A stretch of DNA of 22,387 nt from a virus (lineage: Duplodnaviria > Heunggongvirae > Uroviricota > Caudoviricetes). Positions 1 through 22,387 of the stretch are shown here, one piece after another. The position numbers and the translations under genes are program-made. Positions within the stretch are counted from its first letter, which is position 1. Every line of letters begins with the position of its first letter. The stretch is from positions 1 through 22,387 of IMG/VR virus record IMGVR_UViG_2698536657_000021. The stretch is one strand, 5' to 3'. The notes under the pieces are model-generated. The model saw only the letters and a program-made list of their open reading frames with translations. It ran no database searches and had not been told where the DNA came from.

Positions 1-246
1 TTACATCATCATGTCGCTGTCAGGTGTGGGGTCACCGCCATCTGAAGCACTCCCCTCACCCGCGATACCTTCCGGCTCCGGAACTGCCGGTGCGCCCAGC
101 AGTTCATCCAGAATGGCATCCACTTCTGCATCAAGACGCGCCTCAAGGTTCTGGCGGAGTTTCTGTTTCAGTGCGCTCAGGACTTCTTCAGAGCGCAGGA
201 CTTCCTTCACTGCCTCTGCAGTGACCAGGGATGTAATTTCTGACAT
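1..246 (-). CDS. hypothetical phage late-region protein, 81 aa, acidic C-terminus
   Basis: ATG at 246-244 (MSEITSLVTAEA...), stop TAA at 3-1. This is the in-frame 3' part of track ORF 1..420; the upstream extension has no ATG and is overlapped by a separate small ORF in another frame. Confidence 0.45.
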   Translation of the reverse strand: MSEITSLVTAEAVKEVLRSEEVLSALKQKLRQNLEARLDAEVDAILDELLGAPAVPEPEGIAGEGSASDGGDPTPDSDMMM

Positions 247-286
247 GGGATTTTCTCGTCGAAAGGTGTGATTAAGAAAGTTGCAG

Positions 287-466
287 CTAAATGAGCGGCT
301 CTTCGGGTTTGCTTCCGGCTGACTGACTGGCGCTGATTTTCTCTGCGGCCCTTTTATCAATCTGCCTGCGCCAGAAATCGCGCACTGCCCTGTACCCACC
401 CGAAAGAAGATACAGCACACAGACCGCCGTACAGAAGTACAGCATTAACTGGTTCAGAAATGTCAT
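287..466 (-). CDS. small hydrophobic peptide, 59 aa, one predicted TM helix then basic/charged tail
   Basis: Not in the ORF track. ATG at 466-464 preceded by GGTGAGAAACC; translation MTFLNQLMLYFCTAVCVLYLLSGGYRAVRDFWRRQIDKRAAEKISASQSAGSKPEEPLI; stop TAG at 289-287. Confidence 0.35.
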   Translation of the reverse strand: MTFLNQLMLYFCTAVCVLYLLSGGYRAVRDFWRRQIDKRAAEKISASQSAGSKPEEPLI

Positions 467-508
467 GGTTTCTCACCGTGATAGTTGACATGATTTACTT
501 ATTTTTGT

Positions 509-534
509 AGAAAAACACCGCAGACTTCGGTGTC
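509..534 (-). terminator. putative intrinsic terminator downstream of nanS-p
   Basis: Perfect 6-bp stem ACACCG (515-520) / CGGTGT (528-533) with 7-nt loop; on the minus strand it is followed by TTTTC. Confidence 0.35.
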
Positions 535-616
535 ATCATGGTCGTTTTACCAGCCGCCAGCATTCATGTAGTGGACAAAGTTCATCCCTTTCCTTCATTG
601 CTGGCGGCCTTTTTTA

Positions 617-2599
617 TCATGCCGCGGCATCCGCGTTGTTCACTTCCACCTTCACACTGTCAATAAGCAGCGTATATGTCGCCGCCTTTGATATGCCTGT
701 CAGTTGCAGTTTGTCCGCCGACCCTGATGCCGGAGATTTCACCAGTGTGAACGGCGTACCCCGTTTCTCATCCAGTACCGGCGTCACCTGAATGCTGTTG
801 TTTCCGGCAAACTCAAAAGCCAGTGTGTGCCATCCGTTATCAAAGACCCCGAACGTATCCAGCTTCGCATTCTGCTTCTTGTGGTACATCGCGTTCAGGT
901 TCGTCGCATCCGTCTGCAGGAAGAAGGACATCAGCATGTCGTTGCCTTCCTCTGACAGCGTCACTCCCTCCGGCAGGGACGACAACTGCCAGTAAATACC
1001 CAGGGCAAACTGATTCGGCACCAGTGAGCCAGGCACCTTAAACCGCACGCTCACACGTCCGCCTTTCTTCAGCAACTCTGCTCCCTGCCCGGCTGCATCA
1101 TGCTCCAGAAACCAGATGTGGCTTTCCGGTTTGTTCAGTTGCAGGGCCTTACCACCGGTGGCACCCTCATCACTGACCACAGCCTCAGCGATGTTTTTAT
1201 TAACACTGTCTCCGCTCGCCGGTTTGTGATAATAGCGCCAGCCCTGTGATGCCAGGTCTTCACCGGACGCCAGCAGACTCATCAGGGTTCGGTTACTGAC
1301 CGGAGCTTCCGGCTCTCTCTCCGGGCCTTCACCGGAAGGTCCGGTGGGCTTCACCGTATCAGGCTGTTTTCCGGTAATGAATTCAGCGGTTCTCCCGGCG
1401 TGCAACAGAATCGCCGTTGCCAGACGGTCGGAAATAATCCCACGGCGAGCCCATGAACTGAAATGGCTTGCCCTGTCCACAGATGTCCAGGTCTTCTGGT
1501 CATTACGCCACTTTGAACCGTAATAACCGACGGTTTCCAGGTCCGGGTCTTCTGCCGGGTTATTGGTCTGCACATTCGCACCATTCTCATCCGTCATTAA
1601 CGGTACAAAGAAAATGTTCTGCGACTCCTTACCCTTATACCCTCCGTATACTGATGCATACCCTTCCGCATGACGCTGCTTCCAGAAATACGTTGTGTCC
1701 CCGCAAATCCACGGTACCGCTGATGCGCTGCCTCCTGTGCTCTGTGATGCCTGACCGGCAAGCTCCGTTCTGAACTGATTCACCATCGCACTAAACAGCC
1801 CCGGATGCTGCGCATGCGTCCCCACTGCCGCATCACCTTCTCCCTGCATCCACACCACCGCAAGCAGACGGTTTTTCGGGTTCTTCGCCAGTGCGGCTTT
1901 AGTCCGGCTCACCAAATCCTGATACAGCGGCTTACCCACACCCCAGCGCAGTGAATTTTCCGATGCACCGGCTGATTCGCTGTATGTGCCGTCTGCCCCC
2001 GTTGTGAATGCCGAAGCACCACGGCAGCACGGAACCAGCAGAATGCCCGCATTCGCCGGTATAAACGGCAGCAGTTTTTTGGCGATATGCAGCCCCTGCC
2101 CCACGGTTCCGTACTGCCCCTTTGACAGGTCCGCTTTCGGATGGTTAAGACGGCTCATGTCCTGCACATCATGCAGACAATGGTCCGCCGGAATAATGTC
2201 GTTATACTTACAGGCGGCACCGCCCGGTGTCACCGTACTGCGACGCGCCAGCTGCTTAATACGCGGGTCCGGACGGTCATATGTCTCCGGCAGCGGAAGG
2301 CCTTCACCATACGACATGCCGTTTGACTGCCCTGCCAGAACCACAACAAAGTAATACTCCGGGTCGCTGGTGGCGCTGATTACTGTGCCTTCTCCATCCG
2401 ACGGCTTCACCAACACAGGTGTGGTGACATCACCTTCCGCCGCAATGGCCTGCATCAGGGTATAAGGCGTGATGGCCACCGGGCTGCCAAATGGCTGCCA
2501 CCCCTCCTTCAGTTTTTGAGTCAGTCGCTCTGCAAGGTCTGACGGCGACGCCGCCCTGACCACATCGTAGTGTTTAAATGCCATGGTTCTTTCCACCAT
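617..2599 (-). CDS. nanS: prophage sialate O-acetylesterase NanS-p-like (DUF1737 N-terminal domain plus SGNH/SASA esterase domain)
   Basis: 660-aa track ORF. N-terminus MAFKHYDVVRAASPSDLAERL resembles DUF1737; VVVLAGQSNGMSYGEG is the SGNH-type esterase block I motif. Sits downstream of the phage tRNA cluster as in Stx-phage relatives. Alternative start ATG at 2584 (MAFKHYDV...) has a GGTGGAAAG context. Confidence 0.8.
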   Translation of the reverse strand: MVERTMAFKHYDVVRAASPSDLAERLTQKLKEGWQPFGSPVAITPYTLMQAIAAEGDVTTPVLVKPSDGEGTVISATSDPEYYFVVVLAGQSNGMSYGEGLPLPETYDRPDPRIKQLARRSTVTPGGAACKYNDIIPADHCLHDVQDMSRLNHPKADLSKGQYGTVGQGLHIAKKLLPFIPANAGILLVPCCRGASAFTTGADGTYSESAGASENSLRWGVGKPLYQDLVSRTKAALAKNPKNRLLAVVWMQGEGDAAVGTHAQHPGLFSAMVNQFRTELAGQASQSTGGSASAVPWICGDTTYFWKQRHAEGYASVYGGYKGKESQNIFFVPLMTDENGANVQTNNPAEDPDLETVGYYGSKWRNDQKTWTSVDRASHFSSWARRGIISDRLATAILLHAGRTAEFITGKQPDTVKPTGPSGEGPEREPEAPVSNRTLMSLLASGEDLASQGWRYYHKPASGDSVNKNIAEAVVSDEGATGGKALQLNKPESHIWFLEHDAAGQGAELLKKGGRVSVRFKVPGSLVPNQFALGIYWQLSSLPEGVTLSEEGNDMLMSFFLQTDATNLNAMYHKKQNAKLDTFGVFDNGWHTLAFEFAGNNSIQVTPVLDEKRGTPFTLVKSPASGSADKLQLTGISKAATYTLLIDSVKVEVNNADAAA

Positions 2600-2845
2600 A
2601 TTAAAAACAATTCTTTAAAATACCTGACATGCAATACAGAAAAAAAACACAAAACCATACCTTAAATGAAAACCTCATCATAAAGCAGGTATGCATGGAT
2701 AAACTACAAGACGGGATATAAAAAACCTGTATTTAAATAAACAATAAACAACATCAGAAAAATAATTCTGCTCTATGGTTTACATTCAAAATTATCATTT
2801 ATACTTTTCAGAACATCACCAGCACAGCATAAATAAGGGGGCTAA

Positions 2846-3181
2846 ATGAAGTGGATTGTGATTGATACAGTTACCCAGCCATCATGCGGAATATCTTTTT
2901 CAGCCATATGGAGTAAAATAAAATTAATAATCTGGTATCAATCGGATGTTTTCTTACCTCCTGAAAGTATATTTACGTTGACTCACACAGGTATCGTACT
3001 TAATAACAAAGTGCTACCTGTAACCATTTACAACGTTGTACCATTCAATAAAAGATTCTGGGATTTAATCAAAAACAGCCAGGAATGTCCTGCAAATTCA
3101 GATAACGTATTGAAAGAATGCTTTAATAATCATTGCATTCTGCAAATATGCCCTTACGGACTAAAACAACAGTGTCCATAA
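2846..3181 (+). CDS. hypothetical Cys-rich protein, 111 aa, in an AT-rich island
   Basis: ATG at 2846 with strong SD AAGGGGG 5 nt upstream; stop TAA 3179-3181. Low GC and divergent from nanS-p across a very AT-rich 245-bp intergenic region. Six Cys residues. No family recognised. Confidence 0.5.
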
Positions 3182-3204
3182 TTAGTTTACTCATATCTTA
3201 CAAA

Positions 3205-3236
3205 ATTCATATAAAAGCCCCTCCGGAGAGGGGCTA
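3205..3236 (-). terminator. GC-rich hairpin terminator, possibly bidirectional
   Basis: 8-bp perfect stem AGCCCCTC (3216-3223) / GAGGGGCT (3228-3235), loop CGGA. The minus strand has TTTTAT after the stem; the plus strand has only AAAG, so termination of the 2846..3181 gene would lack a U-run. Confidence 0.45.
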
Positions 3237-3482
3237 AAGCCGCGTATCTGTATCATCATGCGCATGATGCCGGGTGCCTCCCGGTGAGTTCAGCCCGGTG
3301 CCACCAAACCAGCGCGTTTACTTTCCTGGGTATCAAAGATAACACCTAATGCACCAGTCGCCCCTCCGCTCAGGGGGATTCACCATGCCTGTTTCTTTTA
3401 ACAAACTCCCCGCAAAACAGACAACTGTCAACCGTCTGAATTGTGAGACATTTAAAATTTTCGGGGCATGACTGATACCCGG

Positions 3483-3647
3483 CTAACTACCTGGCATGTC
3501 CTTTTTCACCAAAGGAAAAAGCACCACCACAATACCGACCACCAGCACTCCATCCGCCAGCACCGACATGATCCTGCTGGTGAAATCCACCATCACCACC
3601 AGAAACAGCAGGAGTGCCACAGCGGCCAGACGCAGTTTTACCGTCAC
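3483..3647 (-). CDS. small membrane peptide, 54 aa, two hydrophobic segments, translationally coupled to the upstream TerB-like gene
   Basis: Not in the ORF track (GTG start). GTG at 3647-3645 overlaps the TerB-like stop TGA (3646-3644) as GTGA; SD GGAGA 7 nt upstream; translation VTVKLRLAAVALLLFLVVMVDFTSRIMSVLADGVLVVGIVVVLFPLVKKDMPGS; stop TAG at 3485-3483. Confidence 0.4.
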   Translation of the reverse strand: MTVKLRLAAVALLLFLVVMVDFTSRIMSVLADGVLVVGIVVVLFPLVKKDMPGS

Positions 3648-4075
3648 AGGTGGTTCTCCAGTCGCAGGCCAAGAACACCAGCAATCTCTTCCAGAACCTT
3701 ACGCTCTTCCGGCTCAATTTCACCATCTGCTTCAGCAATAGCCACCGCCACATCCAGCACATCTTCCGCTTCACGCGTATCGTGTTTCACATCTTCAATT
3801 TCACGCAACGCCGCTCGACGACCAATTTTAAAGTTGGTGTCAAGCTGACCTGTGATCGTGGCACTGATGGCATTAATTTCTGACGTAAACGCGGACAACG
3901 CAGGCTGGTTACGTAATACCTGTTCGATCTTCGCTTTCTCTGAAGCCTCACATTCACCATCTGCATAGGCTACCAGGTAGGCAGCATTAATAACCGCCTG
4001 TGCCAGATCGCGTTTCTCAAACTTTTTAATTTCCGTTGCTGCTCTGCGGGTTTTCTTTTTGAAAATACCAAACAT
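3644..4075 (-). CDS. TerB-like (tellurite-resistance TerB domain) protein, 143 aa
   Basis: ATG at 4075-4073 with SD AAGGAA 8 nt upstream (the track's 4147 start is GTG with a poor N-terminal extension). Two-repeat architecture with YADGECEASEKAKIEQVL and AEADGEIEPEERKVLEEIAGVLGL, resembling the TerB ADG-x-E/D repeat fold. Confidence 0.65.
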   Translation of the reverse strand: MFGIFKKKTRRAATEIKKFEKRDLAQAVINAAYLVAYADGECEASEKAKIEQVLRNQPALSAFTSEINAISATITGQLDTNFKIGRRAALREIEDVKHDTREAEDVLDVAVAIAEADGEIEPEERKVLEEIAGVLGLRLENHL

Positions 4076-4204
4076 CGTGACGTTCCTTTGGGTGGGTGAG
4101 CCAACGCCCGGGAGCGATCTGCCCACAGAGAAAGTCACACTGACCACTCCGTAAGCTCACCCCCGAAAGGCTCTGTGGTTGATATGCGCCGGGCGTGGCG
4201 CGGA

Positions 4205-4230
4205 TACAAAAAAGGCCGCCAATAGCGACC
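4205..4230 (-). terminator. intrinsic terminator after the 69-aa ORF
   Basis: On the minus strand: GGUCGC-UAUUG-GCGGCC hairpin (6 bp including one G-U) followed by UUUUUUGUAU. Shares the core GATACAAAAAAGGCC with the terminator at 4802..4827. Confidence 0.5.
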
Positions 4231-4264
4231 TCAGTTACGGGATTATTCTGGGGTTAAACGACTG

Positions 4265-4474
4265 TTACTCCCCCCAGACAAAATCATCACTTCCTGTTCG
4301 ATGCGAGCCATAGTGAACCTCGTACTTATCTCCCGTCTTTCTTGCTTCCGTTTCTGCGTCTTCCTCTGTCGCAAAAACCCCAACAAGATGCCAGGGCGAG
4401 CTTCTTACCACAGCCCAACCTTTAACCCATCCTTTGTTGTCCTTATCTTCCATTAACACTTCAGAAACAAACAT
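4265..4474 (-). CDS. hypothetical small protein, 69 aa
   Basis: ATG at 4474 with SD GGAGA and a 5-nt spacer; track ORF; Trp-rich (MFVSEVLMEDKDNKGWVKGWAVV...). No family recognised. Confidence 0.5.
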   Translation of the reverse strand: MFVSEVLMEDKDNKGWVKGWAVVRSSPWHLVGVFATEEDAETEARKTGDKYEVHYGSHRTGSDDFVWGE

Positions 4475-4526
4475 ATTTATCTCCTTGTGGGTACCCAGAG
4501 ATATTTTATGATTGCTCCCGGTCAGA

Positions 4527-4751
4527 TCAATAAAGTGGCTTCAATTTTGCCTTAATGATCAAATCAGGGTGATTGACGGAATCGTACACCACCTCAATAT
4601 TTTCATCCGTGGCGTCGATAAGATATTCTTTTACATAAGGACCTGTTGATTTTCCATGAAATACATCTTCAACAAGTACACTCTCCCCCTGAACAACACG
4701 AAAACTAACTTCTGTTTCGAACGGACCAATCGTCACCATCAGTTTTTTCAC
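4527..4751 (-). CDS. hypothetical small protein, 74 aa
   Basis: GTG at 4751-4749 preceded by AGGAGG with a 4-nt spacer; track ORF (VKKLMVTIGPFETEVSF...). No family recognised. Confidence 0.5.
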   Translation of the reverse strand: MKKLMVTIGPFETEVSFRVVQGESVLVEDVFHGKSTGPYVKEYLIDATDENIEVVYDSVNHPDLIIKAKLKPLY

Positions 4752-4801
4752 ATAGCCTCCTGATAAGCACTCGATTTATTAGTTAATGGTGTAACGCTGA
4801 T

Positions 4802-4827
4802 ACAAAAAAGGCCCGCAAAAGCGAGCC
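4802..4827 (-). terminator. intrinsic terminator after the tRNA cluster
   Basis: On the minus strand: GGCUCGC-UUUU-GCGGGCC hairpin (7 bp, one mismatch) followed by UUUUUUGUA. Confidence 0.5.
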
Positions 4828-4840
4828 AGAAAAATAAGTA

Positions 4841-4917
4841 TGGCGCGTTGTACTGGATTCGAACCAGTGACCGATTGCTTAGAAGGCAATTGCTCTGTCC
4901 GGCTGAGCTAACAACGC
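4841..4917 (-). tRNA. argO: tRNA-Arg (anticodon UCU)
   Basis: Manual cloverleaf fold of the reverse complement: perfect 7-bp acceptor stem GCGTTGT/ACAACGC, D-stem GCTC/GAGC, anticodon loop CTTCTAA, T-arm ACTGG-TTCGAAT-CCAGT, discriminator G, 3' CCA. Confidence 0.85.
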
Positions 4918-4930
4918 TGAATACCGATAA

Positions 4931-5007
4931 TGGACCGCCATCGAGGACTCGAACCCCGCGCAGCCAGCTTCGAAGGCTGACGCTCTGTCCCGATGAGCTA
5001 ATGGCGG
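4931..5007 (-). tRNA. argN: tRNA-Arg (anticodon UCG)
   Basis: Manual fold: acceptor CCGCCAT/ATGGCGG, D-stem GCTC/GAGC, anticodon loop CTTCGAA, T-loop TTCGAGT, 3' CCA. Confidence 0.8.
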
Positions 5008-5016
5008 TATGTGATA

Positions 5017-5092
5017 TGGTGGCCCTTGCTGGATTTGAACCAGCGACCTGGCGATTATGAGTCGCTCGCTCTCACCACTGAGCTAAAGGGCC
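5017..5092 (-). tRNA. ileZ: tRNA with CAU anticodon, ileX/ileZ-like (lysidine tRNA-Ile2 type), 76 nt
   Basis: Reverse complement GGCCCTTTAGCTCAGTGGTGAGAGCGAGCGACTCATAATCGCCAGGTCGCTGGTTCAAATCCAGCAAGGGCCACCA closely resembles E. coli ileX; anticodon loop CTCATAA. The Ile versus Met call is by that similarity only. Confidence 0.8.
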
Positions 5093-5132
5093 GGGTGCAG
5101 GATAATAACGGTACGTAACTAATCCTGCAATA

Positions 5133-6191
5133 TCATCCGTTCTGACTGGCTAAATCCTGAACTTCCCTGACCGTCTGCTCAAAACGTTCAGTCTCCAGCT
5201 CAACGCCAGTTGCACGACGCCCCAGCGCCATCGCTGCTTTGACTGTCGAACCCGACCCCATGAAAAAATCTGCAACCAGGTCCCCCGGACGACTGCTCGC
5301 GCTGATTATCTGCTGCAGCATTTCTGCCGGTTTTTCGCACGGATGTTTCCCGGGATAGTACTGCACCGGTTTATGCGTCCACACATCGGTGTACGGCACC
5401 TGCGCCGTCACGCCAAAATACCGCCGCAGATGCTTATATTCACTCTGCAGTTCCGCATACTGCCGGTTCAGTGAAGTATACGTCTCCAGCAGCTGGTGGT
5501 GGGGCTTTTCCAGTACACCGCGCTGATGCTTCTCTTCTGCCACCCGGGCAAACAGCGACTGTAATTTCAGATAATCGCTTTCGTTCGGTAGCTGCCACTG
5601 ACTGGCACTGAACCAGTGCGACACCATGTTTTTCTTTCCTGTGGCATCCACTATCTGTTTTGCCGTTATCCCCAGGGCAGCACGCGCATCACGAAAGTAA
5701 GCAATCAGCGGAGCCATCACATGCTGTTTCAGTGCCCTGCCCTTCGCCTCATACCCGGCATCTTTCGGACGATACGGCCCCTGATAATGTTCCGCGAACA
5801 GAATGCGCTCTGTGGCGGGGAAATACGCCCGCAGGCTTTCCTTGTTGCACCCGTTCCAGCGTCCGGACGGCTTTGCCCAGATGATATGGTTCAGCACACT
5901 GAAGCGTTCACGCATCATGATTTCAATGTCAGACGCCAGGCGATGACCACAGAACAGGTAAAGACTTCCGGCAGGTTTCAGCACCCGCCAGAACTGCGCA
6001 AGACACTGGTCCAGCCATTTCAGGTAATCCTCATCCCCCGTCCACTGGTTATCCCAGCCCTCGGGCTTCACTTTAAAGTATGGCGGGTCTGTGACTATCA
6101 GATCGACAGAGTTTTCCGGTAAGGTCTGGATAAATTCCAGGCAATCAGCGTTGATTAGCTCACAACTGGATATTTTTACAGTATTAGCCAT
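5133..6191 (-). CDS. DNA methyltransferase, N6-adenine/N4-cytosine family (DPPY then FxGxG motif order), no cognate nuclease nearby
   Basis: 352-aa track ORF, ATG at 6191. Catalytic motif IV DPPY (LIVTDPPYF) near the N-terminus and AdoMet motif I DFFMGSGST near the C-terminus. Confidence 0.85.
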   Translation of the reverse strand: MANTVKISSCELINADCLEFIQTLPENSVDLIVTDPPYFKVKPEGWDNQWTGDEDYLKWLDQCLAQFWRVLKPAGSLYLFCGHRLASDIEIMMRERFSVLNHIIWAKPSGRWNGCNKESLRAYFPATERILFAEHYQGPYRPKDAGYEAKGRALKQHVMAPLIAYFRDARAALGITAKQIVDATGKKNMVSHWFSASQWQLPNESDYLKLQSLFARVAEEKHQRGVLEKPHHQLLETYTSLNRQYAELQSEYKHLRRYFGVTAQVPYTDVWTHKPVQYYPGKHPCEKPAEMLQQIISASSRPGDLVADFFMGSGSTVKAAMALGRRATGVELETERFEQTVREVQDLASQNG

Positions 6192-6330
6192 AGATCAATA
6201 AGCACTTCTCTGATAGGCTCATTCTGCTTTTGCGCAAAGCAGTGGGCCTGAGGTTTGCTTGTGATCCGGACGCATGAGCAGATGGCTGGTGAGTGCCCCT
6301 AACACCCACCAGCCGCCCATTTACCACAAA

Positions 6331-6355
6331 TAAAAAAGCCTTCAGGACTGAAGGC
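6331..6355 (-). terminator. intrinsic terminator overlapping the stop codon of the small HTH gene
   Basis: Perfect 7-bp stem GCCTTCA (6338-6344) / TGAAGGC (6349-6355), loop GGAC; on the minus strand it is followed by UUUUUUAUUUG. Confidence 0.45.
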
Positions 6356-6539
6356 GTCTGTAACAACCGAACTGATAGTCTGCCAGACCCGCCATAACAA
6401 GCTGGGTCAGTATTAACTGACAGCGTTCGCGTGAAAGGTACGTATTCTGCGCAATCTCCCCGACTGTCGCCGGTTCGGTGACGCTTAATTCATTAAACAC
6501 CACTCTGGCGGTTTCGGTCATATCCTGCTGTTTCAGCAT
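6342..6539 (-). CDS. hypothetical small winged-helix/HTH-like protein, 65 aa
   Basis: First ATG in the track ORF 6342..6620 (whose listed start is GTG and would run into the tR' hairpin). Translation MLKQQDMTETARVVFNELSVTEPATVGEIAQNTYLSRERCQLILTQLVMAGLADY...; HTH-like segment GEIAQNTYLSRERCQLILTQL. Confidence 0.4.
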   Translation of the reverse strand: MLKQQDMTETARVVFNELSVTEPATVGEIAQNTYLSRERCQLILTQLVMAGLADYQFGCYRRLQS

Positions 6540-6660
6540 GTCTTTTTCCCTTTTCCGGTTAACGTGACACACCAATAACTCTTGTCGAAAAAGCCAGCAA
6601 GCTGAAAGACCGGTATTCACCGCCGCCAGCGCGTTTACTGTACTGGAGTGATTTCAGTCA

Positions 6661-6685
6661 TAAAAAAACCCGCCTGGCGACGGGT
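6661..6685 (-). terminator. tR'-like terminator of a short pR' leader transcript (lambda 6S RNA analog)
   Basis: On the minus strand: ACCCG...CGGGU hairpin followed by seven U residues, about 60 nt downstream of the putative late promoter just after Q. Confidence 0.5.
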
Positions 6686-6732
6686 GTAAAAAGTCTTCTA
6701 ACGTCAGGCATAAAACGCCCATCGTTAGGGCA

Positions 6733-6760
6733 AATTTACCACAGATTCCGGAAAAATCAA
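6733..6760 (-). promoter_or_regulatory. putative late promoter pR' (qut region) immediately downstream of Q
   Basis: On the minus strand: -35 TTGATT (6760-6755), 16-nt spacer, -10 TAAATT (6738-6733); located between the Q stop (6766) and the tR' hairpin. Confidence 0.35.
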
Positions 6761-6765
6761 CCTTG

Positions 6766-7587
6766 TTACCTGGTTACCTTTTTTAACTGCCTCTCAGCCC
6801 ATGCTTCCTCAATATCAAACTTGCTCACCAGCGCATCATAGAATTTCTTAACTGTTTTTTCCCATGACGCGCGTGTTATCTGGTTTGTCACCTCGCATAT
6901 AGCATTAAATGCCTCTGTTGACGGCAATCTTTCATAGCCACGACCACCACAACGCTGGCAGTCCCTGATAACAGGCATACCCCGTTTTTCAGACTCTTCA
7001 CGATGAATGGCAACACCGCGCCCACGACAATCTTTACAGGCGGTGGAAACCTCCCCCTTTCCGCCACACTCCGGACAGGCAACTTTTACCACCTCCCTGA
7101 CTTTTTTCCATTCCTCCCAGTAAGACGGATACACGCCTTTTGTGCACTTTGCCCACACTGGCGGCTTACCATCCGGATACTGGATCTTGTTTGTAAAAAC
7201 CTCGCTTTCAATAAATTTTTTTCCATGACAACAGGAGCACTGTTTTTTGCTCGCCGCGCTACGGGCATAATCTTCAAACGCATACGAAGCCATAATACGC
7301 ATCACTGCCGGTTTTATTTCTGCCGGGAGTTTTCTTAACGCCGCCACGCAATCACACCGACTGAGTGCATATTCTGTCAGCAATTCTGTTGCCCGTTCTC
7401 TGTCATTCATACTAATGCCCATTTTCCCAAGGAACGCAGAAAACCCCATCTCAGCCCGATTCTGTGTCATGCCCTGCGCGGCCATCACATCAGTGATACT
7501 CAGCGCATCTTTCGACGTTGAGGCCGATGCATCAGTCAGGCCGGGGGATTTTGGGGAGTAGTATTTCGGTAAATCTTCCAGTTTCAT
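6766..7587 (-). CDS. Q: late-gene antiterminator Q (QuuQ/YdfT-like, 273 aa, with CxxCxGxG zinc-finger repeats)
   Basis: Track ORF; ATG at 7587 overlaps the rusA stop as ATGA. Cys motifs CPECGGKG, CKDCRGRG, CQRCGGRG. Synteny DUF968 - rusA - Q - pR'/tR' is typical of lambdoid phages. Confidence 0.8.
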   Translation of the reverse strand: MKLEDLPKYYSPKSPGLTDASASTSKDALSITDVMAAQGMTQNRAEMGFSAFLGKMGISMNDRERATELLTEYALSRCDCVAALRKLPAEIKPAVMRIMASYAFEDYARSAASKKQCSCCHGKKFIESEVFTNKIQYPDGKPPVWAKCTKGVYPSYWEEWKKVREVVKVACPECGGKGEVSTACKDCRGRGVAIHREESEKRGMPVIRDCQRCGGRGYERLPSTEAFNAICEVTNQITRASWEKTVKKFYDALVSKFDIEEAWAERQLKKVTR

Positions 7588-7964
7588 TTTTTGACCTGCC
7601 CTTCAAGCATTATGGGGTAAATCTTCACCCCCAGCCGTCCACCAGATACTGGCTTGCCACGTACAATATTGATTTCATCAAACTGCTCGTCATCAATAAG
7701 CACTCCCGCATGCGTCAGCGCATCCAGCGGTGCTTTCAGAATATTGTCCAGGTCACGACGACGCTTATCCGGTGGCTCTGCAATAATTTTTATTGCCAGC
7801 CGTCCGGACAGGCTTAATTTCAGCCGCTGCTGGCGAACAATAAGCGCCACTGCCCGGCGATAGCGCTTTCCCTCCTCCGATATAAAATATGTGCTGCCAC
7901 GGCGTCGCCAGTAAGTGTTCACCGTCGGCGGGTAAGGCAAAACAAATTCTATGCGCTCGGTCAT
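7584..7964 (-). CDS. rusA: Holliday-junction resolvase RusA
   Basis: Track ORF, 126 aa. LPYPPTVNTYW and DKRRRDLDNILKAPLDALTHAGVLIDDEQ match the RusA conserved blocks (compare K-12 RusA LPWPPSNNRYY and [22 protein letters not shown]). Confidence 0.9.
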   Translation of the reverse strand: MTERIEFVLPYPPTVNTYWRRRGSTYFISEEGKRYRRAVALIVRQQRLKLSLSGRLAIKIIAEPPDKRRRDLDNILKAPLDALTHAGVLIDDEQFDEINIVRGKPVSGGRLGVKIYPIMLEGQVKK

Positions 7965-9023
7965 TTATGCTTTCCACTTCAGAACACCCGAATTTCTCGC
8001 GTGCATTAAAAAACGAATCAGCAACAACAGCTGACTGCCGTGTTTCTCTTCAAAATCTTTTACCCCGGCGTGTAGTTCGTTATGGCATTTACGGCATAAC
8101 GGAATAACAAACAAATCGTCAGCCTTTGTTCCCATACCTCCCAGTCCATGACCAATGATGTGATGCGGATCATCTGCCTGATTGCCACACGTCATGCATT
8201 TCTGCGTTTTTACCCAGCGCGTGTATACAGGCATCTCTTCCCGTTGTGGTTTCTGGCGCTGGAGGTACTGAGCCGGAGACTCCGGATCAACGGCGATGCT
8301 TACTAACGTCTTTTCCTGGGGGGGATTTTGTTGCTGGTGGACGTGAAGTGGCAGCGCAATATTTTTTGTGCGCTGCTTCAGTATGCTGGTGGCGGCCTGC
8401 TCTCCCGGTATGATGTCGCTCTCACGGTATACGGAGCGGATTTTTTCCGCTGGTAATCCCAGCGAACGACGCACTACTGCCTCAGGTAGTGCATCCACCA
8501 CCTGATTGCAGACCGCCCACCAGGATAATTCGGCCAGCGATAACTCCCTCTCCTGCGTACTGCTTATTGCGTGACGGATGACGTCAATCATCCAGGCAAC
8601 CAGATTCTGCTGAGCAAGTTGATCGAGTGATTCTGATGTCTGGTCGCGCAGCTGGTTGTCACAGTGCCAGCACAACACCATCGCGCCGGTACCGTAACGG
8701 TGAATGACGGTTTCGCTGTGATGATAATCACCGTGTGGCCACTGGCAGGATTTCACGTGACGTAATAACCAGTCAGACAGTGCACCTGCACCACCTGCTG
8801 CACGAATAACCCGCTCATCGCTGAAAAATGGCAGTAATGTTTTATCCTCTGCCAGCGGCTGGCGAACGGCAGGAACGACTCCGGACGGCAGACCGCGCAT
8901 GTTTTTCGGTTCCGGTTCCACCAATATTCTGCCGTTATGGAATGCTGACATTGATTCACGGCCCGGCTTAAGGAGCACCATCCCGAGTTCCGGTACCAGA
9001 ACAGGTCGAAGTAATACCCGCAC
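7965..9023 (-). CDS. DUF968 (YdfU-like) protein with C-terminal HNH-like Cys/His motif
   Basis: Track ORF, 352 aa. GTG start at 9023 immediately follows the upstream stop and a GGAGG SD. C-terminal CMTCGNQADDPHHIIGHGLGG...CRKCHNELHAG. Sits upstream of rusA as ydfU does in Qin. Confidence 0.75.
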   Translation of the reverse strand: MRVLLRPVLVPELGMVLLKPGRESMSAFHNGRILVEPEPKNMRGLPSGVVPAVRQPLAEDKTLLPFFSDERVIRAAGGAGALSDWLLRHVKSCQWPHGDYHHSETVIHRYGTGAMVLCWHCDNQLRDQTSESLDQLAQQNLVAWMIDVIRHAISSTQERELSLAELSWWAVCNQVVDALPEAVVRRSLGLPAEKIRSVYRESDIIPGEQAATSILKQRTKNIALPLHVHQQQNPPQEKTLVSIAVDPESPAQYLQRQKPQREEMPVYTRWVKTQKCMTCGNQADDPHHIIGHGLGGMGTKADDLFVIPLCRKCHNELHAGVKDFEEKHGSQLLLLIRFLMHARNSGVLKWKA

Positions 9024-9024
9024 G

Positions 9025-9303
9025 TTACCTCCAGATGCGCTGCTGGAATGTGCGGGACGGACGCGGTGGGCGTTCGGAATAAGGGAGCCTGACGGAGATT
9101 ATCCAGTGACGACGATCGAAGCTGAGATCTTTCTGAAACTCGTAACCACGTCTGCGGTAGCACTGGATCAGCCATTCGGCCTGTTCTTCAGTGCATGGGT
9201 CATGCTGGAACCAGTCAGATTTGAATGCATGAGAACGCCGCCCGTGCCTGCTGGCAGGGGCGGTGGAGTTATCCGAATTGTGTAATTTGGTATCTTGCGC
9301 CAT
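9025..9303 (-). CDS. hypothetical nin-region protein, 92 aa
   Basis: First ATG (9303-9301) in track ORF 9025..9357 (the track start is TTG). Stop TAA abuts the DUF968 start. SD is weak, so the start is uncertain. No family recognised. Confidence 0.4.
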   Translation of the reverse strand: MAQDTKLHNSDNSTAPASRHGRRSHAFKSDWFQHDPCTEEQAEWLIQCYRRRGYEFQKDLSFDRRHWIISVRLPYSERPPRPSRTFQQRIWR

Positions 9304-9373
9304 CGGTTGTCTCTGCTGGCGCAGCAGGTGCCAGTTGTTCAGGCTGGCGTGCGGCAATATTGTCTCTGATTTC

Positions 9374-9403
9374 TGTTGTCGTCAACAGGCAGCGTGCTAT
9401 CAT
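9374..9403 (+). promoter_or_regulatory. putative parDE promoter with overlapping palindromic operator
   Basis: -35 TTGTCG (9376-9381), 16-nt spacer, -10 TATCAT (9398-9403). Inverted repeat TGTTG-tcgt-CAACA (9374..9387) overlaps the -35, consistent with antitoxin autoregulation. Confidence 0.35.
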
Positions 9404-9438
9404 CGAATAGTGTTCTATCCTACTCCGTGAGGTTTACC

Positions 9439-9696
9439 ATGCGTACAACCCAACAATTCAGCATTACATTAACTAACGAGATGGCTGACATGGTGCGCGC
9501 CCGTGTGGCTTCCGGCGCCTATGCTTCAGAAAGCGAGGTCATTCGTGAAGGGCTTCGCGCACTGAATGAGCGCGATAAAGCAATCGAAGCGTGGTTAACG
9601 CATTCAGCCGCCCCCTCTCTTGATTCTATCCGCGAAAACCCAAACAACGGACGCTCCATTTCACAGGTTCGCGTCGCGATTCGATCCGGGAAGTAA
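9439..9696 (+). CDS. parD: ParD-like ribbon-helix-helix antitoxin (type II TA)
   Basis: ATG at 9439 with SD GAGG and a 6-nt spacer. MRTTQQFSITLTNEMADMVRARVASGAYASESEVIREGLRAL fits the ParD/COG3609 RHH pattern. A 5-bp gap separates it from the downstream toxin gene. Confidence 0.75.
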   Translation: MRTTQQFSITLTNEMADMVRARVASGAYASESEVIREGLRALNERDKAIEAWLTHSAAPSLDSIRENPNNGRSISQVRVAIRSGK

Positions 9697-9701
9697 TCTG
9701 C

Positions 9702-10001
9702 ATGACATATGAAGTCATCATTACTCCTGAGGCCGAACAACAAATAATCAACCTGCACAGATATATAACGGAGAAAGCAGGGAACATCATTGCTGACAAT
9801 TATGCCAATGCGCTTCTTGATTATCTTGATGGGTTTTCTACATTCCCGCATCGGGGCAATAAACGCGATGATATTCGCCAGGGGATGCGGGTAACTCATT
9901 TCCGCCACAGAACGATTATTGCTTTTGCCGTTGATGGCAGAAAAGTCTTTATTGTCGGTATCTATCATGGTGGGCAAAGTTATGAAACCGATTTCTTATA
10001 A
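9702..10001 (+). CDS. parE: ParE/RelE-superfamily toxin (type II TA)
   Basis: Track ORF, 99 aa, directly after the RHH antitoxin. ParE-like layout: N-terminal helices (ITPEAEQQI...YITEKAGNIIADNYANALLD), C-terminal beta region (RVTHFRHRTIIAFAVDGRKVFIVGIYHGGQ). Confidence 0.75.
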   Translation: MTYEVIITPEAEQQIINLHRYITEKAGNIIADNYANALLDYLDGFSTFPHRGNKRDDIRQGMRVTHFRHRTIIAFAVDGRKVFIVGIYHGGQSYETDFL

Positions 10002-10082
10002 ACTTTTACCCACATCATTCCGGTGTTAGAATAAACCGTCTGCCCCTCTCTTACTGCGGATTCGTAGGCTATATAAATCAAA

Positions 10083-10116
10083 GATCCCGGCTCATGTTTG
10101 TGGCGGGATCTTTTTT
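10083..10116 (+). terminator. intrinsic terminator of the parDE unit
   Basis: 7-bp stem GATCCCG (10083-10089) / CGGGATC (10104-10110) followed by TTTTTT (10111-10116). Confidence 0.5.
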
Positions 10117-10203
10117 CGGCGATTTATCCCCAGCGGCAAATCGAATACACCACCAGCGCCACCGCCATTGCAATACCAACATTTGAGAAGGCCTCAGGCC
10201 AGC

Positions 10204-10734
10204 TCATTGGCGCACCTCCTTCGGCGGTTCTGGTAGCGGCATCCAGTGTGATGGTATCCACGACGCACCAGGTACTACCCACCCATCATTAGCGTCAGGA
10301 TGCCCCGGGATGTAAGTCGCCCATTTCATTCGCCAGTCACCTTTCCTGTCAAACTCCCTGGCAACAAGAACGGCTGTTTTGGTATCCGGCATTCGCTCAC
10401 TACAGCTTATCCAACCATCCGGAGTTACCGGCACTGGCTTGGCGGTATAAAGCGGTGTTATATCTGCCCGAAAATTACATGCTTTATGCAGCCGCACCCA
10501 CCGTTCGACTTCTGCTTTGTCAGAATACATACCAGTGAACGTGTTATATTCACGGTCAATTTGCGTGAATGTTACCTTCCACGCCACCGGCTCTGCTTCC
10601 AGAGATGCCAGTGCGATACGCAGGGAAGCCAGGATATTCCCCTGGTAATCATCAAGCCCGAAAGGAAGCTCATCACGAACGCTTTCATAATCGTTGATAG
10701 CCTGCTGCAGCCATTCTCTTGTGATAGTGCTCAT
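10204..10734 (-). CDS. DUF551-domain phage protein
   Basis: Track ORF, 176 aa. ATG at 10734 overlaps the upstream stop as ATGA. C-terminal ...WIPSHWMPLPEPPK is the DUF551 signature. Confidence 0.65.
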   Translation of the reverse strand: MSTITREWLQQAINDYESVRDELPFGLDDYQGNILASLRIALASLEAEPVAWKVTFTQIDREYNTFTGMYSDKAEVERWVRLHKACNFRADITPLYTAKPVPVTPDGWISCSERMPDTKTAVLVAREFDRKGDWRMKWATYIPGHPDANDGWVVPGASWIPSHWMPLPEPPKEVRQ

Positions 10735-11408
10735 GATTCCTCTCCTTTACCGGCTGCGGCGGCGATACGAAAAAGTTTAATGTCGCCGCTGTCTGAGTTC
10801 TGCTTACTCCAGATAAGTGACGTTTCTCGCCCGCGCTCGTTGATATGCATGAGATTTCTTTCGTCTGTAAAGCAGGCAGGGATGAAAGCTACAGGGAGTG
10901 GATAGAGGGCAACTGCATCATCACCCCATTGCTCAACTGCATATTTCTCATCGGTTGTGAACCTCGACATGAATGATGTGACGTTAGCATTCCTCATCCA
11001 TGCAACTGGCTTAACGTCCCGCGCCTGCAGCTCAGCAATCCGCTTCTCTGCTGCTTCCAGCTCAACACGCAGCTTCCCTACCGTTAGCGCAATATCCTCG
11101 TTCTCCTGGTCGCGGCGTTTGATGTATTGCTGGTTTCTTTCCCGTTCATCCAGCAGCGCCAGCACGGTAGCTGGATTGGCTGCGGCGATGAATTCAGCAT
11201 TGGCCTGCTGTTCCATTTGGAAATCTTCATCGAAACCGCTTTCAGGATGCGCTCCTTCAATTCTGCAAATGGGAATATATCCAGCAACTTCACGATGAAT
11301 TAGCGCATCATCACCATCAAATCGTCCCTCTCCATATTCGAGCGACCACTCGCCACACGTTGCTTTTTCTGCCTTAGCACGCAATGCCTGATAGTCAATC
11401 TTGCTCAC
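10731..11408 (-). CDS. Ead/Ea22-like protein, paralog 1
   Basis: Track ORF, 225 aa. GTG start with AGGAGGCAACCA context. Motif QQANAEFIAAANPATVLALLDERE followed by a coiled-coil segment. Confidence 0.7.
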   Translation of the reverse strand: MSKIDYQALRAKAEKATCGEWSLEYGEGRFDGDDALIHREVAGYIPICRIEGAHPESGFDEDFQMEQQANAEFIAAANPATVLALLDERERNQQYIKRRDQENEDIALTVGKLRVELEAAEKRIAELQARDVKPVAWMRNANVTSFMSRFTTDEKYAVEQWGDDAVALYPLPVAFIPACFTDERNLMHINERGRETSLIWSKQNSDSGDIKLFRIAAAAGKGEES

Positions 11409-11968
11409 TGGTTGCCTCCTTTGCGAAGCTCAGCGGCGAAGGCTACTGCGTGATCATGATGTTCAAGTGTGTATGCACACTCCGCAAACATCTCCACGCC
11501 CTGCGCTCGTACTTCAGCCAGGAAAGCATCGGTGGCAGGCATATTTCCTGTTGCCTTCATGGCCTCCAAAATAACCAGAACGCCATCTCTCCCAACCTCC
11601 TCGCAGATAACCTCGGTGTTGTCGCCAACAACATCGCAGAATGCCTGAACTGCTTTACGAGCAAGTGCATTCTCCGCCGCCAGCGCCACAAGATTAGCTT
11701 CCAGCTCTGCAATACGTTTGCTTTGGGCTTCCCGTTCATCCAGCAGTGCCTGTACTACTTCAGGGTTGAAAGCTGCAATAAATTCTGCGTTGTTCTCTGC
11801 ATTTTTCTGGTCATCAAAGCCAGGCCATTTGATAATGTCTCCGCAACGTTCATCCCCCGGCGTATGCACCGCATATGTATCAGTGCCCGGCGAAATGAAT
11901 GCGACCCATTCGCCCTGGGTTGCCAGTTTTGCTATCTCACGTAGCGTCTGATAATTAATTTTTCTCAC
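11405..11968 (-). CDS. Ead/Ea22-like protein, paralog 2
   Basis: GTG at 11968-11966 carries the identical AGGAGGCAACCAGTGAG initiation context seen for paralog 1; the track's longer ATG start at 11995 would add a 41-nt overlap with the upstream gene. Motif NAEFIAAFNPEVVQALLDEREAQ. Confidence 0.65.
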   Translation of the reverse strand: MRKINYQTLREIAKLATQGEWVAFISPGTDTYAVHTPGDERCGDIIKWPGFDDQKNAENNAEFIAAFNPEVVQALLDEREAQSKRIAELEANLVALAAENALARKAVQAFCDVVGDNTEVICEEVGRDGVLVILEAMKATGNMPATDAFLAEVRAQGVEMFAECAYTLEHHDHAVAFAAELRKGGNQ

Positions 11969-12260
11969 TGGTTGCCTCCTGGAAAATAACCGCATGTCCC
12001 AGTTTCTCCGCCAGTGCCAGTTCTGCCTTAGCGCCTGCCGACCGCTGCCAGCCTTTCAGCATGTAAACCGCATCCACACAACGAATCATCGCCATGCAAA
12101 TATCCATGTAATGTGGCTGAGTCAGCCCGTCCAGAAGTACTGCGGGATTTAATACGGTATGCCCTTCCTGTTTCAGTGCTTCTTCCGCCTTGTGAAACGC
12201 CTCACGGTTGAAATTTTCATATCCCGTCATCGGACCGGCGATATAAATTCTCACCCTCAC
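11955..12260 (-). CDS. DUF4406-like (nucleoside 2-deoxyribosyltransferase-like) phage protein
   Basis: Track ORF, 101 aa. GTG start overlaps the upstream stop as GTGA. N-terminal RIYIAGPMTG motif. Confidence 0.65.
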   Translation of the reverse strand: MRVRIYIAGPMTGYENFNREAFHKAEEALKQEGHTVLNPAVLLDGLTQPHYMDICMAMIRCVDAVYMLKGWQRSAGAKAELALAEKLGHAVIFQEATSEKN

Positions 12261-12538
12261 GCCTGAACCCTCCTGTCGAAATAAACGTAGTTATTCACTG
12301 CGCCCAACTTCATCCCAAACTTTTCGGCAATTTCCCGTCGGGGTACGCCACGCTGATGCAGTTGCCGCGCCAGCTCAATATCACGCTGTGAACATTTGGC
12401 TGACTGGTGATAATCACCCCGTAACATCATGCAGATACCCAGTTCCCGCGCTTTCGTCCTGACGGCAGCCCCACTACGGCCAATCAGACTGCCGATGCTT
12501 TCGACTGTCATCGTTCCCGCACACTGCCGGAGTATCAT
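12257..12538 (-). CDS. hypothetical small DNA-binding (HTH-like) protein
   Basis: First ATG (12538) in track ORF 12257..12622; the track GTG start would overlap the upstream gene by 52 nt. HTH-like segment RREIAEKFGMKLGAVNNYV. Confidence 0.4.
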   Translation of the reverse strand: MILRQCAGTMTVESIGSLIGRSGAAVRTKARELGICMMLRGDYHQSAKCSQRDIELARQLHQRGVPRREIAEKFGMKLGAVNNYVYFDRRVQA

Positions 12539-12570
12539 GATTTCCGCCCAGCGCCACTTCTTCCAGCCAC

Positions 12571-13287
12571 TCACCGCTTCTGCTCTCTGGTGGCGGTAAT
12601 ATCCCGGAGAATATCCCGGCACTTGTTAAGCTCCCGCAGAGCGGCACAGACTCGCTCCCACTTCTGCACATCACTTTTCGCCCGGCGCAGCTCGCGGTTA
12701 GCCACATGCAGCGATGGTAAAATCAGACCATCCGGATGTTTTCTGGTGAACGACGGCTGTGACTGCACTGTGACCGCCACACTTTCCGTTTTTATTTCTT
12801 CCTGTGTTTCTGCTTCCCGAACTGGTAACGCAACACCTGCTGGCTGAGGAAAGGCTTTACCATCGGTTTCCGCTACGGATGCAGCTTCCGGCTCTGCCGG
12901 TAAATCAGCGCCCGGTATGCAGTAACGAAATTTACCGCCCTGATTCACGCGAATCAGACGCCCTTTGCTGATTGCCATGGCCAGCGATGAATTCGCCCGG
13001 CGGGAGGTAATCCCGAACATCAGTGCCAGCTCATCCGCCGTTTGTGGGCCATGTTGTTCAATCGCCTCAGTCAGCATTTGCGCTGTCACTTTCGGTACCG
13101 GTGACACCGGTTCACTTTCACCAGCCTGAATCAGCCACCACATCGAACCCTTGTTATCCGCTTCACCGCGGCGCTTCAGTTTCCACAGTTCGTTGACCGC
13201 ATCTTCACGGCTGATTCCAAGGCGGGCCGCCACTACCTGTGAAGAGGCTCTTTTCAGTGCTTTCAGGGCGTCAAATACGGTTTCCAT
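12571..13287 (-). CDS. phage protein with two winged-helix-like segments (DUF1627-like, tentative)
   Basis: Track ORF, 238 aa, ATG at 13287. N-terminal [24 protein letters not shown] and a second wH-like [24 protein letters not shown]; basic C-terminus. Confidence 0.55.
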
Positions 13288-13308
13288 TAAAATTTCCTCC
13301 GGACAAAA

Positions 13309-14055
13309 TTACTTCACAACCCTCATATTGCTGACATTTGGACGCCAGCTATCCCAGTTAAACGTCACCCATCTACCACCGTTCATGGTCATGCGGTCCA
13401 TAATCCTCTCACCAAGAAGCGTACTCATTGCGGCATGATTCAGGTTTGTTAACATCCCGACACTGCACAGTGATGCTGTCCGGCGATCAATTATCTGGTG
13501 CAATACCACCTGCTCGTTTTTCGTCTCCCGCTGAACGCCTATTTCATCCAGGACCAGCAAATCAACCCCGCAAAGCTCCTGTAAAAATTTTTCCCCGGAT
13601 TTGCCGTTGTCGTAGCTGTCATGCAACACGCTCATGACGTCAGACACGGTGACGATAATCACGCTGCGCCCCTTCACCATCAGCCGGTTGCCCATCGCCG
13701 CTGCAAGGTGATTTTTCCCGGTGCCGGTTTTACCGCTGAACACAAAATTCGTGCACCCGGTCATCAGTTCGTCAGCTATGGATTTGGCCTGGCTCAGCGC
13801 GTATTTTTGCCCGTCGTTCTGCACCTGATAATTTGCAAACGAGCATTTGCTGTGCAGAGGCTGGATGCCCGAACGATTCAGGATTTTTTCCACCCGCAAC
13901 TGGCGATTCTGGCGGTTAATCTCCTCGCTGCGTTTTCGTCCTTCAGCAAGTTGCCATTCCCGCCACTCCTCCACCGTCCGGTACGGTGGAACCGCCCCCT
14001 GTGGTGCAAGTCTGCGAATACGTTCAAGAACCCCAACTGCCGCAATTTTTTTCAT
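13309..14055 (-). CDS. DnaC-like helicase loader (IstB-like AAA+ ATPase), replication protein P analog
   Basis: Track ORF, 248 aa. Walker A GKTGTGKNHLAAAMG, Walker B LLVLDEIG. SD AGGGGGTGA upstream. Immediately downstream of the O-like initiator. Confidence 0.85.
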   Translation of the reverse strand: MKKIAAVGVLERIRRLAPQGAVPPYRTVEEWREWQLAEGRKRSEEINRQNRQLRVEKILNRSGIQPLHSKCSFANYQVQNDGQKYALSQAKSIADELMTGCTNFVFSGKTGTGKNHLAAAMGNRLMVKGRSVIIVTVSDVMSVLHDSYDNGKSGEKFLQELCGVDLLVLDEIGVQRETKNEQVVLHQIIDRRTASLCSVGMLTNLNHAAMSTLLGERIMDRMTMNGGRWVTFNWDSWRPNVSNMRVVK

Positions 14056-14061
14056 GACACG

Positions 14062-15024
14062 TCACCCCCTGAATCCCGGCGGTATTTCAGTGTCCGGTTC
14101 AGAAATGTGATTCACGCAACGCTGCGCAGGCGAACGCCCCAGGCGGATAACCAGTTCATCCCATTTTTCCCGGAGTTTTGCCGGACTCATGATGTTTTTT
14201 ACCCAGAACGAATCCCGCTGGAGACGCCCAAACATTTCGCAAATTTGTCTGTGAGTTCTGCCATCCAGCATCCGCATTGTGCGAACGTCATTGGCCCATG
14301 CTGTCCAGTTGGGTTCTTTCGGTCTAGTGATCTCGCCATCATCGCTGGCCGCCTGCTCGTAAAGACTCACGATTCGTCCCCAGATCCACTGTGCGCACAC
14401 CAAATCTTCCTGACTTCCCCACTGGCGTTTTTTCGCACTGAACACAACCGCGTCAGGGTGTCGGGTTAAAAAATCCTGTTCAGCCGTCTGCGGGTCCGGT
14501 TGCGAAGCGTCCGGACAAGAAGATCTTTTATCTGACGGATCAGGTTTTAATACTGACGGATCGGGGTCAATCATCGCCCCCCTAATCGGCAGTTTTTTAT
14601 CAACAGTTGATCCATCAAAATTTGACGGGTCAACCGTTGAGGGGTCAATATTTGACGGGTCAACTGTTAACGGGTCATTTTTTGCCGGGCTAATTTTTCT
14701 TTTCGGTTTATATGACTCACGCGCCGCCGCCGCAGCTGCTTCGAGTTTTTCCACATTAAGCCGATAGATATTGCTTACATTACGCCCACCGACCTTACGC
14801 TCTTCCTTCGTCAGCCAGCCCTCTTTCGCCAGTTCTGCAATAGCCGATTTCACTGTGGATTCACTTCTTGCACCGATCTGACGCCGGATAGTTTCAATGG
14901 CAGGCCATGACACGCCCTCGTCATTGCTGTAGTCTGCAAGACGGGCCATAACCGCCACCCTGGATAAGATCATGCCGGTGAAGGCGCACCCTTCCCAGAC
15001 AAGACCATGAAGCTTGCTGCTCAT
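14062..15024 (-). CDS. replication initiator O-like protein (N-terminal wH DNA-binding domain, iteron-encoded DPS repeat linker)
   Basis: ATG at 15024 with SD GGGGG (the track start 15039 is GTG with no SD). The gene contains the iteron array; the protein segment LTVDPSNIDPSTVDPSNFDGSTVD is encoded by those iterons. Confidence 0.75.
   Translation of the reverse strand: MSSKLHGLVWEGCAFTGMILSRVAVMARLADYSNDEGVSWPAIETIRRQIGARSESTVKSAIAELAKEGWLTKEERKVGGRNVSNIYRLNVEKLEAAAAAARESYKPKRKISPAKNDPLTVDPSNIDPSTVDPSNFDGSTVDKKLPIRGAMIDPDPSVLKPDPSDKRSSCPDASQPDPQTAEQDFLTRHPDAVVFSAKKRQWGSQEDLVCAQWIWGRIVSLYEQAASDDGEITRPKEPNWTAWANDVRTMRMLDGRTHRQICEMFGRLQRDSFWVKNIMSPAKLREKWDELVIRLGRSPAQRCVNHISEPDTEIPPGFRG
14607..14696. 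repeat. replication origin iterons inside the O-like gene (six 15-bp units of imperfect palindrome TTGAC-N-GTCAA) followed by an AT-rich tract
   Basis: Units at 14607, 14622, 14637, 14652, 14667, 14682 (TTGATCCATCAAAAT, TTGACGGGTCAACCG, TTGAGGGGTCAATAT, TTGACGGGTCAACTG, TTAACGGGTCATTTT, TTGCCGGGCTAATTT), then TTTTCTTTTCGGTTTATATGA. Extra TGACGGATC copies at 14533 and 14564. Confidence 0.6.
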
Positions 15025-15046
15025 AAAACCCCCGAACACCGTGCTT

Positions 15047-15472
15047 TTAGTGCATCACCACAGCATTCCCTGCCGGGCCGCCGCGATTCATCTGGTCATA
15101 CAAAACAACCGCTGACGCAACAAAATCATCGACATCCTTCACCAGCCGATCCCTCCGTTCGACGATCTCACGGTAATATTCAGAACTGTGGCTGCGCATA
15201 CGGGCCACCAGCAAAGGCGGCATCGCCTTTTCGATCGCTGGTAACAACGCCTGAATTTTTTCAACTGCATCAGGGGTGTCTTTCTCTACCCAGCGGAAAA
15301 TTTTCTGGGTATTACGGGCCAGGGCTTCCGGATGGCTGTCGTCGTACAGTTCCGGGAACGTCATCCCCAGTTCGAAATAAGCCCGGGCTATTTCAGCTGC
15401 AGGTACTTTCTCACCGTCCGGATACGCCCAGGCATTCATCGCCATGCGGATGTGTTCATGCTTGATTTTCAT
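15047..15472 (-). CDS. YdaT-like protein (proposed CII-analog regulator / toxin family of Rac-type prophages)
   Basis: Track ORF, 141 aa. ATG overlaps the cro stop as ATGA. N-terminus MKIKHEHI matches the start of E. coli YdaT as I recall it. Sits between cro-like and O-like genes. Confidence 0.65.
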   Translation of the reverse strand: MKIKHEHIRMAMNAWAYPDGEKVPAAEIARAYFELGMTFPELYDDSHPEALARNTQKIFRWVEKDTPDAVEKIQALLPAIEKAMPPLLVARMRSHSSEYYREIVERRDRLVKDVDDFVASAVVLYDQMNRGGPAGNAVVMH

Positions 15473-15684
15473 GAATCATTCCTCATTTCGTGCGAGGTGT
15501 TATTCTTCTTTTTGTACAGCTCTGGGTTGTATTTCAATTCACCACCAGTAATTTCATCCAACTCAATTGCTCGAAGTTTTGGAATAACAGATTTCCACCG
15601 AACAACAGCCACGTGTGAAATTCCCAGAGCCTCAGCTACTAGCCGCTTTTTTTTGAAATAGCGTAGGACATCATCTTTAAACAT
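15469..15684 (-). CDS. Cro/YdaS-like HTH regulator, 71 aa
   Basis: ATG at 15684 with strong SD AGGGGGGA (the track start 15720 is TTG). HTH RLVAEALGISHVAVVRWKS. Divergent from the repressor gene. Confidence 0.7.
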   Translation of the reverse strand: MFKDDVLRYFKKKRLVAEALGISHVAVVRWKSVIPKLRAIELDEITGGELKYNPELYKKKNNTSHEMRNDS

Positions 15685-15711
15685 AAATCCCCCCTGTAAA
15701 ACCGAACCTAA

Positions 15712-15775
15712 AGGTAACAATAGTTACATGATAATGTCAACCATAGTGACATCCATTGGTAGTAACATTGGTTAC
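15712..15775. promoter_or_regulatory. immunity-region operator/promoter cluster between cro-like and the repressor gene
   Basis: Three palindromes: GTAAC-AATA-GTTAC (15714..15727), TGTCA-N7-TGACA (15735..15751), GTAAC-ATTG-GTTAC (15762..15775). Minus-strand promoter: -35 TTGACA (15740-15735) and -10 TACCTT/TTACCT (about 15717-15712), overlapped by the first operator. Confidence 0.5.
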
Positions 15776-16450
15776 ATGAACACTACCATTAGCGAACGCA
15801 TCCGAAAGCGTCGAAGAGACATAGGCCTAACCCAACAGCAGGTTGCAAAGGCTATCGGCGTCACCCGTGTATCCGTAACAAAGTGGGAAAATGGTTCAAC
15901 AAAACCGGACGGTGAGAATTTACATCTGCTGTCAAAACTGTTTTCCAAATCACCTGAATGGATTCTTTATGGGAAAGATATTCACGATAAAGTCGATGAT
16001 TTGCGATTGAATCAACTCCCCTACCTTAGTGACAACATCACCCGGTTGCCCGTTTTAACGTGGGAACAGGCTGGTTACTGGGATATGAGCTACCCAGTAA
16101 CCGAAATCCCTGGTATTAAGAATTGGGTTGATGTCATGACAAAAACATCTGAAAACTCTTTTTTATTGCGCGTTGAGGGGGATTCAATGACAAACTCTAA
16201 CGGTTTACCAACGATCCCCGACGGCTCCACGGTGTTGATCACTCCATGCTCTGGCAACATTGGGGAGATGGCGGGAAAGATTGTTCTAATCCAACTAGAA
16301 GGAATACCAACTGTAACACTGAAAAAAGTCGCAGTTGATGGCCCAAACATCTACCTACTGTCATTAAATCCGCTTTACAAGCCTATAGAACTCAATGGCC
16401 GCTACACCATTAAAGGTAAAGTCTCACAAATCCATCAATACTTAGATTGA
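15728..16450 (+). CDS. CI-type repressor (XRE-family HTH plus LexA-like S24 autopeptidase domain)
   Basis: Track ORF, 240 aa. HTH IGLTQQQVAKAIGVTRVSVTKWENG; S24 catalytic Ser in VEGDSMTN and Lys in VTLKKV. The ATG at 15776 (MNTTISERIRK...) is a plausible true start because operator copies fill 15714..15775. Confidence 0.8.
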   Translation: MIMSTIVTSIGSNIGYMNTTISERIRKRRRDIGLTQQQVAKAIGVTRVSVTKWENGSTKPDGENLHLLSKLFSKSPEWILYGKDIHDKVDDLRLNQLPYLSDNITRLPVLTWEQAGYWDMSYPVTEIPGIKNWVDVMTKTSENSFLLRVEGDSMTNSNGLPTIPDGSTVLITPCSGNIGEMAGKIVLIQLEGIPTVTLKKVAVDGPNIYLLSLNPLYKPIELNGRYTIKGKVSQIHQYLD

Positions 16451-16456
16451 CCAAAA

Positions 16457-16480
16457 GCCCGCATATATTGCGGTTTTTTC
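16457..16480 (+). terminator. intrinsic terminator after the repressor gene
   Basis: Stem CCGCA (16459-16463) / TGCGG (16469-16473) followed by TTTTTT (16474-16479). Confidence 0.5.
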
Positions 16481-16509
16481 ACACGCCTTCATGTAACTTA
16501 TGGAACCCA

Positions 16510-16538
16510 TTGACTCAACGGGTAACTTCTGTTACCTT
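16510..16538 (+). promoter_or_regulatory. putative early promoter of the ydfA-dicF-dicB operon with embedded repressor operator
   Basis: -35 TTGACT (16510-16515), 17-nt spacer, -10 TACCTT (16533-16538). The spacer/-10 contains GTAAC-TTCT-GTTAC (16522..16535), the same palindrome as in the cI-cro intergenic region. Confidence 0.45.
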
Positions 16539-16715
16539 CATTGCGTACCCACCCCGTCCCACAGAACGCCAGGCAATACCTAGAGTTACCCGGCAGTGGT
16601 CAGGGGTTAAGTAGCCAGCCCGAGGCGTATGAACATGACGGCGGGAACACTTTGTATAACAGCGCAGCAGGTTTTTAGTTCCGCTACCCCGGCGTTAAGG
16701 GGAAATGAGGTCAAC

Positions 16716-16868
16716 ATGGATACGCTCAATCTTGGCAACAACGAATCTCTGGTATGCGGCGTGTTTCCCAACCAGGACGGCACGTTTACCGCGATGACGT
16801 ATACCAGAAGCAAAACGTTTAAAACTGAAGCTGGCGCGCGTCGCTGGTTAGCAAGAAACTCTGACTAA
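16716..16868 (+). CDS. ydfA: YdfA-like small protein (DUF1391), 50 aa
   Basis: ATG at 16716 with SD GAGG and a 5-nt spacer. MDTLNLGNNESLVCGVFPNQDGTFTAMTYTRSKTFKTEAGARRWLARNSD resembles the Qin ydfA product. The upstream part of the track ORF lacks a usable SD. Confidence 0.65.
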   Translation: MDTLNLGNNESLVCGVFPNQDGTFTAMTYTRSKTFKTEAGARRWLARNSD

Positions 16869-16981
16869 TGAAGTCTGGTAGTTAAGGAATCCTCCACGGG
16901 GAGAACTGGTGCACACGCGCCGGACACAAGCAAGCATCCGGCATGCTCTTTAACAATCTGGATATCCATAACAGTAACAAT

Positions 16982-17473
16982 CTACAGATTGCCGTTCAGT
17001 TTTCTGGCCAACTCCTCAATAGATGGAGGCGATACATAATCCGGATTTTTATTCATAAGAAACTGATTTTCACAGTAGAGGCACCTGCTTTTATGAAAAA
17101 ACTCATATTCTCTAACCGGGAATGGTTGAAGTATCGATACTATCTTTTGTCCAAAACATTTTGGACAAAGATGCATGATTATGCTGCCGCCGTTCACGGT
17201 TACCTCCTTCGAGTACACAAAAGTTCCCGACTCAAGTTGGTTAAGGATATAACCTTCCGTCTGAGCCTCAAAGTTTTCAAATTCTGCAATTTTAGCTTTG
17301 AGAGAAGCATTTATTTCTTGATAAGTGCTCACCAGCTCAACGAGAGACACGCATTCGTGCTGAATAGATGCAAGCTTTGAGTTCAGTTCACCAATAGCCG
17401 CATTTACTTCAGCTTGAGTTTTTGCCTCGTTCATTAGTTTTGCAATCTGAGCGGTTTCACGAATAGCCGTCAT
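16982..17473 (-). CDS. hypothetical protein with N-terminal coiled coil and C-terminal CxxC...CxxC zinc-ribbon, AT-rich, reverse-oriented
   Basis: First ATG (17473) in track ORF 16982..17539 (track start is TTG). Low GC. MTAIRETAQIAKLMNEAKTQAEVNAAIGELNSKL... then CPKCFGQ and CLYCEN. Antisense to the expected ydfA-dicF-dicB transcript. No family recognised. Confidence 0.45.
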   Translation of the reverse strand: MTAIRETAQIAKLMNEAKTQAEVNAAIGELNSKLASIQHECVSLVELVSTYQEINASLKAKIAEFENFEAQTEGYILNQLESGTFVYSKEVTVNGGSIIMHLCPKCFGQKIVSILQPFPVREYEFFHKSRCLYCENQFLMNKNPDYVSPPSIEELARKLNGNL

Positions 17474-17486
17474 TGCTGCCGTTAAT

Positions 17487-17729
17487 TCAGCGATCACATT
17501 CAATACTCTTATTGTTGTTGGGGATATCCAGATTAACAAGATCCTTGTTGTTGGGGAATAACAGGTCCACCTCGCCTGACGTGGTTAAAAGCAGGCACAC
17601 AACACGAAAGCGCTCGGCGAAGTTAGTCTCTCTGTATATGTCGTCGTTAAATGTAATTCGATCGTGCGCTTCCGGTTGTGGCAATCCGCGAAATGGCGCG
17701 GCGGTAAGTATGGCTGGGGCTTCCTCCAT
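17487..17729 (-). CDS. hypothetical protein, 80 aa, possibly the first gene of a two-gene reverse cassette or the 5' part of a frameshifted gene
   Basis: Track ORF, ATG at 17729 with SD GGAG 5-8 nt upstream. Ends 13 nt before the ATG of the downstream ORF. The C-terminus is encoded over a 13-bp direct repeat TTGTTGTTGGGGA (17512-17524 and 17545-17557). Confidence 0.3.
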   Translation of the reverse strand: MEEAPAILTAAPFRGLPQPEAHDRITFNDDIYRETNFAERFRVVCLLLTTSGEVDLLFPNNKDLVNLDIPNNNKSIECDR

Positions 17730-17808
17730 TGCTCCAGAAAATGCACCGGGTTGTCAGGTTGACCATACACCTGAGTGACAACACCGCCACAACAACCTCT
17801 GTTATCAC

Positions 17809-17848
17809 TTTTCTGGTGATTCGGCGGAAATGGATATCCGCCATTTTT
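17809..17848 (+). ncRNA. dicF: DicF-like small RNA (cell-division inhibitor sRNA family), short variant
   Basis: Begins TTTCTGGTGA, as I recall the 5' seed of E. coli DicF; then hairpin GGCGGA-aatggata-TCCGCC (17823-17842) and ATTTTT. About 180 nt upstream of dicB, as in Qin. Exact ends uncertain. Confidence 0.55.
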
Positions 17849-18025
17849 AAAGTGTATTTTGTGATGCGGTGAATGCGGCTAAGCGCACGCGGAACAGTTA
17901 AAACAAGCGGTCTTTTACTGGCGTAACAGACATCAACTAACAATCCGGCGTTAATTGTTAACTGGTTAACGTCACCTGGAGGCACCAGGCACCACATCAC
18001 AAAATTCATTGTTGAGGACGCGATA

Positions 18026-18214
18026 ATGGAAACGTCACTACCAAACGTTAATACGTCTGAAAGGTGTTTTAATATTGGTATTCTGCTCAGTAACCGGGAG
18101 TTTACTGAGGACGCCATCAGGATGAGAAAATATGAGCCTTATCTTCTCAATGATAATTCCATACTCTCCAGAATTGCCCTTCTTGAACTTGGCATTTTCG
18201 GAGGGCAGCAGTGA
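18026..18214 (+). CDS. dicB: cell-division inhibitor DicB
   Basis: Track ORF, 62 aa. METSLPNVNTSERCFNIGILLSNREFTEDAIRMRK closely resembles E. coli DicB as I recall it. SD GAGGA upstream. Confidence 0.85.
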   Translation: METSLPNVNTSERCFNIGILLSNREFTEDAIRMRKYEPYLLNDNSILSRIALLELGIFGGQQ

Positions 18215-18399
18215 GTTCAGCGTTTGCACTGATGATGACGGTTTTTCTTATAACAGGTGAGCCACAGAATGTGATTACCGGAATTTATGCCAGTAAAGAA
18301 TCCTGCCTCCAGGCAAGAGACGAGCAAAAAATTTCTGGTGAATGCCTCCCGTTAAACAAAGTATCGCTGTACCTGAATAACGAAACACCGGCTGGATAA
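18211..18399 (+). CDS. ydfD: YdfD-like small lysis/membrane protein
   Basis: Track ORF, 62 aa. GTG start overlaps the dicB stop as GTGA. Hydrophobic N-terminus MSSAFALMMTVFLITGEP. Same position as ydfD after dicB in Qin. Confidence 0.65.
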   Translation: MSSAFALMMTVFLITGEPQNVITGIYASKESCLQARDEQKISGECLPLNKVSLYLNNETPAG

Positions 18400-18494
18400 C
18401 CCACCAGCCATATTAACGCCATACCAACGGATTAAAAATGCCAGCAATGGCAGGGATTCGTTCACCCTGAAATCTGTAATGAGGTTTAAACACA

Positions 18495-20966
18495 ATGAGT
18501 AAAATATTTATTTGCGCCGCCATTCCTGACGAACAGGCAATAAAAAACGAGGGCGCTGTTGCTGTGGCCACTGCCATTGAAGCCGGTGATGAACGTCGCG
18601 CCCGCGCAAAATTTCACTGGCAATTCCTTGAACATTATCCGGCTGCTCAGGACTGCGCTTATAAATTTCTTGTCTGTGAGGATAAACCCGGTACACACCG
18701 CCCAGCCCTCGACTCCTGGGATGCTGAATATATGCTGGAAAACCGCTGGGATGAGGAGTCTGCTTCCTTTGTCCCGGTTGAGACTGAATCAGATCCGATG
18801 AACGTCACTTTTGACAAGCTGTCCCCTGAAGTACAGAACGCTGTCATGGTTAAGTTCGACACATGTGAAAACATCACCGTTGATATGGTGATTAGCGCAC
18901 AGGAATTGTTGCAGGAAGACATGGCAACCTTCGACGGACATATCGTTGAAGCGTTGATGAAAATGCCAGAAGTTAACGCCATGTATCCGGAGATTAAACT
19001 GCATGCCATCGGGTGGGTTAAGCATAAATGTAAGCCTGGTGCCAAATGGCCAGAAATTCAGGCAGAGATGCGCATCTGGAAAAAACGTCGCGAAGGTGAA
19101 CGCAAGGAAACCGGAAAATATACGTCTGTTGTTGATCTCGCACGCACCAGAGTTAACCAGCACCTCACCGAAAACTCAGCAGCAAAAATCAACCCTGTCA
19201 CTACAGCCATTCGTCGCGAATACAGGCAGACATGGAAAACACTGGATAAAGAACTGGCCTGCGCCCTCTGGCCCGGGGATGTGGATGCAGGAAACATTGA
19301 CGGTACCATCCATCGCTGGGCTAAAAATGAGGTTATCGACAAGGATCGCGAAGACTGGAAGCGTATCTCAGCATCAATGCGCAAACAGCCTGATGCGCTT
19401 CGCTATGACCGTCAGACTATTTTCGGCCTTGTTCGTGAGCGCCCGATCGACATTTACAAAGATCCCGTTGCACTGAACAAATACATCAGCGAATACCTAA
19501 CGACAAAGGGCGTGTTTGAACATGAAGAAACAGACCAGAGCTCTGCTGATGCTATCCTGTCGTCAGCAGCACAAACTGATCCAGTGGAGACGGCGGAATC
19601 CAATTCTCAAAAAAATGAAATCCTGGTGGAAGCTGAACCATCTGTAGAGCGTGAAGGACCGTTTTATTTCGTCTTTACCGATAAGGACGGGGAAAAATAC
19701 GGCAGGGCAAACAAACTTTCTGGCCTGGACAAGGCGCTGGCTGCCGGTGGTACCGAAATCTCAAAAGAAGAATATTTTGCCCGAAAAAATGGCACATATA
19801 CGGGCTTACAGCAAAATACAGATACCGCAGAAGATTCAGAACAACCAGAGCCGGTAAAAGTTACCGCTGACGAAGTAAACAAAATTATGCAGGCAGCCAA
19901 TATCAGCCAGCCTGACACCGATAAATTGCTTGCTGCATCACGTGGTGAATTTGTTGAAGGGATTAGCGACCCGAATGATCCGAAATGGGTTAAGGGGATT
20001 GAAACCCGCGATTCTGTGAACCAGAACCAGCCCGAATCGGAACAAAACGACCAGAAAGCGGAACAAAACAGTCCAAATGCGTTACAAAACGAGCCAGAAA
20101 CGAAACTGCCTGAACCAGAAGTGCAACAAGAACCGGAAAAAGTCTGCACCGCCTGCGGTCAGACCGGCGACGGCAACTGTCCTGACTGTGGCGCGGTAAT
20201 GGGCGACGCAACATACCAGGAAACATTCGATGAAAAAAATCAGGCTGAAGTTCAGGAAGATGATTCGGAGGAAATGGAAGGCGCTGAACATCCGAACAAT
20301 GAGAATGCTGGTAACGATCAGCATCACACCAGCGATAGTGAAACTGGCGAGGCAGCAGAGCCCTTAATTGCGGAGAACGGTCATCACATTATCACATCCA
20401 CCAGCAGAGTGTGGATTCACCTGTCGGTCGACCTTGAAACGATGGGAACAAATCCTGATGCGCCAATCAACTCTATTGGCGGTAAATTTTTTGATCCGGC
20501 AACCGGAGAGATGGGGCCTGAATTCAGTAAAGCTATCGATCTGGAAACCTCCGGCGGAATCATCGACCGTAAAACAATAAAGTGGTGGGCGAAACGATCA
20601 CGCGAAGCACAATCCGCTATTTTTACCGATGAAATCTCGTTAGATGTTGCTCTCCGGCTATTCATAGAATTTATCGAAAAAAACTCCGGCGGGCGTTTTG
20701 TCCAGGTATGGGGAAATGGAGCCAACTTCGACAACGTAATTTTACGCCGTTCATATGAACGGCAGGGGATCCCCTGCCCGTGGCTTTACTACAACGATCG
20801 CGATGTACGCACAATCGTTGAACTGGGTAATGCCATTGGCTTTGATGTCAGAATGGCTATTCCATTCGAAGGCGTACCCCACAATGCGCTGGACGATGCC
20901 CGTCACCAGGCAAAACAAGTTTCAGCAATCTGGCAAAAACTGATCCCGAGTCAGGCTGATTTTTAA
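18495..20966 (+). CDS. YdfE-like large prophage protein with a C-terminal DnaQ-like (DEDDh) 3'-5' exonuclease motif set and a central zinc ribbon
   Basis: Track ORF, 823 aa, SD TGAGG upstream. C-terminal Exo I VDLETMG, Exo II WGNGANFD, Exo III HNALDDARHQ; central CTACGQTGDGNCPDCG; long acidic Q/E/N-rich linker. Follows dicB-ydfD as ydfE does in Qin. Confidence 0.75.
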   Translation: MSKIFICAAIPDEQAIKNEGAVAVATAIEAGDERRARAKFHWQFLEHYPAAQDCAYKFLVCEDKPGTHRPALDSWDAEYMLENRWDEESASFVPVETESDPMNVTFDKLSPEVQNAVMVKFDTCENITVDMVISAQELLQEDMATFDGHIVEALMKMPEVNAMYPEIKLHAIGWVKHKCKPGAKWPEIQAEMRIWKKRREGERKETGKYTSVVDLARTRVNQHLTENSAAKINPVTTAIRREYRQTWKTLDKELACALWPGDVDAGNIDGTIHRWAKNEVIDKDREDWKRISASMRKQPDALRYDRQTIFGLVRERPIDIYKDPVALNKYISEYLTTKGVFEHEETDQSSADAILSSAAQTDPVETAESNSQKNEILVEAEPSVEREGPFYFVFTDKDGEKYGRANKLSGLDKALAAGGTEISKEEYFARKNGTYTGLQQNTDTAEDSEQPEPVKVTADEVNKIMQAANISQPDTDKLLAASRGEFVEGISDPNDPKWVKGIETRDSVNQNQPESEQNDQKAEQNSPNALQNEPETKLPEPEVQQEPEKVCTACGQTGDGNCPDCGAVMGDATYQETFDEKNQAEVQEDDSEEMEGAEHPNNENAGNDQHHTSDSETGEAAEPLIAENGHHIITSTSRVWIHLSVDLETMGTNPDAPINSIGGKFFDPATGEMGPEFSKAIDLETSGGIIDRKTIKWWAKRSREAQSAIFTDEISLDVALRLFIEFIEKNSGGRFVQVWGNGANFDNVILRRSYERQGIPCPWLYYNDRDVRTIVELGNAIGFDVRMAIPFEGVPHNALDDARHQAKQVSAIWQKLIPSQADF

Positions 20967-21030
20967 TGTTCAACCCCGGTCGTCGTCCGCAAGCTATAGT
21001 GGCGGCGGCCATGATTAGCGAACAACGCTC

Positions 21031-21279
21031 ATGGCAAGACTTATTCTGCTCACTGAGTGGGCAAAAGAGGAATTCAGTGAACCGGTCCCTACTCCGGGCA
21101 CGTTAAGTAAATACGCTAAAGCCGGAATGATATTTCCTCTCCCCAAAAAAGTTGGAAGACACTGGCGAGTGGATCCTCGAGCTCGCTTTGTCGGAATGGT
21201 AAACAAGCCGGAAGTGATCGCCACAGATCACCCTGCTTTGAAGAGGATACTGGAAGATGGCGCGCCCACGAAAATATAA
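21031..21279 (+). CDS. xis: excisionase (Xis-like)
   Basis: Track ORF, 82 aa. LTEWAKEEF...GMIFPLPKKVGRHW parallels lambda Xis (LTLQEW...RIFPPPVKDGREY). Overlaps the int start by 23 nt, as in lambda. Confidence 0.75.
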   Translation: MARLILLTEWAKEEFSEPVPTPGTLSKYAKAGMIFPLPKKVGRHWRVDPRARFVGMVNKPEVIATDHPALKRILEDGAPTKI

Positions 21280-22387
21280 AACTGAAGTTCCGGGATTATC
21301 TCCGTATTTTGACAAAAGAAATAACAAAGTTTACTGGCGTTACAGGCATCCCATAACAGGAAAAAATCACGGGCTCGGCAGTATTGACCAGAAACAGGCA
21401 GAAGCTATTGCAGCAGAAGCGAACAGCCGTCTTGCCAGGCAACAAATGGAACAAATGCTCACTCTGCAGGAGAAAATTATTCGTGATACCGGTGGTTCAT
21501 CAACCGTTTCTGTTTTTCTGAATAGTTACCGAAAAATTCAACAGGAAAGATATGAAAACGGAGAGATCAAACTCAACACACTGAAACAGAAAGCATCCCC
21601 TCTCAGGGTATTTGATGAACGTTTTGGTACCAGACCATTAGATGCCATAACCGTAAAAGATGTGGTATCGGTGCTGGAAGATTACAAGGCAAAAGGACAT
21701 AACAGAATGGGACAAATTTTCAGGAAAGTACTGATTGATGTTTTCCGGGAGGCCCAGCAAACGGGCGATGTCTCGCCAGGCTTTAACCCTGCAGAATCGG
21801 CAAAAAAACCACAGGTACGGATATCACGGCAACGACTGACCTTTGATGAGTGGATGATGATTTATAATGCAGCGGAAAAGGATGGTTACTTTTTACAACG
21901 TGGTATGCTGCTGGCGCTGATGACAGGCCAGCGCCTTTCAGATATTTGCAAAATGAAATTTTCGGATATCAGGGATGGTTATCTTCATGTCGAACAGCAA
22001 AAAACAGGAACCCGGATTGCCATCCCTCTGGCTCTGCGTTGCGATAAATTAAATCTCACCCTGGATGATGTAGTGTCATCCTGTCGCGATTGCGTTCTTA
22101 GTCCGTGGTTATTGCACCACCATCATGCTAAAGGGACAGCTAAGCGCGGCGGGATGGTTAAGCCAGCAACGTTGACAGTTGCATTTAAAAAAGCCCGGGA
22201 TTCTGTGGATTACAACTGGCGCGCTAATGGCACTCCCCCCTCTTTCCATGAGCAGAGATCTTTATCAGAGCGATTGTTCAGGGAACAGGGAATTGATACC
22301 CAAATTTTGCTGGGTCATTCGAATCAAAAAATGACCGATATTTACAACGATGTACGCGGTAAAGAGTGGAAAAAACTGGTCATTTGA
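21257..22387 (+). CDS. int: tyrosine integrase (lambda Int family)
   Basis: Track ORF, 376 aa. N-terminus aligns with lambda Int (FDKRNNKVYWRYRHPITGKNHGLG versus YIRNNGYYCYRDPRTGKEFGLG). Catalytic-domain H-x-x-R (HEQRSL) and C-terminal Tyr region LLGHSNQKMTDIYNDV. Stop TGA is the last codon of the window. Confidence 0.9.
   Translation: MARPRKYKTEVPGLSPYFDKRNNKVYWRYRHPITGKNHGLGSIDQKQAEAIAAEANSRLARQQMEQMLTLQEKIIRDTGGSSTVSVFLNSYRKIQQERYENGEIKLNTLKQKASPLRVFDERFGTRPLDAITVKDVVSVLEDYKAKGHNRMGQIFRKVLIDVFREAQQTGDVSPGFNPAESAKKPQVRISRQRLTFDEWMMIYNAAEKDGYFLQRGMLLALMTGQRLSDICKMKFSDIRDGYLHVEQQKTGTRIAIPLALRCDKLNLTLDDVVSSCRDCVLSPWLLHHHHAKGTAKRGGMVKPATLTVAFKKARDSVDYNWRANGTPPSFHEQRSLSERLFREQGIDTQILLGHSNQKMTDIYNDVRGKEWKKLVI

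Follow-up and report, generated by a model that had tools for sequence, protein, structure and literature searches.

A divergent allele of iraL, a predicted RssB anti-adaptor gene, carried as moron-like cargo in the late region of a lambdoid prophage

The AT-rich island in the DNA stretch analysed here (22,387 nucleotides from a member of the Caudoviricetes, hereafter the window) contains a variant of the previously described prophage gene iraL, whose anti-adaptor product stabilizes RpoS. The gene as such is known: iraL is annotated by NCBI PGAP, and the mechanism of its product is established. Taking all evidence together, we consider it very probable that the island is a cargo cassette which encodes an IraL anti-adaptor, has a promoter of its own and acts through RssB to stabilize RpoS. 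According to this scheme, a cassette of ~620 bp (about 2585–3204) would be lodged between the STnc100 small RNA (sRNA) gene and nanS-p, facing against phage late transcription. The lysogen would transcribe iraL from the gene's own sigma-70 promoter in the AT-rich spacer, starting at ~2813 and producing a 33-nt leader, and the 111-aa protein would adopt a PmrD-like beta-barrel, as in IraM. By homology, IraL would bind the response-regulator-like adaptor RssB, covering its alpha4-beta5-alpha5 (4-5-5) face and the interdomain segmented helical linker. RssB blocked in this manner would be unable to hand sigma-S (RpoS) over to ClpXP, so that RpoS would be stabilized and the general stress response raised in the lysogen.

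An AT-rich island next to nanS-p

The stretch 2585–3215 represents the GC minimum of all 631-bp windows across the 22 kb (31.5–31.7%, compared to a mean of 49.7% with a standard deviation of 4.2). This minimum, which starts at about 2585/2586, lies ~4.3 standard deviations under the mean, and the lowest 631-bp value outside the island is 40.4%. The initial annotation, which was made from the nucleotide sequence alone, described a 245-bp AT-rich region upstream of nanS-p. The AT-richness holds, with 28.9% GC for positions 2600–2845 and the window-wide minimum at this location, but the length does not. In a 99.5%-identical prophage, PGAP places the start of nanS-p at the equivalent of window position 2584, as opposed to 2599 assumed earlier, so that the intergenic spacer (2585–2845, 29.9% GC) measures 261 bp.

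The left neighbour of iraL, nanS-p (617..2584, minus strand), is part of the phage late operon and encodes a NanS-p-type sialate O-acetylesterase (DUF1737, SASA and DUF6645), as judged from Pfam matches and the PGAP annotation of the near-identical prophage. The open reading frame (ORF) on the other side of the spacer (2846..3181, plus strand) is divergent from nanS-p, begins with ATG and is intact, specifying 111 aa with six cysteines at positions 14, 81, 92, 97, 102 and 110, in line with the initial description. Its GC content (34.5%) and GC3 (33%) are far below those of nanS-p (56.4% and 62%, respectively), and the compositional break anticipated from the first reading is seen in both measures.

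The encoded protein belongs to the IraM/IraL family

The Pfam scan of the ORF product (hmmscan, current Pfam-A) recovered no family at E ≤ 0.1, including PF11183 (PmrD), and the identity of the ORF was settled by the NCBIfam and PDB sequence searches that followed. The protein matches NCBIfam NF007393 (anti-adapter protein IraM) over residues 1–109 with 158.1 bits (cut-off 121), phrog_4407 with 227 bits and, over residues 1–78, the IraM chain of PDB 8TWD (E = 3e-32). It is 89% identical to IraL of strain CFT073 (c1429) and 62% identical to K-12 IraM. The homology and structure checks suggested in the initial annotation lead to the IraM/IraL family and a PmrD-like fold, and we annotate 2846..3181 as the coding sequence (CDS) of iraL, a 111-aa RssB anti-adaptor of this family. 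In pairwise comparisons, dN/dS equals 0.38 with the common iraL allele as partner and 0.18 with iraM, indicating that the ORF is a real gene under constraint, that is, under purifying selection.

Precomputed database labels of IraM-family homologues list PF11183 (PmrD). Given that the fresh hmmscan yielded no match to this family, the PF11183 assignment appears to be marginal or dependent on the Pfam version. The PmrD connectors of known structure (PDB 4HN7 and 2RQX) share 14–18% identity with the window protein, target PmrA and are devoid of the four-cysteine tail described below; at the sequence level, the window protein and PmrD are not members of the same family.

In CFT073, IraL raises both the level and the stability of sigma-S in unstressed, exponential-phase cells (Hryckowian et al., 2014, mBio; PMC4045071), and its binding to RssB was seen both by two-hybrid analysis and in pull-down experiments (PMC4045071). 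Extrapolating from homologues with 89% and 62% identity, we infer that the window allele would likewise bind RssB and stabilize RpoS. Fifteen IraM residues, in clusters I–III plus Pro66, have been listed as RssB contacts (Brugger et al., 2023; PMC10844676). The window protein carries identical residues at 11 of these positions (I4, I6, W22, K26, I42, C14, F18, W30, I61, Y62 and P66), and conservative changes at the other four (T13S, L75I, H63N and I64V). Across the wider family, the contact residues are poorly conserved, and therefore such agreement is meaningful only among the close Escherichia members. Furthermore, IraL and IraM reportedly differ in how they bind RssB (PMC4045071), so that the IraM co-crystal may not match the IraL contacts exactly.

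The window gene as a diverged iraL-lineage allele

The counterpart in CFT073 also encodes a protein of 111 aa, occupies the same slot, between a DUF3927 gene with STnc100 on one side and nanS-p/DUF1737 on the other, and displays the same AT-rich composition. The two coding sequences are identical at 313 of 336 nt (93.2%), which puts the window allele outside the delimitation used in 2014, when all iraL copies were described as having a nucleotide identity of at least 95% to CFT073 iraL across the whole coding region (PMC4045071). By this measure, the window gene belongs to the iraL lineage as a diverged allele and does not represent the canonical sequence type. At the protein level, there are 12 amino acid substitutions relative to CFT073 IraL, including S110C, which introduces an extra cysteine, and one substitution near a listed contact position. 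Because of these changes and the diverged leader (see below), the activity and expression of the window allele could differ from those in CFT073. iraL has been reported as rare in EHEC/STEC (PMC4045071), whereas the best matches to the window allele, its closest relatives, come from STEC isolates.

Several features set the window gene apart from its K-12 paralogue, iraM (IraM, also known as YcgW). The DNA upstream of the K-12 gene could not be aligned with the window cassette, and iraM is located beside e14, without the STnc100 neighbour that accompanies the window iraL (no STnc100 match beside K-12 iraM at E ≤ 0.1). K-12 IraM is induced by Mg starvation/PhoPQ, whereas IraL is active in the logarithmic phase, and the window protein is longer than K-12 IraM by four C-terminal residues. 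Intermediate database clusters of the family are found at 76%, 73% and 68% identity, suggesting a continuum rather than discrete iraL and iraM classes.

Promoter, leader and candidate regulatory sites

The 5′ end of the CFT073 iraL mRNA has been mapped by 5′ RACE to ACATCACCAGCA... (PMC4045071). This published end, ACATCACCAGCAAGGCATAAACAAGGAAACCA, aligns to window position 2813, corresponding to a 33-nt leader (2813..2845, plus strand), and a TATACT hexamer is found just upstream. From this work on a close homologue, we infer that the window allele's transcription start site (TSS) is at ~2813 and, by the same homology, that the AT-rich spacer holds the gene's own promoter, as the initial annotation had surmised. 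The segment bounded by the nanS-p start codon and the TSS (2585..2812, plus strand) would then be the AT-rich regulatory region of iraL. Within it, the CFT073 TSS and the alignments place a putative core promoter of the sigma-70 type at 2779..2805 (plus strand), consisting of a TTTACA −35-like element (2779–2784), a 15-nt spacer and the −10 box TATACT (2800–2805). The site was missed by a simple consensus promoter scan, whose spacer range of 16–18 nt excludes the 15 nt present here.

The core promoter is nearly invariant among alleles whose coding sequences differ by 7%, with a −10 box identical in CFT073, and the TSS motif and the entire stretch 2731–2812 are likewise almost invariant between alleles. 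Across 2585..2812, the sequence is 91–97% identical to its counterparts upstream of iraL in CFT073, ATCC 25922 and CFIAFB20190157; relative to CFT073, identity amounts to 91.3% for the whole spacer and 89.6% for the segment from −100 to +33. A CFT073 fragment of exactly this extent (−100 to +33) sufficed for complementation, and the iraL promoter and upstream sequences in the 2014 study were at least 96% identical to CFT073 (PMC4045071).

Within the cassette, divergence is greatest in the 5′ untranslated region (UTR), with 78.8% identity to CFT073. The near-ideal Shine-Dalgarno (SD) sequence AAGGGGG singled out at the outset is indeed present at 2835–2841, separated from the ATG by a slightly short gap of 4 nt; in the reading TAAGGGGG, 8 positions can pair with the anti-SD, one G.U pair included. 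The SD core differs among alleles, being GGGGG in the window, GGAGG in CFIAFB20190157 and GGAAA in CFT073 and ATCC 25922. Given the difference between GGGGG and the GGAAA of CFT073, the window clade may translate IraL more efficiently. No stable structure was predicted for the 5′ UTR, which folds no better than its shuffles (z = +0.5).

In the spacer, we identified a PhoP-box-like direct repeat, TGTTTA-N5-TATTTA (2734..2750, minus strand), which matches at 11 of 12 positions and is centred at approximately −71 from the inferred TSS. It is the best PhoP-box match in the whole window, and only 2.7% of mononucleotide shuffles of the spacer score as high. The repeat is invariant in four iraL alleles and, in the form CGTTTA-N5-TGTTTA, is kept in the 73%-identical allele of phage EH2201 despite the divergence of the surrounding upstream DNA. 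The K-12 paralogue iraM is induced by PhoPQ (reviewed in PMC10948607), which makes the repeat a reasonable lead on PhoP control, and a lead only.

The rise of iraL in a fur mutant of CFT073 prompted a search for a Fur box in the spacer; the best match (11 of 19 positions) was equalled by 96% of the shuffles, and the candidate was rejected. Going by the title of Battesti 2012, iraM and iraD are reportedly under H-NS regulation, and silencing of iraL by H-NS appears plausible given the base composition and the iraM precedent. The iraL mRNA of CFT073 increases by 1.6 log2 units at 37 °C compared to 23 °C (PMC12890032), which is compatible with H-NS control without proving it.

The downstream hairpin is the terminator of an STnc100-family sRNA gene

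The region downstream of iraL contains a prophage sRNA gene of the STnc100 family (3205..3417, minus strand), which matches Rfam RF02076 over the full model (1–206 of 206) with 131.5 bits against a gathering score of 47. STnc100 is a recognized prophage sRNA, related to PasD, that has been noted downstream of stx2. The gene is convergent with iraL, with 23 nt from the iraL stop codon to the 3′ end of the sRNA. In the initial annotation, a GC hairpin without a U-run on the plus strand was considered the only downstream terminator candidate. That description is accurate for the plus strand; the U-run missing there is present on the minus strand (AGCCCCTCTCCGGAGGGGCT-TTTATATGAA), and the hairpin is the terminator of STnc100. 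The hairpin (3216–3235) and the T-run (3206–3215) together form the intrinsic terminator of the sRNA gene on the minus strand, the terminator scan called the site on the minus strand only, and GCCCCUCUCCGGAGGGGC followed by UUUUAUAU matches the consensus terminator of the STnc100 family. The hairpin fold (z = −3.9) is stable on the iraL strand as well, where it is trailed by UAAAGCC. Since the hairpin belongs to STnc100, the cassette ends near 3204, without a terminator of its own. A right boundary at ~3261, suggested by the first BP-4795 alignment and placing the hairpin inside the cassette, was rejected, because the hairpin is the STnc100 terminator and BP-4795 has a variant one.

STnc100 also flanks the iraL-type genes of ATCC 25922, CFIAFB20190157 and the Stx2a phage EH2201, and in the Stx1 phage BP-4795 it is located downstream of stxB1.

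Interchangeable cargo in a single slot of the late region

The location of the window gene is a lambdoid prophage of the potB island type and not the K-12 iraM locus. In STEC1590, CFIAFB20190157, ATCC 25922 and CFT073 (potB prophage), iraL likewise belongs to a lambdoid prophage and has the same placement in its late region, divergent from the nanS-p/DUF1737 esterase gene and downstream of the Q antiterminator as well as of tRNA genes and a DUF3927 gene. Out of 5426 complete E. coli genomes, 1429 contain the cassette, defined as spacer plus ORF, with 90–95% identity, this count referring to those of 1446 matching records that cover at least 80% of the cassette. Altogether, 1435 genomes fall in the 90–95% identity band to the window cassette and 8 reach at least 99%. 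In a spread sample drawn from the 1446 matching records, all 40 rows carry the annotation IraM anti-adapter. Among phage records, the cassette is held by 4 of the 335 that match the flanks, and those with the flanks alone include Stx phages.

What occupies the slot in other phages is equally informative. In BP-4795, homologous flanks enclose ~200 bp of unrelated DNA in place of the cassette, and the slot between STnc100 and yjhS/nanS-p contains the gene for the anti-GcvB sRNA AgvB (RF02702, 56.6 bits, gathering score 56; 4230–4289 of the extracted locus), in the same orientation as iraL. Stx2c and some Stx2a phages have, directly flanked by stx2B and yjhS, an IraM-family allele that is 73% identical to the window protein, with STnc100 in between; this third IraM-family allele is present in the Stx2a phage EH2201 (locus 4001–4324) and in 41 other Stx2/Stx2c phage records. 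In some of these records the gene is named iraM, and in many it is unannotated. The presence of AgvB in BP-4795 indicates that the STnc100–nanS-p slot accommodates interchangeable cargo, and, with either AgvB or the 73%-identical IraM allele filling it elsewhere, the island represents one option among several cargoes for this single hot slot.

Collectively, these observations support the view that the cassette is a real, separately acquired cargo gene, i.e., a phage moron, as proposed in the initial annotation: the cassette moves as a unit, and related phages with the same flanks lack it. Among the hallmarks of a moron, we find presence/absence polymorphism, the compositional break and, by homology to the CFT073 TSS, a promoter of its own for a gene antisense to the late operon; a terminator of its own is lacking. 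Other late-region morons, such as stxAB, the AgvB/AsxR anti-sRNAs and the lom/bor type, are likewise self-contained, show a compositional break and are inserted between late-operon genes. The iraL cassette differs from these in being opposite to late transcription, having its own promoter but no terminator of its own, and abutting the terminator of the neighbouring sRNA.

The region beyond STnc100 contains further small genes. The TerB-family (PF05099) and DUF3927/TciB-like (phrog_1470) genes (3483–4147, minus strand) are situated where Stx phages have stxAB, downstream of the tRNA genes. Positions 4232–4794, flanked by the TerB-family gene and the tRNA genes, correspond to a 563-bp insertion relative to the otherwise 95–98% identical STEC1590 prophage, with ~39% GC and two minus-strand ORFs of unknown function (4265..4474, phrog_4280; 4527..4751, partial phrog_2571); the segment resembles another small cargo insertion. 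Three phage tRNA genes follow (4841–5092, minus strand), namely, Arg-TCT, Arg-TCG and one with a CAT anticodon, which is assigned to Met by ARAGORN and to Ile by PGAP in the near-identical prophage (presumably a lysidine-modified Ile2).

A conserved four-cysteine tail

To place the cysteines in an evolutionary context, we used an alignment of 45 full-length family members, 20–88% identical to the query, that were obtained by a profile search of 1.84 billion representatives. Although the ORF was aptly described as Cys-rich in the initial annotation, only four of its six cysteines are a feature of the family: C81 and C97 are present in all 45 members, and C92 and C102 in 44 of the 45. By contrast, most members have Thr in place of C14, and C110 is confined to the window allele. 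W72 is retained in all 45 members and P103 in 44, whereas most RssB-contact positions vary. The resulting signature, W-x8-CP..-x8/9-C-x4/5-C-x4-CPYG, was defined from this alignment and not from the literature; it is present in the window protein, where codons 81–102 correspond to positions 3086–3151. By this alignment, conservation across the IraM family is highest for the four cysteines together with CPYG. In the AlphaFold model built with the 45-sequence alignment, the tail has pLDDT values of 72–78; this run superseded a first model based on 13 close homologues, with a mean pLDDT of 62.5 and values below 50 in the tail.

The crystal structure of IraM comprises residues 1–78, and the removed residues 79–107 were characterized as less conserved, flexible and proteolytically unstable (PMC10844676). 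Our search for literature on cysteines or zinc in IraM/IraL returned nothing relevant. A metal site formed by the four cysteines is the obvious hypothesis and may be regarded as a candidate. We give slightly less than even chances to a proposal with two variants: that C81, C92, C97 and C102 form a metal-binding (probably Zn) or redox-sensitive mini-domain on which the stability or activity of every IraM/IraL protein depends, or that the prophage copies are controlled by PhoP through the repeat at 2734–2750. The mini-domain would, on this proposal, have been overlooked because the sole crystal structure was obtained with IraM 1–78 and the tail was portrayed as flexible and less conserved. If it exists, it could link the function of the anti-adaptor, and with it the stability of RpoS, to the supply of metal or to thiol oxidation.

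Alternative explanations

Three other interpretations of the island were weighed against the anti-adaptor cassette. The protein could be a PmrD-like connector that acts on a response regulator other than RssB, for example by shielding PmrA-P or another regulator from dephosphorylation, rather than on RpoS proteolysis. We regard this as highly unlikely, because identity to PmrD is 14–18%, compared to 62% for IraM and 89% for IraL, both of which have been demonstrated experimentally to bind RssB and stabilize sigma-S, because 11 of the 15 IraM–RssB contacts are identical, and because the Pfam scan returned no PmrD match at E ≤ 0.1. It is also distinctly improbable that the cassette is an inert passenger, silenced xenogeneically and hitch-hiking with the prophage while in practice producing no protein. 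A GC content of 30–35% is typical of H-NS targets, and the H-NS regulation reported for iraM and iraD (Battesti 2012, title) fits this notion, as does the reported under-representation of iraL in EHEC/STEC, even though the closest matches to the window allele are in STEC. Nevertheless, the ORF is intact, with dN/dS of 0.18–0.38, the sampled records are uniformly (40 of 40) annotated as IraM anti-adapter, and the core promoter has remained almost invariant while the coding sequences diverged by 7%. Moreover, the SD of the window clade is stronger than that of CFT073, and the CFT073 allele, which affects sigma-S, is expressed in the logarithmic phase and shows induction both at 37 °C and in the fur mutant.

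A different possibility is that iraL mainly serves the phage, with RpoS tuning induction and late-gene or toxin expression, and with read-through of the iraL mRNA, past the weak plus-strand side of the shared hairpin, producing antisense RNA to STnc100 and the late transcript. iraL runs antisense to the late operon and converges on STnc100 at a distance of 23 nt, the U-run is missing on the iraL strand of the hairpin, anti-sRNA genes (AgvB) occupy the same slot in other phages, and IraM-family alleles are located directly beside stx2AB in Stx2 phages, all of which would fit such a role. However, neither read-through nor an effect on induction has support, and the protein-level function of the homologue fully explains the conservation of the ORF. 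We consider a predominantly phage-serving role unlikely; it is, in any case, compatible with the main explanation and does not displace the anti-adaptor reading.

Implications

The analysis goes slightly past the literature consulted in three respects. The window represents an iraL-lineage allele that lies outside the definition of at least 95% identity, has a stronger ribosome-binding site and circulates in STEC prophages. In addition, IraM-family genes, AgvB-type anti-sRNAs and the iraL cassette compete for the slot between STnc100 and nanS-p, which in toxin phages is located beside stx. Finally, the best-conserved feature of the family is the four-cysteine tail, which was left out of the structural work. 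Should the candidate four-cysteine domain be real, the tail could matter for how anti-adaptors are themselves controlled. More generally, iraL is a horizontally acquired RpoS stabilizer that alters how the general stress response is set in pathogenic E. coli.

Follow-up and report, generated by a model that had tools for sequence, protein, structure and literature searches.

The closest described relative of the locus analysed here is the tciABC cluster of phage P1, for which the names tciA and tciB come from the annotation of NC_005856. CRISPRi knock-down of tciA, tciB and tciC leaves plaque formation by P1 unaffected (PMC10695390). Membrane association of TerB and TerB-containing defence systems have been described in the Millman 2022 preprint and the Dionysus preprint, which propose membrane surveillance for Bunzi, Shango and Dionysus, and a role in superinfection competition has been proposed for TerB of jumbo phages (PMC7824862). 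The idea of a protective function is homology-based and stands behind both the name tci and the jumbo-phage TerB proposal of Iyer et al. 2021. Our literature search found no published tests of tciAB in tellurite, colicin or phage resistance.

The window analysed is a 22,387-nt stretch of a Caudoviricetes record (IMG/VR IMGVR_UViG_2698536657_000021). It carries, on the minus strand, tciA (3644..4075), a stand-alone TerB-family ORF of 143 aa, and tciB (3483..3647), which encodes a predicted two-helix inner-membrane peptide of 54 aa with a DUF3927 domain. tciA begins with ATG, with AAAGGAA placed 7 nt upstream; tciB begins with GTG, with GGAGA placed 6 nt upstream, and the TGA stop of tciA overlaps the tciB start by 4 nt in the motif GTGA. 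An in-frame GTG-started extension of tciA (167 aa, 3644–4147) was rejected, as 1-nt indels occur among leader variants and the MFGIF start and its Shine–Dalgarno (SD) sequence are conserved. The original prediction, made from the sequence alone, had reported both ORFs, their SDs and the GTGA overlap, all of which are present on the minus strand, and had proposed translational coupling, which the stop/start overlap supports. It had also regarded the compact pair as undescribed and the peptide as missed by an ATG-only ORF scan; in fact, the genes are named tciA–tciB in phages P1 and JLK-2012, belong to PHROG 632 and 1470 and are annotated by PGAP, and current annotation does include tciB. The locus is a tciA–tciB cassette, predicted from its sequence to encode a cytoplasmic TerB-fold protein and a coupled two-transmembrane (2-TM) DUF3927 peptide, a gene pair that is already known and part of ordinary annotation.

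TciA matches Pfam TerB (PF05099) over residues 26–138 with 61.3 bits (cut-off 24.4, E = 1.3e-16) and falls into PHROG 632 (E = 1e-69), while its profile aligns with 2JXU, the solved structure of Klebsiella TerB, over residues 15–137 (E = 3.5e-14). These matches confirm the TerB-type fold originally assigned to the ORF. The AF2 model is all-helical, with eight helices and a pLDDT of 89.4. Searching the PDB with Foldseek gave as best matches the TerB-like structures 2H5N (probability 1.0, TM 0.55–0.62) and 2OU3; as the E-values are weak (0.01–1.5), fold membership rests mainly on the sequence profiles. The N-terminal 23 residues (MFGIFKKK...) have a net charge of +6, and the remainder, with two ADGE acidic motifs, has a net charge of −12. 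D39, G40, E46, D117, G118 and E124 are conserved, the dN/dS of tciA is 0.04–0.075, and an NCBIfam search gave a partial match to DjlA. Using PADLOC-DB 2.0, which includes Bunzi and Shango, no system matched TciA, the nearest being a sub-threshold partial match to the candidate system PDC-S48 (E = 0.002, 35 residues), and TciB had no match. The link to phage defence raised for TerB domains is kept as no more than a lead.

TciB matches Pfam DUF3927 (PF13064) with 59.5 bits (cut-off 25, E = 3.2e-16) and PHROG 1470, labelled 'TciB-like' (E = 1.4e-24). Hydropathy and charge agree with the two-helix membrane peptide that had been claimed, with hydrophobic segments at about residues 7–20 and 27–46 and basic ends (K4, R6; K48, K49), an arrangement that fits a predicted N-in/C-in hairpin by the positive-inside rule. 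Kinship with TerC was considered and rejected, as Pfam gave no signal other than DUF3927. The 54-aa ORF is short, hydrophobic and of low complexity with a GTG start, and a filtered tblastn of the peptide against phage genomes returned no matches, as would be expected of a chance open frame in the tciA 3′ UTR. That blank is, however, an artefact of the low-complexity filter, and both annotation and HMM searches did find TciB. Besides the DUF3927 score above cut-off, the profile search returned 788 clusters, with lengths of 50–84 aa for all 120 among the matches listed, and frame and start are retained across 26–100% identity. The frame, whose conservation the original prediction had made decisive, is kept together with the GTG start and GTGA overlap in about 71 of the 76 close loci with enough sequence, and the dN/dS of tciB is 0.13–0.43, i.e. 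below 0.45. That the ORF is no gene is extremely improbable and already effectively refuted.

Upstream of tciA, just outside the region covered by the original prediction, lies a conserved 129-nt leader (4073..4201, minus strand; covariance model match of 156.4 bits), with a predicted structure of six helices that includes two pseudoknots and an anti-SD:SD helix. All of its elements are on the minus strand. The P0 hairpin pairs 4197–4201 with 4186–4190, and its loop CGCCC (4191–4195) pairs with GGGCG (4105–4109) to form PK1. Helix P1 joins CCACAGAG (4171–4178) to CUCUGUGG (4123–4130), hairpin P2 occupies 4133–4145, and P3 pairs GGAGU (4146–4150) with GCUCC (4111–4115). The long helix consists of PK2, formed by GGGUGAGC (4155–4162) and GCUCACCC (4094–4101), and its extension by pairing of the anti-SD CCUUU (4166–4170) with the tciA SD AAAGG (4085–4089). 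In the leader alignment, 95.8–96.9% of cells are paired, compared with 34–52% in slid controls. Pairs changing on both sides number 11 in a hand-registered alignment and 26 in a model-derived alignment that includes diverged copies, and the observed covariation score was reached in 0 of 500 shuffles, with structure and alignment derived partly from the same sequences and much of the covariation coming from few lineages. RNAalifold independently recovers P0, P1 and P2. The SD-sequestering helix is part of the minimum free energy (MFE) fold or lies within 1.6 kcal/mol of it, and it appears in the unconstrained MFE fold of two leader types. An alternative helix in the MFE fold of the window leader, UUACGGAG/CUCUGUGG, was discarded because by eye it is not conserved in other leader types.

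No Rfam 15 family matched 4073–4201, either at the gathering score or at E ≤ 10. Identity with PasA or PasC was also rejected, since the Pas preprint places PasA between esterase and holin genes; there, TerB is just listed as a neighbour gene. The leader precedes tciAB in lambdoid prophages and in virulent jumbo phages, and diverged copies are found upstream of further late genes, among them the anti-repressor gene ant inside a lysis cassette, and upstream of unknown ORFs in prophages of Buttiauxella and Leclercia. Because it also stands before unrelated genes, it reveals nothing specific about TerB function. Folded as predicted, the leader would block initiation at tciA, and as tciB probably depends on coupling to tciA, the block would extend to tciB. 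Helix P1 adjoins the anti-SD strand without a linker, so that, on steric grounds, formation of P1 would probably exclude that of the full SD helix. Relief could come from a conformational switch between the P1-containing fold and the SD-hiding helix, for which a ligand, an ion, temperature or a phage protein are candidate triggers. The leader appears to be an undescribed, strongly folded element that hides the tciA ribosome-binding site. At slightly less than an even chance, we tentatively regard it as a new family of phage cis-regulatory RNAs, double-pseudoknotted and SD-sequestering, that travels with moron cassettes and gates their translation by a switch. If so, translation of tciAB would be conditional, beyond Q-dependent transcription alone, as, by extension, would be that of a set of late-region cargo genes in prophages of pathogenic E. 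coli. If confirmed, the leader would offer a new point of access to how prophage cargo, the anti-repressor included, is controlled after transcription in these bacteria.

The neighbouring features with coordinates given here, all on the minus strand, define the setting of the cassette: it follows Q, a methylase gene and tRNA genes and is itself followed by STnc100 and nanS-p. The Q antiterminator gene, by which the late operon around the cassette is defined, is at 6766..7587 (Pfam Antiterm PF03589, E = 4e-53), and tRNA-Met(cat), tRNA-Arg(tcg) and tRNA-Arg(tct) are at 4841..5092 (ARAGORN, Rfam tRNA). A terminator scan placed a terminator-like hairpin with a U-tract (4212..4232) directly 5′ of the leader, where most homologous loci also have a terminator or U-tract; it may insulate the cassette from upstream read-through, Q-modified polymerase excepted. 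Between this hairpin and tciA we found no consensus promoter, and the idea of one was dropped; neither the spacing nor the sequence of this stretch is conserved. On the other side, a full-length STnc100-family sRNA (3205..3417; Rfam RF02076, 131.5 bits, gathering score 47) starts 65 nt past the stop codon of tciB and delimits the cargo slot at its 3′ end; a second terminator-like hairpin from the scan (3216..3235) is the STnc100 terminator. Further downstream is a nanS-p-type sialate O-acetylesterase gene (617..2599; Pfam SASA, DUF1737, DUF6645). In Stx2 phages, STnc100 lies immediately 3′ of stx2B (PMC12711010, PMC12370729), and tciAB therefore occupies the stx position, which bears out the late-region cargo slot of the original prediction. 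The surrounding element is a lambdoid prophage; within its Q-dependent late operon, tciAB fills the slot that stx fills in Stx phages. No other ter gene (terC, terD, terE etc.) was found in the window or in homologous loci, and TciA is a stand-alone paralogue outside any ter operon.

PGAP annotates tciA–tciB in 1110 of 5426 complete E. coli genomes (about a fifth), identical proteins are recorded from about 1000 contigs, and a single STEC genome may hold up to 8 copies. Pairing is near-obligate: in the co-occurrence survey that had been called for, TciB is encoded immediately downstream in 235 of 249 TciA loci, and the gap between the genes is −17 to +3 nt in 9 of 13 TciA clusters. In Pseudomonas-type phages, an unrelated single-TM protein replaces TciB at the same 4-nt-overlap position, and in Vibrio K481 and PMBT3-type phages the TerB gene has no adjoining membrane partner. 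The cassette is found in lambdoid prophages, in P1-like phage-plasmids, in a lambdoid early-left operon, in virulent jumbo phages and in strictly virulent N4-like phages; the pair is mobile among lambdoid, P1-like, early-left-operon and jumbo-phage settings. The lambdoid phage JLK-2012 has the genes annotated in the same order, Q–tRNA–tciAB–yjhS–S–R–Rz. Klebsiella prophages have the order Q–tciAB–holin, a Serratia prophage cI–...–tciAB–...–recT–xis–int, P1-like elements tciAB(C)–dnaB, and in jumbo phages tciAB lies among tRNA genes. All these operons are active in lytic growth. The identities of the two proteins to those of the window are uncoupled, with 71–76% for TciA and only 26% for TciB in jumbo phages, versus 42% and 48% in P1. 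Two apparent TerB+DUF3927 fusions, P0125 and P0186, were set aside as Rosetta-stone evidence, since their junctions are out of frame, indicating frameshift or sequencing artefacts; the 'DUF3927 domain-containing' match that some E. coli genomes give to the 5′ end of tciA comes from a pseudogene remnant lying amid IS elements.

To explain the function of tciAB, we favour, with a probability of about 0.5, a membrane-tethered TerB module that is leader-gated, made in lytic growth and probably protects against superinfection or envelope damage. TciB would serve as membrane anchor or effector for TciA, whose hydrophobic-polybasic N-terminus may also contribute to tethering, and the two would form a split version of membrane-tethered TerB modules such as TerB–TerC, DjlA and BnzA. 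Made during lytic development, the proteins would probably act at the inner membrane, shielding the infected cell from superinfecting phage or membrane-active toxins. In favour of this reading are the near-obligate pairing, the coupled single-TM substitute in Pseudomonas phages, the lytic-growth operons, the absence of a promoter match before tciA and the occurrence in virulent phages; against it count the P1 knock-downs with normal plaque formation, the uncoupled identities of TciA and TciB and the TerB-encoding phages in which no membrane partner adjoins the gene. A different view is that TciB is a holin-, pinholin- or Hok-like peptide and TciA its cytoplasmic regulator, acting in lysis timing or as an abortive or exclusion toxin. 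The 2-TM, N-in/C-in topology and the size of TciB would suit a class II holin, translational control this tight, together with coupling, would make sense for a toxic product, and some prophages of E. coli, like those of Klebsiella, have tciAB immediately flanked by Q and the holin–endolysin genes. It is, however, distant from lysis genes in P1, the Serratia prophage and jumbo phages, TciB has no Pfam or PHROG holin match and no dual-start motif, the coupled order with the soluble protein first would give a roughly fixed stoichiometry rather than an antitoxin excess, and the P1 knock-downs mentioned above had no plaque phenotype. We consider such a role unlikely.

Lower still in our estimation stands lysogenic conversion by a prophage-expressed moron through which the host would become resistant to phages, tellurite or pore-forming colicins. 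Homology between TciA and the TerB of ter operons is genuine, IncHI2 plasmids have a ter cluster established to confer tellurite, colicin and phage resistance, the cassette is bracketed by terminators in moron-like fashion, STEC genomes carry it in multiple copies, and databases label the protein 'tellurite resistance'. Yet published views hold tellurite resistance to be unlikely from terB alone (PMC8421299, PMC3728262), and the window holds no further ter gene; moreover, tciA has no upstream promoter match, its SD is hidden in the predicted default state of the leader, and tciAB is also carried by jumbo and N4-like phages that are strictly virulent. We argue from three of these points (virulent phages, no further ter gene, hidden SD) that the database label is misleading. 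About equally improbable is that TciA mimics or jams TerB-based membrane-surveillance defences of the host (Bunzi, Shango, Dionysus), or acts together with the adjacent phage tRNAs against tRNA-targeting toxins such as colicins D/E5 or anticodon nucleases. Three validated defence systems do contain TerB domains, tciABC of P1 is flanked by all three tRNA genes of that phage, and tRNA genes on the same strand are found no more than 1.5 kb from tciA in 82/100, 56/82 and 30/47 loci of the three large clusters and also in jumbo phages. Against this, no PADLOC model of Bunzi/Shango-type systems matches TciA, many tciA loci have no tRNAs, and the tRNA species vary by phage, with no DNA similarity between the tRNA regions of P1 and JLK-2012, so that the nearness of tRNA genes may come from nothing more than a common hot-spot for cargo. 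The lack of DNA similarity also led us to reject tRNA-Asn–tRNA-Thr–tciAB as one cassette moving between P1 and lambdoid phages.

Among cargo modules of unknown function, tciAB is one of those most widespread in enterobacterial phages; the literature attaches no phenotype to it, and it shares its late-operon slot with Shiga toxin. The near-obligate membrane partner, its swap in Pseudomonas phages and the presence in virulent phages provide a survey basis for experiments.

Compared with known systems, the window cassette is closest to P1 tciABC, with a TerB-type protein of 141–143 aa, a stop/start overlap leading into a 54-aa DUF3927 two-TM peptide, flanking tRNA genes, and an accessory, variable and non-essential character. 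P1 additionally encodes TciC, a 35-aa single-TM peptide, whereas no tciC-like ORF lies between tciB and STnc100 in the window. tciB starts with ATG and a 1-nt overlap in P1, and with GTG and a 4-nt overlap here, and the P1 genes belong to the C1-controlled ban operon rather than to a Q-dependent late operon. Both P1 and P7 lack the pseudoknotted leader. This leader resembles SD-sequestering riboregulators (SAM-II, preQ1-II, fourU/ROSE) in its position immediately 5′ of the ORF, in its stabilizing pseudoknots and in a U-rich anti-SD strand that pairs with the SD. It differs in belonging to no Rfam family and in its range of downstream genes (tciA, ant, unknown ORFs), which have no function in common, and its 129 nt and six helices make it far more complex than RNA thermometers.

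TciA is homologous over nearly its full length to Klebsiella TerB of terZABCDE, with which it shares an all-helical fold and paired acidic D-G-E motifs, and in both cases a membrane partner is encoded immediately downstream. That partner is the multi-pass TerC in the operon and a 54-aa hairpin here; TerZ, A, C, D and E are absent from the window, and tciAB is phage-borne and probably expressed in the lytic cycle. Bunzi (BnzA), Shango (SngA) and Dionysus (DinB) likewise combine a TerB domain with, or fuse it to, transmembrane components. tciAB differs from them in having no PADLOC match and no helicase, ATPase or pore-forming partner, and whereas these systems reside in host defence islands, tciAB is encoded by phages, virulent ones included.

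The pair lies on the minus strand of the window, where the gene order runs from DUF968, RusA and the antiterminator gene Q (6766-7587) through an N6/N4 DNA methylase gene, a tRNA-Met/Arg/Arg cluster (4841-5092), two small ORFs and a terminator-like hairpin (4232-4212) to tciA and tciB, and continues with an STnc100-family sRNA, a nanS-p-type sialate esterase gene (617-2599) and DUF826. The 143-aa tciA ORF (4075 to 3644) has an ATG start with AAAGGAA 7 nt upstream, and its TGA stop overlaps, as GTGA, the GTG start of the 54-aa tciB ORF (3647 to 3483), which has GGAGA 6 nt upstream. Both ORFs, with their Shine-Dalgarno (SD) sequences, are present as originally described, but on the minus strand. 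The downstream hairpin (3235-3216), the second of the terminators first noted, is the terminator of the sRNA, which is full length (3205-3417; 131.5 bits) and begins 65 nt past the tciB stop. No promoter match was found for a promoter of the cassette's own. The small ORFs between the tRNA cluster and the upstream terminator (4265-4474 and 4527-4751) comprise one of 69 aa, matching the uncharacterised family PHROG 4280 over its full length, and one of 74 aa, which may be a truncated remnant since it matches only positions 100-171 of the 291-aa PHROG 2571. In Stx2 phages, STnc100 lies directly 3' of stx2B (PMC12711010, PMC12370729). The pair therefore sits in the slot held by stx in Stx phages, so that 'late-region cargo slot' was a fair description, and the sRNA marks the 3' edge of this slot and is not part of tciAB. 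A hairpin like part of STnc100 (CACCGGGAGGCACYCGGCA) is also present 5' of tciA in phages P1 and P7. From the esterase-PasA/PasC-holin synteny described in a preprint on Pas sRNAs, a PasA/PasC-type sRNA might be located at 420-617, 3' of the esterase gene.

The 143-aa protein matches Pfam TerB at 61.3 bits (cut-off 24.4), and a profile built on nine TciA sequences from phages matches the Klebsiella TerB structure 2JXU over almost the full length (E = 3.5e-14). Its AF2 model is all-helical (pLDDT 89.4), with the TerB-like 2H5N and 2OU3 as best Foldseek neighbours at weak E-values. Judged by profiles and predicted fold, TciA is a genuine TerB homologue, as had been proposed. The 54-aa peptide matches Pfam DUF3927 at 59.5 bits (cut-off 25), and its two hydrophobic segments and basic termini are consistent with the two-helix prediction, as an N-in/C-in hairpin. 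While this structural interpretation was right, the claim that the pair is undescribed was wrong, because it is a known and already annotated tciAB module. The names come from phage P1, whose ban operon carries tciA, tciB and tciC with tRNA genes on either side; the window proteins are 42% identical to TciA and 48% to TciB of P1, and the stop/start overlap occurs there also. The lambdoid phage JLK-2012 is annotated in the order Q, tRNAs, tciA, tciB, yjhS, S, R, Rz. PHROGs assigns the two proteins to families 632 ('tellurite resistance') and 1470 ('TciB-like inhibition of cell division or resistance to colicin'), and of 5426 complete E. coli genomes, 1110 have matches that RefSeq annotates as 'tellurite resistance TerB family protein' and 'DUF3927 family protein', at up to 8 places per genome. 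Nor is the peptide missed by current annotation, the identical protein being on record from about 1000 contigs. Neither protein matched the PADLOC defence models.

The survey of co-occurrence bears out the pairing. A DUF3927 ORF directly follows tciA in 235 of 249 loci from three viral-contig scans and phage records, and when TciA is clustered at 80% identity, 9 of the 13 clusters have intergenic gaps between -17 and +3 nt. The full-length tciB frame, GTG start and GTGA junction are kept in about 71 of the 76 close loci with enough sequence, the few others having frameshifts or stop changes. The 14 loci lacking a DUF3927 partner include 3 contig ends, 1 frameshift fusion, 1 rearrangement and 8 Pseudomonas-type loci. 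At the position of tciB, and with the same 4-nt overlap, the latter encode an unrelated protein of 67-73 aa, which has a single TM helix at its N-terminus and a conserved motif (CxWYGYQTERxTK...GWVPR) at its C-terminus and is apparently a non-homologous substitute for TciB (phage or prophage sequences L007, at 1932-2153, L094, L096, L107, L138, L142 and L147, immediately 3' of tciA). An adjacent membrane partner is absent only at the PMBT3-type and Vibrio K481 loci; the membrane partner of TciA is near-obligate. The dN/dS values are 0.04-0.075 for tciA and 0.13-0.43 for tciB. A profile search retrieved 788 DUF3927 clusters. Among the 120 listed, lengths run from 50 to 84 aa, no true fusion occurs, and every entry with an organism name is from Enterobacterales. 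Two apparent TerB-DUF3927 fusions were rejected as frameshift artefacts.

When upstream sequences were compared, some 130 nt 5' of tciA proved to be conserved. This block extends from just past the upstream terminator (in jumbo phages, past a tRNA gene) to the tciA start codon (4073-4201 in the window). It is common to the window, jumbo phages and other E. coli and Klebsiella prophages whose TciA is only 42-46% identical. A strict motif finds this leader in 152 of 250 loci, and more when variant copies are counted; blastn against phage genomes gives 41 records with a leader of the same kind. An unbiased pattern scan of GTDB with one genome per species returned six real matches, five in named Enterobacterales genera and one in a Proteobacteria MAG, all six directly 5' of a tciA of either clade. 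The leader matched nothing in Rfam 15 even at E ≤ 10, and full-text searches turned up nothing relevant on TerB with a riboswitch or on tciA. This pseudoknotted, SD-hiding element, just outside the stretch originally highlighted (3483-4075), is apparently undescribed. Insertions were seen at two points: PPompW prophages, which have lost tciAB and the lysis genes, carry an IS110-family ISEc20 inserted after leader nt 45 (L267 3501-5000; LC567822.1), and an IS66-family element lies between an intact leader and tciA in prophage sequences L047 (464-3000), L053 and L038.

The leader begins with hairpin P0 (4201-4197 with 4190-4186), whose loop CGCCC (4195-4191) pairs with GGGCG (4109-4105) as pseudoknot helix PK1. 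Helix P1 joins CCACAGAG (4178-4171) to CUCUGUGG (4130-4123), P2 is a hairpin at 4145-4133, and P3 pairs GGAGU with GCUCC. The long helix joins GGGUGAGC (4162-4155) to GCUCACCC (4101-4094) and continues past a bulge, first as GG:CC and then with CCUUU (4170-4166) paired to the tciA SD, AAAGG (4089-4085). Among 23 distinct leaders in a hand-registered alignment, standard pairs fill 96.9% of cells, compared with 34-52% for slid partners, 11 pairs change on both sides, and the covariation score of 0.204, compared with 0.070 at most, was reached by 0 of 500 shuffles; the structure was derived from these same sequences, and the covariation stems from a limited number of lineages. Compensation is seen in P0 (GCGCC/GGCGC, CUGUC/GACAG, ACAUC/GAUGU, CACAC/GUGUG), in PK1 (CGCCC/GGGCG, CGCUC/GAGCG or GGCUC/GAGCC) and in helix P1, where CCACAGAG, CCGUAGAG or CCGCAGAG each meets a matching 3' strand. 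It also occurs next to the anti-SD, where 8 sequences have a G-C pair and 11 an A-U pair. The weakest helix is P3 (87% paired). The anti-SD:SD helix is conserved, with duplex energies of -20 to -25 kcal/mol. RNAalifold recovered P0, P1 and P2 independently. With RNAfold, the unconstrained MFE structures of Klebsiella-type and jumbo leaders contain the SD-sequestering helix; in the window this helix lies 1.6 kcal/mol above the MFE.

A covariance model trained on 11 leaders from enterobacteria, with nested helices only, scores the window leader at 156 bits and finds six jumbo-phage leaders outside the training set at 53-60 bits. It also detects diverged copies at other genes. Those at about 50 bits precede the anti-repressor gene ant (P22_AR_N, PHROG 524), which has a coupled 48-aa ORF alongside and in E. 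coli prophages is flanked by the endolysin gene and Rz (L003 8296-8429, i.e. LC567835.1 about 22446-22579; L013 6142-6275). Others, on the minus strand at 29-32 bits, precede uncharacterised ORFs (PHROG 13555/29765) of Buttiauxella/Leclercia prophages (L261 1255-1367; L262 1001-1111). As read from the printed model alignments, sequences differ while the helices are kept through compensatory changes, including the P0 loop pairings UCUCAC with GUGAGA and UCGCAC with GUGCGA. In an alignment fitted to the nested helices and including these copies, two-sided changes occur at 26 of 43 pairs, compared with 3-8 in slid controls, the score of 0.315, compared with 0.084 at most, was reached by 0 of 500 shuffles, and the two pseudoknots lying outside the model are 97.6% (P1) and 90.4% (PK1) paired.

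The architecture is thus a leader, tciA and a coupled tciB in a Q-dependent late operon. The folded leader would repress initiation at tciA and, via coupling, at tciB. Since helix P1 abuts the anti-SD strand without a linker, and its partner strand lies in the apical loop that the long helix closes, P1 probably cannot form alongside the full SD helix, and the leader would then switch between two states. As copies of the leader are also found 5' of ant and other genes, we infer a general regulator of cargo genes rather than a TerB-specific sensor.

tciAB is a mobile two-gene unit in operons switched on in lytic growth. Klebsiella prophages carry it between Q and the holin genes, and a Serratia prophage has it in the early-left operon, with cI on one side and recT-xis-int on the other. 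In P1-like elements it lies 5' of the dnaB homologue, and in virulent jumbo phages of Erwinia and Salmonella, whose TciA shares 66-76% identity with that of the window, amid tRNA genes near the genome start; TerB homologues are present also in lytic N4-like, Vibrio and Pseudomonas phages. Expression from lytic-cycle operons and the occurrence of the pair in virulent phages suggest that it serves the phage during infection, the best-motivated guess being that tciAB excludes superinfecting phages or protects against membrane-active insults. For the TerB of jumbo phages, Iyer et al. proposed a function in competing with superinfecting phages (PMC7824862). TerB domains also occur in Bunzi, Shango and Dionysus, defence systems that have themselves been proposed to act in membrane surveillance. 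A rival reading is lysogenic conversion to tellurite or colicin resistance; authors describing a lone terB in lytic phages doubted a tellurite-resistance role (PMC8421299, PMC3728262). TciB could also be holin- or toxin-like with TciA as its regulator; in P1, a CRISPRi screen found that plaque formation does not need tciA, tciB or tciC (PMC10695390).

A counter-defence or tRNA-linked role is a further rival, the latter favoured by repeated embedding of tciAB in phage tRNA clusters (the window; L001, L002, L004, L005, L006 and L263-L266). All three P1 tRNA genes flank tciABC, jumbo phages carry the pair between tRNA-Trp/Cys and tRNA-Tyr/Gln/Ile/Met, and in the three large clusters 64-82% of loci have same-strand tRNAs no more than 1.5 kb away. 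However, the adjacent tRNA species vary between phages, and P1 and JLK-2012 have no DNA similarity in this region; the embedding is real, but its cause may be only a shared cargo hot-spot. P1-like phage-plasmids vary in the tci operon, whose role has been termed unclear (PMC9603915), and no experimental test of tciAB was found in the literature. What makes tciAB interesting is that so common a cassette occupies the stx slot, and that it has an apparently undescribed, SD-hiding pseudoknotted leader. TciB would tether TciA at the inner membrane or be controlled by it there; residues 1-23 of TciA (MFGIFKKK...) have a net charge of +6 and the rest -12. TciA-TciB would then be a split analogue of TerB-TerC, of DjlA, to which there is a weak NCBIfam match, and of the TM-fused BnzA.

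What the first reader, a model, noticed from the sequence alone, without database searches (positions are those of the whole stretch)
4205..4827. Two small, strongly translated ORFs of unknown function between matching terminators where Stx-phage relatives carry stxAB
In Stx-converting lambdoid phages the stxA/stxB genes lie directly downstream of the ileZ-argN-argO tRNA genes and upstream of nanS-p. Here the same tRNA trio and nanS-p are present but the slot holds a 74-aa ORF (GTG, AGGAGG SD) and a 69-aa Trp-rich ORF (ATG, GGAGA SD). They are flanked by two terminators sharing the core GATACAAAAAAGGCC (4802..4827 and 4205..4230). I recognise neither protein family. Their position implies Q-dependent late expression like a toxin moron.
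Basis: partly seen in the sequence, partly recalled or inferred. Interest (0 to 1): 0.6.

Follow-up and report, generated by a model that had tools for sequence, protein, structure and literature searches.

The report
Mobile two-gene phage late-operon cassette
The two small genes are real and conserved, and they travel together as a cassette through the late-gene regions of temperate phages of enteric bacteria; their function is untested, but the second protein is a free-standing copy of a small domain that elsewhere sits on bacterial immune effector proteins, so a role in the phage-host arms race fits better than a toxin role.

Summary
On the minus strand, the order is tRNA trio, terminator T1, a 74-aa ORF, a 69-aa ORF, terminator T2. 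Both ORFs are real genes. Each has a large family, and substitutions are saturated at synonymous sites but constrained at non-synonymous sites.

The 596-bp unit is an insertion. Phage Evi and roughly 730-820 of 5,426 complete E. coli genomes have the same site empty, 93 have it filled, and Stx2 phages start stxA within about 5-10 bp of the same junction. T1 belongs to the tRNA module. T2 belongs to the cassette.

In 84 of 88 evaluable enterobacterial or viral loci, an ORF74 homolog lies directly upstream of the ORF69 homolog. The pair occupies at least three slots, always between Q and terminase and always co-oriented with the late genes.

ORF74 is a fast-evolving six-strand beta-sandwich with no specific structural relative. 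ORF69 is a beta-beta-alpha-beta-beta domain ("X") that is not in Pfam and has no solved relative. X occurs free, and it also occurs fused to trypsin-like proteases, TIR domains and an Mrr nuclease, in or beside defence-type gene neighbourhoods.

The toxin analogy is not supported: there are no signal peptides and no toxin homology. My best guess is a Q-dependent accessory module for phage-host conflict, with ORF69 acting as a competitor or decoy. This is inferred, not shown.

The parts
4841..5092 (-). tRNA trio (ileZ-type CAT, Arg-TCG, Arg-TCT). This is the upstream resident module, not part of the cassette.
   Evidence: ARAGORN and Rfam. The homologous genes are annotated ileZ/argN/argO in a Stx2a phage.
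4799..4827 (-). Terminator T1 (stem 4827..4810, T-run, GTATC). It is the resident terminator of the tRNA module.
   Evidence: The same terminator is present in the empty site of phage Evi and before stx2A in a Stx2a phage.
4788..4824 (.). Left copy of the 37-nt direct repeat (terminator 3' half plus about 16 nt).
   Evidence: the repeat finder, 81% identity to 4192-4228, spacing 596.
4527..4751 (-). ORF74: a 74-aa, GTG-start, six-strand beta-sandwich protein (phrog_2571).
4475..4526 (-). Spacer with a conserved element. It holds a candidate promoter (TTGATC 4530..4525, TAAAAT 4508..4503), then CTCTGGGTACCCACAAGGAGA (4500..4480), which contains the palindrome GGGTACCC (4496..4489) and the ORF69 Shine-Dalgarno sequence (4486..4481).
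4265..4474 (-). ORF69: a 69-aa free-standing 'X' domain with a beta-beta-alpha-beta-beta fold (phrog_4280).
4203..4232 (-). Terminator T2 (stem 4232..4212, T-run, GTATC). It is the cassette's own terminator.
   Evidence: A terminator directly after the ORF69 homolog is kept in most cassette lineages whatever the slot.
4192..4228 (.). Right copy of the 37-nt direct repeat.
3644..4075 (-). TerB-family gene. It is the downstream resident neighbour and follows the terminator directly in empty sites. It is not part of the cassette.

Best explanation
The 596-bp unit is a mobile accessory cassette (a moron in the broad sense) of the late operon of temperate phages of Enterobacterales. It consists of ORF74, a conserved spacer element, ORF69 and its own terminator.

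In this prophage it was inserted at the tRNA terminator. This is the same hotspot that holds stxAB in Stx phages and is empty in most relatives.

Proposed mechanism (inferred): after induction, Q-modified RNA polymerase starting at pR' reads through T1 and transcribes both genes with the late genes. ORF69 may additionally be made from a weak internal promoter, and its ribosome-binding site lies in a conserved element that could gate its translation. Both products are small soluble cytoplasmic proteins that act together.

ORF69 is a free-standing copy of a roughly 55-residue domain (X). In other bacteria, X is the C-terminal non-catalytic module of trypsin-like protease, TIR and Mrr-nuclease proteins, or is encoded next to such effectors. 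I therefore propose that X is the regulatory, sensing or targeting module of these immune-type effectors. The phage-encoded free X would then compete for whatever X binds, blunting such effectors late in infection (counter-defence by mimicry or sequestration). The fast-evolving beta-sandwich ORF74 would be its partner or specificity factor.

Shown: the insertion, its mobility, the linkage of the pair, purifying selection, the folds and the domain architectures. Inferred: Q-dependence, physical partnership of the two proteins, and the counter-defence role.
For: Insertion and hotspot:
- Phage Evi has tRNA-Arg + one terminator + TerB with nothing between.
- 93 of 5,426 E. coli genomes have the full cassette. 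Up to 824 have the contiguous empty site.
- Stx2a phages use the same junction.
- Cassette GC is 42%, against 50% for the window.

Real genes:
- ORF74 has about 100 cluster representatives. ORF69 has 290 at E<=1e-3.
- Between cassette lineages, pS is 0.67-0.92 and pN is 0.17-0.47.

Linkage: an ORF74 homolog lies 40-75 bp upstream, on the same strand, in 84 of 88 evaluable enterobacterial or viral loci.

Mobility within the late operon: there are three slots, all co-oriented with the late genes between Q and terminase.

No promoter before ORF69's upstream partner: the scan found no sigma-70-like site between T1 and ORF74.

Folds:

X architectures and neighbours:
- X is fused to Trypsin_2, TIR_2, Mrr_cat and Imm53.
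- TIR-X lies beside Mrr_cat/NA-iREase1 and AAA_13 genes.
- Trypsin-X lies directly after a type I R-M operon, beside a STAND-like ATPase, and beside an integrase plus kinases/PP2C.
- Free X lies 63 nt after a VRR_NUC protein, and near a TIR + beta-propeller protein.

Supporting context:
- Acb2/Tad1-hairpin genes share the same accessory regions in related phages.
- In phi80, a small Q-dependent gene in the lysis-to-packaging accessory region (atiEcA) is a proven counter-defence factor (PMC11364771).
Against: - There is no functional or expression data of any kind.
- No X-bearing effector was shown to exist in E. coli hosts of this prophage.
- No interaction between ORF74 and ORF69, or between free X and fused X proteins, was tested.
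- Each gene also occurs alone. ORF74 paralogs occur without ORF69 directly after Rz in Stx1a/2a/2c phages. ORF69 homologs occur without ORF74 in Pseudomonas, Azotobacter, Ralstonia and Caulobacteraceae.
- Fusion to effectors is equally compatible with X being an oligomerisation, targeting or cis-inhibitory module.
- Only about a quarter of the listed family members are multidomain, and several of those are fragments or gene-call fusions.
- Many known anti-defence genes are early genes, not late ones.
Confidence: 0.38

Rival explanations
1. A prophage-encoded protection module (superinfection exclusion or a minimal defence system) that benefits the lysogen. ORF69 would be made in the lysogen from the internal promoter and would act as a sensor like the X domain of the fused effectors. 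ORF74 would be produced only on read-through.
For: - A sigma-70-like site (TTGATC-16-TAAAAT) lies just before ORF69. A TAnnAT hexamer plus a palindrome is conserved at that position in all cassette lineages.
- The layout promoter + gene + terminator is the classical moron layout (review PMC8065619).
- X is linked to defence-type effectors.
- Related prophages carry defence genes in the same region, for example SIR2_2 after Q in L018.
Against: - There is no effector-like domain in either protein, and no PADLOC hit.
- The promoter is only a 9/12 consensus match, and the number of such sites in the region is not above chance.
- ORF74, the upstream gene, has no promoter of its own.
- Defence morons such as phi80 taiEcA are typically in the opposite orientation to the late operon. 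This pair is always co-oriented with it.
Confidence: 0.2
2. A late-function accessory of the phage itself, such as a modulator of lysis timing, of spanin or endolysin action, or of packaging, with no role in conflict with the host.
For: - In many phages the pair sits directly after Rz and before the small terminase.
- In the Rz-adjacent lineages, ORF74-type genes overlap the Rz stop codon (ATGA), which suggests translational coupling.
- The pair is always in the late operon.
Against: - Here the cassette lies several kb upstream of the lysis genes and between two terminators.
- It is absent from most otherwise similar prophages, so it is dispensable.
- There are no membrane segments or signal sequences.
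- A lysis or packaging role does not explain X on TIR, protease and nuclease proteins in non-phage defence neighbourhoods.
Confidence: 0.12
3. A type II toxin-antitoxin or addiction pair that stabilises the prophage.
For: There are two small adjacent genes that are conserved as a pair and are mobile.
Against: - There is no match to toxin or antitoxin families in Pfam, NCBIfam or PADLOC.
- Neither model contains a DNA-binding fold.
- The genes are 40-75 bp apart rather than overlapping.
- There is no promoter upstream of the first gene.
- Each gene also exists alone.
Confidence: 0.05
4. A secreted virulence or toxin cargo comparable to Stx, as in the first reader's analogy.
For: It occupies the same slot as stxAB. 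The nearly identical copies are mostly in STEC lineages O26 and O145.
Against: - There are no signal peptides. The N-terminus of ORF74 is a confidently modelled beta-strand.
- There is no toxin homology.
- The pair is widespread in insect-associated and environmental phages.
Confidence: 0.03

Closest known systems
stxAB operon of Stx-converting lambdoid phages
   Same: It uses the same insertion hotspot, directly after the ileZ-argN-argO tRNA genes and their terminator and upstream of nanS-p. It lies in the Q-controlled late operon and has two small cistrons.
   Different: There is no sequence or fold relationship and no signal peptides. The products are cytoplasmic. The cassette is not restricted to pathogens. 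It also moves to other late-operon slots.
Classical lambdoid morons (lambda bor and lom; definition as summarised in PMC8065619)
   Same: It is extra DNA present in some relatives and absent in others. It lies between conserved genes, has lower GC and ends in its own terminator.
   Different: No promoter is detectable in front of the first gene. It is co-oriented with the late operon and embedded in it, so expression is probably late rather than lysogenic. It has two genes with a conserved internal regulatory element.
phi80 atiEcA, the counter-defence gene of the Tai system (He et al. 2024, PMC11364771)
   Same: It is a small gene in the accessory region of the Q-dependent late operon of a lambdoid phage. 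In mEp237-type phages the pair occupies the accessory region between the lysis genes and the packaging end, next to a phi80-like ORF.
   Different: tblastn of ORF74 and ORF69 gave no phi80 hit. No opposite-strand defence partner like taiEcA is present beside the pair in this window.
Effector + C-terminal sensor architectures of bacterial immunity (for example Cap4 and TIR-SAVED of CBASS, fused toxin-antitoxin CapRel) and phage sponges or decoys (Tad1, Acb2). This comparison comes from general knowledge.
   Same: X sits C-terminal to TIR, protease and nuclease modules in the way a sensor or regulatory domain does. A phage-encoded free copy is what a decoy or sponge would look like.

Membership tests
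Phage moron (extra transcription unit between conserved phage genes) | Present in some closely related genomes and absent in others, at a precise junction | tested here: met
   The site is empty in phage Evi and in up to 824 E. coli genomes, filled in 93, and holds stxAB in Stx phages.
Phage moron (extra transcription unit between conserved phage genes) | Nucleotide composition differs from the surrounding phage DNA | tested here: met
   The cassette is 42% GC (ORF74 alone 39%) against 50% for the window.
Phage moron (extra transcription unit between conserved phage genes) | Own terminator | tested here: met
   T2 follows ORF69. A terminator after the ORF69 homolog is kept in most lineages in all slots.
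Phage moron (extra transcription unit between conserved phage genes) | Own promoter that allows expression independent of induction | tested here: inconclusive
   No sigma-70-like site lies between T1 and ORF74. One 9/12 site lies before ORF69, and the number of sites in the region is not above the shuffled expectation. A -10-like hexamer is conserved in position.
Shiga-toxin-like AB5 or secreted toxin cargo | Signal peptides and homology or fold similarity to toxin subunits | tested here: not met
   There are no family hits. The folds are unrelated to Stx subunits at any meaningful score. The N-termini are not signal-like.
Type II toxin-antitoxin pair | A recognisable toxin or antitoxin family, a DNA-binding antitoxin, and an autoregulated promoter upstream of the pair | tested here: not met
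   Pfam, NCBIfam and PADLOC give nothing. The models are all-beta and beta-beta-alpha-beta-beta. There is no upstream promoter.
Known anti-phage defence systems (PADLOC-DB v2) | Match to a component model | tested here: not met
   Neither protein matches any family at E<=10.
PHROG families phrog_2571 (ORF74) and phrog_4280 (ORF69), both of unknown function | Significant match to the family profile | tested here: met
   E 1.9e-26 for ORF74, covering profile positions 100-171 of 291, and E 2.5e-40 for ORF69, full length.
Pfam DUF7336 | Score at or above the gathering threshold (25 bits) | tested here: not met
   ORF69 scores 15.3 bits, E 0.018, over residues 30-52 only.
Known anti-defence sponges (Acb2/Tad1 family, PF24729) | Sequence match to the family | tested here: not met
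   Neither ORF has a Pfam hit. PF24729 genes are only neighbours in related phages.

The most novel reading that the evidence does not exclude
ORF69 would define an undescribed small domain (X) that serves as the sensing or regulatory module of a set of single-protein immune effectors: trypsin-like protease-X, TIR-X, Mrr-X and X-TM. Temperate phages of Enterobacterales and Pseudomonas would carry free X as a late-expressed decoy that disarms them. In enteric phages X would be paired with a rapidly evolving beta-sandwich partner (ORF74) and controlled by a conserved operator or Shine-Dalgarno-masking element. This would be a new immune-domain family together with its viral counter-measure.
Probability: 0.25. 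Interest if true: 0.75.

Novelty: new member of a known kind. Interest (0 to 1): 0.5.

Why it matters
The site after the tRNA genes of lambdoid prophages is where Shiga toxin genes sit. Knowing what else uses this hotspot, and how cargo enters it, bears on how Stx phages arise. Here, entry involved recombination at a duplicated terminator module.

More broadly, the second protein links an uncharacterised phage gene family (at least 290 sequence clusters, no Pfam entry, no solved relative) to the non-catalytic end of TIR, protease and nuclease proteins in defence neighbourhoods. If free X antagonises or mimics those proteins, this gives both a new candidate anti-defence family and a handle on how a group of unstudied single-gene effectors is regulated. 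The conserved gene pair and its spacer element make this directly testable in E. coli.

Tried and rejected
- Family scans: Pfam, NCBIfam and PADLOC scans of both proteins gave nothing usable.
- PDB profile searches: nothing for ORF74. For ORF69 there were only non-significant hits, NDUFS4 (E 0.06) and SPOR/DamX.
- Fold searches:
  - BFVD gave nothing significant for ORF74.
  - afdb50 was not available.
- Literature: searches for locus tags, accessions, PHROG or DUF names and peptide strings found nothing. The Silas et al. accessory-gene preprint does not mention mEp237 or these regions.
- Shine-Dalgarno-masking hairpin in the spacer: each lineage folds (-7 to -12 kcal/mol; window z = -2.05). 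However, RNAalifold keeps only 3 invariant pairs, and the pair counts are no better than shuffles on most measures. I do not claim an RNA structure.
- X as an effector-associated adaptor paired with a STAND NTPase: rejected for lack of a second X copy on the neighbouring ATPase.
- X as a second-messenger sensor: no consistent cyclase neighbour.
- P0171 (integrase + trypsin-X) turned out to be a decayed island or gene-call fusion.
- The search for related loci with the broad alignment failed because there was no conserved stretch. The narrow alignment worked.

Full report
**1. What is in the sequence**

All features lie on the minus strand. Reading 5' to 3', the order is:
- a DUF968 gene, RusA and an Antiterm-family Q gene (7587..6766)
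- two terminator-like sites just downstream of Q (6732..6716 and 6685..6668)
- a 92-aa ORF
- an N6/N4 DNA methyltransferase (6191..5133)
- three tRNA genes (5092..4841)
- terminator T1 (stem 4827..4810)
- ORF74 (4751..4527)
- a 52-nt spacer
- ORF69 (4474..4265)
- terminator T2 (stem 4232..4212)
- a TerB-family gene (4075..3644)
- a DUF3927 gene (3647..3483)
- an Rfam STnc100 sRNA match (3417..3205)
- a 660-aa NanS-p-type esterase with DUF1737 + SASA + DUF6645 (2599..617)

The GTG start of ORF74 is confirmed by the conserved MKKLxVT N-terminus of homologs. Both terminators fold well, at -13.8 and about -12 kcal/mol, each followed by T6.

**2. The 'matching terminators' are the two ends of an insertion**

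The shared 15-nt core is part of a 37-nt direct repeat, 81% identical and 596 bp apart (4192-4228 and 4788-4824).

Phage Evi carries the same tRNA-Arg and a single terminator. The sequence that follows T2 here then runs straight into the TerB gene. That empty arrangement is contiguous in up to 824 of 5,426 complete E. coli genomes. This count may include the filled sites, because BLAST pieces up to 650 bp apart are joined, so about 730 is the safe lower figure. The full cassette is present in 93 genomes, mostly O26:H11, O145:H28 and bovine isolates, where RefSeq annotates it as two hypothetical proteins.

In a Stx2a phage the same argO gene and T1 terminator are followed by ATATCTGCGCC and then the stx2A leader. 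The stx junction and the junction of this cassette therefore lie within about 5-10 bp of each other.

T1 belongs to the tRNA module. T2 belongs to the cassette, because a GC-rich hairpin plus T-run directly after the ORF69 homolog is kept in most cassette lineages whatever their location. Cassette GC is 42% against 50% for the window.

**3. Both ORFs are real genes**

ORF74 matches phrog_2571 and ORF69 matches phrog_4280, both of unknown function. Pfam, NCBIfam and PADLOC give nothing. The only trace is a sub-threshold DUF7336 hit for ORF69.

A profile search with five ORF74 relatives returned 102 cluster representatives. All are from Enterobacterales and all are unnamed. A full HMMER profile search with ORF69 relatives returned 290 representatives at E<=1e-3 and 129 at E<=1e-10.

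Between cassette lineages, synonymous sites are saturated (pS 0.67-0.92) while non-synonymous differences stay at pN 0.17-0.47. In the same pairs, ORF74 is 34-44% identical and ORF69 is 56-71% identical. ORF74 therefore evolves faster.

**4. The two genes travel together inside the late operon**

Every close ORF69 homolog I looked up had an ORF74 homolog directly upstream. This covers mEp237, three Xenorhabdus contigs and three metagenomic phage contigs.

For a systematic test I used 26 genome loci and 80 IMG/VR loci recovered with ORF69 patterns. An ORF74-family HMM hit lies 40-75 bp upstream on the same strand in 84 of the 88 enterobacterial-type loci that have enough upstream sequence. It is found in none of the 16 loci from Pseudomonas, Azotobacter, Stutzerimonas, Ralstonia, Bordetella, Caulobacteraceae and other distant taxa.

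The pair occupies at least three slots:
- tRNAs, then the pair, then TerB (the 90-99% identical group, including a variant behind tRNA-Asn/Gly)
- Rz, then the pair, then small terminase (the mEp237-like group and others)
- Q, then the pair, then tRNA-Phe and holin (Xenorhabdus)

In every case the pair lies between Q and the packaging genes and is co-oriented with them.

ORF74-type genes also occur alone. In Stx1a, Stx2a and Stx2c phages and in H-19B, a 41% identical paralog overlaps the Rz stop codon and has no ORF69 after it. DNA comparison with a paired relative shows a recombination breakpoint inside the gene. In phage YDC107_1 the domain is the C-terminal part of a 198-aa protein.

**5. 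Structures**

Neither protein has a signal peptide or a membrane segment.

**6. The lead on function: the ORF69 domain ('X')**

Most family members are free-standing proteins of 60-80 aa, but 41 of the 150 listed are longer. In these, X is the C-terminal module behind:
- Trypsin_2 protease domains (six clusters by Pfam, plus several fragments carrying the GMSGGP motif, plus the Bordetella petrii protein)
- TIR_2 (two clusters)
- Mrr_cat (one cluster)
- Imm53 (one cluster)

In two clusters X is N-terminal to an acidic linker and hydrophobic tail. The motif GW-x-V-x-R-x(2)-PWH ... YGS-x-R-x-G-[ST]-DDF is kept in both fused and free forms.

The neighbourhoods are of defence-island type:
- TIR-X lies beside Mrr_cat/NA-iREase1 and AAA_13 genes.
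- Trypsin-X lies 14 bp after a type I R-M operon and before more methyltransferases.
- Trypsin-X lies next to a STAND-like ATPase in Bordetella.
- Trypsin-X lies next to an integrase, two protein kinases and a PP2C phosphatase.
- Free X lies 63 nt after a VRR_NUC protein and beside a Gp49/HigB-type gene in Azotobacter.
- Free X lies near a TIR + beta-propeller protein in a Caulobacteraceae MAG.

In related phages the same accessory regions also hold Acb2/Tad1-hairpin genes, and in one case a SIR2 gene.

**7. A conserved element between the two genes**

Synonymous sites are saturated, yet the spacer keeps the following pattern in all paired lineages: a TAnnAT hexamer, 5-8 nt, then CTCYGGGTACCCA(0-3 nt)AAGGAGA, 5-7 nt, then ATG. 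In the window this corresponds to TAAAAT at 4508..4503, the motif at 4500..4480 and the palindrome GGGTACCC at 4496..4489.

One lineage has GGTTAACC instead, a symmetrical double change that keeps the palindrome.

The promoter scan calls TTGATC-16-TAAAAT here, although the number of such sites in the region is not above chance.

CTCY can pair with the GGAG of the ORF69 Shine-Dalgarno sequence. Each lineage folds this way, at -7 to -12 kcal/mol, and the window z-score is -2.05 with 6 of 200 shuffles folding as well. Covariation support is weak, however. RNAalifold keeps three invariant pairs, and the counts are no better than shuffles on most measures.

I therefore report a conserved regulatory motif, either an operator at an internal promoter or a translational gate, without choosing between the two.

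**8. Most likely mechanism**

Shown:
- This is an inserted, mobile two-gene unit under purifying selection, with its own terminator.
- It always lies inside the late operon.

Inferred:
- Q-modified polymerase reads through T1, so both genes are late genes.
- The two proteins work together.
- X is the regulatory, sensing or targeting module of immune-type effectors.
- The free phage copy competes with it, giving counter-defence by mimicry or sequestration.

A small Q-dependent counter-defence gene in the accessory region of the late operon has a documented precedent in phi80 atiEcA (PMC11364771). I give this model a probability of about 0.4. The rivals, in order of decreasing probability, are a protection module for the lysogen, a lysis or packaging accessory, an addiction pair and a secreted toxin.

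**9. Comparison with what is known, and novelty**

The unit meets the presence/absence, composition and terminator criteria of a moron (as summarised in PMC8065619). It does not clearly meet the own-promoter criterion. It is not a member of any toxin, toxin-antitoxin, defence or anti-defence family that I could test.

The sequences themselves are already in databases as hypothetical proteins and as unnamed PHROGs. I found no paper that mentions them.

As far as these tools show, the following are new:
- the obligate pairing in enteric phages
- the movement of the pair between late-operon slots
- the spacer element
- the link of ORF69 to the C-termini of protease, TIR and nuclease proteins

I rate it a new member of a known kind (a phage accessory cassette) with a testable and potentially more novel reading.

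**10. Limits**

- There are no expression, interaction or phenotype data.
- The taxonomy of most X-fusion proteins is unknown, because the library carries no names.
- I did not show that E. coli encodes X-bearing effectors.
- Only the best 150 of the 290 family representatives were inspected.
- The empty-site count is approximate.

Noticed in passing
window 4480..4530 (minus strand); the same element occurs in L004, L019, L021, L073, L076, L085, L099, L113 and others: The ORF74-ORF69 spacer holds a nucleotide motif conserved across lineages whose coding DNA is saturated at synonymous sites: a TAnnAT hexamer, then CTCYGGGTACCCA..AAGGAGA, then ATG. The palindrome GGGTACCC is replaced by GGTTAACC in one lineage. 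It is a candidate operator, internal promoter or Shine-Dalgarno-masking element. Covariation support for an RNA hairpin is weak.
   Followed up: partly
window 3205..3417 (minus strand): A full-length match to Rfam STnc100 sRNA (131.5 bits) lies between the DUF3927 gene and nanS-p. The homologous stretch lies downstream of stxB in a Stx2a phage (L009, about 6490-6560).
   Followed up: no
L003 3001-3225; L007 2501-2725; H-19B L008 2501-2662: Stx1a, Stx2a and Stx2c phages and H-19B carry a solo, Cys-rich ORF74 paralog (41% identity). Its ATG overlaps the Rz stop codon (ATGA), and in several records it is unannotated. Comparison with a paired relative (L073) shows a recombination breakpoint inside the gene and loss of the ORF69 partner.
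   Followed up: partly
L011 10891-11133; L018 7385-7678; L111 (about 1.4 kb upstream of the pair): Genes with the Acb2/Tad1 hairpin domain (PF24729, anti-CBASS/anti-Thoeris sponge family) lie in the same late accessory regions as the pair in Xenorhabdus and metagenomic phages. L018 also carries a 656-aa SIR2_2 gene directly after Q.
   Followed up: no
window 6342..6620 (minus strand): A 92-aa ORF with no Pfam match lies between the tR'-like terminators and the DNA methyltransferase. Its 3' end overlaps a further terminator-like site (6355..6338).
   Followed up: no
L013 9264-9470, also L014 and L015: A conserved 68-aa ORF follows the Mrr_cat-X fusion gene by 10 bp in three independent contigs. 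It has no family match and no similarity to ORF74.
   Followed up: no
L069-L071: The same cassette (90% identical) sits behind a different tRNA pair (Asn, Gly) that ends in a T1-like terminator. The terminator module, rather than a particular tRNA, therefore seems to be the entry point.
   Followed up: partly
window 617..2599 and protein P0026: NanS-p here starts with a DUF1737 domain. One database protein (P0026, 125 aa) fuses DUF1737 to an ORF74-type domain, probably through a deletion that joined neighbouring late-region genes.
   Followed up: no

Follow-up and report, generated by a model that had tools for sequence, protein, structure and literature searches.

A Shiga-toxin-type prophage late-operon cassette pairing an M.EcoGII-family methyltransferase gene with a conserved, apparently structured leader

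M.EcoGII is a characterised non-specific m6A methyltransferase that modifies adenine in any context, is unexpressed in the lysogen and harmful if constitutive, and which alone also methylates RNA; an enzyme of phage 1720a-02 has been called very similar to it (PMC5778455). M.EcoGII was later engineered into research tools (PMC11551740). In lambda, the roles of the -35, -10 and pause elements of the late promoter pR' are established (PMC9388147), and in Shiga toxin phages the transcription of the stx genes starts at pR' and is controlled by antitermination (PMC7547250). A further precedent is phage PA8, in which an MT-A70-type methyltransferase forms a 1:1 complex with the winged-helix protein PNB-2, encoded upstream of it, and is directed to 16S rRNA (PMC10810198).

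The window considered here, the whole 22,387-nucleotide stretch of phage DNA that was analysed, brings an M.EcoGII relative together with a lambda-type late promoter, a small winged-helix (wHTH) gene and a conserved leader. A structured start region in front of a modification gene is familiar from the com-mom system of phage Mu, where the start region of a toxic modification gene lies in a hairpin that is opened by the zinc-finger protein Com.

The late-operon cassette and its genes

The elements follow one another on the minus strand from Q and pR' through T1, the 65-aa winged-helix ORF, T2, the 352-aa methyltransferase and three tRNAs to T3-T5:

6766..7587, minus strand: Q-type late antiterminator, 273 aa (Pfam Antiterm PF03589, E 4.4e-53)
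6721..6760, minus strand: lambda-like late promoter pR' (alignment to lambda NC_001416)
6661..6685, minus strand: T1 (tR'), 7-bp stem, GCCA loop, U7 (stem 6685-6668; dG -12.0 kcal/mol, z -3.2)
6342..6539, minus strand: 65-aa winged-helix protein, from an internal ATG of a 92-aa GTG ORF
6331..6355, minus strand: T2, hairpin with U6 (stem 6355-6338; dG -10.5 kcal/mol, z -3.8)
6192..6328, minus strand: conserved structured leader RNA, about 137 nt, non-coding (conservation, linkage, covariation)
5133..6191, minus strand: M.EcoGII-family beta-class N6-adenine methyltransferase, 352 aa (ORF and profile match)
4841..5092, minus strand: three tRNA genes, anticodons CAT, TCG (Arg) and TCT (Arg)
4802..4827, minus strand: T3, after the tRNA cluster (stem 4827-4810; dG -13.8 kcal/mol, z -5.7)
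4204..4232, minus strand: T4 (stem 4232-4212; pattern scan and fold)
3210..3235, minus strand: T5, at the 3' end of an STnc100-like element (stem 3235-3216; pattern scan and fold)

The Q protein is 32% identical to lambda Q (E 3e-40), with a CxxC-rich segment inserted, and in the alignment with NC_001416 the stretches GGTAAATTTG and AACGATGGG are the same in the window and in lambda pR', as are the -10 and the AACGAT pause elements. The promoter has a -35 of TTGATT (6760-6755), a 16-nt spacer and a TG-extended -10 of TAAATT (6738-6733), with the sigma-dependent pause element AACGAT at 6726-6721, which would place +1 at about 6726. A Q homologue is combined with a pR' that carries a pause element just past its start site, as expected of a lambda-type Q antitermination unit, and the methyltransferase lies downstream of this pR' and its tR', within the expected Q-dependent late transcript; we infer the Q-dependence from position. 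A weak promoter-like TTGCTG-17-TATTGG, seen by eye and not called by the promoter scan, lies between T1 and the wHTH gene and could drive expression without Q.

Terminators were located by a pattern scan of the minus strand followed by folding with z-scores against shuffles. An earlier note on this DNA, made from the letters alone, had described a late leader punctuated at least five times, and T1-T5 were all recovered as G+C-rich hairpins with a U-tract directly behind them; they are predicted intrinsic terminators with stems of 7-9 bp, dG of -10.5 to -17.2 kcal/mol and z of -2.9 to -5.7 relative to shuffles, in a region with 11 terminator-like sites against 5.5 +/- 2.5 in shuffles. The name tR' that the note gave to T1 is justified because this is the first terminator past the lambda-like pR', and a short pR' RNA of about 62-66 nt would end there. 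The pR'-T1 RNA belongs to no Rfam family in gathering and E-value scans, its weak best matches being suhB, anti-hemB and isrK, and an equivalent of the T1 hairpin, with compensating changes, stands 5' of the wHTH gene in Salmonella, Klebsiella, Buttiauxella and Stx2a loci.

The note further held that terminators insulate the small HTH gene, and here the anatomy stands while the interpretation needs correcting. The gene does lie between T1 and T2, and in the pattern scan and fold the 3' arm of T2 opens with its TGA stop codon (6344-6342), but by eye nearly every aligned locus has a hairpin of varying sequence at the T2 position, even where the wHTH gene is absent. Since in the examined wHTH-less loci this hairpin still precedes the methylase leader, T2 is not simply the terminator of the HTH gene. 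Across loci T2 was judged from alignments (the minimum-energy fold added spurious pairs), and its U-tract is weaker beyond the E. coli lineage.

The methyltransferase itself fits the description in the note of a DPPY/FxGxG enzyme. It matches Pfam N6_N4_Mtase (PF01555) with E 6.5e-44 and 150.9 bits against a cut-off of 26.7, it has DPPY at residues 35-38 toward the N terminus and FFMGSGST at 309-316 toward the C terminus, which is the beta-class order, and relatives with solved structures align to it in two blocks with the order kept. It is identical to M.EcoGII at 324 of 348 residues, about 93%, a figure that is approximate because the reference was machine-read from the supplement of PMC11551740, so that a few mismatches may be artefacts. 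The module is shared with phage 1720a-02 at 96.5% nucleotide identity, and phage records and homologous loci alike place the gene on prophages. The enzyme is an orphan, as had been claimed: no restriction endonuclease gene lies beside it in the window, and no restriction endonuclease family occurs in the gene and Pfam lists of 10 homologous loci (Buttiauxella, Klebsiella, Salmonella and E. coli), where the note allowed that a partner might turn up. The protection of progeny DNA that the note suggested is a function already proposed for this enzyme family (PMC5778455). Its expectation of a methylation motif fares differently, since an enzyme about 93% identical to the motif-less M.EcoGII is not expected to have a discrete one; the roughly 7% residue difference could in principle alter specificity. 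No Shine-Dalgarno sequence is visible 5' of the methyltransferase ATG. In locus L065 the methylase gene is frameshifted.

The 65-aa ORF, which the note called HTH-like, is a real gene, as indicated by its match to phrog_331 (E 1e-37), its homologues in 335 protein clusters (the named ones from several enterobacterial genera), its codon substitution pattern and its AlphaFold model. Substitutions fall by codon position as 647:507:2464, and differing codon pairs comprise 1894 synonymous versus 913 non-synonymous. The model (pLDDT 89) has helices at 7-16, 26-33 and 37-49 and strands at 53-56 and 59-62, a predicted winged-helix topology of three helices followed by a beta-hairpin wing. Profile searches of this protein succeeded with phrog_331 but not with the Pfam HTH families, all of which stayed below their cut-offs (best TrmB, 18.1 bits vs 25.6, E 2.4e-3), and NCBIfam gave no match. 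Foldseek placed the model with the winged-helix domains of IclR, MarR and methyltransferases (TM 0.7-0.8), generic matches that carry no specific functional assignment. The wHTH gene is found in 127 of 149 leader-plus-methylase loci and is absent from the other 22, so it is dispensable for the cassette, and its product is most likely an optional accessory that modulates the leader or the enzyme.

The methylase is therefore a known enzyme, and its place in the late operon of a Stx-type prophage is ordinary. Its neighbours comprise the wHTH gene, Q, RusA, tRNAs, small unknown ORFs and a TerB-like gene; the tRNA with the CAT anticodon is annotated as ileZ in Stx phages, and in related prophages stx2AB lies directly 3' of the tRNAs. 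In four genera, homologous cassettes have a Q gene on one side and lysis genes on the other, and the Q genes represent at least four Pfam families. In loci L001, L003 and L023 Q and the cassette stand apart, with some 1.6-2 kb of genes on the reverse strand between them, so the simple pR'-tR'-cassette layout is not universal. Phage records with the cassette number 294, and among 5426 complete E. coli genomes 3450, about two thirds, match at least part of the 3-kb query. It is a common late-operon unit of Shiga-toxin-type prophages and not a new one, being annotated in hundreds of Stx phages; what the present analysis defines is its architecture, T1, an optional winged-helix gene, T2, leader and methylase. 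Cassette junctions fall at terminators, and position 6689, one of the module junctions, is the start of homology to most Stx2a phages.

The leader in front of the methylase gene

The unexpected part of the cassette is an unannotated, highly conserved structured leader directly 5' of the methylase gene, at 6192-6328, which the earlier note did not mention. Leader position p corresponds to window coordinate 6341-p, and the parts are as follows:

6320-6315, minus strand: segment A
6314-6284, minus strand: hairpin P2
6306..6313, minus strand: Chi site GCTGGTGG, on the sense strand of late transcription, in the near-invariant 5' arm of P2
6282-6274, minus strand: segment B
6266-6254, minus strand: segment C
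6249-6215, minus strand: P5/P4 hairpin
6204-6193, minus strand: segment D, just 5' of the start codon

This is the most conserved part of the cassette, with a mean pairwise identity of 0.81-0.94 compared with 0.45-0.85 in the methylase coding sequence, and in all 151 testable loci the methylase directly follows it, whether the wHTH gene is there or not. In Rfam 15 nothing reaches the gathering score (best P26, 16.6 bits, E 0.9), and a literature search with the leader sequence GGGCGGCTGGTGGGTG in DNA, RNA and reverse-complement forms returned no papers.

The pair 61:85 (6280:6256) in helix P3 is standard in all 103 sequences, as UA in 44, CG in 33, AU in 21 and UG in 5, and the covariation score of P3 is 0.223 against 0.056 in shuffles. 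Two-sided changes occur at 22 leader pairs versus 4.2 in shuffles, a count for which the alignment was fitted to the model and in which many double changes come from few divergent sequences; the structure counts lie above both shuffled and slid controls. Covariation is confined to P3, P2 and P4/P5. The helix that would occlude the start draws on conservation and thermodynamics, and the few double changes seen in it trace to individual divergent sequences that were fitted to the model. The C:D helix over the start region was considered as a covariation-backed pairing and rejected, as position 85 can pair with 137 in 53% of sequences vs with 61 in 100%. For the E. coli-type leader, the fold with P3 lies about 12 kcal/mol above the minimum-energy structure, and the predicted alternative folds occlude or free a start region that lacks a Shine-Dalgarno sequence. 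The covariance model finds diverged copies of the leader in L055, L038, L056 and L065; in L055, L056 and L065 the hairpins P2, P4 and P5 are rebuilt from other sequences, and the predicted fold of L056 places the AUG inside a local hairpin.

Several other sources of conservation were considered. A coding explanation was set aside: in most lineages stops or 1-nt indels disrupt both a 60-aa ORF (6184-6366) and a 33-codon ORF from 6320, leader conservation has no three-base periodicity, and no plus-strand ORF of at least 40 aa crosses it. An AUG or GUG does occur at one leader position in nearly all aligned sequences, opening a peptide of 3 to 45 codons, and this short ORF has no clear Shine-Dalgarno sequence. 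An antisense RNA looks improbable from a reading of the reverse strand by eye, where the long hairpin is followed by only three U and the -10 candidates are without the final T. A promoter at the leader 5' edge was rejected, as every lineage has a G at the end of its -10-like hexamer and the scan calls none there.

The leader seems to be a structured RNA that has not been described before, and it is probably the main cis-control on the methylase. More tentatively, with odds that we put somewhat below even, it may represent an undescribed class of bistable cis-regulatory RNA for M.EcoGII-family methyltransferases, in which the P3 fold frees the start and the leader serves as a safety catch on a toxic methylase that acts on DNA and RNA and across the whole genome. 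The possible triggers of such a switch include a trans-factor (the wHTH protein, a Com-like protein or feedback by the methylase), translation of the MGGWWVL ORF, or a metabolite, e.g. SAM. A bistable leader of this kind would be conserved from Enterobacterales to a Vibrio plasmid.

Proposed mechanism and alternatives

Our main reading, to which we give a probability of about 0.7, is that of a mobile lambdoid (Stx-type) cassette for a toxic, promiscuous anti-restriction methylase that is held off by Q-gated terminators and a structured translational leader. In the lysogen, a constitutive lambda-type pR' would yield only an RNA of ~65 nt that stops at T1, read-through past T1 would be caught by T2, and the long, structured leader lacking a Shine-Dalgarno sequence would limit translation of stray transcripts, so that T1, T2 and the leader would jointly hold the toxic enzyme off. 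On induction, Q would load at pR' and RNA polymerase would pass T1-T5, the methylase would be co-produced with the tRNAs and lysis genes, replicating phage DNA would become heavily m6A-modified, and the modified progeny would be shielded from many m6A-sensitive restriction systems at once. The leader would choose between one fold with two long hairpins, in which the 12 nt before the AUG are paired, and a second with the covariation-backed helix P3, in which the start region is free, and this choice would set the amount of enzyme translated. If so, the leader may explain how cells tolerate a promiscuous methylase gene, and through it the translational control of an anti-restriction function in a phage can be tested directly.

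Two alternatives give the winged-helix protein the leading part. It could be a methyltransferase subunit that redirects or restricts the substrate (RNA, rRNA or particular DNA), in which case the natural holoenzyme would not be promiscuous. The PA8 complex of a Stx-phage methyltransferase of a different type with winged-helix PNB-2 (PMC10810198) is a precedent, the two genes adjoin in 127 of the 149 loci, M.EcoGII alone already methylates RNA (PMC5778455), and the closest structures to the wHTH model include the winged helices of SAM-dependent methyltransferases and the RNA-binding winged helices of SelB. We regard this as unlikely, because the 65-aa protein is unlike PNB-1 and PNB-2 in sequence (E 0.15 and 18), the PA8 enzyme comes from another family, a terminator stands between the two genes, leader and methylase are kept in 22 loci that lack the wHTH gene, and the wHTH protein falls to 37-55% identity in some loci while the methylase keeps at least about 61% in all leader loci. 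Only slightly less unlikely is that the protein regulates the cassette, either as a C-protein-like transcriptional controller or as a Com-like translational activator that opens the leader start region. Its modelled fold is one that binds nucleic acid and its gene is immediately 5' of the conserved leader, a place occupied before the distant methylase homologues L058 and L062 by Mu Com-like zinc-ribbon genes (PF10122, 33.6 and 35.6 bits, cut-off 22.9), with weaker cases before L059 and L065; in L065 a leader homologue precedes the com-like ORF, and in L056 a distant wHTH homologue (hhalign E 1.2e-5) sits beside a diverged leader. These Com-preceded homologues, together with the predicted hairpin around the AUG in L056, offer a precedent for tight translational control in the methylase family, and a Com-like translational activation can be hypothesized for the window, from which a Com zinc-ribbon gene is absent. 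Two observations weigh against a regulator. The 22 loci that lack the wHTH gene conserve the leader just as well, which means that the leader cannot need a wHTH protein encoded in cis for its function, and the sole long inverted repeat of the leader has G-U wobbles and a bulge, which is typical of RNA and not of an operator.

The remaining alternatives concern the leader as DNA and the specificity of the enzyme. The leader could be conserved as a Chi hotspot, as a recombination linker at a module junction or as a promoter, given that a perfect Chi lies within its most conserved block (identity 0.94), that module junctions map to 6689 and 6322, and that its 5' edge copies 10 nt of the pR' -10 region (TGTGGTAAAT at 6328-6319 and 6743-6734); the window as a whole holds 10 Chi sites compared with 0.72 expected. 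A DNA-level function is nonetheless decidedly improbable. Of the roughly 137 nt Chi makes up 8, and Rosenbergiella, Tatumella, L056 and L065 have lost it yet retain the element, the pair 61:85 covaries through three Watson-Crick types and U-G, a wobble that works on the sense RNA only, P2, P4 and P5 are rebuilt with different sequence in L055, L056 and L065, and the -10-like hexamer lacks a conserved final T in all lineages and is passed over by the promoter scan. Very improbable, finally, is that the gene encodes a solitary methyltransferase of the conventional, site-specific kind or is left over from a restriction-modification system, with a role in epigenetic regulation or in protection against one cognate enzyme. 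PADLOC ranks a Type II methyltransferase model first and some copies carry the RefSeq label 'site-specific DNA-methyltransferase', but the enzyme is ~93% identical to one that is experimentally without specificity (PMC5778455), a study of STEC methylomes, in which lysogens showed no extra methylated motif, lists homologues with 92-94% similarity to M.EcoGI/GII as predicted nonspecific (PMC6602927), and none of the examined loci has an endonuclease partner.

Comparison with known systems

The late control region resembles the Q/pR'/tR' (6S RNA) system of lambda in its Q homology, its -10, its AACGAT pause, its close terminator and its distal cargo, which is stx in relatives. The short pR' RNA of lambda is 194 nt long, while that predicted for the window has about 65 nt. 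StxS, at 258 nt, is longer than both (PMC7547250), and the window RNA resembles no StxS-type leader in sequence, nor does any Rfam family match it above threshold. The four terminators beyond T1 also set the window apart from the lambda and StxS arrangement.

In the case of com-mom of Mu, the likeness lies in a harmful DNA-modifying enzyme, a structured start and a gene for a small nucleic-acid-binding protein immediately 5'; the differences are that Com is a zinc-ribbon protein whereas the window has a winged-helix protein, and that Mom is not a methyltransferase. The leader differs from the ermC-type translational attenuation of rRNA methylase leaders in having no known inducer and in a short ORF of 3 to 45 codons without a convincing Shine-Dalgarno sequence, yet it shares with it four segments that can pair as A:B and C:D or as B:C, a last segment that covers the start region and a short ORF that begins in segment A. 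Like the PA8 pair M.EcoPA8orf6770P-PNB-2, the cassette joins a Stx-phage adenine methyltransferase to winged-helix genes and has an intrinsic terminator ahead of the genes for partner and methylase (PMC10810198); the PA8 enzyme differs in belonging to the MT-A70 (DPPW) family, in its 208 aa and in its early-left phage region, and the PA8 partner proteins, of 143 and 225 aa, have no detectable similarity to the 65-aa protein.

The closest likeness of the enzyme is to M.EcoGII and M.EcoGI from the prophages of E. coli O104:H4 C227-11 (PMC5778455), which like the window enzyme are prophage-borne, lack a restriction partner and are of the beta class, with an N-terminal DPPY and a C-terminal FxGxG. 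At 352 aa the window enzyme compares with 349 aa for M.EcoGII, from which it differs at roughly 24 positions, its activity being predicted from sequence. The description of M.EcoGII (PMC5778455) is one without an upstream winged-helix gene, terminators or a conserved leader, and these are the elements that surround the methylase gene in the window.

Late-operon setting of the methylase cassette

The cassette lies on the minus strand, within a late-gene array that reads, in the direction of transcription:

7965-9023, minus strand: DUF968 gene
7584-7964, minus strand: rusA
6766-7587, minus strand: Q-type antiterminator, 273 aa
downstream of the Q gene, minus strand: promoter, then hairpin T1 (6661-6685)
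6342-6539, minus strand: 65-aa ORF, between T1 and T2
6331-6355, minus strand: hairpin T2, then a non-coding stretch of ~137 nt (6192-6328)
5133-6191, minus strand: methyltransferase, 352 aa
5092-4841, minus strand: three tRNA genes, then hairpin T3 (4802-4827)
3' of T3, minus strand: two small ORFs, then hairpin T4 (4204-4232)
3' of T4, minus strand: TerB-like gene, then an STnc100-like element ending in hairpin T5 (3210-3235)
3' of T5, minus strand: SASA-type esterase gene, 660 aa

Because stx2AB is found directly 3' of the tRNAs in closely related prophages, the window represents the late-leader region of a Stx-type lambdoid prophage without stx. The slot of stx2AB holds three genes here (3644-4751, minus strand): a 74-aa ORF (phrog_2571), a 69-aa ORF (phrog_4280), and a gene for a TerB-like protein of 167 aa whose family, phrog_632, is catalogued under tellurite resistance. 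Between the TerB-like and esterase genes, the STnc100 sRNA family of Rfam is matched strongly (131.5 bits, gathering score 47; 3205-3417, minus strand), and the match has its 3' end at T5. The first tRNA (5017-5092, minus strand) is Met (anticodon CAT) according to ARAGORN and ileZ (tRNA-Ile) in Stx phage and RefSeq records. In the homologous loci L001 (1832-3395), L003 (3053-4662), and L023 (644-2763), an insertion of two reverse-strand genes (~1.6-2 kb) separates Q from the terminator-plus-cassette. By eye, one L023 gene looks RelA/SpoT-like, and this site may be a variable defence-gene slot in several related prophages.

All five hairpins proposed in the earlier note were recovered by a terminator scan on the transcribed strand, each having a stem of 7-9 bp when folded and a run of 4-7 U behind it (z -2.9 to -5.7 versus shuffles), and the stop codon of the 65-aa ORF does fall inside the T2 stem, with the TGA at 6344-6342 forming the first three bases of the 3' arm. 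The name tR' for T1 is deserved, since alignment with lambda places a lambda-like promoter before it: the 40-nt stretch that follows the Q stop codon consists of TTGATT, a 16-nt spacer, (TG)G-TAAATT, TGCCCT, and then AACGATGGG, with the -10 region and the AACGAT pause element the same as those of lambda pR'. The Q protein shares 32% identity with lambda Q (E 3e-40), and judged from the sequence the pR' RNA, from ~6726 to the T1 U-run, would be about 62-66 nt long. T2-like hairpins also stand 5' of the non-coding leader in loci that have no winged-helix gene, and many of those found beyond the E. coli lineage have a weaker U-tract. Homology to other Stx phages breaks at 6689, the foot of T1, and at 6322, the leader 5' edge, so the terminators mark the junctions of exchangeable modules. 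The 10-mer TGTGGTAAAT occurs twice on the minus strand, in the pR' -10 region (6743-6734) and at the leader 5' edge (6328-6319), where it leads into the AUG start codon of a short ORF, MGGWWVL..., which has Chi-encoded tandem Trp codons.

The methylase and the 65-aa winged-helix protein

The methyltransferase, described in the earlier note as a DPPY/FxGxG enzyme, scores 150.9 bits on Pfam N6_N4_Mtase (DPPY at residues 35-38, FFMGSGST at 309-316), and its orphan status holds, with no endonuclease gene beside it in the window or beside its counterparts in ten homologous loci, which represent four genera. It is identical to M.EcoGII at 324 of 348 residues, the reference having been machine-read from a supplement (PMC11551740), so that some mismatches are probably artefacts. 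M.EcoGII methylates adenine irrespective of sequence context and is prophage-borne, silent in the lysogen, harmful to the cell when produced constitutively, and proposed to turn on at prophage excision, and the phage 1720a-02 enzyme is its close relative (PMC5778455); that phage has the whole module in common with the window at 96.5% nucleotide identity. A STEC methylome study lists homologues 92-94% similar to M.EcoGI/GII as predicted nonspecific and detected no extra methylated motif in the lysogens (PMC6602927). Given its similarity to M.EcoGII, the methylation motif anticipated earlier would not be expected for this enzyme, and the idea that it protects progeny DNA from restriction is not new, as it agrees with the role already proposed in the published M.EcoGII work. 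The module is present in 294 phage records, and a 3-kb query has at least a partial match in 3450 of 5426 complete E. coli genomes, with 1064 genomes having a match that covers at least 80%.

The 65-aa ORF, suspected to be HTH-like, is a real gene with a strong third-position bias in its substitutions (647:507:2464 by codon position), and AlphaFold predicts a minimal winged helix (pLDDT 89). The profile search suggested earlier placed it in phrog_331, a family without assigned function, and there are 335 homologous protein clusters, the named ones from Escherichia, Shigella, Salmonella, Klebsiella, Citrobacter, and Buttiauxella. Structural neighbours of the model are the winged-helix domains of IclR and MarR regulators, small-molecule methyltransferases, SelB, and Z-alpha, a generic winged-helix list from which no functional assignment was obtained. 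The gene is present in 127 of 149 leader-plus-methylase loci and absent in 22, and is thus linked to the methylase but not obligatory; it diverges faster than the methylase, with identity down to 37%. Upstream of its start (6540-6660, minus strand) is a non-coding block, AC.AGAGTTAT..GT.TGTCA, that is invariant in four genera and is preceded by a weak promoter-like TTGCTG-17-TATTGG.

A conserved structured leader

The earlier note has the anatomy right, and the biology is ordinary: the enzyme is known, and so is the kind of place in which it sits. What is gained here is the leader, a conserved and structured stretch that separates T2 from the methylase ATG. When E. coli, Salmonella, Klebsiella, and Buttiauxella cassettes are aligned, this spacer is better conserved than either gene. 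Over 24 loci, mean pairwise identities are 0.81-0.94 for the leader, 0.45-0.85 for the methylase coding sequence, and 0.59-0.79 for the winged-helix gene. A methylase follows the leader in all 151 testable cases, drawn from 48 loci in genomes and some 100 viral contigs, and Stx2c phages keep the leader without the winged-helix gene, their homology to the window beginning at 6322. Coding sequence was considered and rejected, as all frames are broken by stops and 1-nt indels and the conservation has no three-base periodicity. The leader matches no Rfam family and a literature search found its core sequence in no paper of the library searched, and the structured leader appears to be undescribed so far. 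A second, partial covariance-model match (28.6 bits, E 4e-5) lies ~800 nt 5' of the main copy in the Trabulsiella locus L016 (2022-2118). Perfect Chi sites (GCTGGTGG) number ten in the 22.4-kb window, where shuffles contain 0.72 +/- 0.84; they lie at 2366, 3539, 5492, 6306, 8333, 8385, 10150, 15205, 18401, and 20398. Six of the ten are on the minus strand, and the one at 6306-6313 is the near-invariant arm of the leader hairpin.

Covariation supports a helix, P3, with the pattern (U)XGCU : AGCY(A), which is extended by leader pair 61:85 (window 6280:6256), found among 104 distinct sequences as UA (44), CG (33), AU (21), and UG (5) with no exception. In the covariance-model alignment P3 has a covariation score of 0.223 versus 0.056 +/- 0.011 in shuffles, and 92.7% pairing versus 16-40% with the partner columns slid. 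A two-hairpin-fold model gives 22 pairs with both sides changed versus 4.2 +/- 1.4 in shuffles and 96% pairing versus 25-44% with slid columns, in an alignment fitted to its model and with a few divergent sequences supplying many of the double changes. In such divergent copies hairpins P2, P4, and P5 are rebuilt with different sequences, as in loci from Tatumella (L055), Enterobacteriaceae (L038), Pseudocitrobacter (L056), and a Vibrio plasmid (L065), the diverged copies in L056 and L065 scoring 39 and 30 bits.

Single-sequence folds of typical leaders are all alike, predicting one long 5' hairpin made of A:B (6320-6315 with 6282-6274) and P2, and a second domain in which GGUCAC.AAGC would pair with GCUU..UGAUC, the 12 nt directly 5' of the AUG; typical leaders have no Shine-Dalgarno sequence. 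Since P3 is incompatible with A:B and with part of the second-domain helix, and the RNAalifold consensus is a junction containing P3, we read the leader as an element with two competing folds. The energy penalty for enforcing P3 is ~2 kcal/mol for the leaders of Klebsiella and Buttiauxella and 6-12 kcal/mol for those of Salmonella and E. coli; with P3 enforced, the start region becomes more likely to be unpaired in three of the four leaders tested. Informative covariation was not found for the start-occluding helix, so we offer the switch as a hypothesis.

Proposed control and comparison with known systems

We infer a model in which constitutive pR' transcripts in the lysogen would stop at T1, T2 would stop leakage past T1, and the folded leader, without a Shine-Dalgarno sequence, would limit translation of any transcripts that get through. 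Upon induction, Q-modified polymerase would pass T1-T5, the leader would permit a controlled amount of methylase, and adenines of the replicating phage DNA would be generally methylated, which might protect it broadly when the next host carries m6A-sensitive restriction. The winged-helix protein may have a role in this scheme. What the analysis establishes is the identity of the genes, the layout of promoter and terminators, and the conservation, linkage, and covariation; Q-dependence, timing, the switch, and the benefit to the phage belong to the model. With the leader, what began as routine annotation becomes a case in which post-transcriptional control of an anti-restriction methylase in a phage can be tested.

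Distant methylases (54-56% identity) from Shewanella, Vibrio, and other gammaproteobacteria are preceded by ORFs resembling the zinc-ribbon protein Com of phage Mu, two of them above the Pfam cut-off. In Mu, Com is a translational activator of the toxic mom gene. The Com-like ORFs of four such loci (L058, L059, L062, L065) lie about 150-200 nt 5' of the methylase start; that of L059 overlaps the start, and the L065 methylase is frameshifted. In L065 a leader homologue lies 5' of the com-like ORF, and in L056 a distant winged-helix homologue (hhalign E 1.2e-5) lies 5' of the diverged leader, whose predicted fold puts the AUG in a local hairpin. Together these contexts suggest that the methylase family is repeatedly placed under tight control, probably at the level of translation, by a small nucleic-acid-binding protein encoded upstream. 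For the winged-helix protein, a published comparator is Stx phage PA8, in which an MT-A70 methylase requires an upstream-encoded winged-helix partner that directs the enzyme to 16S rRNA (PMC10810198); the PA8 methylase and partners are unrelated in sequence to the window proteins.

Follow-up and report, generated by a model that had tools for sequence, protein, structure and literature searches.

The window (the whole stretch of 22,387 nt that was analysed) very likely carries an intact type II toxin-antitoxin (TA) operon of the ParD/ParE kind, which a lambdoid E. coli prophage holds as a small independent transcription unit, or 'moron'. Two co-directional genes, the antitoxin first and the toxin after a 5-nt gap, make up its coding part, and comparison with other loci delimits the module around them:

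9439..9696, plus strand: parD-type antitoxin gene (85 aa; ATG at 9439, TAA ending at 9696), the N-terminal half of the product being a ribbon-helix-helix domain
9702..10001, plus strand: parE-type toxin gene (99 aa; ATG at 9702, TAA ending at 10001)
about 9354/9356..10122, plus strand: whole parDE module (~770 bp; promoter region, two genes, 3' UTR and terminator)

The pair is already known in kind, and automatic annotation names it correctly. The antitoxin is identical to RefSeq WP_001260978.1 (ParD family antitoxin) and the toxin to WP_000220597.1 (RelE/ParE family toxin); in PHROGs they correspond to PHROG 6494 (label 'antitoxin') and PHROG 5232 (label 'toxin'), both placed in the 'moron' category. 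As a gene pair, parDE therefore adds little, being a canonical and catalogued module. An experimental study of it was not found in the literature on ArgO145, on ParDE in prophages and Shiga-toxin phages, on isrK and the antirepressor or on ParE in defence. A search of 50,697 phage records placed the toxin in just three different genomes, those of ArgO145 (under two accessions), Stx2_09E025 and Stx2_EH2011.

By its sequence, the antitoxin is a member of the ParD family. It scores 32.2 bits against Pfam PF03693 (ParD_antitoxin; curated cut-off 21) and 53.1 bits against TIGR02606 (curated cut-off 46.2), and the PDB sequence matches of its N-terminal 50 residues are all ParD antitoxins (3kxe, 7ycv, 7b22, 6x0a, 8c24 and 5ceg). 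The matches to PF03693, to TIGR02606 and in the PDB search span residues 6-51 only. The gene is preceded by a Shine-Dalgarno sequence, GAGG, at 9429..9432. Residues 1-47 show zero amino-acid changes relative to the two closer diverged copies, one in a Stx2a phage (L004) and one in Salmonella (L009), and dN/dS is 0.14-0.35 in the C-terminal half versus ~0 in the N-terminal half. Faster change in the C-terminal half is what would be expected of a partner-specific region.

For the toxin, the match to PF05016 (ParE_toxin) reaches 40.7 bits (cut-off 23) and aligns residues 5-94 with profile positions 1-89 of 89. Both proteins thus exceed the curated cut-offs, which, together with the agreement of the PDB and Foldseek searches, bears out the sequence-only reading that a ParD/ParE-type pair is encoded here. 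The Pfam family and the RefSeq name, 'RelE/ParE family', include both branches of the superfamily, and a conserved segment of the toxin, RVTHFRHRT, contains many Arg and His residues; both points would fit a RelE-type ribosome-dependent mRNA endonuclease, like that of relBE in Qin, instead of a ParE-type gyrase poison. However, a profile built from 18 homologues of the toxin and searched against the PDB matched ParE toxins only (6x0a with E = 1.4e-5, then 5ceg, 7ycs and 8c24). An AF2 model of the toxin (mean pLDDT 83) predicts a helical hairpin of two helices and a three-stranded sheet, and when this model was compared with the PDB by Foldseek, ranks 1-22 were all occupied by ParE-family toxins (TM 0.59-0.73), whereas the RelE-type RNases YoeB, HigB, YafQ and RelE came later (TM 0.4-0.5). 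The partner also matches ParD, a ribbon-helix-helix antitoxin, and not RelB, so that neither member of the pair groups with RelBE. A RelE-type identity was rejected on these profile and fold rankings and is very unlikely; since both rankings favour ParE over RelE-type RNases, the toxin, as judged from sequence profiles and a predicted structure, is on the ParE side of the RelE/ParE superfamily.

Whether compared by sequence, by profile or by fold, the window pair comes closest to solved ParDE pairs. Mesorhizobium opportunistum ParD3-ParE3 (5CEG, 6X0A) has the same gene order, a ribbon-helix-helix antitoxin N-terminus and the ParE fold, and the pairs of Caulobacter (ParD1-ParE1, 3KXE), Mycobacterium tuberculosis (ParDE1, 8C24), Pseudomonas aeruginosa (6XRW) and Vibrio (ParD2-ParE2, 7R5A) are alike in the same three respects. 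The window pair differs in being phage-borne and known from sequence, in an antitoxin match limited to residues 6-51 and in its toxin, which is 14-24% identical to those of the solved pairs. Gyrase would most likely be the target of this toxin, by extrapolation from other ParE proteins, as its identity to any characterised ParE is only 14-24%; some ParE-fold toxins may work by other means than gyrase.

The two genes are conserved as a pair and are under constraint. Antitoxin-toxin pairing is kept in 15 of the 16 related loci examined, which come from several orders of Proteobacteria, and the order antitoxin-then-toxin recurs in homologues from Salmonella, Yersinia, Enterobacter, Erwinia, Pantoea, Paraburkholderia, Polynucleobacter, Desulfovibrio and Dyella. 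Purifying selection acts on both genes (dN/dS ~0.07-0.16 relative to the Salmonella and Stx2a-phage copies): values for parD are 0.07-0.16, and that for parE is ~0.10 relative to the Salmonella copy. A Yersinia similis locus (L020) was left out of the toxin calculation (dN ~1; probably a frame problem or a damaged gene). Truncated toxins are found in related phages and among database homologues, as they would be if the pair were a decaying, non-functional remnant. Yet neither ORF is truncated in the window, their products are the same as proteins present in hundreds of genomes, dN/dS is ~0.1, and the putative promoter, the Shine-Dalgarno sequences and the terminator are intact; decay is thus extremely improbable for the window copy, and the pair is best regarded as an intact operon.

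Upstream of parD, the sequence-only reading had proposed a sigma-70-like promoter and, over its -35 element, a palindrome that was likely to be an autoregulatory operator. Four elements have to be considered in this region:

9376..9403, plus strand: putative parDE sigma-70 promoter from a consensus scan and conservation (-35 TTGTCG at 9376..9381, 16-nt spacer, extended -10 TGcTATCAT at 9395..9403)
9373..9388, no strand assigned: palindrome CTGTTG-tcgt-CAACAG spanning the -35 element, read as two overlapping divergent -35 hexamers
9356..9385, minus strand: remnant of a divergent isrK-type promoter, a scan match (-35 TTGACG at 9385..9380, 18-nt spacer, -10 AATATT at 9361..9356)
9405..9424, plus strand: conserved block GAATAGTGTTCTATCCTACT between the -10 element and the Shine-Dalgarno sequence, near-invariant in nine prophage cassettes

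The promoter proposed earlier, TTGTCG-16-TATCAT, was recovered by the scan, with the -10 hexamer at 9398..9403 and the TG at 9395-9396. Its consensus match is modest (9/12), and the scan, which returned 3 sites in the region against 1.8 expected, is by itself not significant. In an alignment of the upstream sequences of nine prophage cassettes (E. coli, Salmonella, Yersinia, Enterobacter and Erwinia; toxin identity 62-100%), TGCTA (the TGnTA part of the -10 element) and, at the -35 element, the core GTCGTCAA are invariant in 9/9, and the form TAnnnT of the -10 hexamer is kept throughout (TATCAT, TATTAT, TAAAAT, TATTTT or TATCCT). Such constancy among diverged cassettes argues for the putative promoter.

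The palindrome fared less well. It does exist over the -35 element, but it is unremarkable alone because the window contains 79 perfect inverted repeats of its size; in the copies from Yersinia, Enterobacter, Erwinia and Salmonella only 3-5 of the 6 arm positions still pair, with the GTCGTCAA core remaining invariant; and its centre reads on the opposite strand as TTGACG, the -35 element of the divergent isrK promoter. The operator role was therefore downgraded to improbable, and the palindrome is better explained by two overlapping divergent -35 hexamers. The most likely candidate for a ParD operator, and a better one than 9373..9388, would instead be the block at 9405..9424. Its right half, ATCCTACT, has a single occurrence in the window. 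(A)GTAGGATT-n-AATCCTAC(T), a perfect palindrome of which ATCCTACT forms the right half, stands in the equivalent upstream position of distant homologous pairs from Paraburkholderia, Pantoea, Winslowiella and Dyella, whose antitoxins share an N-terminal strand, RTTQQ(F/M)SITL. The full palindrome of the distant type, AGTAGGATTnAATCCTACT, is absent from the window at up to 3 mismatches, only the right half being intact.

At the other end of the operon, the strong terminator that had been proposed at 10083..10116 was confirmed with a slightly longer extent:

10080..10116, plus strand: intrinsic terminator with a 10-bp stem at 10080..10113 (AAAGATCCCG / CGGGATCTTT) followed by T6

The T6 run ends at 10116 and the folding energy is -19.7 kcal/mol (z = -2.4). 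A simple terminator scan missed the 10080..10113 hairpin because its loop exceeds 8 nt; it reported a weak terminator at 9923..9942, inside the toxin gene, which was disregarded in favour of the real hairpin. The same sequence also folds on the minus strand (-18.8 kcal/mol; z = -3.3), where UUUGAUUUAUAU, a U-rich tract, comes next. As the stem is near-symmetric and a run of A lies upstream of it, the element may therefore also end minus-strand transcripts. The stem is kept in ArgO145 and in locus L007. Since the 3' UTR and terminator are not common to the Salmonella, Enterobacter and Erwinia copies, conservation of the terminator was gauged among close E. coli copies only. With a putative promoter, elements conserved in diverged copies and a terminator that is predicted to fold, the description of parDE as a self-contained plus-strand unit appears to be well founded.

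The borders of this unit were located by comparison. The left flank common to hokD-bearing prophages stops matching the window at 9353, homology to ArgO145 and to an orphan copy in Stx2a phages begins at 9356, and a hokD-bearing prophage (L006) matches the window again from 10123 to 10207; the module is therefore taken to span about 9354/9356..10122, close to the 9358..10116 given by the sequence-only reading. Homology to ArgO145 covers 9356..10207 at 96% identity, and the segment 10124..10207 holds a separate conserved ORF of 27 aa on the minus strand.

The same module, with its promoter, 3' UTR and terminator, is found at a different place in the Stx2a phage ArgO145 (gp08/gp09 of NC_049918, annotated as antitoxin and toxin), where it is 96-97% identical; it has thus moved between phage contexts. 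In ArgO145 it lies in the early-left region, back-to-back with an isrK-C4-ORF6N antirepressor unit, whereas in the window it is upstream of DUF968-RusA-Q. The antitoxin as called in the ArgO145 record has 68 aa and is devoid of the N-terminal beta-strand, in contrast to the 85 aa of the window antitoxin. Wherever the module was examined in a phage context (the window, ArgO145, Erwinia L028 and Salmonella L030), parDE is antisense to the flanking phage genes. The value of the locus is in this anatomy: a 770-bp module, with borders mapped to within a few bases, is present in two unrelated phage contexts.

The divergent promoter relates these contexts to one another. In ArgO145, in Stx2a phages and in Salmonella and Erwinia prophages it stands 7 nt before an Rfam match to isrK, which is followed by the C4 antisense RNA and then by the ORF6N antirepressor gene, an arrangement of the type of the isrK-orf45-anrP unit of Gifsy-1 (PMC4825925). 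Among 5426 complete E. coli genomes, isrK adjoins parD in 42. DNA for isrK, C4 or the antirepressor is absent from the window. The left border of the module falls within the -10 element of the isrK-type promoter, which implies that the window copy descends from the same ancestor as an isrK-linked copy, isrK, C4 and the antirepressor having since been lost from it; the -10 element itself is TATATT in other copies and AATATT in the window (T to A at position -12).

The back-to-back overlap of the parD and isrK promoters in the ArgO145, Stx2a, Salmonella and Erwinia prophages suggests another main function, in which ParD would be a repressor of the neighbouring divergent promoter, similar to Mnt or Arc, and the toxin would be secondary. 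It is in keeping with this that at least 38 Stx2a phages retain the antitoxin with a toxin reduced to 7 codons, and that the DNA-binding half of these orphan antitoxins shows 0 non-synonymous versus 10 synonymous changes. In locus L004 the orphan antitoxin lies at 2584..2841. In the window, however, isrK, C4 and the antirepressor are missing, the leftward -10 element is without its -12 T, and purifying selection acts on an intact toxin gene. For the window copy a mainly regulatory function is accordingly improbable, and a TA operon is the preferred reading. The divergent promoter, which elsewhere drives isrK-C4-antirepressor, faces the 92-aa ORF, DUF968, RusA and Q in the window.

The genes on either side of the module are all on the minus strand:

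10731..11408, minus strand: Ead/Ea22 gene
10204..10734, minus strand: DUF551 gene
9025..9303, minus strand: 92-aa ORF
7965..9023, minus strand: DUF968 gene
beyond DUF968, minus strand: RusA gene and Q gene

They belong to a lambdoid prophage whose order starts with int and an exonuclease, a cI-like S24 repressor, YdaT, an O-like protein and a DnaC-like protein, and continues with Ead/Ea22, DUF551, parDE, the 92-aa ORF, DUF968, RusA, Q, a DNA methylase and three tRNAs. At the position that stx occupies in Stx prophages there is a TerB-domain gene with the STnc100 sRNA, followed by a NanS-p-type esterase. As had been noticed from the sequence, parDE is antisense among minus-strand phage genes; it lies in the early-right region, between the replication genes and Q.

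Other toxin modules occupy the same position elsewhere. K-12 Qin is homologous to the window across ydfU and the adjoining upstream DNA as far as window position 9320, parDE being found in the window from 9356, and beyond the breakpoint Qin continues with rem-hokD-relE-relB-ydfV-flxA. In O157:H7 strain 86-24 and others, hokD is located between the 92-aa ORF and DUF551, and two similar prophages (L005 and L006) have the same flanks with hokD in place of parDE. The homology breakpoints of the Qin, hokD and parDE slots are within ~35 bp of each other. The analogy with Qin drawn by the sequence-only reading thus holds in that the same slot contains relBE; it does not extend to the arrangement, since relBE is co-oriented with ydfU and separated from it by rem and hokD. 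Junctions were counted in the 5426 complete E. coli genomes: the 92-aa ORF adjoins parD in 328, has hokD nearby in 2698 (some with an extra insert between the ORF and hokD) and adjoins rem, as in Qin, in 2282. As parDE, hokD and the Qin type are all observed at this one slot, the counts support the view that it exchanges TA modules.

Compared with the window, Qin relBE-hokD and O157:H7 hok/sok are likewise directly upstream of a small ORF, ydfU (DUF968) and Q, but their toxins are a RelE RNase and a Hok membrane peptide with Sok RNA, whereas the window has a ParE, and relBE and hok run in the same direction as the phage genes, parDE in the opposite one. Three TA types (hok/sok, relBE and parDE) therefore alternate in one prophage slot across thousands of E. 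coli genomes, which makes it a natural experiment on toxin modules kept just upstream of the late-gene activator. The orphan antitoxins of Stx phages in turn raise the question of whether they cross-neutralise the toxins of co-resident prophages. Both matters are relevant to how stably prophages are kept, and how they are induced, in Shiga-toxin-producing strains.

A bicistronic transcript, autorepression by ParD, neutralisation through the antitoxin C-terminus and gyrase poisoning are established ParDE biology. Applied to the window, the extended -10 sigma-70 promoter would give one bicistronic parDE mRNA ending at the hairpin-T6 terminator. ParD dimers, or a ParD-ParE complex, would repress the promoter through the N-terminal ribbon-helix-helix domain, with the conserved block downstream of the -10 element as the most likely operator, and ParE would be wrapped and neutralised by the C-terminal half of ParD. 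If the labile ParD were not replenished, free ParE would become toxic, most likely by poisoning DNA gyrase. The most likely role of parDE would be a selfish one, namely to maintain the prophage or this part of it.

A second role might be to exclude other phages. That the cassette is mainly an abortive-infection or phage-exclusion module shielding the lysogen from other phages would agree with its location in a variable prophage slot common to other toxin modules, and with the increasing association of TA systems with phage defence described in PMC10440598. On the other hand, PADLOC returned no family at E ≤ 0.01 for either the antitoxin or the toxin, and phage defence by this pair was not found reported in the literature. 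No defence-system assignment was therefore made; phage exclusion is without direct support because neither protein matches a PADLOC model, and as the main function it appears rather unlikely, selfish maintenance being preferred.

A different proposal concerns the slot and not the module. It might be a dedicated position for toxin modules in lambdoid prophages instead of a neutral cargo site, where the resident module would gate early-right read-through into Q or select against deletion of the late-gene switch. We consider this unlikely. The near-symmetric terminator and convergent transcription between the early-right genes and Q could, speculatively, affect read-through into the late regulator. 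If the slot were dedicated in this manner, the orphan ParD of Stx2a phages would repress the isrK/antirepressor switch and might also be an antidote to a co-resident ParE. In the window the resident module is parDE, which brings a near-symmetric terminator, transcription antisense to the phage genes and what is left of a divergent promoter.

PaaR2-PaaA2-ParE2 comprises three genes, one of them for a separate regulator, and its PaaA antitoxin is not known to have a ribbon-helix-helix domain. Like the window toxin, ParE2 of this system is a prophage-borne protein of ParE fold, found in a cryptic prophage of E. coli O157:H7 (5CW7; PMC8630535); the two toxins are 17-19% identical. The window module has only two ORFs and a ParD-type ribbon-helix-helix antitoxin, which sets it apart from the three-component family.

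With a putative promoter and a predicted terminator of its own, a position between phage genes and its absence from the similar prophages L005 and L006, parDE would qualify as a moron. There is no essential difference from phage morons in the sense of Hendrix, which are the same kind of promoter-gene-terminator unit, in opposite orientation and present or absent among similar phages. The term describes the genomic status of parDE, not its function.

In all phage contexts other than the window (comparison locus L002, Stx2a-phage locus L004, Salmonella loci L009 and L030 and Erwinia locus L028), the parD promoter stands back-to-back with an isrK-C4-antirepressor unit, in which an ORF6N antirepressor gene comes after the following Rfam matches:

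L002 4059..4241, minus strand, isrK and C4 antisense RNA
L004 2312..2494, minus strand, isrK and C4 antisense RNA
L009 3462..3648, minus strand, isrK and C4 antisense RNA
L028 2459..2643, minus strand, isrK and C4 antisense RNA
L030 2461..2660, minus strand, isrK and C4 antisense RNA

Stem sequences differ among the copies and pairing is preserved (GCAGCCG/CGGCTGC, ACGCCAG/CTGGCGT and ACGGTC/GACCGT).

An orphan parD, with 86% DNA identity to that of the window, was found in at least 38 Stx2a-converting phages. Two copies were located:

L004 2584..2860, orphan parD region of Stx2a phage Stx2a_JNE122398
L032 2287..2544, orphan parD of E. coli 2012EL-2448

In the Stx2a phages, the adjacent parE is reduced to 7 codons (MAYEVPH*), and a lipoprotein-like ORF and an orphan HigA-type gene lie 3' of parD. 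The DNA-binding half of the orphan ParD displays no non-synonymous changes versus 10 synonymous ones; its toxin-binding half has diverged. E. coli 2012EL-2448 possesses both an orphan parD and a full parDE, each in a different prophage. The orphan protein might be retained because it represses the isrK/antirepressor unit, or because it neutralises a co-resident ParE.

Other toxin modules were found in other prophages:

L001 17846..18324, relB and a RelE/ParE toxin gene, E. coli 2012EL-2448 Stx2b prophage
L028 1152..1471, hok/sok locus, Erwinia prophage
L009 2589..2739, hok/sok locus, Salmonella prophage

The L001 prophage is otherwise very similar to the window but carries this second toxin-antitoxin pair, absent from the window, directly adjoining its repressor gene; the immunity regions also differ, that of the window having an S24-type repressor (15728..16450). 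In the Erwinia and Salmonella prophages, hok/sok and the parDE-isrK-antirepressor cluster are no more than 1-1.5 kb apart, so clustering of type I with type II toxin modules is also seen outside E. coli.

At the position of stx2b in L001, the closest Stx prophage, the window has other DNA (2585..4795), downstream of the usual tRNA trio:

3205..3417, minus strand, STnc100 sRNA match (131 bits)
3644..4147, minus strand, TerB-domain protein gene
4841..5092, Met-CAT/Arg/Arg tRNA trio

The window prophage is thus related to an Stx2b prophage but lacks stx.

Two small features flank the parDE terminator in the window:

10005..10032, plus strand, promoter-like site (TTTACC-16-TAGAAT, TG ahead of the -10)
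10124..10207, minus strand, unannotated 27-aa hydrophobic ORF (MSWPEAFSNVGIAMAVALVVYSICRWG)

The former lies in the 3' UTR, between toxin stop codon and terminator; from this putative promoter a short RNA of ~75-80 nt, with its 3' end at 10116, could in principle be made. Its conservation is uninformative because it is confined to close E. coli copies. The 27-aa ORF, whose start codon overlaps the DUF551 stop (ATGA), ends just short of the terminator hairpin and had no match in a PHROG comparison. It is kept, with an invariant membrane-like segment, in Stx2a phage ArgO145, hokD-bearing prophage L006 and locus L007, and the gene upstream differs in all three. The ORF behaves like a linker that is conserved where the slot holding parDE ends on its right side.

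What the first reader, a model, noticed from the sequence alone, without database searches (positions are those of the whole stretch)
15685..16538. One repressor operator motif (GTAAC-N4-GTTAC) reused at three sites with a repeated promoter architecture
The palindrome GTAAC-N4-GTTAC occurs at 15714..15727 and 15762..15775 (cI-cro intergenic region) and at 16522..16535 (upstream of ydfA). At both the cro-side promoter and the ydfA-side promoter the operator overlaps the spacer and a -10-like TACCTT placed 17-18 nt from a TTGACA/TTGACT -35. That argues the CI-type repressor directly shuts off both the rightward cro/replication operon and the dicF/dicB-int operon. A different palindrome, TGTCA-N7-TGACA (15735..15751), overlaps the cro -35 and may bind a second factor such as Cro. 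Both candidate repressor start codons are immediately preceded by GTTAC.
Basis: seen in the sequence. Interest (0 to 1): 0.45.

Follow-up and report, generated by a model that had tools for sequence, protein, structure and literature searches.

The report
P22-type prophage repressor operator set
The repeated GTAAC-N4-GTTAC motif is real and marks the repressor binding sites of an ordinary lambdoid (phage P22-style) prophage on/off switch; only the operator sequence itself appears to be undescribed.

Summary
The three exact GTAAC-N4-GTTAC sites exist at the stated coordinates (0.01 expected by chance). They lie in the immunity region of a lambdoid prophage: cro-like gene (15469-15684, -), CI repressor (HTH + LexA-type S24 peptidase, 15776-16450, +), then a PL-like promoter driving ydfA-dicB-exo-int.

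In 16 related loci from about ten enterobacterial genera, repressor 44-98% identical, the layout is fixed. One site sits in the spacer/-10 of the cro promoter. One sits exactly 48 bp away and abuts the repressor ATG. One sits in the spacer/-10 of the promoter downstream of the repressor gene. Half-sites are conserved; spacers and flanks drift. This copies the annotated P22 OR/OL layout, and resembles Qin dicA/dicC/dicBp and CP-933P PaaR2/YdaS, with a different half-site.

- The repressor starts at 15776. The 15728 ATG is not conserved, and the mRNA is probably (near-)leaderless.
- TGTCA-N7-TGACA is not a conserved palindrome. It covers the cro promoter -35 and the position of a weak central operator (OR2, 15737-15750).
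- A fourth, weaker site (OL2, 16493-16506) lies upstream of the PL -35.

Verdict: a new member of a known kind. Binding is inferred, not shown.

The parts
15714..15727 (.). OR1: strong operator GTAACAATAGTTAC (extended AGGTAAC-N4-GTTACAT, 15712-15729). It overlaps the spacer and the first 3 nt of the -10 of the cro promoter PR.
   Evidence: Exact match. Top PWM score, 26.8 bits. Present at -62..-49 from the cI ATG in all 16 related loci.
15737..15750 (.). OR2 candidate: weak central operator TCAACCATAGTGAC (3 mismatches), 23 bp from OR1 and 25 bp from OR3. It overlaps the PR -35.
   Evidence: At the fixed offset -39..-26, all 15 loci in register carry a 2-4-mismatch operator-like 14-mer, with a perfect GTTAC right half in L006, L018 and L021. 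The palindrome itself is not conserved. PWM score is low, so this part is inferred.
15762..15775 (.). OR3: strong operator GTAACATTGGTTAC that abuts the cI ATG. It contains the probable PRM -10, TAACAT (15763-15768).
   Evidence: Exact match. It abuts the ATG in 15 of 16 loci, with 1 nt between in L013, and its spacer ATTG is unusually conserved. P22 OR3 abuts the c2 ATG in the same way, and the P22 PRM start is annotated 4 nt before the ATG.
15735..15740 (-). PR -35 hexamer TTGACA (read on the - strand).
   Evidence: Sequence. TTGACA or TTGCTT/TTGCTA at the same place in relatives.
15711..15716 (-). PR -10 hexamer TACCTT (read on the - strand), preceded by TGn.
   Evidence: Sequence. TACCTT/TACCCT/TACATT conserved in relatives. 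Below the threshold of the promoter scan.
15469..15684 (-). cro-like gene (71 aa), first gene of the leftward cro-ydaT-O-P operon.
   Evidence: Pfam P22_Cro, E = 5.5e-16. A P22_Cro-family gene diverges from the repressor gene in every related locus. The HTH segment (I/L)(S/T/K)H(V/P/A)A(V/I)xxW is conserved.
15776..16450 (+). CI-type repressor (224 aa): N-terminal HTH with recognition helix TRVSVTKWE, and a C-terminal LexA-type S24 autopeptidase (Ala99-Gly100, Ser137, Lys183).
   Evidence: Pfam HTH_3 and Peptidase_S24. Alignment A3 gives the invariant residues and a start shared by relatives of 215-221 aa. It aligns from residue 1 with the P22 C2 N-terminal domain, and over most of its length (residues 10-217) with lambda CI.
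16459..16479 (+). Intrinsic terminator of cI (CCGCATATATTGCGG + T6). It separates cI from the PL-like promoter.
   Evidence: Terminator scan. An equivalent hairpin is present in relatives.
16493..16506 (.). OL2: weaker operator GTAACTTATGGAAC (perfect left half, 2 mismatches in the right half), 29 bp upstream of OL1, just upstream of the PL -35.
   Evidence: PWM score 13.7 bits, the fourth best in the window and well clear of the rest. An equivalent site lies 31-35 bp upstream of OL1 in relatives and 35 bp upstream in P22.
16510..16538 (+). PL-like promoter: -35 TTGACT (16510-16515), 17-nt spacer, -10 TACCTT (16533-16538) preceded by TGn.
   Evidence: Sequence. The same layout, TTGAC(A/T/C)-17-TAC(C/A/T)TT with the operator inside, is seen in L012-L021 and L006, in P22 and in Qin dicBp.
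16522..16535 (.). OL1: strong operator GTAACTTCTGTTAC in the spacer and -10 of PL.
   Evidence: Exact match. PWM 20.2 bits. In the 82-86% clade the half-sites are kept while the spacer changes from TTCT to TCTT.
16716..16868 (+). ydfA (DUF1391), first gene of the PL operon, followed by a DicF-like sequence, dicB (18026-18214), the exonuclease gene (18495-20966) and int (21257-).
   Evidence: Pfam DUF1391, DicB and Rv2179c-like exonuclease domain. Annotations of relatives.

Best explanation
This is the immunity (immC) switch of a lambdoid prophage, built on the phage P22 plan.

**Proposed mechanism.** Dimers of the CI-type repressor (15776-16450) recognise a two-fold symmetric operator. Its core is GTAAC-N4-G(T/G)TAC, the extended form is A(T/G)GTAAC-wwww-GTTAC(A/C)T, and the central 4 bp are A/T-rich.
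- At OR1 (15714-15727) the repressor blocks PR, and so the leftward cro-ydaT-replication operon.
- At OL1 (16522-16535), probably helped by the weaker OL2 (16493-16506), it blocks the PL-like promoter of the ydfA-dicF-like-dicB-exonuclease-int operon.
- In both promoters the outer half-site plus three flanking bases is itself the -10 (TGnTACCTT), so occupancy excludes RNA polymerase.
- OR3 (15762-15775) abuts the repressor ATG and contains the likely PRM -10 (TAACAT). The maintenance transcript is therefore leaderless or nearly so. OR3 would be the site of negative autoregulation and of shut-off by the Cro-like protein.
- A weak central site (OR2, 15737-15750) would be filled cooperatively.
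- RecA-stimulated self-cleavage at Ala99-Gly100 would lift repression of both operons at once.

**Shown here:** the sites, their significance, their conserved positions, and the repressor's domains.

**Inferred:** which protein binds, the transcription start sites, cooperativity and SOS induction.
For: - Three exact sites against 0.01 expected.
- In an unbiased enumeration of every 5-N(0-8)-5 inverted repeat over the OR and OL regions of 14 loci, GTAAC-N4-GTTAC ranks first. It has 44 hits in all 14 loci, against 1 hit in 74,626 nt of flanking DNA.
- The geometry is fixed in loci whose intergenic DNA is otherwise unalignable. OR1 lies at -62..-49 and OR3 at -14..-1 from the ATG. OL1 lies between a TTGACx -35 and a TACxTT -10.
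- Within E. coli clades 82-86% identical, the half-sites are kept while spacers and flanks change.
- The repressor has HTH_3 and Peptidase_S24 domains with the Ala-Gly, Ser and Lys residues.
- Its recognition helix, (S/T)RVSVTKWE, is invariant in the relatives that carry these operators.
- P22 C2 (SNVAISQWE) and Qin DicA (SHVSVSQWE) have other helices, and their immunity regions contain no such sites.
- An unseeded HMMER search shows that most repressors about 40% identical carry other helices.
- The annotated P22 record has the same plan. OR centres lie at -57.5/-34.5/-8.5 there and at -55.5/-32.5/-7.5 here. In P22, OR3 abuts the ATG, the PRM start is 4 nt before the ATG, OL1 lies inside the PL spacer/-10, and OL2 is 35 bp upstream.
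- Experiments on related prophages show the same logic: DicA represses dicCp and dicBp (PMC10448788, PMC3441716). PaaR2 and YdaS footprint on shared repeats at PR, PRM and PL, with a leaderless repressor gene (PMC8630535).
- A terminator after cI makes PL a separate transcription unit.
Against: - No binding, footprint or transcript-start data exist for this operator. An exact-string literature search found nothing.
- The -10 hexamers are weak (3 of 6), and the simple promoter scan calls no promoter in 15400-16900.
- OR2 has 3 mismatches and a poor PWM score. Part of its conservation is explained by the overlapping PR -35.
- The PWM core was built from sites preselected for at most 1 mismatch.
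- The relatives came largely from a word-seeded search, which favours proteins that share the helix.
- In the window, OL2 lies 29 bp from OL1 rather than the 31-35 bp seen in relatives, so cooperativity there is uncertain.
- In one relative (L010) the downstream promoter region is replaced and has no OL.
Confidence: 0.85

Rival explanations
1. The GTAAC-N4-GTTAC sites are primarily operators of the Cro-like protein (15469-15684), not of CI. CI would recognise something else.
For: - A P22_Cro-family gene accompanies the motif in every locus, and its HTH segment is also conserved.
- In CP-933P, the YdaS and PaaR2 footprints overlap (PMC8630535).
Against: - In lambda, P22 and CP-933P both proteins use the same operators, so this reading overlaps the main explanation rather than excluding it.
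- No other repeated symmetric motif is enriched in these regions. All the top-ranked motifs are shifted versions of the same site.
- The CI recognition helix is more strictly invariant than that of Cro.
Confidence: 0.07
2. One reading: TGTCA-N7-TGACA (15735-15751) is a separate operator for a second factor such as Cro.
For: It is a perfect 5+5 palindrome overlapping the PR -35, and it is conserved in the window, L001 and L002.
Against: - The right arm is GCAACA in all six sampled members of the roughly 82% E. coli clade (694 genomes). It is GTAACA in L010 and GGTACG in L012. The distant relatives have no palindrome there at all.
- The left arm is simply the PR -35.
- The position equals that of OR2 in P22.
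Confidence: 0.06
3. The repeats are not protein-binding sites. They would reflect reuse or duplication of promoter -10 segments, or chance.
For: Every strong site overlaps a -10-like element, so some of the conservation could come from the promoter.
Against: - Both half-sites are conserved, including the half that lies in the promoter spacer, where sequence is normally free.
- The two-fold symmetry is kept.
- OL2-type sites lie outside the promoter core.
- 44 hits against 1 in background; 0.01 expected in the window.
Confidence: 0.02

Closest known systems
Phage P22 immC: C2 repressor, Cro, OR1-3/PR/PRM and OL1-3/PL
   Same: - The repressor is 38% identical overall and 42% in the N-terminal domain, with the same HTH + S24 architecture.
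- The operator geometry is the same: 5-bp half-sites around 4 central bases.
- OR3 abuts the repressor ATG. OR centres are 23 and 25-26 bp apart.
- OL1 lies inside the PL spacer/-10, and OL2 lies about 35 bp upstream on the other side of the -35.
- The Cro belongs to the P22_Cro family.
   Different: - The half-site is GTAAC rather than TTAAG, and the recognition helix is TRVSVTKWE rather than SNVAISQWE. No cross-matching sites are found.
- The central operator is much weaker here.
- The PL operon begins with ydfA and has no N-like gene 24 and no boxA/nutL.
- The CII equivalent is YdaT rather than C1.
Qin cryptic prophage dicA / dicC / dicBp (E. coli K-12)
   Same: - The gene order is the same: cro-like dicC, repressor, promoter, ydfA...dicF-dicB.
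- One repressor controls both the divergent promoter and the ydfA-dicB promoter (PMC10448788, PMC3441716).
- An operator sits in the dicBp spacer/-10, and another lies directly before the dicA ATG.
- The N-terminal domain is 49% identical.
   Different: - DicA has no S24 domain and no Ala-Gly bond. It is relieved by an antirepressor, not by self-cleavage (PMC10448788).
- Its operator is TTGTTAG-N6-CTAACAA (PMC3441716).
- DNA homology with the window begins only about 40 nt before ydfA.
CP-933P prophage PaaR2 / YdaS / YdaT switch (E. coli O157:H7)
   Same: - It has a Cro-like YdaS and the CII-equivalent YdaT.
- Shared repeats at PR, PRM and PL are footprinted by both regulators.
- PL has the same -35/-10 as PR.
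- The repressor gene is leaderless (PMC8630535).
- A YdaT site lies at the cro/ydaT junction (PMC9986795). The window has TTGATTTTCATGAATCAT at 15462-15479.
   Different: - The repressor there is PaaR2, part of a toxin-antitoxin operon. No S24 domain or LexA-like feature is mentioned for it in that paper.
- The repeats have the consensus GTTTAGTAA, with four inverted repeats.
Phage lambda CI / Cro with OR and OL
   Same: - The logic is the same: a divergent cI-cro pair, multiple operators at PR/PRM and at PL, an S24 self-cleaving repressor, and a leaderless cI mRNA.
- Lambda CI is the best full-length solved match (3bdn, E = 2e-15).
   Different: - Lambda operators are 17 bp with another sequence.
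- OR3 does not abut the ATG in the same way.
- The PR and PRM start sites would be about 72 bp apart here, against 82 bp in lambda (the lambda figure is from my own knowledge).

Membership tests
Lambdoid (P22-type) CI/C2 repressor-operator immunity switch | Repressor with an N-terminal HTH domain and a C-terminal LexA-type S24 self-cleaving domain (Ala-Gly bond, Ser/Lys dyad) | tested here: met
   Pfam HTH_3 (E = 1.6e-15) and Peptidase_S24 (E = 1.6e-18). Q98 and K183/K184 are invariant, and A99, G100 and S137 nearly invariant (at least 90%), across 21 relatives. It matches lambda CI and P22 C2 structures by sequence.
Lambdoid (P22-type) CI/C2 repressor-operator immunity switch | Divergently transcribed cro-type gene separated from the repressor gene by a short (~90 bp) control region | tested here: met
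   P22_Cro-family gene at 15469-15684 (-). The cro ATG to cI ATG interval is 91 bp here and 90-97 bp in 14 loci.
Lambdoid (P22-type) CI/C2 repressor-operator immunity switch | Three two-fold symmetric operators in the right control region, overlapping PR and PRM | tested here: inconclusive
   There are two strong sites (OR1, OR3) exactly 48 bp apart in all loci. The central site is only operator-like (2-4 mismatches) at a conserved offset, and it scores poorly with the PWM.
Lambdoid (P22-type) CI/C2 repressor-operator immunity switch | A second operator cluster of the same sequence at the early promoter on the far side of the repressor gene (OL/PL) | tested here: met
   OL1 (16522-16535) lies inside the TTGACT-17-TACCTT promoter, and OL2 is at 16493-16506. 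The same arrangement is seen in 14 of 15 related loci.
Lambdoid (P22-type) CI/C2 repressor-operator immunity switch | Repressor and Cro physically bind these operators and repress PR and PL | not testable with these tools
   This needs EMSA or footprinting and reporter assays. No publication containing these operator strings was found.
Lambdoid (P22-type) CI/C2 repressor-operator immunity switch | Induction by RecA-stimulated repressor cleavage | not testable with these tools
   Only the cleavage-site and catalytic residues could be checked, and they are present.
P22 immunity specificity (same immunity as P22) | Operators with TTAAG-N4-CTTAA half-sites and the C2 recognition helix SNVAISQWE | tested here: not met
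   The helix is TRVSVTKWE and the half-site is GTAAC. The P22 region has no GTAAC-N4-GTTAC site with 2 or fewer mismatches.
Qin DicA-type repressor | Short repressor without a peptidase domain, recognising TTGTTAG-N6-CTAACAA | tested here: not met
   An S24 domain is present. The operators differ (PMC3441716).

The most novel reading that the evidence does not exclude
Repressors with the RVSVTKWE helix and GTAAC-N4-G(T/G)TAC operators may form one immunity specificity class. It would be shared by prophages of at least ten enterobacterial genera: Escherichia, Salmonella, a Klebsiella-type prophage, Yersinia, Pantoea, Cronobacter, Morganella, Providencia, and the insect symbionts Hamiltonella and Arsenophonus. 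The rest of the repressor has diverged to about 45% identity. Lambdoid immunity usually diversifies quickly. A conserved specificity of this kind would predict cross-immunity, and cross-silencing of each other's early operons (including dicB/dicF-type host-active genes), between otherwise unrelated resident prophages.
Probability: 0.3. Interest if true: 0.45.

Novelty: new member of a known kind. Interest (0 to 1): 0.25.

Why it matters
- This immunity type is present in 702 of 5,426 complete E. coli genomes, including ST131, O55:H7 and O111:H8 lineages. It controls an operon that carries the cell-division inhibitor dicB.
- Knowing the operator and the true repressor start helps predict superinfection immunity and prophage cross-talk. 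It also helps design reporters or induction-proof mutants.
- It corrects a systematic annotation error. The 238/240-aa 'LexA family protein' models start upstream of the true Met, and their extra N-terminal residues include a translation of the OR3 operator.
- Conceptually it adds a third specificity (GTAAC) to the P22 (TTAAG) and Qin (GTTAG) series on an identical promoter-operator scaffold. That could be used to study how HTH recognition helices retarget.
- It does not change the understanding of how such switches work.

Tried and rejected
- **Genome-contig scan.** The search for related loci with the repressor returned only three unrelated HTH hits from Firmicutes and mollicute MAGs. Relatives were obtained instead through E. 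coli genomes and protein look-ups.
- **Isolated phages.** No record in the phage collection carries this immunity. The best match is 46% amino-acid identity, and the DNA hits cover only the flanks.
- **Promoter scan.** The simple scan gave no promoter call in 15400-16900, so the promoter assignment rests on conservation and on the P22 analogy.
- **Start at 15728.** Rejected because it is ATT or ATA in relatives. The PGAP start at 15734 is also rejected: that ATG is part of the PR -35 and is absent from distant relatives.
- **Separate palindrome for a second factor.** Rejected because it is not conserved.
- **DicF.** There is no Rfam hit, even at E <= 1, and no match to the K-12 DicF 5' part, typed in from memory, with 3 or fewer mismatches. 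Only a shorter DicF-like sequence was seen by eye.
- **PL leader.** There is no Rfam family. RNAalifold gives only a 3-bp invariant helix with no covariation. The hairpin that seemed to covary in L013, L018 and L021 does not hold in the window-type sequences.
- **Literature.** An exact-string search for six operator variants found no paper.
- **Helix invariance.** An unseeded search shows that the invariance is partly an ascertainment effect of word seeding. RVSVTKWE is one helix among many at about 40% identity.
Full report
**1. Observation**

The pattern GTAACNNNNGTTAC occurs exactly three times in the 22,387-base window, at 15714-15727, 15762-15775 and 16522-16535. Dinucleotide-preserving shuffles give 0.01 matches on average, and none of 100 shuffles reached three.

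- On the minus strand: TTGACA (15740->15735), 18 nt, then TACCTT (15716->15711).
- On the plus strand: TTGACT (16510-16515), 17 nt, then TACCTT (16533-16538).
- In both, the operator fills the spacer, its outer half-site supplies the TAC of the -10, and a TGn lies just upstream (an extended -10).

TACCTT matches the consensus at only 3 of 6 positions, so the simple sigma-70 scan reports no promoter in 15400-16900. The palindrome TGTCA-N7-TGACA is at 15735-15751.

**2. Gene context**

ORF listing and Pfam give, on the minus strand:
- a P22_Cro-family gene at 15469-15684;
- a YdaT-family (CII-equivalent) gene at 15047-15472;
- an O-like gene at 14062-15039;
- a DnaC/IstB-like gene at 13309-14055.

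On the plus strand they give:
- a repressor with HTH_3 and Peptidase_S24 domains (ORF 15728-16450);
- an intrinsic terminator at 16459-16479;
- ydfA/DUF1391 at 16716-16868;
- dicB at 18026-18214;
- an exonuclease gene at 18495-20966;
- an integrase gene from 21257.

This is the immunity region of a lambdoid prophage. The third site lies at the position of OL/PL, downstream of the repressor gene and pointing away from it.

**3. Distribution**

No complete E. coli genome is identical to the window. The best match is 98.2%.

The repressor-operator module is found in 702 of 5,426 complete E. coli genomes. Eight are about 98% identical. A further 694 are about 82% identical, including ST131, O55:H7 and O111:H8 strains.

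No isolated phage in the phage collection has this immunity. The best protein match is 46%, and P22 C2 is 38%.

**4. Comparative test of the operator idea**

*E. coli clades.* In the 82-86% clade the sequence around the sites has drifted, but the half-sites are kept:
- OR1 is identical.
- OR3 is identical or carries a single change (GTTAC to ATTAC).
- OL1 keeps both half-sites while its spacer changes from TTCT to TCTT.

*More distant relatives.* I retrieved repressor relatives at 44-95% identity and their loci. They come from Salmonella, a Klebsiella-type prophage found in E. coli, Yersinia, Pantoea, Cronobacter, Morganella, Providencia, Hamiltonella and Arsenophonus.

The intergenic DNA of these loci is not alignable to the window, yet the geometry is constant:
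- A GTAAC-N4-G(T/G)TAC site lies at -62..-49 from the repressor ATG.
- A second lies at -14..-1 and abuts the ATG. L013 has one extra base between them.
- Downstream of the repressor gene, a site lies between a TTGAC(A/T/C) -35 and a TAC(C/A/T)TT -10 with a 17-nt spacer.

*Unbiased enumeration.* I enumerated every 5-mer inverted repeat with gaps of 0 to 8 across these regulatory regions. GTAAC-N4-GTTAC with at most 1 mismatch ranks first. It has 44 occurrences in 3,540 nt, in all 14 loci, against one occurrence in 74,626 nt of flanking DNA. The other high-ranking patterns are shifted or extended versions of the same site.

*Extended operator.* The flanks and spacer were not used to select the sites. 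They show an A two bases outside the core and an A/T-rich central tetranucleotide. The extended operator is therefore A(T/G)GTAAC-wwww-GTTAC(A/C)T.

**5. Link to the repressor**

All relatives that carry these operators share the recognition-helix segment G(V/I)(S/T)RVSVTKWE. This set came from a word-seeded search, which favours shared words. I therefore ran the unseeded HMMER search of 1.84 billion representatives as a check.

At about 40% identity most CI-like repressors have other helices, such as ASAVTQWE, GVAVGGWE or HVTISQWE. RVSVTKWE and RVSITKWE recur in a minority.

P22 C2 (SNVAISQWE) and Qin DicA (SHVSVSQWE) are homologous in the N-terminal domain, at 42% and 49% identity. Their immunity regions hold no GTAAC-N4-GTTAC site with 2 or fewer mismatches in the control regions.

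So helix and operator vary together across the P22, Qin and present types. This supports the repressor as the binding protein. It is correlation, not proof.

The Cro-like proteins also keep a conserved HTH segment, (I/L)(S/T/K)H(V/P/A)A(V/I)xxW. This is compatible with Cro using the same operators, as in lambda, P22 and CP-933P.

**6. Repressor start and PRM**

The 15728 ATG is ATT or ATA in relatives.

The PGAP start, corresponding to 15734, is an ATG that is part of the PR -35 (ATGTCAA is the complement of TTGACAT). It is absent from distant relatives.

Most relatives below about 55% identity are 214-227 aa long (215-221 among those aligned) and begin at the Met equivalent to 15776. Longer gene models such as P0008, P0010 and P0079 appear to be the same kind of over-extension. 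P22 C2 aligns from residue 1: MNTQLMGERIRARR against MNTT-ISERIRKRR. The 238/240-aa models therefore over-extend the N-terminus. Their extra residues ...SNIGY are a translation of OR3.

There is no Shine-Dalgarno sequence before 15776. OR3 abuts the ATG in essentially every locus, and its spacer ATTG is unusually conserved. Together with the left half-site, that spacer forms TAACAT (15763-15768), which is a plausible -10 placed 7 nt before the ATG.

In the annotated P22 genome OR3 likewise abuts the c2 ATG. The equivalent TAAGAT lies at the same place, and the 5' end of the PRM transcript is annotated 4 nt before the ATG. I infer a leaderless or nearly leaderless maintenance transcript starting at 15774-15776. 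CP-933P paaR2 is also leaderless (PMC8630535).

**7. The 'second palindrome' and the extra sites**

TGTCA-N7-TGACA is intact only in the window, L001 and L002. Elsewhere its right arm differs:
- GCAACA in all six sampled members of the ~82% clade (L008, L009, L024-L027);
- GTAACA in L010;
- GGTACG in L012;
- no palindrome at all in the distant relatives.

Its left arm is the PR -35.

At the fixed offset -39..-26 (15737-15750 in the window, TCAAC-CATA-GTGAC), every locus in register has an operator-like 14-mer with 2-4 mismatches. Three lineages have a perfect GTTAC right half there. The site lies 23 bp from OR1 and 25 bp from OR3. P22 OR2 sits at the matching place, with centres at -57.5/-34.5/-8.5 in P22 against -55.5/-32.5/-7.5 here.

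I read this as a weak OR2 that would depend on cooperativity. The reading is the least secure part of the model, because the PWM score is low and the overlapping -35 explains part of the conservation.

At PL, a fourth site, GTAACTTATGGAAC (16493-16506), scores 13.7 bits. It is clearly separated from everything else in the window, where the next score is 6.4. Equivalent sites lie 31-35 bp upstream of OL1 in relatives and 35 bp upstream in P22. In the window the distance is 29 bp, because of a small deletion.

**8. Comparison with known systems**

The plan matches P22 immC almost element for element, but with another half-site.

Qin has the same gene order and the same downstream ydfA-dicB operon. 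There, DicA represses both dicCp and dicBp, and three operators are described at each (PMC10448788, PMC3441716). In the K-12 sequence an operator sits in the dicBp spacer/-10, and another lies directly before the dicA ATG. However, DicA lacks the peptidase domain, its operator is TTGTTAG-N6-CTAACAA, and DNA homology with the window begins only about 40 nt before ydfA.

In CP-933P, footprinting showed PaaR2 and YdaS on shared repeats at PR and PRM. That work also found a PL with the same -35/-10 as PR and similar operators (PMC8630535).

The new element is the specificity, GTAAC-N4-GTTAC paired with the helix TRVSVTKWE. I found no description of it in the searchable literature.

**9. Mechanism and confidence**

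The most likely mechanism (0.85) has these steps:
- Repressor dimers at OR1, possibly with OR2, occlude PR.
- Repressor dimers at OL1, possibly with OL2, occlude PL.
- OR3 overlaps the PRM -10 and start site, and serves negative autoregulation and shut-off by Cro.
- Self-cleavage at Ala99-Gly100, with Ser137 and Lys183 present, derepresses both operons.

Shown here: the sites, their statistics, their conserved geometry, the domains and the helix-operator co-variation. Inferred: binding, transcription start sites, cooperativity and inducibility.

**10. Verdict**

It is a new member (a new operator specificity) of a well-known kind. Interest is low to moderate.

Noticed in passing
window 15462-15479: TTGATTTTCATGAATCAT has one mismatch to the YdaT operator TTGATT-N6-AATCAA. 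It sits exactly at the cro stop / ydaT start junction, the position of the footprinted OM/PRE site in CP-933P (PMC9986795). It is probably the CII-equivalent establishment-promoter site of this switch. By itself the match is not significant in the window: 2 hits with 2 or fewer mismatches against 1.4 expected.
   Followed up: partly
window 16609-16642 (also L002, L008, L012, L013, L016, L018, L021): The long untranslated PL leader (about 16545-16715) contains a block, AAGTAGCCAGCCCGAGGCGTATGAACATGACGGC. It is conserved from E. coli to Pantoea, Cronobacter and Arsenophonus prophages, although the surrounding leader differs. There is no Rfam family and no supported consensus structure or covariation. 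In relatives that have an N gene, it lies upstream of boxA (GCTCTTTAAC). Function unknown.
   Followed up: partly
window 17810-17848 (+): A DicF-like sequence lies upstream of dicB. It has TTTCTGGTGA, which as I recall is the 5' end of K-12 DicF, followed by a GGCGGA...TCCGCC hairpin and a T-run (fold -15.2 kcal/mol, z = -2.1). It is shorter than K-12 DicF and is missed by Rfam even at E <= 1. A weak sub-threshold STnc100 hit overlaps 17841-18058.
   Followed up: partly
window 15728-15775, and RefSeq models WP_028985609.1, WP_000104592.1 and WP_000103687.1 in L001, L002 and L008: Public annotations of this repressor (238/240 aa 'LexA family protein') start 14-16 codons too early. The extra N-terminal residues include a translation of the OR3 operator (...SNIGY), and the chosen ATG is part of the PR -35.
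   Followed up: yes
window 16982-17539 (-): A 185-aa ORF on the opposite strand sits where ydfB/ydfC lie in ST131-type and Qin prophages, inside the PL operon. It has no Pfam or PADLOC hit and matches PHROG 1244, of unknown function. L002 carries an opposite-strand hypothetical gene (171 aa) at the corresponding position. It is a possible moron. The overlapping 156-aa ORF at 17647-18117 (-) has no hits and is probably spurious.
   Followed up: partly
window 4841-5092 (-) and 3205-3417 (-): A cluster of three tRNA genes: Arg-UCU, Arg-UCG and Met/Ile-CAT. A full-length STnc100 sRNA match scores 131 bits. I recall such features from the late-gene regulatory region of Stx-type lambdoid prophages.
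   Followed up: no
L010 (Salmonella contig), about 3217-3470: In this 70%-identical relative the OR region is intact, but the region downstream of the repressor gene has no OL/PL. It leads instead into an unrelated 204-aa gene, so the early-left promoter has apparently been replaced.
   Followed up: no
L013, L014 and L016 downstream of the repressor gene: The relatives from a metagenome contig, Hamiltonella and Arsenophonus carry boxA-like GCTCTTTAA(C/A)A in the PL leader. L013 and L016 also carry an N_peptide-family gene. The window's PL leader lacks both. The same immunity module is therefore joined to different early-left operons, either N-antitermination or ydfA-dicB.
   Followed up: no

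What the first reader, a model, noticed from the sequence alone, without database searches (positions are those of the whole stretch)
16869..17800. Reverse-oriented AT-rich cassette between ydfA and dicF, convergent with the early-left operon
In the Qin-type arrangement ydfA is followed on the same strand by small genes and then dicF-dicB. Here the interval instead holds minus-strand coding capacity: an 80-aa ORF (17487..17729) and a 163-aa coiled-coil plus zinc-ribbon ORF (16982..17473). They are separated by 13 nt or may be one frameshifted gene. Their junction lies over a 13-bp direct repeat TTGTTGTTGGGGA (17512-17524, 17545-17557). The cassette is antisense to the transcript expected to run from the ydfA promoter into dicF/dicB, so expression of either unit could interfere with the other.
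Basis: partly seen in the sequence, partly recalled or inferred. Interest (0 to 1): 0.6.

Follow-up and report, generated by a model that had tools for sequence, protein, structure and literature searches.

The report
Rip1-family phage-defence gene with antisense-RNA leader

Summary
There is one minus-strand gene, 16982-17497 (171 aa, GTG start). It is conserved across Enterobacterales and present in 648 of 5,426 complete E. coli genomes, always as "hypothetical protein". Its family profile matches Rip1 of phage HK446 (PDB 9oox) at E=1e-22. The AlphaFold model matches that structure only (Foldseek prob 1.0, target TM 0.73). Rip1 is a single-protein abortive defence that forms a membrane pore around phage small-terminase or portal rings. 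The 80-aa ORF is spurious. Its ATG lies in a lineage-specific 4-nt insertion, and its 3' third lies in a non-coding leader. That ~115-nt leader holds the two repeats and is better conserved than the gene. It is homologous to the upstream regions of lambda and P22 sieB and of HK446 rip1. Its complement corresponds to P22's sas antisense RNA. The same 30-nt box plus hairpin precedes at least 25 unrelated small cargo families. These lie backwards next to the early-left genes of lambdoid phages. Verdict: a new member of a known defence family in a sieB-type cassette. The frameshift and two-gene ideas are rejected.

The parts
16716..16868 (+). ydfA (DUF1391), last early-left gene before the cassette
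   Evidence: Pfam DUF1391 E=1.9e-29; PGAP CDS in the 99.6% identical genome NZ_CP045712
16876..16943 (.). Backbone spacer homologous to the segment just downstream of ydfC in phages Tritos, 689R5 and PPompW; marks the left junction of the cassette (16944/16945) and shows ydfB/ydfC are missing
   Evidence: blastn 76-78% to L003/L005 2174-2240 and L004 2404-2470
16982..17497 (-). Rip1-family gene, 171 aa, GTG start: N-terminal amphipathic helical hairpin (res 2-79), beta-rich C-terminal domain with CxxC...CxxC (C111, C114, C139, C142)
17498..17524 (-). Predicted 5'UTR with SD (AAGAG). It begins with repeat copy UCCCCAACAACAA (17524-17512), at the position equivalent to the annotated P22 sieB RNA start
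   Evidence: alignment A4 with P22; P22 annotation of promoter, RNA start and CDS
17530..17538 (-). Predicted extended -10 (TGtTAATCT); TAnnnT is near-invariant across leaders, and several relatives have a perfect TGTATAAT here
   Evidence: position equivalent to P22 TAAACT inside the annotated sieB promoter
17544..17565 (+). Hairpin CUUGUUGUU-GGGG-AAUAACAGG, which forms only on the + (early-left) strand. It contains the second repeat copy (17545-17557); on the gene strand this region overlaps the -35 position
   Evidence: -8.1 kcal/mol on + strand vs -3.1 on - strand; a hairpin at this position in 52 of 81 unique leaders with 26 different complementary stems, vs 9.9% of shuffles
17567..17597 (-). 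Conserved box (gene strand TGCCTGCTTTTAACCACGTCAGGCGAGGTGG), the 5' boundary of the cassette. Interleaved inverted repeats GCCTG/CAGGC and CCAC/GTGG; function unknown
   Evidence: Homology to the Tritos backbone resumes inside it at 17587
17493..17613 (+). Template of a predicted sas-like antisense RNA, by homology to the 127-nt P22 sas RNA
   Evidence: P22 sas sequence from PMC13397905 Table 2 is the exact complement of P22 L025 2637-2763, which spans the box, the hairpin, the promoter, the 5'UTR and the first 5 nt of sieB. That P22 region aligns with the window leader
17487..17729 (-). 80-aa ORF: not a gene
   Evidence: ATG 17727-17729 lies in a window-specific 4-nt insertion (A5 cols 143-146). 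The ORF straddles the cassette junction at 17587-17604. Its 3' third is the non-coding leader. No Pfam, PHROG or PADLOC hit. Not annotated by PGAP
17810..17848 (+). Shortened dicF variant (UUUCUGGUGA seed plus terminator hairpin 17823-17842 and U-run)
   Evidence: alignment with DicF annotated in phage Tritos; terminator scan; not detected by Rfam
18026..18214 (+). dicB
   Evidence: Pfam DicB E=5.5e-33

Best explanation
The interval holds a single accessory ('moron') cassette of about 650 bp (16945 to about 17600), inserted backwards into the early-left operon of a lambdoid prophage. It takes the place of ydfB/ydfC. Its cargo is a 171-aa member of the Rip1 (ring-interacting pore 1) family. By homology, the protein is made in the lysogen and is harmless alone. 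When another phage produces its ring-shaped small terminase or portal oligomer, the C-terminal zinc-ribbon/beta domain binds the ring. The N-terminal amphipathic helices then assemble into a membrane pore that kills the cell before progeny are released (abortive infection). Expression is driven by a sieB-type leader. This has an extended -10 at 17530-17538 and a predicted RNA start near 17524, with one repeat copy at the 5' end of the mRNA. When the prophage's own early-left promoter fires, transcription on the + strand crosses the gene antisense. It should yield a sas-like RNA (about 17493-17613). In that RNA the other repeat copy sits in a GGGG-capped hairpin, next to the conserved box. I infer that this RNA pairs with the 5'UTR and start codon of the rip1-like mRNA. 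That would shut the defence off during the prophage's own lytic growth. Shown here: family membership by sequence and fold, the gene boundaries, the non-coding nature and homology of the leader, and the cassette geometry. Inferred: the defence phenotype, the trigger, the promoter and RNA start in this phage, and the antisense control.
For: Gene reality. 119 homologues of mostly 155-175 aa down to 28% identity were found, with a conserved N-terminus and four invariant Cys. phrog_1244 matches at E=1e-57. The cassette is in 648 of 5,426 complete E. coli genomes.

Slot and orientation. HK446 rip1 and lambda/P22 sieB are also reverse-oriented inside the early-left operon. In 13 homologue loci the gene is convergent with the cI-like repressor and divergent from exo. 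Across 111 box loci, upstream flanking ORFs lie on the opposite strand (149.5 kb vs 15.6 kb).

Leader. It is conserved across genera more than the CDS and carries frame-breaking indels. It aligns with the P22 and lambda sieB and HK446 rip1 upstream regions. P22 has an annotated promoter and RNA start there. The P22 sas RNA is the exact complement of that region. The hairpin shows 26 different complementary stems. It is more stable on the antisense strand in 65 of 79 leaders, and exists only on that strand in the window.
Against: Identity to characterised Rip1 proteins is only 27-30%, and nothing has been tested for this subfamily. The trigger could differ, or the defence role could be lost. 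PADLOC (2023, predating Rip1) and Pfam give no hit. I could not read the primary Rip1 paper or Ranade & Poteete 1993; the mechanisms are taken from reviews and database records. The promoter has no recognisable -35, and the consensus scan found no promoter in 16400-18300. Whole-leader folding is no better than shuffles on either strand in the window (z=0.36 and 0.07). The P22 switch depends on an internal Esc start, but no internal in-frame start is conserved in this family, so any antisense effect here would be simple repression. No intrinsic terminator follows the minus-strand gene. The early-left promoter of this prophage was not located with confidence.
Confidence: 0.72

Rival explanations
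1. Two separate minus-strand genes (80 aa and 163 aa), or one longer gene split by a frameshift.
For: Both ORFs exist. In phage PhiR49_1 one extra C fuses the region into an annotated 242-aa ORF.
Against: Homology to PhiR49_1 ends at 17604, inside the 80-aa ORF. The ATG lies in a 4-nt lineage-specific insertion. The shared upstream part has 1-2 nt indels among homologues. It precedes unrelated genes such as sieB, SfIV gp36 and others. It contains the annotated P22 sieB promoter and RNA start. The conserved protein N-terminus begins at 17497. There are no family hits for the 80-aa product.
Confidence: 0.03
2. The protein shares the Rip1 fold but does something other than pore-forming abortive defence. 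Examples are a regulatory coiled-coil/zinc-ribbon protein like HP0958/CT398, or a non-lethal exclusion factor.
Against: Only Rip1 is significant by sequence (E=1e-22; the next hit is E=0.18) and by Foldseek. The family links to HK446 rip1 in BLASTP clustering. It has the same slot, orientation and leader as HK446 rip1 and as sieB, an abortive exclusion gene.
Confidence: 0.15
3. The conserved leader is only a promoter plus a recombination boundary that lets lambdoid phages swap cargo. The antisense transcript has no regulatory role for this gene.
For: The cassette junction lies inside the box. Many genomes carry the box alone. In short leaders, the box with the bases just after it reads as -35 TTAACC, a 16-nt spacer and an extended -10 TGGTATCCT. 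No Esc-like internal start is conserved.
Against: A promoter or boundary does not explain a hairpin kept by 26 different complementary stems. Nor does it explain the hairpin's bias to the antisense strand through G-U pairs. In P22 an abundant RNA covering exactly this region exists and is functional.
Confidence: 0.3

Closest known systems
Rip1 (ring-interacting pore 1), phage HK446 and Pseudomonas JBD30-type prophages (Patel et al. 2026, Nature 651:1060; PDB 9oox)
   Same: Homologous over nearly the full length. It is a small single protein with an amphipathic helical N-terminus and a beta/zinc-ribbon C-terminus. It is prophage-encoded. HK446 rip1 is likewise reverse-oriented in the early-left operon behind the same box.
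   Different: Only 27-30% identity, forming a distinct enterobacterial subfamily (phrog_1244). It lacks the Gly-rich N-terminal extension of HK446 Rip1. Its leader has CCCCAACAAC repeats instead of CCCCTACAG. Here it sits between ydfA and dicF in a Qin/DicB-type early-left operon. Activity and trigger are untested.
sieB / esc / sas of Salmonella phage P22, and lambda sieB
   Same: Reverse-oriented exclusion gene in the early-left operon. The upstream leader is homologous: box, hairpin, -10, and two direct repeats with one at the RNA start. The complement of the P22 leader is the sas antisense RNA.
   Different: The cargo protein is unrelated to SieB. It falls in a separate BLASTP cluster and has no hydrophobic TM-like segment. 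No conserved internal Esc-type start exists. sas production in this phage is inferred, not shown.
Qin prophage ydfABC-dicF-dicB operon
   Same: ydfA, a dicF-like sRNA, dicB and DUF1482/ydfD lie in the same order and strand.
   Different: ydfB and ydfC are missing and replaced by the reverse cassette. dicF is about 19 nt shorter internally and is not recognised by Rfam.
HP0958 / CT398 coiled-coil plus zinc-ribbon proteins
   Different: No sequence similarity. Different genomic context. Foldseek does not list it among significant hits.

Membership tests
Rip1 (ring-interacting pore 1) | Sequence homology to an experimentally characterised Rip1 | tested here: met
   Profile vs PDB 9oox_L E=9.6e-23, residues 6-156. 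BLASTP 27% identity, E=2e-13. tblastn to Pseudomonas JBD30/DMS3/D3112 orf25 30% identity, E=5e-12. Same BLASTP cluster as HK446 rip1.
Rip1 (ring-interacting pore 1) | Fold: N-terminal amphipathic helices plus a C-terminal ring-contacting domain | tested here: met
Rip1 (ring-interacting pore 1) | Single-gene system carried by a prophage | tested here: met
   Lambdoid prophage at ompW. No conserved co-oriented partner gene in 13 homologue loci.
Rip1 (ring-interacting pore 1) | Activated by oligomeric phage rings (small terminase or portal); forms a 12-mer pore that permeabilises the membrane; protects by abortive infection | not testable with these tools
   Mechanism known only from the review and meeting summary and the PDB title. 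It needs phage challenge, co-expression and biochemistry.
sieB-type reverse cassette with sas antisense RNA | Gene reverse-oriented within the early-left operon near the immunity region | tested here: met
sieB-type reverse cassette with sas antisense RNA | Leader homologous to the P22 and lambda sieB upstream region (box, hairpin, -10, two repeats) | tested here: met
   Alignments A3, A4 and A6; blastn.
sieB-type reverse cassette with sas antisense RNA | A discrete antisense RNA covering the leader is made and controls translation | not testable with these tools
   Shown for P22 only. Here there is supporting structure evidence only.
sieB-type reverse cassette with sas antisense RNA | Internal in-frame start giving an Esc-like truncated inhibitor | tested here: not met
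   In-frame Met9 and Met22 of the window protein are not conserved in the family alignment.
SieB protein | Homology to lambda or P22 SieB | tested here: not met
   Separate BLASTP cluster. Maximum Kyte-Doolittle 19-residue window 1.13, so no TM-like hydrophobic segment.
DicF sRNA (RF00039), the flanking feature named in the finding | Match to the Rfam covariance model | tested here: not met
   No hit at gathering score or at E<=5. The alignment shows the 5' seed UUUCUGGUGA and the terminator arms conserved, but about 19 nt of the interior are missing.

The most novel reading that the evidence does not exclude
The box-hairpin-repeat leader may be a portable, antisense-controlled expression platform. 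On this reading, lambdoid phages use it to carry dozens of unrelated reverse-oriented accessory or defence genes (Rip1, SieB, SfIV gp36 and at least 25 dark-matter families) beside the early-left genes. The cargo is expressed in the lysogen. It is then silenced by a sas-type RNA as soon as the prophage's own early-left promoter fires, which would give built-in self-immunity. The 13-bp direct repeat would be the recognition pair: a loop-presented copy in the antisense RNA and a copy at the 5' end of the mRNA. If so, the box would be a simple sequence handle for mining new single-gene defence proteins.
Probability: 0.35. Interest if true: 0.7.

Novelty: new member of a known kind. Interest (0 to 1): 0.5.

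Why it matters
First, it gives a specific, testable function (Rip1-type pore-forming abortive defence) to a gene annotated as 'hypothetical protein'. That gene is in about 12% of complete E. coli genomes, including O157:H7 prophages. Second, Rip1, SieB and many unknown small proteins share one conserved leader whose complement corresponds to the P22 sas antisense RNA. This suggests how prophages might avoid being killed by their own late-protein sensors on induction. Third, it offers a short DNA motif for finding further reverse-oriented defence cargo in lambdoid phages. Fourth, it corrects over-extended annotations such as the 242-aa ORF in PhiR49_1.

Tried and rejected
- Rfam, at gathering score on the whole window and at E<=5 on 16400-18500, found nothing for the leader or dicF. 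The only hit in the interval was a weak STnc100 match at 17841-18058.
- Pfam and PADLOC gave no significant hit for either ORF. PHROGs gave only an unnamed family.
- The consensus promoter scan found 0 sites.
- Whole-leader MFE z-scores were not significant on either strand for the window. Only the local hairpin analysis across many leaders was informative.
- The frameshift/fusion hypothesis was rejected.
- SieB membership was rejected.
- HP0958/CT398 relatedness was rejected as fold-class similarity only.
- An Esc-like internal start was rejected.
- I did not run the count of structure pairs. MAFFT placed the 3' arms of different leader classes one column apart (A6), so I used a per-sequence hairpin test with shuffles instead.
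- Covariation in the box stems could not be tested, because my search pattern fixed those bases.
- The primary papers (Patel 2026; Ranade & Poteete 1993) are not held.
- Pfam and PADLOC searches of ten other cargo families returned nothing useful.

Full report
CONTEXT. The window is a lambdoid prophage integrated next to ompW in Shiga-toxin-type E. coli. It is 99.6% identical to NZ_CP045712 over 16600-18500. On the + strand it carries:
- a LexA-like cI repressor (15728-16450);
- ydfA/DUF1391 (16716-16868);
- a dicF-like sRNA;
- dicB (18026-18214);
- a DUF1482 gene;
- a large exonuclease, followed by xis and int.
This is the Qin/DicB-type early-left operon.

OBSERVATION. The two minus-strand ORFs and the exact 13-bp repeat are present at the stated coordinates. 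The repeat occurs twice against 0.03 expected, and 0 of 100 shuffles reach two copies. GC falls only modestly, to 0.39-0.42 in the gene against 0.49-0.54 in the flanks.

CASSETTE BOUNDARIES. Pairwise blastn resolves the interval.
- 16547-16861 is the ydfA region of phages Tritos and 689R5.
- 16876-16943 matches the spacer just after their ydfC.
- 16945-17604 matches, at 94.6%, a segment lying next to cI in phage PhiR49_1.
- 17587-18130 resumes homology to the dicF-dicB region.
So ydfB and ydfC are absent. A cassette of about 650 bp sits in the ydfC-dicF spacer.

ONE GENE, NOT TWO. A search of the protein collection gives 119 homologues from Escherichia, Salmonella, Citrobacter, Klebsiella, Enterobacter, Cedecea, Trabulsiella, Symbiopectobacterium, Arsenophonus, Edwardsiella and others. 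Most are 155-175 aa and all are unnamed. In an alignment of 30 diverse members the N-terminus MIAELxAAM is conserved. That fixes the start at GTG 17497 (171 aa), the start PGAP also uses. Invariant residues include C111, C114, C139 and C142.

The 80-aa ORF fails every test.
- PGAP does not call it.
- It has no Pfam, PHROG or PADLOC match.
- It straddles the cassette junction.
- Its ATG lies in a 4-nt insertion that Tritos, PPompW and 689R5 lack.
- Its 3' third lies in sequence with 1-2 nt indels among homologues.
The fused 242-aa ORF annotated in PhiR49_1 results from one extra C in that non-coding stretch.

WHAT THE PROTEIN IS. Pfam and PADLOC are silent. PHROGs gives phrog_1244, of unknown function (E=1e-57). 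The AlphaFold2 model is confident (mean pLDDT 89.7). It shows a helical hairpin (residues 2-79) followed by a beta-rich domain carrying the two CxxC pairs.

The family profile matches one solved protein: chain L of PDB 9oox, 'ring interacting pore 1 (Rip1)' of phage HK446. The match has E=9.6e-23 over residues 6-156, and the next hit has E=0.18. Other comparisons agree.
- BLASTP to HK446 Rip1 gives 27% identity, E=2e-13.
- Foldseek finds 9oox as the only significant PDB match (E=5e-7, probability 1.0, target-normalised TM 0.73).
- tblastn also reaches the Pseudomonas Mu-like phages JBD30, DMS3, MP38 and D3112 orf25 (30% identity, E=5e-12) and HK620 hkaP.

Rip1 was described in 2026 (Patel et al., Nature 651:1060). 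I could not read that paper. According to a review and a meeting report it works as follows.
- It is a single prophage protein that is harmless alone.
- Escaper phages carry mutations in their portal or small terminase.
- Twelve Rip1 monomers cap an 11-mer small-terminase ring.
- The N-terminal amphipathic helices form a pore that releases dye from liposomes and lyses the cell prematurely.
The window protein shares the amphipathic N-terminus (muH 0.40-0.44) and lacks any transmembrane segment, as does HK446 Rip1. I therefore file it as a divergent Rip1-family member. The defence activity and its trigger are inferred.

THE SLOT. HK446 rip1 lies backwards between N and cIII/kil. That is the slot lambda and P22 use for sieB, which is also backwards. 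In 13 loci from other genera the homologue is convergent with a cI-like repressor and divergent from exo.

THE LEADER AND THE REPEAT. The ~115 nt upstream of the start are more conserved between genera than the coding sequence, whose proteins are only 46-61% identical. On the gene strand the leader reads:
- a box, TGCCTG(T)CTTTTMACCACNTCAGGCKNGGTGG;
- the first repeat, YCCCCAACAAC;
- a -10-like TAAtCT;
- the second repeat;
- a Shine-Dalgarno sequence and the start codon.

The same architecture lies upstream of lambda sieB, P22 sieB, Hafnia phage Pocitis76 sieB, HK446 rip1, a 689R2 rip1-like gene and SfIV gp36. In the sieB and HK446 class the repeat is CCCCTACAG.

The P22 record annotates a sieB promoter and RNA start. 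Transferred through the alignment, the -10 is 17530-17535, with a TG two bases upstream. The RNA start is near 17524, the first base of the second repeat. The first repeat overlaps the -35 position. The -10 reading is supported by near-invariant TAnnnT, and by perfect TGTATAAT in several relatives.

THE ANTISENSE RNA. P22 makes sas, an antisense RNA that switches translation within sieB and lets P22 escape its own exclusion (Ranade & Poteete 1993, as summarised in PMC12197685 and PMC7067206). A 2026 RNA-seq study lists its sequence at 127 nt (PMC13397905 Table 2). That sequence is the exact complement of P22 positions 2637-2763 of locus L025. It runs from 5 nt inside sieB through the 5'UTR, the promoter, the hairpin and the box. 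Only about 36 nt of sas can pair with the mRNA. The rest is a structured handle. The window's + strand at about 17493-17613 is the homologous template.

Across 81 unique leaders recovered with the box as a search pattern, a hairpin starts within 0-4 nt of the box.
- 52 have a Watson-Crick stem of at least 5 bp, against 9.9% of shuffles.
- The stems come in 26 different complementary versions.
- The hairpin segment is more stable on the antisense strand in 65 of 79 leaders (mean z -2.03 against -1.68).
- In the window it exists only on that strand: CUUGUUGUU-GGGG-AAUAACAGG, 17544-17565, -8.1 against -3.1 kcal/mol.

One copy sits in a GGGG-capped hairpin of the antisense RNA. The other is the 5' end of the mRNA. 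This is the loop-to-5'-end geometry used by antisense systems such as IS10 RNA-OUT/RNA-IN (my knowledge). That role is inference.

No Esc-like internal start is conserved here, so I expect simple repression rather than a translational switch.

A WIDER PATTERN. Clustering the first ORF downstream gives these groups:
- the Rip1 family as the largest (24 sequences, including the window, HK446 and 689R2);
- the SfIV gp36 family (16);
- SieB (13);
- at least 25 further small families.
The ten of these families that I searched returned only marginal Pfam or PADLOC hits, and no clear assignment.

Upstream flanking ORFs lie overwhelmingly on the opposite strand, 149.5 kb against 15.6 kb. There are two leader classes.
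- Long leaders have two repeats, as in the window.
- Short leaders have TATNCT directly after the box. Together these read as -35 TTAACC, a 16-nt spacer and an extended -10. A hairpin follows whose 3' arm carries the SD.
The cassette junction in the window lies inside the box. Tritos keeps a degenerate outer fragment of it. About 1,170 further E. coli genomes carry only the box end. The box's own function remains unexplained.

VERDICT. The finding is real but mis-parsed. It is a Rip1-family defence gene in a sieB-type, probably antisense-controlled, reverse cassette. The gene is a new and very common member of a family published in 2026. The generality of the leader is the part most worth following up.

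Noticed in passing
window 17810-17848 (+): The dicF here is a shortened variant. The 5' UUUCUGGUGA and the terminator arms GGCGG/CCGCC are kept. About 19 nt of the canonical interior (UAUCAGUUUUACUCCGUGACUGCUCUG) are replaced by AAAUGGAUAU. Rfam's DicF model does not detect it even at E<=5. Its targets may differ from those of canonical DicF.
   Followed up: partly
window 17567-17597 and loci L026-L145: A ~30-nt box (GCCTG(T)CTTTTMACCACNTCAGGCKNGGTGG) followed by a hairpin precedes at least 25 unrelated small cargo ORFs in lambdoid phage contigs. These mostly diverge from the neighbouring early-left genes. There are two leader classes, a long two-repeat class and a short class where the box with the bases just after it looks like an extended -10 promoter. 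The box has interleaved inverted repeats (GCCTG/CAGGC, CCAC/GTGG) compatible with a pseudoknot, but my search fixed those bases, so covariation is untested.
   Followed up: partly
L002 3038-3766 (phage PhiR49_1, PV340568): The annotated 242-aa GTG-start CDS runs through the non-coding promoter/leader and is over-extended. The conserved protein starts 71 codons later.
   Followed up: yes
L008 5698-5934 (Trabulsiella odontotermitis); L133 boxes at 2933 and 3720: In L008 a truncated paralogue (78 aa, N-terminal coiled-coil only) sits just upstream of the full gene, with only half a leader between them. In L133 two boxes lie 787 nt apart, after a Rip1-like gene. Cassettes apparently duplicate or stack.
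   Followed up: no
L004 1429-1505 (PPompW_14040) vs L042, L088, L107: The related ompW prophage PPompW carries the box in the same orientation. It is followed by a premature-stop version of a 66-aa CxxC protein (MNTIKFSCPECGG*) that is intact in other contigs. This is a decayed cargo at a different position (before ydfC).
   Followed up: no
window 17640-17800: A block upstream of dicF is strongly conserved with Tritos, PPompW and 689R5 but contains a 4-nt indel, so it is non-coding on both strands. It is probably part of the dicF precursor. The 101-aa + strand ORF and the 156-aa minus-strand ORF overlapping it are likely spurious.
   Followed up: partly
window 3205-3417 (-) and 17841-18058 (+): There is a strong Rfam STnc100 match (131.5 bits) in the late region. 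A weak sub-threshold copy (33 bits, E=7e-5) lies between dicF and dicB. The two share the motif CACCNGGAGGCACCNGGCACC.
   Followed up: no
window 4841-5092 (-): Three tRNA genes (Arg-tct, Arg-tcg, Met-cat) are clustered in the prophage.
   Followed up: no
window 16920-16944: No intrinsic terminator follows the minus-strand gene. The only hairpin (GCCGGA...TCCGGC) lacks a U-run on the minus strand. PhiR49_1 has a hairpin plus T-run at the equivalent place. Minus-strand transcripts may therefore run antisense into ydfA.
   Followed up: no
window 16510-16538 (+): TTGACT, a 17-nt spacer and TACCTT lie between the cI terminator (16459-16473) and ydfA. This is a candidate for the early-left promoter, below the threshold of the consensus scan.
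   Followed up: no

Follow-up and report, generated by a model that had tools for sequence, protein, structure and literature searches.

The dicF slot of this lambdoid prophage is occupied by a short allele, a version of DicF that is common in E. coli yet apparently undescribed. It was found in the window, the whole stretch of 22,387 nucleotides analyzed here (positions 1 to 22,387 of the IMG/VR virus record IMGVR_UViG_2698536657_000021, Caudoviricetes). What the RNA shares with K-12 DicF is limited to its first 10 nt and its closing stem. We consider it fairly probable that the short allele is an internal terminator and processing element, that its RNA is not equivalent to DicF, and that division inhibition by the module rests on DicB.

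Anatomy of the Short Allele

The region 17560–18230 was aligned to the dicF-dicB region of K-12 Qin. The column identity is 84%, and the flanks are nearly identical. Based on this alignment, the short allele lies in the dicF slot, between the ydfA(BC) leader genes and dicB and inside the conserved flanks. The coordinates of this element and of the other features are shown in Table 1.

Table 1. Features around the dicF slot. Positions are those of the window.
Feature	Position	Strand	Description
Cro-type repressor gene	15469–15720	−	Pfam P22_Cro, 57.9 bits; first gene of the rightward operon
OR-like operator region	15714–15775		perfect GTAAC-N4-GTTAC palindromes at 15714–15727 and 15762–15775
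CI-type repressor	15776–16450	+	Pfam HTH_3 (57.3 bits) and Peptidase_S24 (66.9 bits)
PL-like promoter, predicted	16510–16538	+	−35 TTGACT at 16510–16515; weak −10 TACCTT at 16533–16538
Conserved leader, presumably transcribed	16545–16700	+	between the promoter and the ydfA-like gene
ydfA-like gene (DUF1391)	16716–16868	+	Pfam, 101.5 bits; first gene of the leftward operon
Antisense gene (phrog_1244)	16982–17539	−	PHROGs, 194.8 bits; two CxxC motifs
Pre-dicF segment, conserved	17640–17809	+	near-identity with K-12 (alignment)
Short dicF-slot allele	17810–17848	+	intrinsic-terminator-like: 13-nt 5′ tail UUUCUGGUGAUUC, 6-bp GC-rich hairpin, 8-nt loop, A and U5
Structured dicF-dicB spacer	17852–18009	+	20-bp long-range closing helix (17852–17871 with 17990–18009)
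dicB	18026–18214	+	62 aa; Pfam DicB (PF05358), 112.9 bits (cut-off 27), residues 1–62 of 62
ydfD-family gene	18211–18399	+	62 aa; DUF1482 (PF07358), 55.4 bits (cut-off 25)
Exonuclease	18495–20966	+	823 aa; PHROG exonuclease; Pfam Rv2179c-like domain
Excisionase	21031–21279	+	ORF; annotation of near-identical FHI_NMBU_11
Integrase	21257–22387	+	ORF; annotation of near-identical FHI_NMBU_11

The initial annotation reported a DicF seed followed by a GGCGGA/TCCGCC hairpin and a U-run, with a body shorter than that of K-12 DicF, and all of these are present. The seed 10-mer TTTCTGGTGA is at 17810–17819; it is expected 0.06 times per window and was found three times, including this one. The hairpin occupies 17823–17842 and is followed by A and TTTTT at 17843–17848. 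It was called by the terminator scan and is also seen in the minimum-free-energy fold. The 39-nt RNA folds at −11.1 kcal/mol. K-12 DicF has 53 nt, and in the alignment the RNA falls 19 nt short of it.

The short allele and K-12 DicF have in common the slot, the flanks, the downstream structured spacer and dicB. They are identical in their first 10 nt (UUUCUGGUGA) and in the CUCUGUUAUCA just before, and both RNAs have the GGCGG/CCGCC closing stem with a U-run, the terminator layout of DicF. After nucleotide 10 the two depart from each other: GAUUC in the short allele versus GACGUUU in DicF. In DicF the 26-nt hairpin interior pairs with the ftsZ ribosome-binding site. In the short allele its place is taken by an 8-nt loop of different sequence and not simply by a deleted form of that interior.

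The Rfam DicF model (RF00039) does not match anywhere in the window at its gathering score (48 bits), nor on 17600–18100 at E ≤ 10. The same model scores K-12 DicF at 76.7 bits and allele C of the slot at 58.9 bits. The covariance-model search proposed in the initial annotation therefore gave no DicF match, and its description of a DicF-like sRNA variant holds for the orthologous slot, the 5′ end and the terminator layout, but not for the covariance model or for ftsZ pairing.

K-12 DicF is made from a 190-nt RNase III precursor, and the pre-dicF segment matches the 5′ portion of it. This precursor and its processing have been described (bioRxiv 10.1101/2023.04.14.536235). Around the K-12 processing sites the sequence is conserved in the window, and the segment ends at a predicted RNase E site between UUAUCAC and UUUCUGG, where the transcript may be processed. 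Conservation of the precursor region upstream suggests that the RNA is made in the same way as K-12 DicF. None of the Hfq-CRAC sRNAs in the supplementary list of Tree et al. 2014, for which the lysogens were uninduced, maps to the dicF slot of Sakai Sp14.

Predicted Pairing with Targets

The 3′ region of DicF pairs with the ribosome-binding site of ftsZ, and its 5′ end pairs with xylR (PMC5069750). Based on the alignment with K-12, the segment antisense to the ftsZ ribosome-binding site, UAUCAGUUUUACUCCGUGACUGCUCU, is absent from the short allele. Duplexes of canonical DicF were predicted at or near the known regions of xylR (13 contiguous bp, −20.3 kcal/mol), pykA (−22.3 kcal/mol) and manX (−25.4 kcal/mol). 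The canonical pairing UGGUGACGUUUGG/xylR (+8 to +20, with A of AUG as 0) is lost in the short allele, which keeps only UGGUGA of this stretch. Its best xylR duplex lies elsewhere, and 0.157 of shuffles are equal or better.

With ftsZ, xylR, pykA and manX, the pairing of the short allele is not above that of shuffles (0.16–0.99 equal or better), in predictions that ignore accessibility and cover these four known targets and pchC. At the ftsZ translation-initiation region, most shuffles match or outdo the best duplex of the short allele (0.83–0.89 equal or better). The pchC leader is uninformative as a target, with neither canonical DicF nor the short allele above shuffles. Unsegmented full-length duplexfold gave inflated, uninformative energies, and segment-wise tests were used instead. 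Because the ftsZ-pairing body is replaced and no pairing exceeds that of shuffles, the sRNA half of the division-inhibition module, as it was envisaged in the initial annotation, is unlikely.

The seed 10-mer is seen in only three contexts across the 1.66 Mb of related loci. One of them is antisense to a DUF1627 gene, so the DUF1627 mRNA of the prophage is perfectly complementary to the seed, at 12740–12749 of the window. The conserved 10-nt seed and this complementary 10-mer leave room for a trans-acting role with a new set of targets.

Alleles of the dicF Slot and Their Distribution

Of 5426 complete E. coli genomes, 424 (7.8%) contain the short allele, including that of O157:H7 Sakai, where it is in prophage Sp14. 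The short allele is also present in 45 IMG/VR contigs. It is the second most common allele; alleles D and E are found in 158 and 108 genomes, respectively. No match to it was obtained in the GenBank phage collection by megablast or among GTDB species representatives.

A flank-anchored pattern recovers 120 IMG/VR loci in addition to the window. At least seven allele types lie between the same flanks, and their 5′ modules and hairpin modules are variously combined. For example, allele F consists of the canonical seed and the hairpin of allele E. The Rfam DicF model recognized two of the seven alleles tested. Multiple alleles coexist within one O157:H7 genome.

The alleles retain the closing stem, and in allele C one pair, GGUGG/CCACC, is compensatory. 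Two of the three stem variants among the short alleles are wobble-compatible (GGUGG, and CCGCU with a C-to-U change in the 3′ arm), and the third, GGCAG, creates an A-C mismatch. Repressors of the DicA type, the S24 type and other types precede the short allele. The recurrence and mobility of this allele behind several immunity types argue that the hairpin, at least, is functional and not debris. Polymorphism density over the 45 short-allele loci was considered as a test of purifying selection; it is invalid, since the pattern used to collect the loci already constrained most of the RNA, and the flanks were out of register through indels.

Repressor, Operators and Leader

The window contains the early-left (PL-type) operon of a lambdoid prophage, and apart from the dicF slot the module is ordinary. 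The order is CI (S24), promoter/operator, leader, ydfA-like gene, antisense ORF, dicF slot, spacer, dicB, ydfD-like gene, exonuclease, xis and int.

The reading frame of CI is open from 15728, and its start is likely the ATG at 15776. The true start of cro is probably the ATG near 15684. CI was aligned over its full length with lambda cI (3bdn), and its QAG, GDSM and LKK are opposite VQAG, GNSM and FKK of lambda. These lambda motifs we take to be Ala111-Gly112, Ser149 and Lys192 of cI, the chain being numbered differently in the alignment. An HTH domain, an S24 domain, an Ala-Gly site and a Ser/Lys dyad, the sequence features of a self-cleaving repressor of the Peptidase S24 type, are all present. 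The repressor with a LexA-like S24 domain noted in the initial annotation is thus lambda-CI-like. Its N-terminal domain resembles P22 C2.

Three perfect GTAAC-N4-GTTAC sites are present in the window. Only 0.33 sites are expected even with up to one mismatch, and none of 100 shuffles reaches this count. Two of the sites are between cro and cI. The third, at 16522–16535, overlaps the predicted PL-like promoter. The consensus promoter scan did not call this promoter, and it is therefore treated here as putative. A CI with cleavage determinants and the recurrence of the operator palindrome at the PL-like promoter make SOS control plausible. The novelty implied for S24 repressor control is not borne out, as full-length HTH and S24 repressors precede about one quarter of the dicF loci sampled, canonical ones included. 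In another strain, a 1-kb module with 99.9% identity lies behind a regulator of about 139 aa with only an HTH domain, similar to DicA in size and position.

The core motif of the leader is seen in 66 of 131 sequences (the fetched loci and the window) and in O157 Sp14, and it is absent from K-12 Qin. The homology to the Sp14 leader starts just downstream of the PL-like promoter, which suggests that the boundary of the immunity cassette is here. The folding of the leader shows no excess stability relative to shuffles (z = +0.70), and an Rfam search on it gave just a chance match to a CRISPR repeat. HK022-type put RNAs form two stem-loops within about 70 nt immediately downstream of PL. Such an antiterminator was considered for the leader; the sequence comparison and the folding do not support it, a short motif alone resembling putR. 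Compared with HK022 putR, only CCCGGC-GTGGTCA-GG is alike by eye, and the minimum-free-energy shape of the leader is unlike those of putL and putR. A blastn-short comparison of HK022 with the window gave no match in the put regions. No antiterminator protein or RNA was identified in the window.

Spacer and Genes of the Leftward Operon

The minimum free energy of the spacer is −58.9 kcal/mol, compared with −43.8 ± 3.9 kcal/mol for shuffles (z = −3.86), and none of 200 shuffles is as stable. In the consensus fold of 10 variants, 46 pairs are kept with zero compensatory changes, because the sequences are too similar. The spacer is probably cleaved by RNase III, which in K-12 would generate the longer 3′ end of DicF. 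The spacer shows a weak resemblance to STnc100/PasD (Rfam RF02076), sharing the outer helix (GGUGAAU...CACC) and the hairpin CCUGG-AGGCA-CCAGG, with 33 bits, below the gathering score of 47. A full-scoring STnc100 copy is present in the same prophage at 3205–3417 on the minus strand. Unlike this copy, the spacer is inside the operon transcript and has no visible promoter or terminator of its own. By eye, a TTGACA hexamer lies immediately before the STnc100 copy, which ends in a terminator-like GC hairpin and a U-run.

The dicB gene is located directly after the dicF slot, and its product belongs to a divergent DicB clade, with 35 of 62 residues identical to K-12 DicB (56%) and 51 of 62 to that of O157 Sp14. 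The next gene belongs to DUF1482, the family of the K-12 ydfD product. Its product is identical to K-12 YdfD at 28 of 62 residues (45%) and to the Sp14 protein at 57 of 62, and the gene is annotated with the same limits in near-identical strains. Its GTG start overlaps the TGA of dicB in GTGA at 18211–18214, an arrangement of translational coupling; dicB and a coupled ydfD-like gene are thus arranged as the initial annotation had them.

The ydfA-like product is identical to K-12 YdfA at 43 of 50 residues. The antisense gene occupies the place of ydfB and ydfC in K-12, and it is upstream of 10 of 41 short-allele loci. It has no Pfam match and is annotated as hypothetical in a near-identical strain. 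In the near-identical strain FHI_NMBU_11, ompW is next after the integrase.

Comparison with Sp14 and with Lambda and P22

Sp14 of O157:H7 Sakai (CP-933U-like, ECs_2766–ECs_2773) contains the same short allele, which differs only in the base after the stem. The leader, the DUF1391 gene, the spacer, the dicB clade, the ydfD-like gene and the exonuclease are also shared. The immunity cassettes are different, and Sp14 CI is 32% identical to the CI of the window. Sp14 CI has DDTM where the CI of the window has GDSM, and it is thus probably not self-cleaving. The antisense ORF that separates ydfA from the dicF slot in the window is missing from Sp14. The integration site of Sp14 is serU, and that of the prophage of the window is ompW.

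The window resembles the early-left (PL) operon of lambda and P22 in its CI with HTH and S24 domains, Ala-Gly site and Ser/Lys dyad, in the divergent Cro, and in palindromic operators at both promoters. In the leftward operon, too, a small division-inhibitor gene precedes exonuclease, xis and int. This inhibitor is DicB in the window and Kil in lambda. Unlike in lambda and P22, the operon is interrupted by the antisense gene, and an N-like antiterminator and a nut/put element were not found in the window.

Possible Functions of the Short Allele

Inactivation of CI, which has every determinant of RecA-stimulated self-cleavage, would lead to transcription of the element in the dicF slot. The element would act mainly in cis, as an intrinsic terminator or attenuator and a processing site, and in this way would gate read-through to dicB, ydfD, exo, xis and int. 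It would yield an RNA of about 34–39 nt. The released RNA would be without the known activities of DicF, namely repression of ftsZ, manX, pykA and xylR. Any block of cell division by the module would come from DicB, if this divergent protein is active.

The short RNA could instead be a true trans-acting sRNA that has its own host or phage targets recognized by UUUCUGGUGAUUC, the slot being a modular cassette of seeds and loops. The recombination of allele modules between constant flanks, the rank of the short allele among them, the presence of several alleles together in one O157:H7 genome, and the restriction of the seed 10-mer to three contexts, including the one antisense to DUF1627, all point in this direction. 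However, a 13-nt tail with a 20-nt hairpin is unusually small for an Hfq-dependent sRNA, and neutral drift in a terminator would also vary the loop and the seed. This explanation is regarded as possible but rather doubtful. A functional DicF variant that blocks division together with DicB through repression of ftsZ is much harder to accept. The position, the first 10 nt and the terminator stem are those of DicF, and dicB is next to it, but the covariance model finds no match even at the most permissive threshold used, the 3′ region that pairs with ftsZ (PMC5069750) is missing, and the great majority of shuffles do at least as well as the best ftsZ duplex. We regard this reading as improbable.

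The only Rfam match over the RNA is to AgvB (RF02702), whose model aligns to 17779–17848 with its CACAACA motif matched. CACAACA is the consensus of GcvB R1 targets (PMC4104026), and several non-canonical alleles have it in place of the canonical GCAACGC. It can be speculated that a longer transcript with CACAACAAC (17788–17796) is an AgvB-like anti-sRNA that sponges the R1 seed of GcvB. The match scores 15.2 bits (E = 3.1), however, where the gathering score is 56, and the 9-mer CACAACAAC is expected 0.27 times per window and is present in 25 of 100 shuffles. The AgvB family is located 3′ of PR′ in the moron site, whereas the element in the window is in the early-left operon. Besides, the motif is upstream of the 5′ end predicted from the RNase E site, and no promoter is evident there in the scan. 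On its score, its location and the chance expectation of CACAACAAC, this candidate was rejected as very improbable.

Implications for DicF and dicBF Modules

The S24 repressor upstream of the module is ordinary lambdoid biology. It is a reminder that dicB in intact prophages may be an SOS-linked early gene and more than a curiosity of cryptic prophages.

DicF is the textbook example of a prophage sRNA that blocks cell division, and its copies in pathogen genomes are counted by sequence similarity or with the Rfam model. A substantial minority of dicBF-type modules contain alleles that are missed by this model and lack the ftsZ-pairing segment. Counts of DicF copies and functional inferences may thus be wrong at these loci. 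An example is the inference that multiple DicF copies enhance filamentation or virulence regulation.

As a tentative and less probable view, the dicF position could be considered as a polymorphic modular sRNA cassette, in which the short allele is a distinct regulator with its own targets and not a degraded DicF. If this is true, the DUF1627 mRNA of the prophage would be one candidate target of the short allele, and STEC genomes with 4–7 modules would each produce several distinct sRNAs on a common conserved scaffold. Provided that the alleles are active as sRNAs, seed swapping on a fixed scaffold would have a natural example in this slot.

The short allele in the dicF slot

A 39-nt RNA element at 17810-17848 (+), hereafter the short allele, lies upstream of dicB in the position between conserved flanks that holds DicF in the K-12 prophage Qin (the dicF slot). 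The seed, the GGCGGA/TCCGCC hairpin and the U-run described in the initial annotation are all present here. The hairpin 17823-17842 is among the calls of a terminator scan and also forms in the minimum-free-energy fold of 17790-17860. By folding, the 39-nt RNA reaches -11.1 kcal/mol with an unpaired 5' tail of 13 nt.

The alignment of K-12 Qin dicF-dicB with 17560-18230 of the window shows 84% column identity, and the flanks are almost the same. The window sequence of the dicF slot is TTTCTGGTGA--TTCGGCGGAAATGGATAT-----------------CCGCCATTTTT, while K-12 reads TTTCTGGTGACGTTTGGCGGTATCAGTTTTACTCCGTGACTGCTCTGCCGCCCTTTTT. The RNA, whose body was already suspected to be shorter than that of K-12 DicF, is shorter by 19 nt in this alignment. 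The DicF interior nowhere contains the loop sequence AAAUGGAUA, which indicates replacement, not simple deletion.

Features of the dicF region and of the surrounding prophage
Feature	Position	Strand	Basis or remark
Seed TTTCTGGTGA	17810-17819	+	sequence
Hairpin arms GGCGGA and TCCGCC	17823-17828 and 17837-17842	+	sequence; 8-nt loop between
A + five T	17843-17848	+	directly 3' of hairpin
dicF slot, allele types	window 17770-17850; loci L004, L011, L023, L044, L068, L081		
YdfD-family protein (DUF1482)	18211-18399	+	Pfam, 55.4 bits
YdfA-family protein (DUF1391)	16716-16868	+	Pfam
P22_Cro protein and YdaT-family protein		-	Pfam
HTH_3 + Peptidase_S24 repressor	15728/15776-16450	+	Pfam
823-aa exonuclease, excisionase, integrase	downstream of ydfD-like gene		
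Replication genes, Q, three tRNAs, TerB-like gene, STnc100, nanS-p-like esterase	upstream	-	

As initially read, dicB follows (18026-18214, Pfam DicB 112.9 bits) and is coupled to a ydfD-like gene, whose GTG start overlaps the TGA of dicB. Against their K-12 counterparts, the window DicB shows 56% identity and the YdfD-like protein 45% (to YdfD). The two proteins closely resemble those of Sp14, a prophage of O157:H7 Sakai with the same short allele. The gene content indicates a lambdoid prophage that lacks stx. The integrase is followed by ompW in a strain with 99.9% identity.

The late region (617-7587, -) has the look of a Stx phage with stx absent. Its order is Q antiterminator, DNA methylase, three tRNAs, TerB-like gene, STnc100 and nanS-p-like esterase (DUF1737 + SASA + DUF6645). 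The TerB-like gene presumably occupies the stx position of Stx phages. A 185-aa ORF (16982-17539, -; phrog_1244) lies antisense in the leftward operon and separates the ydfA-like gene from the dicF slot; ydfB and ydfC occupy this place in K-12. The ORF contains two CxxC motifs and has no Pfam match. Of 41 short-allele loci, 10 have this ORF, which may be a moron or a gene for defence.

Distribution of alleles

A 51-nt allele-specific query finds the short allele in 424 of 5426 complete E. coli genomes; among the matches listed, most O157:H7 records have it. Canonical DicF, the K-12 Qin type, is present in 3969 of these genomes, and two other occupants of the slot, alleles D and E, in 158 and 108. 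The short allele is also seen in 45 IMG/VR contigs. It has no megablast match in the GenBank phage collection and no match among GTDB species representatives.

In a flank-anchored scan of IMG/VR, the dicF slot contains at least seven allele types, with flank-to-flank lengths of 122 to 146 nt. A GGCGG/CCGCC closing stem and a U-run are common to all of them, and the stem of allele C shows a compensatory GGUGG/CCACC pair. 5' segments and hairpin interiors are mixed variously; allele F is composed of the canonical seed and the allele E hairpin. A divergent DicB clade accompanies the short allele in 42 of 44 loci.

O157:H7 chromosomes contain 4-7 copies of the dicF-dicB spacer, against 2-3 canonical DicF matches and one short allele. 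The excess of spacers over canonical matches indicates that several alleles exist side by side in one genome. In Sakai, the short allele is located in Sp14 between ECs_2767 and dicB (ECs_2768). The integration site of Sp14 is serU, and its genes include espJ, tccP and pchC.

A literature search, in which the EHEC dicF papers were covered incompletely, found no prior description of the short allele or of the allele series. The published EHEC count is reportedly four dicF copies, and the key EHEC paper is said to be Melson & Kendall 2019. This count may include the Sp14 short allele, uncommented, and thus mix alleles. Balasubramanian et al. took into account only dicF sequences >99% identical. 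The Hfq-CRAC table for uninduced lysogens (Tree et al. 2014) lists nothing at the Sp14 dicF slot.

Relation to DicF and its targets

The designation of the RNA as DicF-like is right for its position, but not for the family model or for the sequence that bears the function. The Rfam DicF covariance model gives no match at gathering score in the window, nor at E<=10 in a 501-nt stretch, while K-12 DicF scores 76.7 bits with it. Among seven alleles tested, the model picks up only the canonical one and allele C. In K-12, DicF uses its 3' region to pair with the ribosome-binding site of ftsZ and its 5' end to pair with xylR, both shown by compensatory mutation (PMC5069750). Unlike K-12 DicF, the window RNA has no ftsZ-pairing 3' region, and its seed departs after nt 10.

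Duplexes with the known targets were predicted segment by segment and compared with shuffles, accessibility being ignored. Canonical DicF forms 13 contiguous bp with xylR (-20.3 kcal/mol; fraction of shuffles at least as good, 0.04) and reaches -22.3 kcal/mol with the pykA ribosome-binding site (0.013) and -25.4 kcal/mol with manX (0.013). The predicted full-length canonical DicF duplex covers -28 to -3 of ftsZ mRNA. For the short allele, each best duplex falls inside or below the shuffle distribution (0.16-0.99; accessibility ignored). Based on the family model, the lost pairing regions and the duplex predictions, it is unlikely that the short RNA is a functional, ftsZ-repressing DicF.

The main alternative is an sRNA with new targets. 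The modular allele series, the frequency of the short allele, and the few contexts in which the seed 10-mer occurs argue for it. By chance the window would contain 0.06 copies of the 10-mer, and it has two besides that in the dicF slot. One (18332-18341, +) is on the sense strand of the ydfD-like coding sequence. The other (12740-12749, +) is antisense to a DUF1627 gene, so the DUF1627 mRNA contains the perfect complement of the seed. Related loci totalling 1.66 Mb have the 10-mer only in the dicF slot, in the ydfD-like coding sequence and antisense to DUF1627.

The sole Rfam matches near the short RNA are a sub-threshold STnc100 over the spacer and AgvB (15.2 bits, E 3.1). An AgvB-like GcvB sponge is rejected on this score, on location and on chance expectation. 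The motif CACAACAAC at 17788-17796, 14 nt 5' of the predicted mature 5' end, fits the GcvB R1 target consensus. It is found in several non-canonical alleles, and canonical loci have GCAACGCC; its chance expectation is 0.27 per window.

Repressor and promoter

The LexA-like S24 repressor of the initial annotation is confirmed by its two domains and by a full-length alignment with lambda cI (3bdn). In this alignment, WEQAG is opposite VQAG at the Ala-Gly cleavage site, EGDSM opposite EGNSM at the catalytic Ser, and TLKK opposite TFKK at the catalytic Lys. The N-terminal domain is similar to that of P22 C2.

Three perfect copies of the palindrome GTAAC-N4-GTTAC are present in the window, two of them in the cro-cI interval and the third at 16522-16535. 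Even with one mismatch only 0.33 are expected, and the observed count was reached in 0 of 100 shuffles. The third palindrome overlaps a -35 TTGACT (16510) with a weak -10, ~70 bp past the cI stop, and the Sp14 leader homology starts directly downstream of it. A consensus promoter scan made no call at this site. The palindrome and the promoter-like hexamers look the same as lambdoid OL/PL. The dicBF promoter has been described as PL-like, with dicA/dicC mimicking an immunity region (PMC6832061; bioRxiv 10.1101/2023.04.14.536235). From the sequence, it can reasonably be inferred that the ydfA-dicF'-dicB operon is under CI control, and hence would be induced by SOS.

A leader of about 115-150 nt (16545-16700) lies directly 3' of the PL-like promoter and is kept across differing immunity cassettes. 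It is seen in 66 of 131 sequences plus O157 Sp14, and K-12 Qin is without it. The leader has no Rfam match, and its folding stability is not above expectation. An in-frame ATG at 16629 could lengthen the ydfA-like ORF.

An S24 repressor ahead of the dicF module is ordinary, not unusual. Full-length HTH+S24 repressors related to that of the window or of Sp14 are present at 27 of the 97 dicF loci whose upstream sequence was long enough, 21 of them with canonical DicF downstream. The 41 short-allele loci have S24-type (11) or DicA-like (10) repressors, the remainder having other types or no recognised repressor. The Sp14 repressor (ECs_2766; 42344-42988 of locus L130, annotated "LexA family") shows PDDTM where self-cleaving repressors read GDSM. 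Judging from this motif, Sp14 CI probably lacks the catalytic serine and is not self-cleaving, so Sp14 may not be SOS-inducible via CI cleavage. In sequenced phages such as Tritos, in which dicF itself is annotated, and PPompW_*, the dicB module goes with a short repressor that is not of the S24 type (annotated CI or dicA). mEp460 also matches the dicB module.

Biogenesis and possible role

K-12 DicF is excised from the dicBp transcript: RNase III yields a 190-nt precursor, RNase E sets the mature 5' end, and intrinsic termination or RNase III gives the 3' end (bioRxiv 10.1101/2023.04.14.536235). The upstream precursor region and the terminator are kept in the window, as is the RNase E site context with a single change, A to C at position -1. 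The dicF-dicB spacer (17852-18009) folds with a z of -3.86 versus shuffles. It is closed by a 20-bp helix (17852-17871 with 17990-18009), which begins a few nt past the U-run, where the cut for the 72-nt K-12 species would fall. The STnc100 model scores 33 bits on the spacer against a gathering score of 47. The late region of this prophage has a full-scoring STnc100 copy (3205-3417, -), and the spacer and this copy may be paralogous structured elements. Before processing, part of the seed is predicted to be sequestered by a 6-bp hairpin of the transcript (17804-17809 with 17815-17820), which, judged by eye, seems weaker in K-12.

Because the precursor region, RNase E context and terminator are kept and the spacer is structured, it is proposed that the short element would be produced the way DicF is. 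No N-like gene that would account for read-through to xis and int was found, and no support was found for a put-like RNA. The main role of the short element would be in cis, as a terminator or attenuator and processing site before dicB-ydfD-exo-xis-int. Its RNA product would not be equivalent to DicF, and any block of division by the module would depend on DicB.
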